DNA from: an uncultured Gammaproteobacteria bacterium
GTDB lineage: Bacteria > Patescibacteriota > Microgenomatia > UBA1406 > GWC2-37-13
Assembly (NCBI GenBank): GCA_964364765.1
Contig: CAYINK010000001.1
Span: 1-27,421 of the forward strand
Direction: 5' to 3'
Length of the DNA stretch: 27,421 bases
Under the pieces are notes generated by a model. That model was not told the DNA's origin, did no database searches, and was given only the letters and a program-made list of their open reading frames with translations. Shown here piece after piece: positions 1 through 27,421 of the stretch (position 1 is the first letter of the stretch; each line of letters opens with the position of its first letter). The position numbers were made by a program, and so were the translations under genes.

Positions 1-1025
1 TCTTTATCAAGAAGAGAAAGCCCGTAGATTGCCGCATCGGCAAAGTGTGTAGGTTTAACCACTTCAATTTTAAGTTCCTCGCTGAAGAATTTTTCCAAAC
101 CTTCAATTGAGGCAAGTCTGCCGGTCAAATACATACCCGAATCAAAGATTTCATCCACCACCTCGGGGGGCGAAACTTCTATTAACTCTTTAACCGCATC
201 CACAATTTGAATAAAATTATTTAAAAGCGCCTCACGTATATCGTCGGTCCGAATCTTCACCGATTTGGGGAGTCCATTTTCGAGTGACTTTCCCCGCACC
301 AGACTCACTTTTTCTTGCCCGGTAAAATTAAAACACTCAACCTTCAACCGTTCACAGGTTGCCTCACCCAACATCACCCCATGTTTCAAATAAATATAAT
401 TTGCAATGAGTTTGTCCATATGTTCACCCGCATTTTTCAGCGTTTTGTTAGTCACAATCCCGCCGCCGCTTACGATACTGATTTCTATGAGTCCGCCTCC
501 CATATCCAAAATCAAATTGGGTTTGTGAGAAAAGACATTAAATCCGCACCCTGCCGCAACTGCCAAAGGTTTTTTTATGAGGGTTACGGAGGAGCACTGT
601 GCTTTTAGTATGACTTCTTCAACCGCCTTCTGTTCTATCTCGGTTGCGATGATGGGGAAAACCGCAAGAGCCTCAAGGGGAGGAGCCAAAAAAGAAAATT
701 GAGCAGTGTAGGGTGAAATAGATTTTTCAATAAACCTTTTGGTAAGGGCAGTCTCCGCGTCAAAGTCAGAAACAATGCCGTTCACGATGGGTCTCACAAT
801 TTTTAAAAACTCGGGTGTTTTTCCTAAAATGTTTTTAGCCTCACTTCCAAAAAAAATATAATCTTTTGATTGAGAATTATAGGCTAAGAACGAGGGCTCC
901 TTCAGCACAACACCCTTATCCTTTACCGCGATCCGGGTGGTGGATGTTCCTAGATCAAAATATACTTTAAAATTGGTGATAAAAGGAATAGGGATATTTC
1001 TCAACCAATCTAATATCTGAAGCAT
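1..1025 (-). CDS. mreB: MreB-like actin-family protein (rod shape-determining protein homolog); 3' end runs off the window
   Basis: Not in the ORF track; translated by hand from ATG at 1025: MLQILDWLRNIPIPFITNFKVYFDLGTSTTRIAVKDKGVVLKEPS...RPIVNGIVSDFDAE...ATEIEQKAV...LILDMGGGLIEISIVSGGGIV...GEHMDKLI...GEATCERLK...VRGKSLENGLPKSV...SPPEVVDEI...GMYLTG. Open for 341 codons to position 1. MreB motifs are present but several are degenerate. Confidence 0.9.
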   Translation of the reverse strand, partial: MLQILDWLRNIPIPFITNFKVYFDLGTSTTRIAVKDKGVVLKEPSFLAYNSQSKDYIFFGSEAKNILGKTPEFLKIVRPIVNGIVSDFDAETALTKRFIEKSISPYTAQFSFLAPPLEALAVFPIIATEIEQKAVEEVILKAQCSSVTLIKKPLAVAAGCGFNVFSHKPNLILDMGGGLIEISIVSGGGIVTNKTLKNAGEHMDKLIANYIYLKHGVMLGEATCERLKVECFNFTGQEKVSLVRGKSLENGLPKSVKIRTDDIREALLNNFIQIVDAVKELIEVSPPEVVDEIFDSGMYLTGRLASIEGLEKFFSEELKIEVVKPTHFADAAIYGLSLLDK

Positions 1026-1035
1026 ATATGATATC

Positions 1036-1041
1036 ATTATA
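1036..1041 (-). promoter_or_regulatory. sigma70 -10 box (TATAAT) for the mreB-like gene
   Basis: Perfect TATAAT on the minus strand 10 nt upstream of ATG 1025, in a 29-bp divergent intergenic gap. Confidence 0.55.
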
Positions 1042-1054
1042 TACCAAATGCTCC

Positions 1055-2221
1055 ATGAGAAAATATGTAATTCTTTTTATCATATCGTGCGCCATCTTCC
1101 TCATCCATTTTCTGAAAGTTAAGCACGGCATATATGGCGATGGCAACGGTTATTATTCGTTAGCCCATACTCTTTTCTTTCAGAGAAATCTCAATTTTGC
1201 TCCCATCTATAATTCTTTATCACATTTTCAAGGTGCCTCATATGAGTTCAGTCGGGTGTTTTGGAATATTTCAAAAACGGTTACCGGAGTATTCAACAAT
1301 CCATGGCTCATCGGAACGTCGCTCTTTTGGATCCCTTCATTTTTTGTCATTTCAACTCTGAATTTTATTTTTAACTTGAAGTTAAGTATATTTTCGTCAC
1401 TCTATGAGGTAGGATGTGGGGTTACGGGAATACTTCTTGTTCTTTCCGGACTGTTTCTCCTTGAGTCCTATTTACGACATTACTTTGACAAAAGAGTTTC
1501 TTCGTATACTATCCTGAGCATCTTCTTTTCAACTCAGCTTTTTTACTATGCATCATTTGAACCCGCATTATCCCACCAAGTATCTTTTTTTCTAGTTTGC
1601 TTTTGTCTATTTCTTTCAAAACAAAAAAGTACCAAACATATTGTTGCACTTGCAATGGGAATCACCGTAGGTCTTTTAAGTATCACTCGGATGGGAGACG
1701 CCTTATTATTATTTCCCTGGATACTGATTAAATTTTTTGAGTGGATTCGTACTAATAAATATTCCTATATTCTTTTGTTTATACTAGCTTTTTGTATTTC
1801 TCTCATCCCTCAGCTACTTCTGCAATGGGGTATGTATGGAAGTATATTTAATAATCCCTATCTGCGGGGGGAAAAAGGCATTCCACATCTTTTTACTTTT
1901 TTATCGATTGTAAATCATCTTTTTTCACTCAAAGGGGGATTCCTATTGTGGTCACCTTTTATTGTATTTGGAATATTCGGGCTCATAAAAATCCGTAAAT
2001 TCCGGTTTATTCTTATCATTTTAGCTTTGTTTACTCTCCTTATTTCAAGTTGGGAGACTCAAATTCCGGCCGGTTTTGGAAATAGATTTTTTATATCAAC
2101 AATTCCACTTATTGCACCGGGAATAGCATACGTTATTAAAAAAAATGCAAGGACGGCGTTGATGTTTTCGACCCTCTGTTTTATTTGGAACTTTTTTCTT
2201 CTCGCCAGATTTTATTTTTGA
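1055..2221 (+). CDS. Integral membrane GT-C-fold glycosyltransferase-like protein (PMT/ArnT-like)
   Basis: About 10 hydrophobic segments; acidic motif after TM1 (YGDGNGYYSLAHTL); 'GFLLWSP' and 'GFGNRFFIS' resemble motifs of bacterial GT-C proteins. Start 1055 preferred to 1028, which would nearly abut the divergent mreB ATG. Confidence 0.6.
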   Translation: MRKYVILFIISCAIFLIHFLKVKHGIYGDGNGYYSLAHTLFFQRNLNFAPIYNSLSHFQGASYEFSRVFWNISKTVTGVFNNPWLIGTSLFWIPSFFVISTLNFIFNLKLSIFSSLYEVGCGVTGILLVLSGLFLLESYLRHYFDKRVSSYTILSIFFSTQLFYYASFEPALSHQVSFFLVCFCLFLSKQKSTKHIVALAMGITVGLLSITRMGDALLLFPWILIKFFEWIRTNKYSYILLFILAFCISLIPQLLLQWGMYGSIFNNPYLRGEKGIPHLFTFLSIVNHLFSLKGGFLLWSPFIVFGIFGLIKIRKFRFILIILALFTLLISSWETQIPAGFGNRFFISTIPLIAPGIAYVIKKNARTALMFSTLCFIWNFFLLARFYF

Positions 2222-2232
2222 TAGAATGAGAC

Positions 2233-4365
2233 ATGTTTAAAATACAAAAATATCTCTATTACCTTCTCTTCCTGATAACCCCCTTCATTATGTATTCCGG
2301 AACGAGTGAACTCTTTGAGTTTAATAAGATGATATACATCTATCTGATCACGTCAAGCATTCTCTGTGTATGGATTTTGCGGATGATCTCACAAGGAAAA
2401 TTCCTCTTTAAAAGAACCCCCTTTGACATACCCATTGCTCTTTTTTTCTTGTCTCAAGTGTTTTCTACGGTCTTTTCAATCGACACGCATACCTCGATCT
2501 TTGGTTACTATGGCAGATTTAACGGAGGATTACTCTCGCTCATTTCCTACTTGATCTTATTCTATAGTTTTATCGAACTTTTTGACAATAAAAAAGAAGA
2601 ATTGGCTCAGTGCATCAAGGATATTTTGAAAATTTCAATCGTCTCATCCACTCTTGTTATATTGTGGGGCTTACCGGGAAGGATTGGATATGATCTTTCG
2701 TGTTTAGTATTTTCTGGAAAGTTAAACAACGCCTGTTGGACCGCTCAATTTGATCCGGCGGCGCGTATGTTTTCAACACTGGGACAGCCCAACTGGCTTG
2801 GCGCTTATCTGGCGATAACTTTTTTTGTCATACTTAATTATTTTTTTGAAGCTTCGGATAGAAAAGAAATACAAAGCCATTATCTGTCCTACTTCGGTCT
2901 TGTATTTTTAACACTTACAGCTATTTTCTTCACCAATTCCCGTTCGACTATTGCCTCTGTCATCGCGTCTATAGGGTTTGTATTTTTATGGATACTTGTC
3001 AAAAGAGAAAACCTTCAACTGCCATTTCTCAAGAAGAAATTGGTTCTTCTTCTAGCAGGGCTTGTATTCTGTGTTGTTGTTTTCAAAACGGGCATCAATC
3101 AAATTGACAAGTATCTATCATTACCACAACCTAAAGCACCTGTTGTGGTACAGACGAAGACGCAGACCCCGCCATCCGCATTCAAAGTTTCAGAGTCAAT
3201 TGACATCCGCAAGATTGTGTGGAAAGGAGCAGTGAATCTGGGTCTTCAGTATCCTCTTTTTGGCACCGGGGTCGAAACATTTGCCTACTCATATTACTTT
3301 GTAAGGCCTGGCGAACACAACCTCACTTCAGAATGGGATTATCTCTATAACAAAGCACACAATGAGTACTTAAACTTTTTTGCCACAACCGGTGTCTTCG
3401 GACTCGCAACCTATCTTCTCTATCTTGGTGCCGTTATTACACTCGGATTGTATTGGAGTTATAAATCCGCTTCATTATTACAATTAAGTTTATTGGTTGC
3501 ATGGATAACCATCCTCATCAGTAATTTTTTTGGATTTTCAACAACCACCATCAACCTCTATTTTTACCTCATTCCGGCTTTGTTATATGGTCTTGAGTTA
3601 TTGAAAGATAACAAAATTCAATCAAAAAAAGTACTGTCAAAGGCAGAATCGAATAACACAATAGCCTACCTAGCTGTTGGTCTTTTCTATGTGTTTCTTC
3701 TTCAATTTTTCATTACGTATTGGTGGGCGGATACCAAATATGCTCAAAGTGAAATATACGCAAAAACCAACGACTACCAAACCGCATATACCCTTTTAAA
3801 TCGAGCTATTCAGCTTCATGGGGATCATGTATACAATGATAAGCTATCATTTGATCTTGCAAATCTGGCACTTATTGCCTCATATCAGAAAGATGCAAAA
3901 TTATCAGAGGAACTTATCAAAACCTCAAATAATTATAATGAGCTAGCCCTCAAGGAATCCCCACAAAATATTTTGTACTGGAAAACACGAATAAAAAATC
4001 TATATCTCTTTTATCAGATTTCGCTAAATAAAAAATATTTGACGGCCGGCATTGAAGCCCTTTCTGAGGCGCAAAAGATATCACCTACCGATCCAAAGCT
4101 CCCCTACTTTTCAGCCACTTACTACTCTCTTATCTTTGATGAGGAAAGGGACCTTGCTAAAAAAGGAGAATTACAAAAGAAATCTCTTGAAGCAATTGAC
4201 CTTTCTCTTAAATTGAAAAGTGATTACTATGAAAGTTATTACTTAAAGGCTCAACTTCTCAAGAAATACAAGATGAAGAAACAGGCAAGAGAAGTATATG
4301 AGTTTATTCTAAAAAATGTAAGTCCCAATAACAAACAAGTACAGGATGAATTAAAAAGTCTTTAA
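2233..4365 (+). CDS. O-antigen ligase family (Wzy_C; PglL/TfpO-like oligosaccharyltransferase) protein with C-terminal TPR-like region
   Basis: Motifs RMFSTLGQPNWLGAYL, FTNSRS, IRKIVWKGAV...PLFGTGVETF, YNKAHNEYLNFFATTGVFG; multi-TM N-terminus; helical TPR-like tail (AYTLLNRAIQL, ALSEAQKISPTDP, SLKLKSDYYESYY). Confidence 0.85.
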   Translation: MFKIQKYLYYLLFLITPFIMYSGTSELFEFNKMIYIYLITSSILCVWILRMISQGKFLFKRTPFDIPIALFFLSQVFSTVFSIDTHTSIFGYYGRFNGGLLSLISYLILFYSFIELFDNKKEELAQCIKDILKISIVSSTLVILWGLPGRIGYDLSCLVFSGKLNNACWTAQFDPAARMFSTLGQPNWLGAYLAITFFVILNYFFEASDRKEIQSHYLSYFGLVFLTLTAIFFTNSRSTIASVIASIGFVFLWILVKRENLQLPFLKKKLVLLLAGLVFCVVVFKTGINQIDKYLSLPQPKAPVVVQTKTQTPPSAFKVSESIDIRKIVWKGAVNLGLQYPLFGTGVETFAYSYYFVRPGEHNLTSEWDYLYNKAHNEYLNFFATTGVFGLATYLLYLGAVITLGLYWSYKSASLLQLSLLVAWITILISNFFGFSTTTINLYFYLIPALLYGLELLKDNKIQSKKVLSKAESNNTIAYLAVGLFYVFLLQFFITYWWADTKYAQSEIYAKTNDYQTAYTLLNRAIQLHGDHVYNDKLSFDLANLALIASYQKDAKLSEELIKTSNNYNELALKESPQNILYWKTRIKNLYLFYQISLNKKYLTAGIEALSEAQKISPTDPKLPYFSATYYSLIFDEERDLAKKGELQKKSLEAIDLSLKLKSDYYESYYLKAQLLKKYKMKKQAREVYEFILKNVSPNNKQVQDELKSL

Positions 4366-4369
4366 AACA

Positions 4370-4894
4370 TTAAGGAATGGTGGGCATAGGAGTGATGGGG
4401 GTTGCGTTTGAGCTACTCATGATGAATTTACATACACCGCATGCACCACAGGTTGGAGCTGAGCCACAAGGAGTTGGCTCTGGTCCCTGACAGTATCCTC
4501 CGTTACTCACACCAGGTCCTTTGTCGTTTTTGTCATTTTCAATACACGAAAGCAGGTAATAATATTGATTACTTGAATCTACGATGTAAGTATATGAATA
4601 TGATGAATTTGGATCGTCCGGTGTCCGCACCATATATGTTTTGTCTCCAGTTAAACACGAAGTGCTACTGCAAAAACGGGATCCAAAAGGGGGTGCGCCA
4701 GTTGGGTATGCGTTATTATCTTCATAATACGTCTCCAAGGCCCTCTGAATCTGTGCGAGATCATTCTTACGCTTCGCATCTCTCCCCTTTTGGAGGGAGG
4801 TAATGTAGTTACCAGAAATTAAAGCGGTGAGGAAGCCTAAGATGATGATAATAATGAGAAGTTCAATCAGTGTAAAACCGCGCTCTTTCTTCAT
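4370..4894 (-). CDS. Type IV pilin / PulG-like pilin (orphan, Cys-rich)
   Basis: Class III signal MKKERG|FTLIELLIIIIILG; RDAKRKNDLAQIQRALETYY...YP helix; 8 Cys. Confidence 0.92.
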   Translation of the reverse strand: MKKERGFTLIELLIIIIILGFLTALISGNYITSLQKGRDAKRKNDLAQIQRALETYYEDNNAYPTGAPPFGSRFCSSTSCLTGDKTYMVRTPDDPNSSYSYTYIVDSSNQYYYLLSCIENDKNDKGPGVSNGGYCQGPEPTPCGSAPTCGACGVCKFIMSSSNATPITPMPTIP

Positions 4895-4900
4895 TCTATT

Positions 4901-4906
4901 ATTTTA
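4901..4906 (-). promoter_or_regulatory. -10 box (TAAAAT) for the orphan pilin
   Basis: TAAAAT 6 nt upstream of ATG 4894. Confidence 0.5.
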
Positions 4907-4920
4907 AATCATAATGTCTT

Positions 4921-4952
4921 ATAATGCAAAGTACAATAATGCAAAGTACTTT
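4921..4952. repeat. 14-bp direct repeat ATAATGCAAAGTAC x2 with overlapping 10-bp palindrome AAAGTACTTT
   Basis: Copies at 4921-4934 and 4936-4949; palindrome at 4943-4952. Confidence 0.8.
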
Positions 4953-4953
4953 T

Positions 4954-5865
4954 ATGATGAAACAAAATACGAATAATGCAAGTCTACCAGTCACTTTTGA
5001 GATTGGAATTATGTGTCATAATGAAGCGCAAAACATAGGGAATCTATTAACTTCTCTTGTCAATCAAACTAGTTGGAAAATGGTAAAAAAAGTAATAGTA
5101 ATATCGAGCGGTTCAACTGACGGAACCGATACAATAGTCAAATCTCACACGAGAAAGAACCCAAAAATTGTCCTCATCAAAGAAAAAAGAAGATTAGGAA
5201 AGGCTCATGCCGTAAATAGATTTCTTGCCATAACAAAAGAAGAAGTAGTGGTGCTCATGGGAGGGGATGTCATTCCTAAGAAAACGACACTGGAGTTCAT
5301 GATAAAACATTTTGATGATAAAGAGGTAGGAATAGTTGGCGCTCATCCTGTCCCACTTAACGATAGGAATACTTTCATTGGATTTGCCGCCCATCTTCTT
5401 TGGAATCTTCATCATCAAATCTCCCTTACTCATCCAAAAATGGGTGAAATGATAGCATTTAGGCGAGTTTTCAAAAAAATCCCTGTTTTATCTGCGGTTG
5501 ACGAGGTGAATATTGAAGCCCTGATACGTGGACAGGGGTATAAGGCAATATATGCGCCCCGCGCAGTTGTCTACAATAGGGGCCCAGAAACATTGAGAGA
5601 ATTTATCTCAAGGAGGCGTAGTAACTACTTCGGGCATTTATCAACAAAATATGAATACAGTTATTTAGTGTCGACATTAAATAATGCACGTGTATTTTAT
5701 TTGATAATCAAAAATTTAAAGTTTAGGCCGACCTATATGATGTTTCTGGGCGGTTCGATACTACTTGAAATCATAAGTCGGATTCTTGGATATGTTGATT
5801 ATAGATTCAAACGGAAGGACCATACGATATGGGACATAGCGAAGACAACAAAAAAACTAAAATAA
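4954..5865 (+). CDS. Glycosyltransferase family 2 (CesA/IcaA-like GT-A with C-terminal membrane segment)
   Basis: IGIMCHNEAQNI, ISSGSTDGT, RLGKAHAVN, MGGDVIP, VDE, PETLREFISRRR. Start uncertain (4924/4939/4954/4957). Confidence 0.85.
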   Translation: MMKQNTNNASLPVTFEIGIMCHNEAQNIGNLLTSLVNQTSWKMVKKVIVISSGSTDGTDTIVKSHTRKNPKIVLIKEKRRLGKAHAVNRFLAITKEEVVVLMGGDVIPKKTTLEFMIKHFDDKEVGIVGAHPVPLNDRNTFIGFAAHLLWNLHHQISLTHPKMGEMIAFRRVFKKIPVLSAVDEVNIEALIRGQGYKAIYAPRAVVYNRGPETLREFISRRRSNYFGHLSTKYEYSYLVSTLNNARVFYLIIKNLKFRPTYMMFLGGSILLEIISRILGYVDYRFKRKDHTIWDIAKTTKKLK

Positions 5866-6557
5866 TACCCGACTTAGAAAGAATTATCCCCGATGATCTT
5901 ATTGCGTACTCGGGGAGGTTGTTTAAAGAGCACATCGATAGATATAATTTTGCGGTGCCGTACGTTCATAATAAAATGGTCGCAGATGTTGCGTGTGGAA
6001 GTGGGTATGGATCTCATCTCCTTGCAAGTAAAGGAGCAAAAAAAGTTATGGGGATTGATTGTGATAAAAAAACAATACAATATGCAAAAAAAAGATATTC
6101 GAGATATAACGTAGCTTATAAAGTTGGAGACGCAAATAATTTATCCCATACTTCAGTATCCATTGACGCAATTGTTTCGTTTGAAACCATTGAACACATT
6201 AAAAAACCATCGGAATTTTTAAGCGAAGCGAAAAGAGTCCTTAAAAAGTCCGGCATACTCATTATCTCAACTCCGAATAAAAAATATTCAATTGGTGATA
6301 ACCCGTTTCATTTTAGAGAGTATGATTTAAGGGGATTTAACCAAGCGCTTAGCAGATATTTTCGGAAAATAACATATTATGGGCAAAGGCCTGTATTCCA
6401 CCTGATTATGCCCTTGTACCGCCTCCTATCTCAAGTCCTACCTTCGATGTTACTTCCTCTTTTGCACATGAGACCGTGGGAAAGATTGGATATCAGGAAA
6501 CTTGACAACATGCACGATGATGGTTATGTCTATTTCATCGCAATATGCAAAAAATAA
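5829..6557 (+). CDS. Class I SAM-dependent methyltransferase
   Basis: ERIIP...HIDRYNFA, VADVACGSGYGS (motif I), IDCD, GDANNL, DAIVSFETIEHI, LKKSGILIISTPN. Confidence 0.9.
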   Translation: MGHSEDNKKTKIIPDLERIIPDDLIAYSGRLFKEHIDRYNFAVPYVHNKMVADVACGSGYGSHLLASKGAKKVMGIDCDKKTIQYAKKRYSRYNVAYKVGDANNLSHTSVSIDAIVSFETIEHIKKPSEFLSEAKRVLKKSGILIISTPNKKYSIGDNPFHFREYDLRGFNQALSRYFRKITYYGQRPVFHLIMPLYRLLSQVLPSMLLPLLHMRPWERLDIRKLDNMHDDGYVYFIAICKK

Positions 6558-7426
6558 AGGAACCAATGGTAGGCATCGTAATCCTTACTCGAAACCGTAT
6601 TGGTGACGTGAAGGAATGTGTGAAATCACTGCAAAGAAATACCTATAAAAATAAAAAAATAATTGTCATTGATGACGCCATAAATGGAGGATATGCGAAA
6701 GGAAATAATTCTGGCATTAGCCGCTTACTTAGACAAAAATGTGCATATATTTTGCTGATAAATGACGATACCGTTTCCAACCCAAATCTTATTTCAAAAC
6801 TGGTCAGATCATTCAATACAGACCCTTCAATCGGGATCGTTGGGCCAACCATAGCGTATTTTAATAAACCCAACATTGTTTGGTATGCGGGCGGAAACTT
6901 GAACCGGTTATTTTGTTTCACCACTCATCCGAACATGAATAAAAACGTGAAGTATGCCCGTACAGGTTACACTGATTTTGTCACAGGATGTTGTATGATA
7001 GTGCGGAATAGCGTGTTTGAAGATAGCGGCTTACTGGACACACGGTTTGAATATTATTTTGAAGATGCCTTTTTCTGTAAAAAAGCTTTAGAAAAAGGGT
7101 ACAAATCATTTGTCATAAAAGATGTTCTCGTAAGACACCGGGTATCCTCAACACTTGGAAATGCAGGAACGAATAGCATGACTCCTCTTAGAGCTTACTA
7201 CTTTGCACGAAACCCTTTCATCATTATAAGAGATGAAAAATCTTTACTTTTAAAATGCACACAGCTTTTGGGGCAATTATTTTTGAGACTCCCCTACCAT
7301 ATGATTCATATTCTTTATTCAGGTCAGTTGCAATCAATAAATTGGTATTTAAAGGGTTTAAGCGAGGGTCTTTGGTATCTTTTGGGAGGAGGTTTGCTGA
7401 ATCATCAAAGCAAAAAAATAAAATAG
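6545..7426 (+). CDS. Glycosyltransferase family 2 (rhamnosyltransferase-like)
   Basis: VGIVILTRN, GGYAKGNNSG, LLINDDT (DXD), DFVTGCCMIV, YYFEDAFF, YYFARN. Confidence 0.88.
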   Translation: MQKIKEPMVGIVILTRNRIGDVKECVKSLQRNTYKNKKIIVIDDAINGGYAKGNNSGISRLLRQKCAYILLINDDTVSNPNLISKLVRSFNTDPSIGIVGPTIAYFNKPNIVWYAGGNLNRLFCFTTHPNMNKNVKYARTGYTDFVTGCCMIVRNSVFEDSGLLDTRFEYYFEDAFFCKKALEKGYKSFVIKDVLVRHRVSSTLGNAGTNSMTPLRAYYFARNPFIIIRDEKSLLLKCTQLLGQLFLRLPYHMIHILYSGQLQSINWYLKGLSEGLWYLLGGGLLNHQSKKIK

Positions 7427-8647
7427 AGCAACAAAATAATATTGGTTAAAAAAGCTGAGATGCATAAAGTAGCCCATGGCAAACGTCATAAGAAAAACTT
7501 TCATGACGATATTAGATTTACGTAAAAGAAATATTTTCACACTAACTGCAAAAAGAACGAGCCCCGAAATACTGTATAAATAAACAGTTTTGATGTTTGG
7601 CAAAAACTGCTTAATAAATACCTGAAAACTGAGTGCCATATCGGTGGGTGTGCTTCTTACCGCCTGCGGATAAAATACCGCTCCAAACATGGCAAAGAAA
7701 GTATTGGATAAAAAGGATGACGGACTCAGAAAAAGATAGAAGACGATTAGAAAAAAAGGAGCAAGAAAAAAAACAAACTTTCTTCTTAACAACAATCTGA
7801 TATTCTTGTCTAAAATAAAAAAAGGAAAGAGTAAGAGCAAATTTTGCTTGAAGGAAAAAAATAGCGCAAGGAAGAGAATCGATAATGTATATTTTTTCTT
7901 TTGAAAAAAGAAGTAGAAAAGAAGAAAAAAGGAAAATATAATAGGATCCAGATACATGTGTTCAAGCATGTAAAATGATCGGGGAAGAAATAAAAAAGTC
8001 GCAAGCAATATGTTGAGACGATTACCTTCAAATTTATTTTTGAATAACTTTTTCAATAGGAGTACCGAGAGGAGGTTAAAAAAAATAATTGCATACCTGG
8101 GATCATGAAACAGAATAGAAAAAGGCGAAGTGATAAGGAAACTGAAAGGAAGATAATGAAAATGATTGTCAATCTGGGAATAGGTCCGTGTAAATATGGC
8201 AGTATACGGGTTTTGAAAAGTAAGAAGTTTTTGACCCACCTGTGAAAAAACATCAAAGGTGTCAACTATGGGTTTAGGAGATCCCCATAGCGTCCACATA
8301 CCCAAAAAGAGATAGGCTATGAGTACAAGAGGTAATGTATTGAATTTATTTTTTCTTGCATAATGGTTGAAAAAAAGAAATGCGATAAAAGCAAAGAACA
8401 GCACCATCCCTATCAAAGTACTAACTTTATTTTGATATAATCCTCCATAGAAGAAACAAGCATAAAACAAAAGAGCAAAACAGACCTCAGTAGTCAAGGG
8501 GTTGCGGTCAAAATCAAGACTTTTTCCTCGTATGAGAAAAACAAAAATCAAAGTCAACAATAAAAATGAAAGGGGCGAGAAAAATCCTAAGTTTGGAGTG
8601 ATGGCGAAAAAAAATAGTATCAGTATCATGCCATATATTCCGGTCAT
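7358..8647 (-). CDS. Integral membrane GT-C glycosyltransferase-like protein (GT87/PIG-M-like)
   Basis: Multi-TM; PIVDTFDV after early TMs; NPY...FHYLPFSF...DPRY; EHMYLDP; FSFKQN. Start 8647 chosen because an extended -10 lies 7 nt upstream (alternatives 8656, 8629). Confidence 0.55.
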   Translation of the reverse strand: MTGIYGMILILFFFAITPNLGFFSPLSFLLLTLIFVFLIRGKSLDFDRNPLTTEVCFALLFYACFFYGGLYQNKVSTLIGMVLFFAFIAFLFFNHYARKNKFNTLPLVLIAYLFLGMWTLWGSPKPIVDTFDVFSQVGQKLLTFQNPYTAIFTRTYSQIDNHFHYLPFSFLITSPFSILFHDPRYAIIFFNLLSVLLLKKLFKNKFEGNRLNILLATFLFLPRSFYMLEHMYLDPIIFSFFLLFYFFFQKKKYTLSILFLALFFSFKQNLLLLFPFFILDKNIRLLLRRKFVFFLAPFFLIVFYLFLSPSSFLSNTFFAMFGAVFYPQAVRSTPTDMALSFQVFIKQFLPNIKTVYLYSISGLVLFAVSVKIFLLRKSNIVMKVFLMTFAMGYFMHLSFFNQYYFVALFYFFALMIQQTSSQKIPKTLA

Positions 8648-10766
8648 TTTGATCATTGTAACATATGTATTATTTTTTCTCTTATTGAGAGGAAAACTTC
8701 TCTTTACTCCTGATTTTGACCGAAGTGACGCGTTCCACCTAAATATATCTTTAAAATATTACCTTGCACAAGTGCTTAAACAAAACCAGCTCCCATTTTG
8801 GACGAATCTATTGCAGGGGGGGTTTCCCCTCTTTGCCGAGGGGCAAATAGGAGCGTTATTTCTCTCCAATATTTTTTTTCTTCGTTTTTTTGATTTTGTA
8901 AGCGCCTACAACGCACTTTTCATATTCGCTCTCTTTTCATTAACTCTAGGCATGTATGCATTACTGAGAAGTTTATCAACCTCAAAACTCCTTGCACTTT
9001 TGTACAGTTTCATTTTTACTTTTTGTGGCGCCATTAGTTTCCGGTGGGTGCACCTTAATGTTTTACAAACACTTTCTTTTGCTCCCCTATTATTCTGGAG
9101 CATTTTAATGTGGCACCGAGTGACGAAAGCCCGTTATGCATATCTTTCCGTATTATTGTCATCTCAAATATTATTTGCAGGACATATACAGATTGCTTTT
9201 ATCATCTTTCTTGCACTTTCCTTGTGGTATTTCCTCATTCTTTTAGCAAAATATAGAGAGATTAAGCGAATCATTTTCCCCTATTTTAAATACATTATCT
9301 TGCTCATAAGCGCTGTGATTATTGCGCTCCCTCAAATAATTCCCACTTTTCAATTAACCCGATACTCAACACGAGGGGTCGTGGGAGGATACCAGTACGC
9401 AACTCAGTATTCTATGCCAGGAAATCACCTTGTATCTTTTATTTCTCCTTATCTGTTTGGAAACCCTAAATTGGGGACATATCCTGAATTTCCCTCAAAT
9501 GCCGGTGTATTCTGGGAAAATACTCCATACATTGGTGAATTGCTGTTTATTCTTCTTTGTATTCTTTATATGTATTTACTGGTAAGAAGGAAGATAAACA
9601 TTCAAATTAACCTTTATTTTTTTCTTACTCTATTGTTTACTTTGCTTTCTTTGGGAAAAAATTCCCCGTTATATTTTATTTATGATATATTTCCCATTAA
9701 TGTCTTCCGTACACCTGCAAAATATTTATTGATGACCATTTTTTTTCTTATTATTGGCGGATCTCTTCTCACTCAACATTTTATAGACATTATTAAAAAG
9801 CCTTTTTTAAAGGTCTGTATCTATTTATTATTGTTTGGTAATTTAATCATACTGATGTATACAATCATTAACTACCATGTTTTTGTGGATGCTAAAAAAG
9901 TATTAAGTAAACCCCTCATTTCTCAAAAACTTGGCCCAAATGATACCTATCTCACCTATGGTTTTGACCGATTATGGCACATATATTTTGCAAAAAACGG
10001 ATGGAAAACAAACAAAGACATTGATTCTTACGTGTCAATGAACAATTATCTGATACCAAACTCAAATCTTATCTATGATCAAAAGACGTTTGATATTAAT
10101 ACGGGCGGACTGAGACTGCGGAGGGCCGATTATTTCACAGACCGCATCGGAGAAGCCCTATTTGCAAGCGATTCTGCTTTACTTTCTTCAGTTCAAGCCA
10201 GAAATCTATTGGAAATTGGAGGAATTGACTCAATAATTTCAGCAAAGACATTCATACTTCCCATCTTTAATAATTCTGAAAAGATACAGAAAGATAATAT
10301 AACAATATTTCTCAGCAAGAATACCGTTGATACTTTGCCGTACTACATTCCTCATATAGGTCGCTCGATTCAGTACCTGGATGATTTCACTGGACTGAAC
10401 AAAAAGGGCCTTGTGTCAACAAATGAAGCAGTTCTTGAGGGATATAAAGATTTTGTGCAGGATCCGCAGGATTACATCACCGAATACACTGAAACCGAAA
10501 ATCAATTAATACTGAGCACATCATTTCCACGTGACACATTTATGGTATTGAGGAGAAATTGGTACCCGGAGTGGAGTCTGGAGATTAATGGTAATTCTGT
10601 CCCCTTTTTCCGTGCTAACTTAATTCATATAGGTGTGTTGGTACCAAAAGGGTATCACAAAGTTATTTTGTCATATCGTCCCATATTCTTTTTTCAAGGA
10701 GTAATCATCGCCATTAGCTTCATGTTCTTCCTTGTTTTATTAAAATTCATTAAGCGGAGTTTTTGA
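8628..10766 (+). CDS. YfhO family membrane protein (GT-C fold)
   Basis: DRSDAFHL...LPFWTNLLQGGFPLFAEGQ; FAGHIQ; C-terminal RNWYPEWSLEING...RANLIHIGVLVPKGYHKVILSYRP plus a final TM. Start 8628 or 8601; the ORF-track start 8502 is implausible. Confidence 0.8.
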   Translation: MPYIPVILIIVTYVLFFLLLRGKLLFTPDFDRSDAFHLNISLKYYLAQVLKQNQLPFWTNLLQGGFPLFAEGQIGALFLSNIFFLRFFDFVSAYNALFIFALFSLTLGMYALLRSLSTSKLLALLYSFIFTFCGAISFRWVHLNVLQTLSFAPLLFWSILMWHRVTKARYAYLSVLLSSQILFAGHIQIAFIIFLALSLWYFLILLAKYREIKRIIFPYFKYIILLISAVIIALPQIIPTFQLTRYSTRGVVGGYQYATQYSMPGNHLVSFISPYLFGNPKLGTYPEFPSNAGVFWENTPYIGELLFILLCILYMYLLVRRKINIQINLYFFLTLLFTLLSLGKNSPLYFIYDIFPINVFRTPAKYLLMTIFFLIIGGSLLTQHFIDIIKKPFLKVCIYLLLFGNLIILMYTIINYHVFVDAKKVLSKPLISQKLGPNDTYLTYGFDRLWHIYFAKNGWKTNKDIDSYVSMNNYLIPNSNLIYDQKTFDINTGGLRLRRADYFTDRIGEALFASDSALLSSVQARNLLEIGGIDSIISAKTFILPIFNNSEKIQKDNITIFLSKNTVDTLPYYIPHIGRSIQYLDDFTGLNKKGLVSTNEAVLEGYKDFVQDPQDYITEYTETENQLILSTSFPRDTFMVLRRNWYPEWSLEINGNSVPFFRANLIHIGVLVPKGYHKVILSYRPIFFFQGVIIAISFMFFLVLLKFIKRSF
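8655..8663 (-). promoter_or_regulatory. Extended -10 promoter TGtTACAAT inside the yfhO-like coding sequence
   Basis: Minus strand reads TGTTACAAT-GATCAAA-ATG(8647). Confidence 0.45.
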
Positions 10767-12734
10767 AGTGTCAGAGTTTTTATCCATGATTTTAATAATT
10801 TTATTGAGGTTTGGATTGTTGTTTTCACATTTTTTATAATAATCTTTTAGTGATGGCAATAACCCTGAATTTTCAAAAAGTTTATTCAAGTCAATAGAAT
10901 TCAAATAAAATTTAGCCTCAACACACTTCGCCTGGTATACCAACAAATTCACGAGAACCAATTTTGATTTGGTGTCGTTTTTTCGGTATTTATCAATGAT
11001 GTCCTTAACAATCATCACTGACTTGTCTACGTCGCCCGAAGCAAATAGGAGCTTGCCATAGTTAAAGTAACTATTAATGTAATGGTCTTGCACAACATTA
11101 AGATGTAATATCTTTTTTAATTCTGCATCCATTTCAGGTATTTTGTAAACACGACTCCAAAGGAGCTCATTTTCCTTGAGGAGTTGTTCAGTTTCGGATG
11201 AGATTGTCACCTCCGTTTTATAATACTTCCATAACAGACCATAAGGTTTCCAGGCTCCACCTCGGGCATTATCAAAATAAACTCCAAAGCGTGCGTTGCG
11301 TTTGACAAAATCACTTAGATCCTTATTCTTATCATACGGCTCCGGTATAGAAAGCTCAGGATATTTCACACGTATTTGGTCTCGGTAGTATTTTTTGTCA
11401 AGAATGTTGATAAAAATAAACTTAACATCTTTTCGATACCCCTCTGCAAAATGGTAATATGCGGTTGTAAAGTAGCTGTTGTCAGCGCCCACAAAAAATA
11501 TGGCACCCGCGGGGACCGTATCCAATAAATTTTTAGCATAAATGGCAAAATAATCAAGCTTTGGAACCCTTTTAATTACCTGATAATTTTGAAATACAAT
11601 GATGCCTAAATAGCTTATCAAAAAGAGAGAATAACCATACATAAGAACTTTTTTTAAGTAAGCGTTCTTTATCCACTTCCGTGAGAGTTTTATCAATACT
11701 TCGTATGAATAAGCCACTCCATACGCAAGAGGGATGATAAATAGCAGGTAAATGGGTATGAGGAAGCGCTCATACATGGCAATGGTGAAGGAGCCCGAGA
11801 GACTGAAGTTAGTATAAAAAAGAAAAAATAAGTGAAAAAGCATAGTTACCGTAAAAAAAATAAACATCTGCCTATTACTTCTTCTTAAACGGAATATGCC
11901 AATGATGGCAAAAAATAAACCCATAATGCGAAAATCATGGAGGGCAAATATAAAAAAGGAAAAACTATCAAATAGCTGGTTTGTTATGCTTCCAGAAGAA
12001 CCCATATATGCTTTAAAAACTCCATAAGTTGACCGAGTTATGAGGCGTATAAAACCATCTATTGTTTTCGCATTTTCCCAATCAAGCGGCGGTGAATAGT
12101 GGCTTGCCATCACTGAATACAAATAAAATGAAGCTCCAAGTACAAATGACAACACTGCAAGCAAAAGAACTTTTTTTGTATATTTTTTATGTAAAAAAGC
12201 TTTCCACTTCAATTTTAACAAATAGAGCCATCCGGGAATAAACAGTATAAAAATATGATGATTGCTTACATTGAGTCCTATTAAAAAAAATATGAAATAA
12301 AGGACAAATAAGCTACTTTTTGTTGAATATTGAAATAAAAGAAATGTAATTGCTATAACAAGTAGATTATGAATCGCAAATACTTCTGGTATTTCTGCAT
12401 ACAGCCAGATTGGAAAAAGAAAAAGATACAAGGAGGCCGAAAAAAGAGCAATTAACCGTGGAATTTTTAAATATGTTAATATCCTAAACAGTATGTAGCT
12501 AGTAATGATGGTTGCAACTGAGGAAATCAGTGAGACTCTCCAGGGGGTAGAATAAAACGGAACCAAATAATTTATCGCACGGGAAAGAACTGAATATAAT
12601 GGGTAACCGGGGGGGTGCGCCACACTGAATGTGCTGGCTACAAGAGAAAACTCAGCGCTATCACCGCCAAAAATATAGTGCGACTGATTAAAGAGGAGAA
12701 CTATAAACAAAAATAAGTAATAGAGAAGAATCAT
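10740..12734 (-). CDS. DUF2723-domain membrane glycosyltransferase (TMEM260-like protein O-mannosyltransferase family) with TPR-like tail
   Basis: Signature GGDSAEFSLVASTFSVAHPPGYPLY; YAEIPEVFA; SNHH; PPLDWENAKTIDGFIRLITRSTYG; ERFLIP; GADNSYF. Confidence 0.85.
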   Translation of the reverse strand: MILLYYLFLFIVLLFNQSHYIFGGDSAEFSLVASTFSVAHPPGYPLYSVLSRAINYLVPFYSTPWRVSLISSVATIITSYILFRILTYLKIPRLIALFSASLYLFLFPIWLYAEIPEVFAIHNLLVIAITFLLFQYSTKSSLFVLYFIFFLIGLNVSNHHIFILFIPGWLYLLKLKWKAFLHKKYTKKVLLLAVLSFVLGASFYLYSVMASHYSPPLDWENAKTIDGFIRLITRSTYGVFKAYMGSSGSITNQLFDSFSFFIFALHDFRIMGLFFAIIGIFRLRRSNRQMFIFFTVTMLFHLFFLFYTNFSLSGSFTIAMYERFLIPIYLLFIIPLAYGVAYSYEVLIKLSRKWIKNAYLKKVLMYGYSLFLISYLGIIVFQNYQVIKRVPKLDYFAIYAKNLLDTVPAGAIFFVGADNSYFTTAYYHFAEGYRKDVKFIFINILDKKYYRDQIRVKYPELSIPEPYDKNKDLSDFVKRNARFGVYFDNARGGAWKPYGLLWKYYKTEVTISSETEQLLKENELLWSRVYKIPEMDAELKKILHLNVVQDHYINSYFNYGKLLFASGDVDKSVMIVKDIIDKYRKNDTKSKLVLVNLLVYQAKCVEAKFYLNSIDLNKLFENSGLLPSLKDYYKKCENNNPNLNKIIKIMDKNSDTSKTPLNEF

Positions 12735-12740
12735 GTTTGG

Positions 12741-12749
12741 ATTATATCA
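12741..12749 (-). promoter_or_regulatory. Extended -10 promoter TGaTATAAT for the DUF2723 gene
   Basis: Minus strand reads TGATATAAT-CCAAAC-ATG(12734); perfect consensus. Confidence 0.65.
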
Positions 12750-12781
12750 AAAAAACACCCCCCCGAATCGGAGGGTGTTTT
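12749..12781 (-). terminator. Rho-independent terminator of the major pilin transcript
   Basis: Minus strand reads AAAACACCCTCC-GATTCG-GGGGGGTG-TTTTTTT: 8-bp GC stem with one G-U pair followed by U7, 17 nt after the pilin stop. Confidence 0.85.
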
Positions 12782-12798
12782 GAATTCTCAATTTTAGG

Positions 12799-13356
12799 TT
12801 ACTGGACGCACCAGAAACATGATTGTCCACCTGCGGCTGAAGTACCTCCTGCGGTACAGTCCGCGTAACTTGTCATAGTGCCATCCTGACCTGCGATGGT
12901 ACCAAATTTGGTGTTTGCATCAACTCTGAATGATTTTGATCCTGGTTGAAAGCACACCATCGCACGTTGCGTGCCCGTATTGTTGACAGCTGTAATAAAA
13001 ATCTTATCAAGTTGATCGCTTGAAAGAGTAAAGAAGTCCTGCTTCAACTCTCCGGCATCAATAACCGACTGTATGGAGTTACGTGCTGTTCCCGCTTGAC
13101 CGACAGAACCCCATACAAGTGTTGAAAATGGGAGAGAGCCACCTTTAACTGATGCATATCTAATAAATGAACCTGAAATTTCCGCAACCGTATTACGAAC
13201 ACCAGTATCTGTCCCCTTCTTGATCTGCTCAAGCGGGTCAAGTGCTGCAAGAAGAGCAACTGCTAAAGCACCAAGAAGCGCAATCACGATCAAAAGCTCA
13301 ATAAGGGTAAAACCCTTCGATCTATTCAGGGCAAGACCTTTTTTAAAGTTTTTCAT
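12799..13356 (-). CDS. pilA: Type IV pilin, probable major pilin
   Basis: RSKG|FTLIELLIVIALLGALAVALLAALDPLEQ; 4 Cys; located after pilC with its own strong promoter and terminator, as expected of the major subunit. Confidence 0.88.
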   Translation of the reverse strand: MKNFKKGLALNRSKGFTLIELLIVIALLGALAVALLAALDPLEQIKKGTDTGVRNTVAEISGSFIRYASVKGGSLPFSTLVWGSVGQAGTARNSIQSVIDAGELKQDFFTLSSDQLDKIFITAVNNTGTQRAMVCFQPGSKSFRVDANTKFGTIAGQDGTMTSYADCTAGGTSAAGGQSCFWCVQ

Positions 13357-13365
13357 AATATAATC

Positions 13366-13395
13366 ATATTAGTAAAAACTATTACCGTTTGTCAA
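13366..13395 (-). promoter_or_regulatory. sigma70 promoter of the major pilin
   Basis: TTGACA (13395-13390), 18-nt spacer, TAATAT (13371-13366), 9 nt to ATG. Confidence 0.7.
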
Positions 13396-13409
13396 GGGCT
13401 ATTTATTTT

Positions 13410-14609
13410 TTATTTGAAGGCGGAAGTTAGGTTGTATATAGGAGTAATAACGGAGATAACGAGAAACCCAACGCCGACACCAAGTACCACGAGAATAAGA
13501 GGCTCAATAAGAACAGTTAATGATTTTACTGCAATCTCCGATTCAGCTTCAAAGTAGCGGGATATACGCATGAGAGTATCATCAAGCTTTCCCGTCTGCT
13601 CACCGACGGTAGTCATCTGGACAAGAATGGGAGGATAAATACCTTCATTATCCATAGATTTACCTAACGCAAAACCTTTTTCAACCTGCTTATAAATGTT
13701 TATAAAAGAGTTCCGATATACCAAATTACCCGTTGTTTCAATAATAATATTCAACCCATCCAGAATTGATACTCCTGACGCAATAAGAATGGCCAGCGTA
13801 CGGGTGGTATCAACAAGAGCTGATATCTTGACAATTGGACCAAAGGCAGGTAAATTAAGGGAAACGGTATCAAAAAGTAGTCTCCCCTGCTTTGTACTGG
13901 TATATTTTTTAAATAAAGAAATGAAAATAAAAACGGCAATAATGACAAGCGGCCAAAACCGGGATGAAAAATCTGAAAGGGCGATAAGAATCTTTGTTGA
14001 TATAGGCAGATCAACATTAAAATCTTTATAGAGACCAAGAAGTTTAGGCACCACAAATGTAATCATGACAAACATAACCCCCAACATGCCGATAACCACT
14101 ATCACCGGATAGGTAAGTGCGCTTTTGATTTTTGAATTAAACTCACGTTGTTTTTCAAGATTCTCGGCAAGTTTAAGAAGTATCTCACTTAATTTTCCGG
14201 ATGCCTCACCCGATTTTACAAGTGCGATGTATAAATTAGAGAAATAATCCGGATACTTCCTGAGGGCCGATGAATAGGTATTTCCTTCGGTAACCTCTTT
14301 ATTTAAATTTTGTACGAGGGCAAGAAGTTCCGGTTTTTTAATTTGCTTTTCCAAAATATTGAAGCAGTCTATGAGAGTTAATCCCGCATTCAACATGATT
14401 GCCATCTGGCGGGTGAAGTCTACAATATCGGTAAAATTAATACGGTTGAATATGGAATCAAACTGGGGAAGAATGGATTCAATTTTTTTAACTTCAATGG
14501 GGATGTACCCATTTTTCTTAAGAAAGCCAACTACCTCCTGAGACGAAGCGGAATTGAGGTTGCCGGTTACTACTTTATCTTTCTTGAGGGCTTTATACCA
14601 ATAGTTCAT
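13410..14609 (-). CDS. pilC: Type IV pilus platform protein PilC / GspF family
   Basis: FTRQMAIMLNAGLTL, YIALVKSGEASGKL, IKSALTYP, MTTVGEQTGKLD, LIEPLILVVLG. Confidence 0.96.
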   Translation of the reverse strand: MNYWYKALKKDKVVTGNLNSASSQEVVGFLKKNGYIPIEVKKIESILPQFDSIFNRINFTDIVDFTRQMAIMLNAGLTLIDCFNILEKQIKKPELLALVQNLNKEVTEGNTYSSALRKYPDYFSNLYIALVKSGEASGKLSEILLKLAENLEKQREFNSKIKSALTYPVIVVIGMLGVMFVMITFVVPKLLGLYKDFNVDLPISTKILIALSDFSSRFWPLVIIAVFIFISLFKKYTSTKQGRLLFDTVSLNLPAFGPIVKISALVDTTRTLAILIASGVSILDGLNIIIETTGNLVYRNSFINIYKQVEKGFALGKSMDNEGIYPPILVQMTTVGEQTGKLDDTLMRISRYFEAESEIAVKSLTVLIEPLILVVLGVGVGFLVISVITPIYNLTSAFK

Positions 14610-14612
14610 GAT

Positions 14613-15665
14613 TTATAAAATAAATTTTTCAATCAGATTTTTACGTATGGCGTGTTCCATCGCTGTTTCTTTCGTTATTTGGCCCGCTTTGTATAGTTTT
14701 GATAAATATTTTTCAAAAAGAATAAGCCCCTGTTCTTCTCCTGTCTCGAGGACATTATCAAGCATAAAATTTTTTCCGTCACGAATAATCGAGCTGACGG
14801 AAGGAGTATTCATAAGTATTTCAAAACAGGGGATACGCGATAGATTTGAAATATCTGGAATTAGCCGTTGTGCGATGACACTGACTAAGGATGAGGCGAG
14901 GGAAGATCGTATTTGATACTGCTGGCTCGAAGGGAACACATCAACTATACGGTCAATGGCATCCTTAGCCGATCCCGTGTGTAGAGTTGAAAATACAAGG
15001 TGGCCCGTCTCCGCAATAGTCAAGACGAGTTGAATAGTCTCATAGTCTCTCATTTCTCCGACGAAAACCACGTCAGGATCTTCGCGCAATACTGATTTGA
15101 GAGCGGTAGACCAAGAAAGAGTGTCTTGATGGAGCTCTCTTTGGGATACGATTGATTTTGCGGGCGGATAAGTAAACTCAATCGGATCTTCAATTGTGAT
15201 GATATGGCGGGAAAATTTTTCATTAATTTCATTAATGATAGAGGCCATGGATGTTGATTTACCCTCTCCGGTTGGTCCGGTAAAAAGGACGAGCCCCTGC
15301 TTATAGGAGGAAAAATTATGAAAAATGGAGGGAAGGCTAAGCTCGTCTATTGTTTTAATTTTACTTGGAATCAACCGAAAAGCTCCACTCAAACTTTTTT
15401 TACTGGTGTATATATTTACCCTAAACCTATTCCCATTAAAATCCCAACCAATATCGAGTTCTTTATTTTCAATGAGGAACTGATGTTGTACTTGATTAAG
15501 AAGAGGAATAAGAAGCTTCTCAGTGTCCTCTCCTGTTAATATGCCAAACTCACGGAGGGCTAAAAGTCCGTTATTTATTCGCAGGGTAGGATAATAGTGC
15601 GGAACAATATGCATATCTGAAGCCTTCTTATCGATCGCTATTTGTAATAAATCATTTATTTCCAT
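14613..15665 (-). CDS. pilT: Type IV pilus retraction ATPase PilT/PilU family
   Basis: ASDMHI, RFRVNIY, Walker A GPTGEGKST, TIEDPIE, LREDPDVVFVGEMRD, ETGHLVFSTLHT. Start MEINDLL at 15665, 4 nt after the pilB stop. Confidence 0.95.
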   Translation of the reverse strand: MEINDLLQIAIDKKASDMHIVPHYYPTLRINNGLLALREFGILTGEDTEKLLIPLLNQVQHQFLIENKELDIGWDFNGNRFRVNIYTSKKSLSGAFRLIPSKIKTIDELSLPSIFHNFSSYKQGLVLFTGPTGEGKSTSMASIINEINEKFSRHIITIEDPIEFTYPPAKSIVSQRELHQDTLSWSTALKSVLREDPDVVFVGEMRDYETIQLVLTIAETGHLVFSTLHTGSAKDAIDRIVDVFPSSQQYQIRSSLASSLVSVIAQRLIPDISNLSRIPCFEILMNTPSVSSIIRDGKNFMLDNVLETGEEQGLILFEKYLSKLYKAGQITKETAMEHAIRKNLIEKFIL

Positions 15666-15669
15666 AGAG

Positions 15670-17376
15670 TTACACTTCGGCAATACGAAGAACTTCTTCG
15701 ATCGTGGTGATTCCGTCGAGTGCTTTTAAATAACCATCCTGTTTCATAATAATAAGACTTTCTTTCAGTCCTTGCTGTTCAATTTCTTTCGCTGAGGCTG
15801 AGGAAAGAATAAGTTTGTTGATGGAGGGAGTGATTTTCAAAACTTCAAAAATGGCCACCCTTCCTAAATAGCCTGAAAAATTGCACTCGGTACACCCTTT
15901 TCCCCGGAAAAGCTTCATCGGTTCACCTTTTGTATATTTTGACGGCAACAGGGGTCCGAGTACATTCATTACATTTTCTTTTACTAAAGGGGTGGGTTCA
16001 TACTCTTCTTTGCAAGTGTCGCAGATGCGACGTGCAATTCTCTGAGCTACTGAAGCGGAGAGGACGGATGAAATAAGAAACGGTTCACCTCCCAAATCGA
16101 TAAGACGGGGTATTGCGGTGGCTGAATCGTTGGTGTGAAGGGTTGAAAATACGAGATGGCCGGTGAGCGCGGCTTGGATGGCCAACTGAGTGGTTTCTTT
16201 ATCCCGGATTTCTCCCACCAGAATGATATTGGGATCTTGGCGGAGGAAAGATCGGAGGCCCGTTTCAAACGTTAGACCGGCCTGCGTGTTTACCTGTACT
16301 TGGTTTAAGCCCGAAATTTGATACTCAATAGGGTCCTCGAGGGTCACGATGTTTACCGTGGGTTTATTTAACTTGGTCAAAATAGAGTAAAGAGTGGTTG
16401 TTTTTCCCGAACCCGTCGGACCGGTAACCAGAATAATTCCGTATGGCTTGGTAATCGCCTCTTCAATATCTTTCAGTTGTGTGCCCCGTAGACCAAGCTC
16501 CCCCAGCTGGGGAAGTCCTCCGGTCTTTTTGAGAAGTCTCATGACAATTTTTTCTCCGTGCACAGTAGGCAAGGAGGACACACGAAGGTCCACTTCCTGC
16601 TCCCCCATCTTAAAATTAAAACGACCGTCCTGAGGAATACGCCGCTCATCGATCTTCATCTCAGACAGAATTTTGATTCTTGAAATAAGGGAATCATGGA
16701 TGGTGCGGGGAAGAGTTAATTTTTCCTGCAAAACGCCATCGATGCGATATCTCACCCTCGTTTTATCCTCCTCTGCTTCAATGTGTATATCCGAAGCGCG
16801 TCCTTTCATCGCAAACTCAAGTATTGTGTCAACAATTTTTGCAATGGGGGCTTCTTTCACCACAGTGGTTGCCTCCTTTTGTTTGATTACGTCGCTTGAG
16901 ACTTCTGCAAGAGCCTCCTTTACTTCGGGTGATAATCCGTGAGAGTAAGATATGCTAATACCATGGATAATATCGTCAATGTTTGCCAAAGTGAGAATTA
17001 CCCTCTTATTTGTCTTTTTTTCCAAAAAATCATTGAGATTAAAGTTGAGAGGGTCGCCTGTTGCAACATATACTGATTCGGTCTTCGGGTCATACGCATA
17101 AGGAAGTACATTATAGGTACGCGCCACAGATTCTGGGATAAAATTGAGGGCCTGGGGATCTGCGGCTGATGATGAGATGTCAATGAATGAAACATTGAGA
17201 AAGAATGCCTGAACTTTAAGCACTTCATCTTTTTTTATGGCGCTGTCTTTTAACAGATATTCGTAGATGGGCAGATTTTTATTAAGCGCATCAATCTCGA
17301 TGCGCTCTCCCTGAGCTTCATTGATGACTTTGTTTTCAATCAGTTTTGCAATAAATTGTTTTGGTGAGATTATCAT
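15670..17376 (-). CDS. pilB: Type IV pilus assembly ATPase PilB / GspE family
   Basis: ASDIHIE, RIPQDGR, GPTGSGKTTTLY, LRQDPNIILVGEIRD, LTGHLVFSTLHTND, tetracysteine CDTC...CTEC. Confidence 0.97.
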   Translation of the reverse strand: MIISPKQFIAKLIENKVINEAQGERIEIDALNKNLPIYEYLLKDSAIKKDEVLKVQAFFLNVSFIDISSSAADPQALNFIPESVARTYNVLPYAYDPKTESVYVATGDPLNFNLNDFLEKKTNKRVILTLANIDDIIHGISISYSHGLSPEVKEALAEVSSDVIKQKEATTVVKEAPIAKIVDTILEFAMKGRASDIHIEAEEDKTRVRYRIDGVLQEKLTLPRTIHDSLISRIKILSEMKIDERRIPQDGRFNFKMGEQEVDLRVSSLPTVHGEKIVMRLLKKTGGLPQLGELGLRGTQLKDIEEAITKPYGIILVTGPTGSGKTTTLYSILTKLNKPTVNIVTLEDPIEYQISGLNQVQVNTQAGLTFETGLRSFLRQDPNIILVGEIRDKETTQLAIQAALTGHLVFSTLHTNDSATAIPRLIDLGGEPFLISSVLSASVAQRIARRICDTCKEEYEPTPLVKENVMNVLGPLLPSKYTKGEPMKLFRGKGCTECNFSGYLGRVAIFEVLKITPSINKLILSSASAKEIEQQGLKESLIIMKQDGYLKALDGITTIEEVLRIAEV

Positions 17377-17381
17377 ACCTA

Positions 17382-17416
17382 ACTATAAATATACTAAAAA
17401 AACTTAAGTTTGTGAA
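17382..17416 (-). promoter_or_regulatory. sigma70-like promoter of pilB-pilT-pilC
   Basis: TTCACA (17416-17411), 17 nt, TATATT (17393-17388); alternative -10 TATAGT (17387-17382) 5 nt before ATG. Confidence 0.55.
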
Positions 17417-17433
17417 TTGTTTTTTCAGTATCC

Positions 17434-17488
17434 ACTCATCTAATCCACTTTCTCGCACTATCGTGCTTAAAACTGGAGTAAGATGAGT
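17434..17488. other. 55-nt imperfect inverted repeat (nested hairpin) in the pilB / holB-like intergenic region
   Basis: ACTCATCT/AGATGAGT, TCCA/TGGA and GCAC/GTGC stems are nested around a 4-nt loop. Confidence 0.65.
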
Positions 17489-17503
17489 ATATAGTTATTT
17501 TTC

Positions 17504-17512
17504 TGATAAAAT
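17504..17512 (+). promoter_or_regulatory. Extended -10 TGaTAAAAT for the holB-like gene
   Basis: 13 nt upstream of ATG 17526. Confidence 0.45.
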
Positions 17513-17525
17513 TCAATACGGATAT

Positions 17526-18200
17526 ATGATCCCCCAACTAGTTGTACTGTCATCTAAAAATAAACAAGATAAATACCTTGCAGATTTAGTCACCTCACTA
17601 TCCCTCACCTCCTACGATGTTTTTAAAATCACTCCGGAAAACGACAAAACAGGTCTGGGAATCGATCAAATACGCACTCTTTCTGAAGTAATTCTCACGC
17701 AAACGACCACACAAAGAGTGGTAGTGTTATACTCTTTTGAGACTGCGTCTTTGGAGACACAAAACGCCCTTCTTAAAATATTGGAAGAAAAGACCCTACA
17801 CAACGTCTTCATATTATTTACTAATAATATTGAACGAATTATTCCAACAATCAGATCAAGAGTCCAGGTGGTTGTTCTGGATGAAAAAAGAAAAACGCTT
17901 GATAAAGAATTGACATCCCACATGCAAAACCTATTTGAGGCACTTCAGAATCCAAAAAGCAATTCTTATCTACAACTCGGTGTGTTTTCAATAAAAACAA
18001 GGGAAGATACCCTTTTATTCATTGACAACTTTATTTTATTTTTAAAAGCGCATCTCAGGGAGAAAAATGTAAATAAGGTTGTTGCGATTATAAAAAAATC
18101 TATGCAAACAAAAAATAATATTCTTTCACTCAACACCAATCACCAACTATCCCTTGACAATCTGTTGATTTTCGCCCACAAAACAGTTAGCATGAAGTAA
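17526..18200 (+). CDS. Short DNA polymerase III delta-prime-like (clamp-loader AAA+) protein
   Basis: GIDQIRTL, QNALLKILEE, FILFT, IIPTIRSRVQ match the HolB/DnaX core; no Walker A or Zn module; 224 aa. Confidence 0.7.
   Translation: MIPQLVVLSSKNKQDKYLADLVTSLSLTSYDVFKITPENDKTGLGIDQIRTLSEVILTQTTTQRVVVLYSFETASLETQNALLKILEEKTLHNVFILFTNNIERIIPTIRSRVQVVVLDEKRKTLDKELTSHMQNLFEALQNPKSNSYLQLGVFSIKTREDTLLFIDNFILFLKAHLREKNVNKVVAIIKKSMQTKNNILSLNTNHQLSLDNLLIFAHKTVSMK
18165..18193 (+). promoter_or_regulatory. sigma70-like promoter for the pilin cluster, inside the 3' end of the holB-like gene
   Basis: TTGATT (18165-18170), 17 nt, TAGCAT (18188-18193), 18 nt before ATG 18212. Confidence 0.45.
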
Positions 18201-18211
18201 CCTACCAAAAC

Positions 18212-18694
18212 ATGAAAAAAAAGCAAGGATTTACTTTGATTGAGGTACTTGTTGTCATTGCTATTTTGGCGGGTTTGGTGGCTATCTTATTCCCCAACTT
18301 TATGGATGTGCGTGAACGAGCCCGTGATAATCAACGTAAAGCCGATTTAAAAAATTATCAAAAAGCCCTGGAATTTTATAAGGACAATCAAAATCCGCCC
18401 CAGTATCCGGCTGATGCGTCATTTCCTTTGCCTTGCGCTAACTGGACGGTGTCAGGATTTCAATATATGGTAAAGACACCGGGTGAGCCAACCGGCAACT
18501 GCACCACTAATATAAAAAAATATTATTATCACAGTTATGAACCCGCAGATCCTTTACGCTATGATCTGTATGCCTGTCTGGAAAATAAACTTGATCCTGA
18601 AGGAGGCACAGGTCCAGCGGTTGCTCCCTATTTTGACACTCAGGCGGGATATACCTGCACCAGTGGTATATATTACAAAGTTTCTGAACCATAA
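18212..18694 (+). CDS. Type IV pilin / PulG-like
   Basis: KKQG|FTLIEVLVVIAILAG; RDNQRKADLKNYQKALEFY; 4 Cys. Confidence 0.92.
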   Translation: MKKKQGFTLIEVLVVIAILAGLVAILFPNFMDVRERARDNQRKADLKNYQKALEFYKDNQNPPQYPADASFPLPCANWTVSGFQYMVKTPGEPTGNCTTNIKKYYYHSYEPADPLRYDLYACLENKLDPEGGTGPAVAPYFDTQAGYTCTSGIYYKVSEP

Positions 18695-18696
18695 AT

Positions 18697-19089
18697 ATGA
18701 AAAATAAACTTCAAGTAGCCTTTACTCTTATTGAAATGCTTGTTGTGTTAGGGATTATAGCTATCGTAATCACGATAGCCTCCGTATCTTACTCAACTGC
18801 GCAGAAAAAATCCCGTGATTCGCGACGTAAAAGTGACTTAAAAGCTGTCCAAAGCGCGTTCGAACAATATTATTCAGTGTGCGGCTTTCAGTATCCGGTG
18901 GTAGCAAGCGGGTTTGTTCCAACTATAGGTTGTGCAAGTCCGGCAACTGTTTTTTTGCCCACTTCGCCACCTGATCCAAAAAACGGAACTCCTTATCTCC
19001 TACCCACGAGTTCAGCAACTGAATATCAGGTTTGTGTGACGCTTGAATCCGAAAGCCCATCTGGTTTCTGTGTCATCAATCAACAATAG
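18697..19089 (+). CDS. Type IV pilin / PulG-like
   Basis: LQVA|FTLIEMLVVLGII; SRDSRRKSDLKAVQSAFEQYY; 4 Cys. Confidence 0.92.
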   Translation: MKNKLQVAFTLIEMLVVLGIIAIVITIASVSYSTAQKKSRDSRRKSDLKAVQSAFEQYYSVCGFQYPVVASGFVPTIGCASPATVFLPTSPPDPKNGTPYLLPTSSATEYQVCVTLESESPSGFCVINQQ

Positions 19090-19094
19090 TAACT

Positions 19095-19544
19095 ATGAAA
19101 AATGTACATAAAGGCTTTTCGTTTATAGAGATCTTGGTAGTTGTCACCATAATCGGCATTATTTCCGCGGTGGGTATGGTTACTTACACGGAATTTATCA
19201 AACAATCTAGAGACGCAAAAAGAAAGGGCGACCTTGAGCAAATAAGGGGGGCTCTTGAAATATATAAAAGTAAAAATAACGCATACCCCCTGACCGCTGA
19301 GATTGTATTCGGATCAGACTTATGTGACCCACTCCCCGGAGGATGTGGAGCAGGAACATATTTAAAAAAGATAGCCAACGATCCCAAAACGGGAACGTAT
19401 GTGTACTACTATTTGAGCGCAACAGGTTCGGATTATACTATCGGTGCCCATCTTGAACAGGGCAGTACTTCAAACTGCGGAACAAATTGTGGGGGCGGGG
19501 TACAAGTGTGCAATTATTGTCTTGGTCCCTATGGCCAATTATAA
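19095..19544 (+). CDS. Type IV pilin / PulG-like
   Basis: HKG|FSFIEILVVVTII; SRDAKRKGDLEQIRGALEIY; 6 Cys. Confidence 0.92.
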   Translation: MKNVHKGFSFIEILVVVTIIGIISAVGMVTYTEFIKQSRDAKRKGDLEQIRGALEIYKSKNNAYPLTAEIVFGSDLCDPLPGGCGAGTYLKKIANDPKTGTYVYYYLSATGSDYTIGAHLEQGSTSNCGTNCGGGVQVCNYCLGPYGQL

Positions 19545-20067
19545 AAAGCTAAGGGAAAACAGCTTTACTATCATAGAGCTGATTATCGTCGTTACCTTCA
19601 TCCTCCTCTTCACCGGATTTTCCGTAGGATACTATGCTCAATATACGGAGCAAAAAAAACTTGAAAGCGCAAGCCATAGAGTAAGTAGCTTGCTTGACCT
19701 CATGCGGGCAAAAACCATCTCCGGCGACTCATCACTCTGCGGTATGGCGGATCAAACCACAGCCAAAGTTGAGTACTTCAGTTTTTCCATTATCAATGGC
19801 GGTGAGTATTCGCTTCAACCGAAATGTGCAGTAGGGACACCAACACCCATATATTATCTGACTGAGGCAAACATAATTTTCCCGACGCCTACATTATCAA
19901 TACCGTTTTTTTCCGTGTCCGGTGGAGCTACGTGCAGCTATATCTACATTAAAAATACGTCGTTATCAGGAGCTAACGCATGCCGGTATGTGAAAGTATC
20001 AAGTACTGGCCTCATCAGTGAGGACAGTTGCACGGCCTGTGATGCCTGTCCAAGCACGTGCCCATAA
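19531..20067 (+). CDS. Minor pilin, FimT/GspH-like position
   Basis: MANYKKLRENS|FTIIELIIVVTFILLF; start overlaps the previous stop by 14 nt; 8 Cys. Confidence 0.85.
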   Translation: MANYKKLRENSFTIIELIIVVTFILLFTGFSVGYYAQYTEQKKLESASHRVSSLLDLMRAKTISGDSSLCGMADQTTAKVEYFSFSIINGGEYSLQPKCAVGTPTPIYYLTEANIIFPTPTLSIPFFSVSGGATCSYIYIKNTSLSGANACRYVKVSSTGLISEDSCTACDACPSTCP

Positions 20068-20072
20068 ATGAT

Positions 20073-20567
20073 ATGAAACACTATAATAATTACAAAGCCT
20101 TTTCCTTAATTGAGGTACTCATATTTGTAGTTGTATTTTCGCTGTTTTTTGTTACCGCCGCGTCAATCGTTACCACCACTTTGCGTATCACAAAAGAAAA
20201 TCAAAATAAAATAAAAGCTTCACACTATGTGGAAGAACTCCGTGAGTGGTTACGTTCCGAAAAGGAAACAAACTGGGGTGGCTCAATATATGTGGGATCT
20301 ATCAATAGTTTTACCGAACAAGTTTCACAATCAAGCCCCACAACCGGCTTTTGTTTTAATTCATCCCCCATTGGGGCATGGCCTGCCAGCGGCACAAGCA
20401 ACTGTGAATTTACCCTTGATAGCCAATATCGGAGGATTGCAACATTCTCCGCAACTGTTGTGAATGGATTTGTAAATCAAATTTCAGCTAACATATCAAC
20501 CGAATGGAAAGACGGAGATGAAATACGTTCAATACCTTTACAATCAGTGTTCTCAATTTGGGAGTAA
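20073..20567 (+). CDS. Minor pilin, PilV/GspI-like
   Basis: MKHYNNYKA|FSLIEVLIFVVVFSLF; ASHYVEELREWLRS; 2 Cys. Confidence 0.85.
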   Translation: MKHYNNYKAFSLIEVLIFVVVFSLFFVTAASIVTTTLRITKENQNKIKASHYVEELREWLRSEKETNWGGSIYVGSINSFTEQVSQSSPTTGFCFNSSPIGAWPASGTSNCEFTLDSQYRRIATFSATVVNGFVNQISANISTEWKDGDEIRSIPLQSVFSIWE

Positions 20568-20590
20568 TTTGAAATTAGAAATTTGAAATT
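20566..20590. repeat. Short 7-bp-period tandem repeat (GAAATT[A/T] x3)
   Basis: GAAATT at 20571, 20578 and 20585; AATTTGAAATT at 20566-20576 and 20580-20590. Confidence 0.6.
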
Positions 20591-20594
20591 TAAA

Positions 20595-21155
20595 ATGAAG
20601 ACGAAGAGCTTTACGCTTATCGAGATGGTGGTGGTGGTTGGTGTGTTGGGTTTTGCTTTGCCGGTTCTTTTTTCCATTATTTTTCTCATCATTCAGCAAC
20701 AGGCGAGAATTTATTCATTGCAGGAGCTCAAAAGGCAGGGTGACAGCGCTTTCTACAATATCCGGACAACCGTCAAGCAATATGCCGCGACCATCACCGA
20801 CCCCACGGTATACCCGACCACTCTTTATCCTACCATCATTGATGTCTGCCCTATTTATCCGACACCCTCACTCACTCCAGCACCGTTTCTTTATATGTTT
20901 GATAAGGCGGGAGTGGCTTTTTCATATACTTTTCTCAACGACAAGATTGCATCAAACAGCCCGGGAAACGCAATCAGCAATCTCTATTTGACCAATGATA
21001 AAGTGGTGGTTTCCGACCTTCTTTTTAGTTGTTATCATACGAATCAATATAGTCCCGCGATAATTTCTGCTTCATTTAAAGTGACGGAAGGGAATATTTC
21101 AACCAACGCGGCCTCTATGCAGTACAGTACTAAATTTCAACTCCATACGTATTAA
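20595..21155 (+). CDS. Minor pilin, PilW/GspJ-like
   Basis: MKTKS|FTLIEMVVVVGVLG; ELKRQGDSAFYNI; C-terminal MQYSTKFQLHTY beta strand; 2 Cys. Confidence 0.85.
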   Translation: MKTKSFTLIEMVVVVGVLGFALPVLFSIIFLIIQQQARIYSLQELKRQGDSAFYNIRTTVKQYAATITDPTVYPTTLYPTIIDVCPIYPTPSLTPAPFLYMFDKAGVAFSYTFLNDKIASNSPGNAISNLYLTNDKVVVSDLLFSCYHTNQYSPAIISASFKVTEGNISTNAASMQYSTKFQLHTY

Positions 21156-21172
21156 AATGTTTGTAGCTTGAC

Positions 21173-21201
21173 TTGACTTTTCCTCCTTTTTTCAGGATAC
21201 T
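21173..21201 (+). promoter_or_regulatory. sigma70 promoter for pilMNO
   Basis: TTGACT (21173-21178), 17 nt, GATACT (21196-21201), 8 nt to ATG 21210. Confidence 0.7.
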
Positions 21202-21209
21202 GAAAGTAT

Positions 21210-22232
21210 ATGGCGAATTCATCGTTTGGAATTGATATTGGAGAAAAATATACAAGGATAGTGGACCTCTCCTATGATAATGGGAAGATAAACCTTTTAA
21301 GTATGGGGACGGAAAACACGGTACCAAATTTTTTTTCCGATGACACAGAGAAAAGTATTGAGAATCAATCGGAAGTAATTGCCAAGCTTTGTTCAGACCT
21401 AAAAATCATCAAGAAAAAAGTAAGCATCATCATTCCGGACAGCCAATCATTTTCCCAGATACTTGAATTTGCCAAACTCAATGAAAAAGAACTTCTTTCC
21501 GCAGTTCGGTACCAAGCGGATCAGTTTATCCCTATGTCCATAGACGAGGTGGTGCTTGATATAGAGATATTAAAAGATGATAAAATGAGTAAAAAAAATA
21601 CGATACTCATAGTCGCCTCACCAAAAAAAATTGTTGACCGTATTGAAAAAGCGGCGGATATGGCGGGCTTAATCCCCGATTCACTTGAAAATGAACTCAG
21701 TTCATTTGGAAGATTCTTTTCAGAAATTATCAATAAAAAAGGAACGGGTACTTATATTGCTATCAATTTTGGCTTTTCAAGCACTTCCCTCTATTTAATC
21801 GACGCACAAACCTCCCTCATTCTTTTAACCCGAACCGTAAAGATAGGGTTTGATTTGTTTTTAAAAGAATTACGTTTCAATTTTGAGCTTCAGGAATCAA
21901 AGGCAATTGAAGTGCTCCGCACTCTCGGGTTTGAAAAGAACACCTCATACGATATTCCCACCATCGTGTCCCCCATTTTGAAAGAGTTATTGGGGGAAAT
22001 ATCCAAGGTCATCATCCATTCGAAGGAAAAGTATGCCCTCCCCGTGTCAAAGCTGTTTCTTTTCAGCCACAACAATAACATTTTATCTATGGATAAAAAA
22101 CTGTCGGAGGCACTTGCCCTTCCCGTCGAGTCACTCCTAATCCGAGAGCTTCTCATCAATAATCCCGTGTCCCAATCCTTTTCTCTGGAGATGCCGTCAT
22201 ATATTTGTGCCATCGGAGGCGCGCTAAGATGA
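21210..22232 (+). CDS. pilM: Type IV pilus assembly protein PilM (actin-like)
   Basis: FGIDIGEKYTRIV, AVRYQADQFIPMSIDEVVLD, LIVASPKKIVD, INFGFSSTSL, AIGGALR. Confidence 0.9.
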   Translation: MANSSFGIDIGEKYTRIVDLSYDNGKINLLSMGTENTVPNFFSDDTEKSIENQSEVIAKLCSDLKIIKKKVSIIIPDSQSFSQILEFAKLNEKELLSAVRYQADQFIPMSIDEVVLDIEILKDDKMSKKNTILIVASPKKIVDRIEKAADMAGLIPDSLENELSSFGRFFSEIINKKGTGTYIAINFGFSSTSLYLIDAQTSLILLTRTVKIGFDLFLKELRFNFELQESKAIEVLRTLGFEKNTSYDIPTIVSPILKELLGEISKVIIHSKEKYALPVSKLFLFSHNNNILSMDKKLSEALALPVESLLIRELLINNPVSQSFSLEMPSYICAIGGALR

Positions 22233-22831
22233 AAAAAAGACTCAATTTATTCAACCGAAAGAAAAGATTTGATTTTTTTTCTGCCTACGCAAATAAGGTA
22301 AAACAGTATGGCTCGATTTTTGGAGTCATTCTTTTTCTCGTATTTATTTTTACCATTATTCAAACGATCGCGGTACGCGGTCAGGTTCAAAGCTTGACAA
22401 AATCTAAACAAAAATATCTTGCACTTCTTATAAATGATAAAGACATTGAGGCAAACACTCGGTATTTTAAAGGAAAACAGACACAACTGCTCAAATATGA
22501 AAAAGACGACGCCCGCTTTCTTCCCTACTATTCAGTTCTCGTGTCTGCCCTATCCAGCTCGTCCCAGTCGGCGACCCTTGACAGCATTGAAATTGATAAA
22601 AACCGCGACGCGACCTTCATCGTAAAGTTTAAAGATTATGACGGGATGGTACAGTTTCTCAGGTATGTTGAGTCTGAAGAGTTTTTAAGTAATTTTGAGG
22701 CGCTTTCCATGGCAAGTTTGAATTTGTCCCGGTCAAGCGGAAGTACCACCAAAGTTCAATCGGCGGTAAACAAAAATTATCAGTTGCAATTCAAAGGCAG
22801 GTTTAAGGAAATAAATGATCAACCTAGTTAA
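22229..22831 (+). CDS. pilN: PilN-like alignment protein
   Basis: ATGA overlap with the pilM stop and GGAGG SD; N-terminal LNLF motif (PilM-binding INLLP equivalent); single TM, coiled coil and ferredoxin-like domain. Confidence 0.7.
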   Translation: MKKRLNLFNRKKRFDFFSAYANKVKQYGSIFGVILFLVFIFTIIQTIAVRGQVQSLTKSKQKYLALLINDKDIEANTRYFKGKQTQLLKYEKDDARFLPYYSVLVSALSSSSQSATLDSIEIDKNRDATFIVKFKDYDGMVQFLRYVESEEFLSNFEALSMASLNLSRSSGSTTKVQSAVNKNYQLQFKGRFKEINDQPS

Positions 22832-23498
22832 TATACGGAAAATAAGGTATTTCATCCGGGACTATTGGCCTACGCTTCTGACTCTGGCGGCCTTGGGTGT
22901 GGTGACCCTTCTTATCATGGTATCGTACAAGACGTTTAAGGAAAGCAAAAATGATCTTGATGTGCTGACTGAAGAAGTGAAACTTCTGAAAAACCGAAGT
23001 GATACCCTACAATTTAATAAGACGCTGACTGAAGATCAAATTGTCGTTTACAATAAAATACTGACTACCTTAATTCCCGAGACCGAAGATTATTTTTCCA
23101 TCATTTATGCATTGGAAACGATCTCTCAAAATACCGGTTTTTCTATTGTGAGCTATACCATAAATCTCTCCAATACTTCACGGGAAAAACTGTCCATCAA
23201 TATTGAAGGACGCGGAAATCCGAACGATTTTAAACGCTTTCTTGACGCTTATAAATTTTCAGGTGGCCGCCTTATAACAAGTGAGCGGATTGAGTTTTCA
23301 GGTGTCAACTTCACCAATACACGTGTGTCACTCAATTTTTACAGCAAAAAATTTACCTTCAATGAATCGGTGGTCCCACAACTCACCAAGGGTGACGTGG
23401 CTAAATTAGAAGAGATAAAGAAGAAAATCAAAATCTCTTTCAAAGAAGAAGAAGTGCCAACGAAAGAGGAATATGAAGTGAAAGACAATCCGTTTTAA
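22815..23498 (+). CDS. pilO: PilO-like alignment protein
   Basis: Follows pilN; TM, coiled coil, then LIPETED...LETISQNTG and IEGRGN...FKRFL. Confidence 0.65.
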   Translation: MINLVNIRKIRYFIRDYWPTLLTLAALGVVTLLIMVSYKTFKESKNDLDVLTEEVKLLKNRSDTLQFNKTLTEDQIVVYNKILTTLIPETEDYFSIIYALETISQNTGFSIVSYTINLSNTSREKLSINIEGRGNPNDFKRFLDAYKFSGGRLITSERIEFSGVNFTNTRVSLNFYSKKFTFNESVVPQLTKGDVAKLEEIKKKIKISFKEEEVPTKEEYEVKDNPF

Positions 23499-23732
23499 TT
23501 ACTTTCTGTGAAGGATTTTGCGCATACCTTCAGACAATACTGCACCGTTTTGTGTCCATTTATCAAGAAGTTTTTTATCAATGATGAGTTCAGCAGGCTC
23601 TTTCATGGGGTTGTATGTTCCGATCTTTTCAAGATAGCCGCCCACGGGTTTTTTCCTCTTATCCAAAGCAACGATGCGGTACGTGGGATATCCTTTTTTT
23701 CCAAATCTCATAAGCCTGATAGTTACTGACAT
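23499..23732 (-). CDS. rpsP: 30S ribosomal protein S16
   Basis: MSVTIRLMRFGKKGYPTYRIVALDKRKK...YLEKIGTYNP...NGAVLSE. Confidence 0.97.
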   Translation of the reverse strand: MSVTIRLMRFGKKGYPTYRIVALDKRKKPVGGYLEKIGTYNPMKEPAELIIDKKLLDKWTQNGAVLSEGMRKILHRK

Positions 23733-23741
23733 AAGATTCTC

Positions 23742-23747
23742 ATTATA
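23742..23747 (-). promoter_or_regulatory. -10 box TATAAT for rpsP
   Basis: Perfect hexamer 9 nt upstream of the ATG in the 17-bp rnc-rpsP gap. Confidence 0.55.
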
Positions 23748-23749
23748 AC

Positions 23750-24445
23750 TTATTTTTGTAGCAATTCCAGGGCATTTTTGGCGGCAGATTCCTCGGCTTC
23801 TTTTTTTGAGTGACCAAATCCGGTACCCATTTTTTTATTTTTGCAGTAGACTGCAATACTGAACTCTTTTTTATGCTCGGGCCCCTCTTCTTTTTCAATA
23901 ACATAGGTGGGAAGTACTCGGTACTGCGCCTGAAGCAACTCCTGCAGTCGGCTTTTCGGAGAAAGGTACAGTTTATTTTTTACGATATGATCCAATTTGT
24001 CCTTAAAGAGACACTCGACGATAAATGAGTAAGCATCCTCAAAGCTTTGATCGATAAATACCGCGGCAACCAGTGCTTCAAAACAATCCGCGAGGATATT
24101 CTTATTCTCTTTGCCTTCGTTCTGTTCCTCACCCTTGGAAAGCGCAATATAATTACCTAAACTTATTTTTTTTGCAACTTCAGCCAGGCTTTCCGTTCTC
24201 ACAATCGATGCTTTAATATCGGTATAGGTGCCCTCATCCAGATCCGGGTAGTTTTTGTATAGATAAATAGAAGTCACGAGTGACAAAACACTGTCACCTA
24301 AGAATTCCAGTTTCTCATTGGAGGGTAGATGATATTTCTTATGTTCGTTGAGAAATGAACGGTGTATAAAGACATTTTCAAGAAGAACCTGGTCCTTAAA
24401 GACAATATGTATTTTTTTCTCTAAGGTCAAAAATTTATTTTTCAT
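23750..24445 (-). CDS. rnc: Ribonuclease III
   Basis: SNEKLEFLGDSVL signature, ILADCFEALVAAVFIDQ, dsRBD SPKSRLQELLQ...GPEHKKEF...GHSKKEAEESAA. Confidence 0.97.
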   Translation of the reverse strand: MKNKFLTLEKKIHIVFKDQVLLENVFIHRSFLNEHKKYHLPSNEKLEFLGDSVLSLVTSIYLYKNYPDLDEGTYTDIKASIVRTESLAEVAKKISLGNYIALSKGEEQNEGKENKNILADCFEALVAAVFIDQSFEDAYSFIVECLFKDKLDHIVKNKLYLSPKSRLQELLQAQYRVLPTYVIEKEEGPEHKKEFSIAVYCKNKKMGTGFGHSKKEAEESAAKNALELLQK

Positions 24446-24794
24446 GTTGTTTGATATATTTTCCCAAGACACCATTCACAAACGAATATGACTTTTCACC
24501 CCCCAATTCCTTAGCAAGCTCAATTGCCTCGTTTATCACTACTTTTATTGGTTCATGGGGCGCAATTGCCAGCTCATACACTGCCAGGCGCAAAATGGCC
24601 AGATCAATTTTGGCAATTTTATCTATAGGAAACTTGATGGCAAGGGATGCAATGGACTTGTCTATCTCCGTTATATTATCGATAATGTGTTGCGTCAGGT
24701 CGTTTGGGTAAGGTAGTGAAGCAACGTTTGTTAAAAAAGTATACGCAAAAATATTCTGGACGGTTTCCATGCGTTTTTTATGCCGTGTATCCAT
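24435..24794 (-). CDS. nusB: Transcription antitermination factor NusB
   Basis: IAKIDLAILRLAVYEL, VVINEAIELAKELGGEKSYSFVNGVLG. Confidence 0.95.
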   Translation of the reverse strand: MDTRHKKRMETVQNIFAYTFLTNVASLPYPNDLTQHIIDNITEIDKSIASLAIKFPIDKIAKIDLAILRLAVYELAIAPHEPIKVVINEAIELAKELGGEKSYSFVNGVLGKYIKQHEK

Positions 24795-24812
24795 AAAAGA
24801 GCCGGGAATGAA

Positions 24813-24965
24813 TTACTTATTGCAATACTTGCAGATGCGATGGGGCATTTTGGTCTTACCACAGTTACTGCAGGCTACCAATACGGGTAACGGCGTAGCA
24901 GTACCATGGGCTAATCTCTTGCCTTTTCGACGGGTCGAATGTTTGCGTTTTGGTAAAGGGGCCAT
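24813..24965 (-). CDS. rpmF: 50S ribosomal protein L32 (Zn-ribbon, C+ form)
   Basis: Not in the ORF track (50 aa): MAPLPKRKHSTRRKGKRLAHGTATPLPVLVACSNCGKTKMPHRICKYCNK. Confidence 0.95.
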   Translation of the reverse strand: MAPLPKRKHSTRRKGKRLAHGTATPLPVLVACSNCGKTKMPHRICKYCNK

Positions 24966-24971
24966 GTAGTT

Positions 24972-25000
24972 ATGATACCACACGGGAAGATATTTTCCAA
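24972..25000 (-). promoter_or_regulatory. sigma70 promoter for rpmF-nusB-rnc
   Basis: TTGGAA (25000-24995), 17 nt, extended -10 TGgTATCAT (24980-24972), 6 nt to ATG. Confidence 0.65.
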
Positions 25001-25007
25001 GAGTTAT

Positions 25008-27044
25008 TTAGTTATTGGCAATCTTTGCACCTTCTATTTGGCTTTGAAGCACTGCTTGGGAATAAAGGTGGGGATATTTTTCGAGAATATATTGTGCGGC
25101 ATTCTTCGCCTGTTGCATAAGGGGGACATCACTTAAAGATGCAATTTTTAACTTCAGATAGCCATGTTGTTTTGTTCCAAATATATTTCCCGCACCCCTC
25201 TGGCCAAGATCATATTCAGCAAGTTTGACCCCATTACTTGTTGCCGCAAAAAAATGAAGGCGTTTCAATTTACTCTCGTCCTGTATTTCTGAGAACAGGT
25301 AACAATATGACTGAACATTCCCTCGGCCAACGCGGCCTCGTAGTTGATGAAGCTGTGCGAGTCCAAAACGCTCCGCACCTTCGATAATCATGATGGTTGC
25401 ATTCGGAATATCTATTCCCACCTCCACTACCGACGTGGAAACGAGTATATCAATCTTGCCTTCTGAAAATTCTTTCATAATTAATTCTTTTTCCCTGGGT
25501 TTCAGTTTTCCGTGAAGAAGCGCAACCCGTAAACCTTTAAATACGTCATTTTTCAAATGTTCATACTCTTTTTTTGCGGCCTTGACGGTGAGCAGAGTCT
25601 CACTTTCTGATTCCTCAATAAGAGGACAAATAATGAATACCTGAACGCGCTCCTCTTTGACTTTTTTATCAATCCAAACATAAGCGGCCGATCTTTTTGT
25701 GAGCGGAACAAGGAATGTTTTTATGGGAAGACGGCCGAGAGGCATTTGCGTAATAGTGGAAAGGTCCAGATCACCATAAAGAGTCAGAGCAAGCGTACGA
25801 GGAATGGGAGTTGCGGTCATAGTAAGGAGGTGCGGTTCTTTTCCCTTTTCTTTGAGCAATGATCTTTGAGCCACACCAAATCTATGCTGTTCATCGATCA
25901 CAATAAGCCCAACTTTATCAAATATAAGAGAGGAGGTCAGCAATGCCTGTGTACCAATAATAATGTCATACTCTTGACCCTTTTTCATAGATTTTTGTGA
26001 ACCGGTCTGTATGGCAATTTTAAGCGGCAATGATTTAAAAAGTTTCTGAACCGTATGATAGTGTTGAGTTGCTAATATTTCGGTTGGTGCCATTATAAGT
26101 GTCTGGTATCCATTAAGATATGAGACATATGCCGCAACAGCCGCAACTACCGTCTTACCCGACCCTACATCCCCCTGCAGGAATCGATTCATAGGATGCG
26201 TCTTCAGAAGATCTTTCCTTATCTCATCAATTGAAATTTTTTGATCTTCGGTAAGCTCAAAGGGAAGAGTTTTGATGAAGTTATCTATCATCAATCTTCT
26301 ATCTTCACCAATAGTAAAAGGGTGTTTCACGTTTTTCTTCTGCCATTCCCGTCGAACCATTTGTGAATACATATGGAGGCCAAGAAGTTCGTCAAAACCT
26401 AATCTTTTTCGGGATTCGATGAGGTTACTTTTTGATCGGGGAAAATGCACCCCCATATATGCCTCATGTTGAACAATAAGATTATTAAACTTCAAAACTT
26501 CTGCTGGTAAGTGGTCGACAGGTTCACTTATATTTTTCAAGTGAATGACTATGTGAAATACTTTCTCCCGTATTGTCTTTGAAGAAAGGCCACGAATCTC
26601 TGAATAGATGGGTATGATGCGATTAGTATGGATTGTCTGCTCTTTTGCAAGCTCCCATTCACTTGGTTGGATAGATATTTTTCCTGCGAACCTGACCACC
26701 TCCCCCGCCACATAGATTGACATCCCTTCTTTCAGGACGTGCACGAGGTAGGGTTGATTAATCCAGGTAAGGGTGAGGCGGGCAGTTTCATCTTGTATGG
26801 TAATTTTTTGTAATCGAAACCCACGTCTGGTCATCTCGTTCCTAGATTGTACAATCATTCCCTTCACCGTCACTACTTCTCCTTCCTGGATACGGGCAAT
26901 AGGAGTAATGAGTGAGTAGTCCTCATAACGGAATGGAAAATAATTAAGAAGGTCAAAGTAAGTATTAAGCCCTAATGTTTTGAACCTATGGATGGTGACG
27001 GGGCTTGTGGCGGGTAATGACTCAATGGGGGTGTCGAGTAACAT
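25008..27044 (-). CDS. recG: ATP-dependent DNA helicase RecG
   Basis: DLLNYFPFRYED, RKRLGFDEL, LPFELTEDQ, MNRFLQGDVGSGKT, IDEQHRFGVAQR, MTATPIPRTL, ERFGLAQLHQLRGRVGRG. Start MLLDTP at 27044 (TATTAT 7 nt upstream). Confidence 0.97.
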   Translation of the reverse strand: MLLDTPIESLPATSPVTIHRFKTLGLNTYFDLLNYFPFRYEDYSLITPIARIQEGEVVTVKGMIVQSRNEMTRRGFRLQKITIQDETARLTLTWINQPYLVHVLKEGMSIYVAGEVVRFAGKISIQPSEWELAKEQTIHTNRIIPIYSEIRGLSSKTIREKVFHIVIHLKNISEPVDHLPAEVLKFNNLIVQHEAYMGVHFPRSKSNLIESRKRLGFDELLGLHMYSQMVRREWQKKNVKHPFTIGEDRRLMIDNFIKTLPFELTEDQKISIDEIRKDLLKTHPMNRFLQGDVGSGKTVVAAVAAYVSYLNGYQTLIMAPTEILATQHYHTVQKLFKSLPLKIAIQTGSQKSMKKGQEYDIIIGTQALLTSSLIFDKVGLIVIDEQHRFGVAQRSLLKEKGKEPHLLTMTATPIPRTLALTLYGDLDLSTITQMPLGRLPIKTFLVPLTKRSAAYVWIDKKVKEERVQVFIICPLIEESESETLLTVKAAKKEYEHLKNDVFKGLRVALLHGKLKPREKELIMKEFSEGKIDILVSTSVVEVGIDIPNATIMIIEGAERFGLAQLHQLRGRVGRGNVQSYCYLFSEIQDESKLKRLHFFAATSNGVKLAEYDLGQRGAGNIFGTKQHGYLKLKIASLSDVPLMQQAKNAAQYILEKYPHLYSQAVLQSQIEGAKIANN

Positions 27045-27135
27045 ACTTTCAATAATAGTGTTAAAACCATACACTTCACGCAAACTTACTTTGAGATGAA
27101 CTAAGAAAATTTTTCACACCTTCCTTTGGCGGCAA

Positions 27136-27421
27136 TTAAATCTTTATGCTTAAATTTGCCATATCTTGTTTCAGCTTCCAAAGCCCCCGCAAAACTTCTG
27201 GATGGCAATTTCTCATTTTTTCTATTTTACCACAAATACAATCGTGATGTCCTTTAAGACGATGCTTTGGAGCTAAATCCTCTTCAATCTTCACCCATTC
27301 GCTGTTGTATTTTCGTAGCAAGTGCAATAAATCTTTTATGGTTGTAGTCGTCGGTTTTTCCTGCCTCAAATACCACTCAATAAAGCCCCAGACTCCATGA
27401 CTATACTGACCCCACGGCCAA
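27136..27421 (-). CDS. 3' end of a gene starting beyond the window; C-terminal SEC-C-like Zn motif; possibly a prokaryotic E2-fold protein
   Basis: The frame of the 77-aa track ORF is open to the window edge: ...WPWGQYSHGVWGFIEWYLRQEK...LKGHHDCICGKIEKMRNCHPE; C-x-C-x8-C-H spacing is identical to SEC-C. Confidence 0.6.
   Translation of the reverse strand, partial: WPWGQYSHGVWGFIEWYLRQEKPTTTTIKDLLHLLRKYNSEWVKIEEDLAPKHRLKGHHDCICGKIEKMRNCHPEVLRGLWKLKQDMANLSIKI

Follow-up and report, generated by a model that had tools for sequence, protein, structure and literature searches.

What does a bacterial member of the TMEM260 family modify when its gene lies directly behind that of the major type IV pilin? 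The question is raised by a 27,421-nucleotide stretch of DNA (the window, meaning the whole stretch analysed) from an ultrasmall Roizmanbacteria/CPR bacterium, in which pilA and the gene of a TMEM260-type glycosyltransferase (GT) stand in tandem on the minus strand. Human TMEM260 is a protein O-mannosyltransferase that acts on the IPT domains of plexins, cMET and RON (PF11028; PDB 9RQL, 9RQM and 9RQN). The searchable literature assigns no substrate to any bacterial DUF2723 protein, as the original prediction for this locus had stated, and the sole paper that our literature search found to name the TMEM260/DUF2723 family is the human TMEM260 study. The same prediction nominated the major pilin as substrate and held that a fused terminator-promoter wires the GT gene to pilA; the genes it described were all found, on the minus strand, among the following features.

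2233-4365, plus strand: Wzy_C+TPR protein; conserved far flank, tail-to-tail with the second pilin
4370-4894, minus strand: second pilin (pilin2); conserved far flank
4924-5865, plus strand: GT2; accessory island
5829-6557, plus strand: methyltransferase; accessory island
6545-7426, plus strand: second GT2; accessory island
7358-8656, minus strand: membrane protein; accessory island
8601-10766, plus strand: YfhO-family membrane protein gene (homologues carry PF09586 and the NCBI name YfhO family)
10740-12734, minus strand: TMEM260-family (DUF2723) GT-C gene, 664 aa, PF11028
12740-12735, minus strand: CCAAAC spacer; the GT ATG is at 12734
12741-12749, minus strand: extended -10 element TGATATAAT, its first T being the last T of the terminator run
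12755-12749, minus strand: T7 run after the hairpin
12752-12781, minus strand: predicted pilA intrinsic terminator hairpin, 12-pair stem including A-U ends, loop GATTCG
12799-13356, minus strand: pilA, major type IV pilin, 185 aa (Pfam N_methyl, E 3e-8)
13366-13395, minus strand: pilA promoter-like site (TTGACA, 18 nt, TAATAT), 9 nt upstream of the pilA ATG; 10 of 12 consensus positions match, a consensus match only
13410-14609, minus strand: pilC (T2SSF platform protein), upstream of pilA
14613-15683: pilT, further upstream of pilA than pilC
15670-17376: pilB, likewise further upstream than pilC

The YfhO-family gene converges on the GT gene, their 3' ends sharing 27 bp, and it could begin at either of two start codons, 8601 or about 8772, the second of which gives the called 664-aa product. 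An MreB-like gene also belongs to the conserved neighbourhood. Searches of NCBIfam found no family for the GT, YfhO-like, Wzy_C/TPR and 7358-8656 proteins. The GT2 at 4924-5865 has a loose likeness to a membrane mannosyltransferase (6YV7, E 6e-12); profile and family comparisons gave no demonstration that it is a polyprenyl-phosphate-sugar synthase of the GtrB/Dpm1 type. Rfam and tRNA scans of the window returned nothing, and thus the spacer holds no known RNA element and no tRNA integration site.

The family assignment of the enzyme in the prediction proved sound. The protein matches PF11028 with an E-value of 9.8e-18 and 65 bits, against a Pfam cut-off of 24.2, and a profile of 56 homologues matches human TMEM260 (PDB 9RQL) with an E-value of 1.3e-70, profile residues 5-464 aligning with human 32-490, a range that spans the transmembrane core and some of the luminal domain. 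Six residues of the human enzyme (D52, H67, R264, Y267, R355 and D441) are essential by mutagenesis or contact the donor (preprint 10.64898/2026.03.17.711096; for D52A see also PMC10214176). The five of the donor site correspond to D25, H40, R234, Y237 and R323 here, and D441, the catalytic, acceptor-activating base in the luminal Rossmann-like domain, corresponds to D418 within a GADNS segment. All six are invariant in the 56-sequence alignment, which reaches down to 26% identity, and this invariance points to selection for catalysis. The AF2 model (pLDDT 91.6) consists of helices to about residue 387, an alpha/beta part at 395-505 and an all-helical part at 508-656; its best PDB matches in Foldseek are all GT-C enzymes (PglB, ALG12, STT3, ArnT and Pmt4), and TPR/PPR proteins match the C-terminal helices over residues 552-653. 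Judged by its sequence, the 664-aa protein is therefore a true TMEM260-family GT-C with its validated functional residues intact. The genome contains a second PF11028 match, a 750-aa protein on contig C48; it is only distantly paralogous and has no pilin gene in its vicinity.

The junction between the two genes was likewise described accurately, the string quoted in the prediction (stem, T7 run, TGATATAAT, CCAAAC, ATG) being present exactly. The hairpin, with stem CACCCTCC/GGGGGGTG and loop GATTCG at 12777-12756, begins 18 nt past the pilA stop codon, forms 12 pairs with a dG of -18.7 kcal/mol and was ranked first by the terminator scan within 10000-18500; an 81-nt fold gave an MFE of -22.4 kcal/mol (z -2.3). 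With its GC-rich stem and U-tract, hairpin and T7 run together form a strong predicted intrinsic terminator. TGATATAAT is a perfect extended -10 (TGnTATAAT) 6 nt upstream of the GT ATG, and the expected -35 position (about 12769-12764) indeed falls within the hairpin, in its loop and 3' arm, where only 1 of 6 positions matches TTGACA. By itself TGNTATAAT occurs in the window no more often than chance would give (2 found against 1.7 expected). Genome-wide, TGnTAnnnT shows a sharp peak at a single distance, 6 nt ahead of the start codon, where 50 of 784 ORFs have it over a background of 0-4 per position, which places the GT promoter in a real promoter class, and the same genome-wide scan found no Shine-Dalgarno enrichment before start codons. 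TGnTAnnnT 6 nt before the start is thus, on this sequence signal, the genome's standard leaderless promoter, and transcription of the GT gene is predicted to begin with the first base of the ATG itself (the A at 12734), and not at 12735-12740 as first proposed, so that the mRNA would be leaderless. Such a signal, in a genome lacking a Shine-Dalgarno signal, is useful for start-codon annotation in genomes of this kind.

Does this element wire the GT to the pilin? It is real and it recurs: the fused terminator and extended -10 is found with different stems in at least 12 other loci (12 junctions counted by eye; automatic scoring gave 9, an undercount caused by its choice of an overlapping hexamer further on in L006, L008 and L079). 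However, equivalent hairpins, with unrelated stem sequences, occur at 22 of 62 related junctions and are absent from most loci outside the window's neighbourhood, and many lineages keep the two genes adjacent with short spacers and no terminator. In addition, two GT-less genomes (L034 and L035) of a genus polymorphic for the GT carry the same fused element between pilA and pilin2, which rules out a fusion specific to the GT. Because the element also precedes pilin2 and its promoter is generic, it delimits pilA at its 3' end and insulates the gene that follows, with no coupling of the two; that gene's own start is probably weaker than that of pilA.

The link between the two genes comes instead from their conserved pairing. 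In 56 of 58 loci from the family and the class, the gene directly upstream of the GT, in the same orientation, encodes a pilin; the other two loci are cut off by contig ends. These loci come from related genomes, are not independent samples and so overstate the number of independent events. Within the family this amounts to 27 of 29 loci, i.e. every intact flank, and within the class to 29 of 29. Another 11 family genomes show the same adjacency by coordinates, and G061 (L094) does so by locus inspection. The full pilC-pilA-GT order can be read in 44 of the 58 loci, the remainder being cut by flank length, and in other classes of the phylum the four best matches read pilT-pilC-pilin-GT. The prediction had named loss of this adjacency as its refutation; the adjacency held across the family and the class and in part of the phylum. 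Rearrangement does not separate the genes either: the inverted GT of G089 and of G054 still sits between pilA copies, a paralogue in G112 follows a different pilin, and the rearranged versions at L092, L093 and L097 still have pilins at their side. The neighbour remains a pilin as GT identity drops to about 27-30%, across spacers of 0-135 nt, with or without a terminator. A YfhO-family homologue converges on the GT from downstream in 41 of 58 loci. Weaker-scoring DUF2723 paralogues in the same family (L096, L098-L101) lie beside GT2/methyltransferase genes with no pilin, homologues of the GT2, methyltransferase, GT2 set adjoin DUF2723 paralogues elsewhere (L096, L098-L102), and five more distant phylum matches (L087-L091) have no pilin neighbour.

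The GT gene is accessory, being gained or lost exactly at the 3' end of pilA. Its presence differs within genera g46, g29, g31, g37 and g59, and in GT-less genomes pilA is joined directly to pilin2; most of the 20 GT-less genomes examined have pilA followed by pilin2 and a convergent Wzy_C/TPR gene. Of 121 family genomes, 97 have an orthologue of pilA itself. The PilA encoded here has a prepilin leader MKNFKKGLALNRSKG followed by FTLIELL, a mature form with 4 Cys and an AF2 model (pLDDT 89) in which a long N-terminal helix (residues 18-70) precedes a loop and a beta sheet. Four Cys are also the rule among GT-linked pilins (34 of 38), whereas 18 of 20 GT-less pilins possess one more pair of Cys, which usually lies in the alpha-beta loop, and 4 of 5 within-genus contrasts agree with this covariation. 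We looked for Ser/Thr enrichment in the alpha-beta loops of GT-linked pilins and dropped it, the content being no different from that of GT-less pilins (0.246 versus 0.218); the pilin alignment likewise contains no single Ser/Thr column exclusive to, or tracking, the GT-linked pilins.

Since the pairing is kept across a whole bacterial class, the GT most likely puts a sugar on the pilin, and the major pilin as its substrate, inferred from gene context, is well supported. We put at roughly 60% the reading in which the GT is active, moves sugar from a polyprenyl-phosphate donor to pilin Ser/Thr and forms an accessory cassette with an uncoupled start at the pilA 3' boundary. Several observations count against this reading, among them the Ser/Thr comparisons and the missing terminators described above. 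Characterised members of the YfhO family, the conserved partner, glycosylate teichoic acids and are not known to act on proteins, and the Wzy_C/TPR gene beside the pilin in GT-less relatives could be the real pilin oligosaccharyltransferase. Pilin glycosylation in Saccharibacteria is only predicted, and that of CPR pilins has been stated as an open question (PMC11623550).

The YfhO-family partner, present at those 41 loci, also lends weight to the chief competing account, in which the TMEM260-like enzyme and this partner make up a general envelope glycosylation module acting on a teichoic-acid-like polymer or on many surface proteins, so that the pilin is no dedicated substrate and the proximity to pilus genes reflects clustering of envelope genes in small genomes. 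The pilin-less paralogues with GT2/methyltransferase genes, the five distant matches and the MreB-like gene in the same neighbourhood would fit such a module. Yet an orthologous group set by sequence score alone adjoins a pilin in essentially every complete locus, the adjacency survives inversion or a switch to a different pilin, gain and loss fall exactly where pilA ends, and the human homologue acts specifically on protein, its acceptor-activating base D441 being invariant here as D418; we consider the module unlikely, while taking it more seriously than the readings that follow.

That the adjacency is inherited synteny with no functional link, and the terminator-promoter the border of two unrelated transcription units, seems distinctly improbable. 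A terminator and a separate promoter do count against any obligatory co-transcription of the two genes in this genus, GT-less genomes have the same element in front of pilin2, and most loci were drawn from one class of related, streamlined genomes, but the neighbour stays a pilin at 27-30% GT identity whatever the spacer, the rearranged loci keep their flanking pilins, and repeated within-genus gain and loss at one site together with Cys covariation in the pilin would be unexpected of neutral change. Least probable of all, and slight in our estimate, is a role in pilus biogenesis that involves no sugar transfer, in which the protein would, for instance, use its TPR part to chaperone pilins or to help in assembly. 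The TPR-like extracytoplasmic domain would suit it, as would the linkage of Pseudomonas pilin alleles to accessory genes of differing roles, as described in PMC11841053; the six donor-binding and catalytic residues, invariant in 56 homologues down to 26% identity, speak against it.

On the preferred reading, pilin glycosylation, the TMEM260-family GT-C would take a sugar from a polyprenyl-phosphate-sugar donor at the membrane's outer face and attach it to Ser or Thr hydroxyl groups on the major pilin while this is still anchored in the membrane and not yet polymerised, our best guess for the acceptor site being the alpha-beta loop just past the long N-terminal helix. The GT would be an accessory cassette at the pilA 3' boundary, accompanied here by the YfhO-family partner and the GT2/methyltransferase genes. 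In this genus a strong intrinsic terminator would end the highly transcribed pilA message, and the GT gene would restart at once, as a leaderless mRNA, from an extended -10 promoter with no -35, the level of a catalytic membrane protein thereby being uncoupled from that of the structural subunit.

CPR bacteria rely on type IV pili for host contact. Whether a dedicated TMEM260-family enzyme coats these pili with sugar throughout the class Microgenomatia, and in some other CPR classes as well, we judge to be evenly poised. If true, the pilin would be the first substrate for the bacterial TMEM260 branch, and the GT would join TfpO/PglL and TfpW as a third type of pilin glycosyltransferase; a glycan on the alpha-beta loop and an extra disulfide there would then be alternative solutions, because GT-linked pilins almost always lack the Cys pair of GT-less ones. 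Proteins of the TMEM260/DUF2723 family are widespread in bacteria, and a concrete, readily tested candidate substrate would open up the family's bacterial biochemistry. Pseudomonas pilin glycans are reported to protect against pilus-specific phages, and a pilin glycosyltransferase that comes and goes in CPR bacteria would fit an arms race of this type.

Of the known systems, TfpW of P. aeruginosa group IV is the closest precedent, from a different GT-C family. This GT-C protein, about 650 aa long, has 11 transmembrane helices and carries a TPR domain at its C-terminus; its gene lies immediately downstream of pilA, and it transfers D-arabinofuranose oligomers to pilin Ser/Thr, with Thr64 and Thr66 of the alpha-beta loop as the main sites (preprint 10.1101/2020.04.19.049825). 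The GT-C plus TPR build and the position directly after the major pilin are common to both, a shared layout and not proof of homology, as is the pairing of a pilin allele with its own accessory transferase. By published motifs alone, the two appear to be set apart: the DDX motif of the first periplasmic TfpW loop is missing (no DD in the GT, whose loop reads GGDSAEF, and 0 of 56 homologues at residues 16-47), and the proline-rich YX6PFX7P motif near the TPR domain is absent from the GT and from all 56 homologues. TfpO/PilO and PglL, of the Wzy_C family, likewise glycosylate pilins, with tfpO directly downstream of pilA (10.1101/2020.04.19.049825). Unlike the GT, they have an unrelated fold and family and move preassembled undecaprenyl-diphosphate-linked oligosaccharides; the window's Wzy_C+TPR gene (2233-4365), beside the second pilin, may be their counterpart. 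The locus resembles the YfhO/CsbB systems, which glycosylate teichoic acids in Firmicutes, in that its island combines a YfhO-family protein with GT2 genes. Those systems also use polyprenyl-phosphate-monosaccharide donors outside the membrane, and their known acceptors are teichoic acids, whereas here the YfhO gene and that of a TMEM260-type enzyme stand tail to tail next to a pilin gene. With human TMEM260, the GT shares the three-part build of GT-C core, alpha/beta palm and TPR fingers, as well as the six validated residues; it differs in being bacterial, in its presumed cytoplasmic membrane location and presumed bacterial polyprenyl-phosphate donor, and in its candidate acceptor, a type IV pilin in place of an IPT domain.

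The window carries a type IV pilus locus, assigned through named homologues to Candidatus Roizmanbacteria (CPR, Microgenomates), and its minus-strand gene order is pilB, pilT, pilC, the prepilin and a PF11028 protein, here termed GT. The features are as follows.

17376-15670, minus strand: pilB
15683-14613, minus strand: pilT
14609-13410, minus strand: pilC
13356-12799, minus strand: pilA, encoding a 185-aa prepilin
12734-10740, minus strand: GT, a PF11028 (TMEM260-like, DUF2723) protein of 664 aa
about 8601-10766, plus strand: YfhO-family gene, convergent with the GT gene
4370-4894, minus strand: second pilin, tail-to-tail with a Wzy_C+TPR gene (the pair spans 2233-4894)

Past the YfhO-family gene lie one membrane protein, two GT2 genes and one methyltransferase, beyond which an MreB-like gene is found together with the second pilin and the Wzy_C+TPR gene. 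On the opposite side of the locus are pilM and six minor-pilin-like genes, and all eight pilin-like genes detected in the assembly are located on this contig. The convergent GT and YfhO-family genes share 27 bp at their coding 3' ends (10740-10766), and no terminator separates the two. The divergent genes at 7358-8656 (-) and 8502-10766 (+) have long ORFs whose 5' parts overlap (8502-8656), so both starts are probably over-called. The GT2 at 4924-5865 has a hydrophobic C-terminus and a sole PDB relative, the crenarchaeal membrane mannosyltransferase 6YV7 (E 6e-12), and its homologues accompany DUF2723 paralogues in other genomes.

To place GT among known enzymes, a profile of 56 homologues (26-85% identity to GT) was compared with human TMEM260 (PDB 9RQL), giving a match (E 1.3e-70) that spans the transmembrane core and reaches into the luminal domain. 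Activity of the human enzyme requires D52, H67, R264 and Y267, whilst R355 touches the mannose and D441 is the catalytic base (2026 structure preprint 10.64898/2026.03.17.711096); the D52A variant had earlier been found inactive (PMC10214176). In the HMMER alignment these six residues correspond to D25, H40, R234, Y237, R323 and D418 of GT, and every one of these columns is invariant across the 56 homologues. The AF2 model (pLDDT 91.6) has the same three parts as human TMEM260, namely a helical membrane core, an alpha/beta region (395-505) and helical repeats (508-656), and the top Foldseek matches are all GT-C enzymes (PglB, ALG12, STT3, ArnT and Pmt4). Two invariant cysteines in the tail, C604 and C636, would fit an extracytoplasmic location. 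By every feature that sequence and predicted fold can address, GT thus belongs to the TMEM260 family.

We then asked how often GT lies beside a pilin. A GT match was present in 56 of 121 sampled genomes of the family, covering 37 of 63 genera. Of the 29 family loci fetched, 27 had a same-strand pilA orthologue immediately upstream, the remaining two being cut off by contig ends, and the same adjacency was found by coordinates in 11 further family genomes and by locus inspection in another (G061, L094). Class-wide, the gene was present in 89 of 301 genomes, and all 29 loci fetched from the other families of the class had the order pilC-pilin-GT. The class listing includes one unpublished genome, G187, on which none of the conclusions depends. 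Outside the class, nine genomes of the phylum had matches; the best four showed pilT-pilC-pilin-GT with a different pilin N-terminus, and for the five weakest no pilin was found within about 3 kb. Rearranged loci are informative because the pilin neighbour is kept without same-strand linkage: in two genomes (G089 and G054) GT is inverted yet still sits between pilA copies, and in a third (G112) a GT paralogue lies downstream of a different pilin. In one family locus (L011, G045:C28) GT is surrounded by three pilA paralogues, a tandem pair upstream and a convergent copy downstream. The original prediction was open to refutation by a lack of such conservation; the adjacency is in fact conserved across the family, the class and part of the phylum. 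Weaker in-family paralogues adjoin homologues of the GT2, methyltransferase and GT2 genes found in the window (L096, L098-L102). This association links the three genes with the enzyme family, for which they are likely to form a donor or glycan-tailoring pathway.

GT is an accessory gene, and we fetched 20 genomes of the family that have a good pilA orthologue and no GT (L034-L053). In most of these, the second pilin comes straight after pilA, next to the convergent Wzy_C/TPR gene, and an MreB-like gene usually lies further on. The accessory genes of the window have these same flanks, so 4924-12734 is an insertion at the junction of pilA and the second pilin, or its lack elsewhere a deletion. 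Five genera hold both states, and a YfhO-family gene lies beside GT in 41 of 58 loci. One candidate role for the Wzy_C+TPR membrane protein, which is convergent on the roughly 160-aa second pilin and paired with it beside pilA in most GT-less relatives, is that of a TfpO/PglL-like pilin oligosaccharyltransferase. In many GT-less genomes (L037, L041-L044, L046, L048-L051, L053) the gene ahead of pilA is not pilC but one of about 230 aa on the opposite strand, and the pilin locus is therefore detached from pilBTC there.

The spacer between pilA and GT had been proposed to wire the two genes together through a fused terminator and promoter. The junction string quoted in that proposal is exact: a 12-pair stem with loop GATTCG (dG -18.7 kcal/mol) is followed by a T7 run and ranks first among the terminator-like sites of its region. 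The final T of the run and the following G form TGATATAAT, a perfect extended -10, with the ATG six bases downstream and no Shine-Dalgarno fitting in these six bases; the expected -35 position falls within the hairpin, as had also been claimed. The only other copy of TGATATAAT in the window (8433-8441, +) lies upstream of the YfhO-family gene and has no start codon 6 nt on, and TGNTATAAT occurs twice, which is not above chance. Across the whole assembly, TGnTAnnnT ends exactly 6 nt 5' of the start codon in 50 of 784 long ORFs, and the count rises to 104 for a distance of 5-9 nt, against a background of 0-4 per position (examples in the window are at 12741-12749 and 13366-13371), and the same ORF scan found no peak or enrichment of Shine-Dalgarno-like words before starts. 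Such a pattern suggests that an extended -10 with a leaderless mRNA is the usual start of a transcription unit in this organism. The GT promoter would then be a typical member of this class, with transcription predicted to start at 12734. What is unusual is its direct fusion to a strong terminator: a hairpin and T-run abut such a promoter in only 3 of 201 cases, and the GT junction is by far the strongest.

Among 62 pilin-to-GT junctions scored from related genomes, 36 carried a -10-like hexamer lying 4-11 nt upstream of the start (at least 23 of them TG-extended) and 22 had a T-run after a hairpin of dG -8 or better. By a strict automatic rule this run led directly into an extended -10 in nine junctions, and by eye in 12. 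Stem sequences were wholly different between genera and the structure was retained; in many other lineages the spacer was 0-35 nt long and lacked a terminator. L034 and L035, loci of two GT-less genomes from a genus polymorphic for GT, have the same terminator and TGTTATACT promoter before the second pilin. Therefore, the element belongs to the pilA 3' boundary, where it would stop the pilin message and start transcription anew for any downstream gene, insulating rather than coupling the two. The terminator-promoter of the proposal is real and locally conserved, but it is a boundary element of pilA with the generic promoter type of this genome and is not specific to GT.

A further line of evidence comes from the pilins themselves (orthologues from L004-L053 and L103-L112), in which four cysteines were found in 34 of 38 GT-linked pilins and six in 18 of 20 GT-less ones, the relatives not being independent. 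Four of five within-genus contrasts went in the same direction and one was neutral, and Ser/Thr content did not differ between GT-linked and GT-less pilins. In most six-cysteine GT-less pilins the alpha-beta loop after the N-terminal helix holds the extra pair (PWC...C); in the pilin model this loop is at mature residues about 56-63, just ahead of the first strand, and reads LPFST in the window. This is about the same position as Thr64 and Thr66, the glycosylation sites of the Pseudomonas pilin (preprint 10.1101/2020.04.19.049825). The covarying cysteine pattern and the loop position point, suggestively, to a link between pilin and GT. Set against its main rival, that GT has a broader role in envelope glycosylation, the reading in which the pilin is the substrate is the best supported, and we give it a probability of roughly 0.6.

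In the searchable literature DUF2723 is named only in the human TMEM260 study and we found no connection between a TMEM260-like protein and a pilin; pilin glycosylation in CPR bacteria has so far been predicted only (PMC11623550). TfpW of Pseudomonas, a 646-aa GT-C, has 11 transmembrane helices as well as a TPR domain and is defined by its authors through DDX in loop 1 and YX6PFX7P (preprint 10.1101/2020.04.19.049825). Since neither motif was found in GT or in any of its 56 homologues, we treat GT, on these published motifs, as a putative analogue from another GT-C family and not as a TfpW member. In layout, the pilA-GT pair of the window resembles pilA-tfpW and pilA-tfpO of Pseudomonas.
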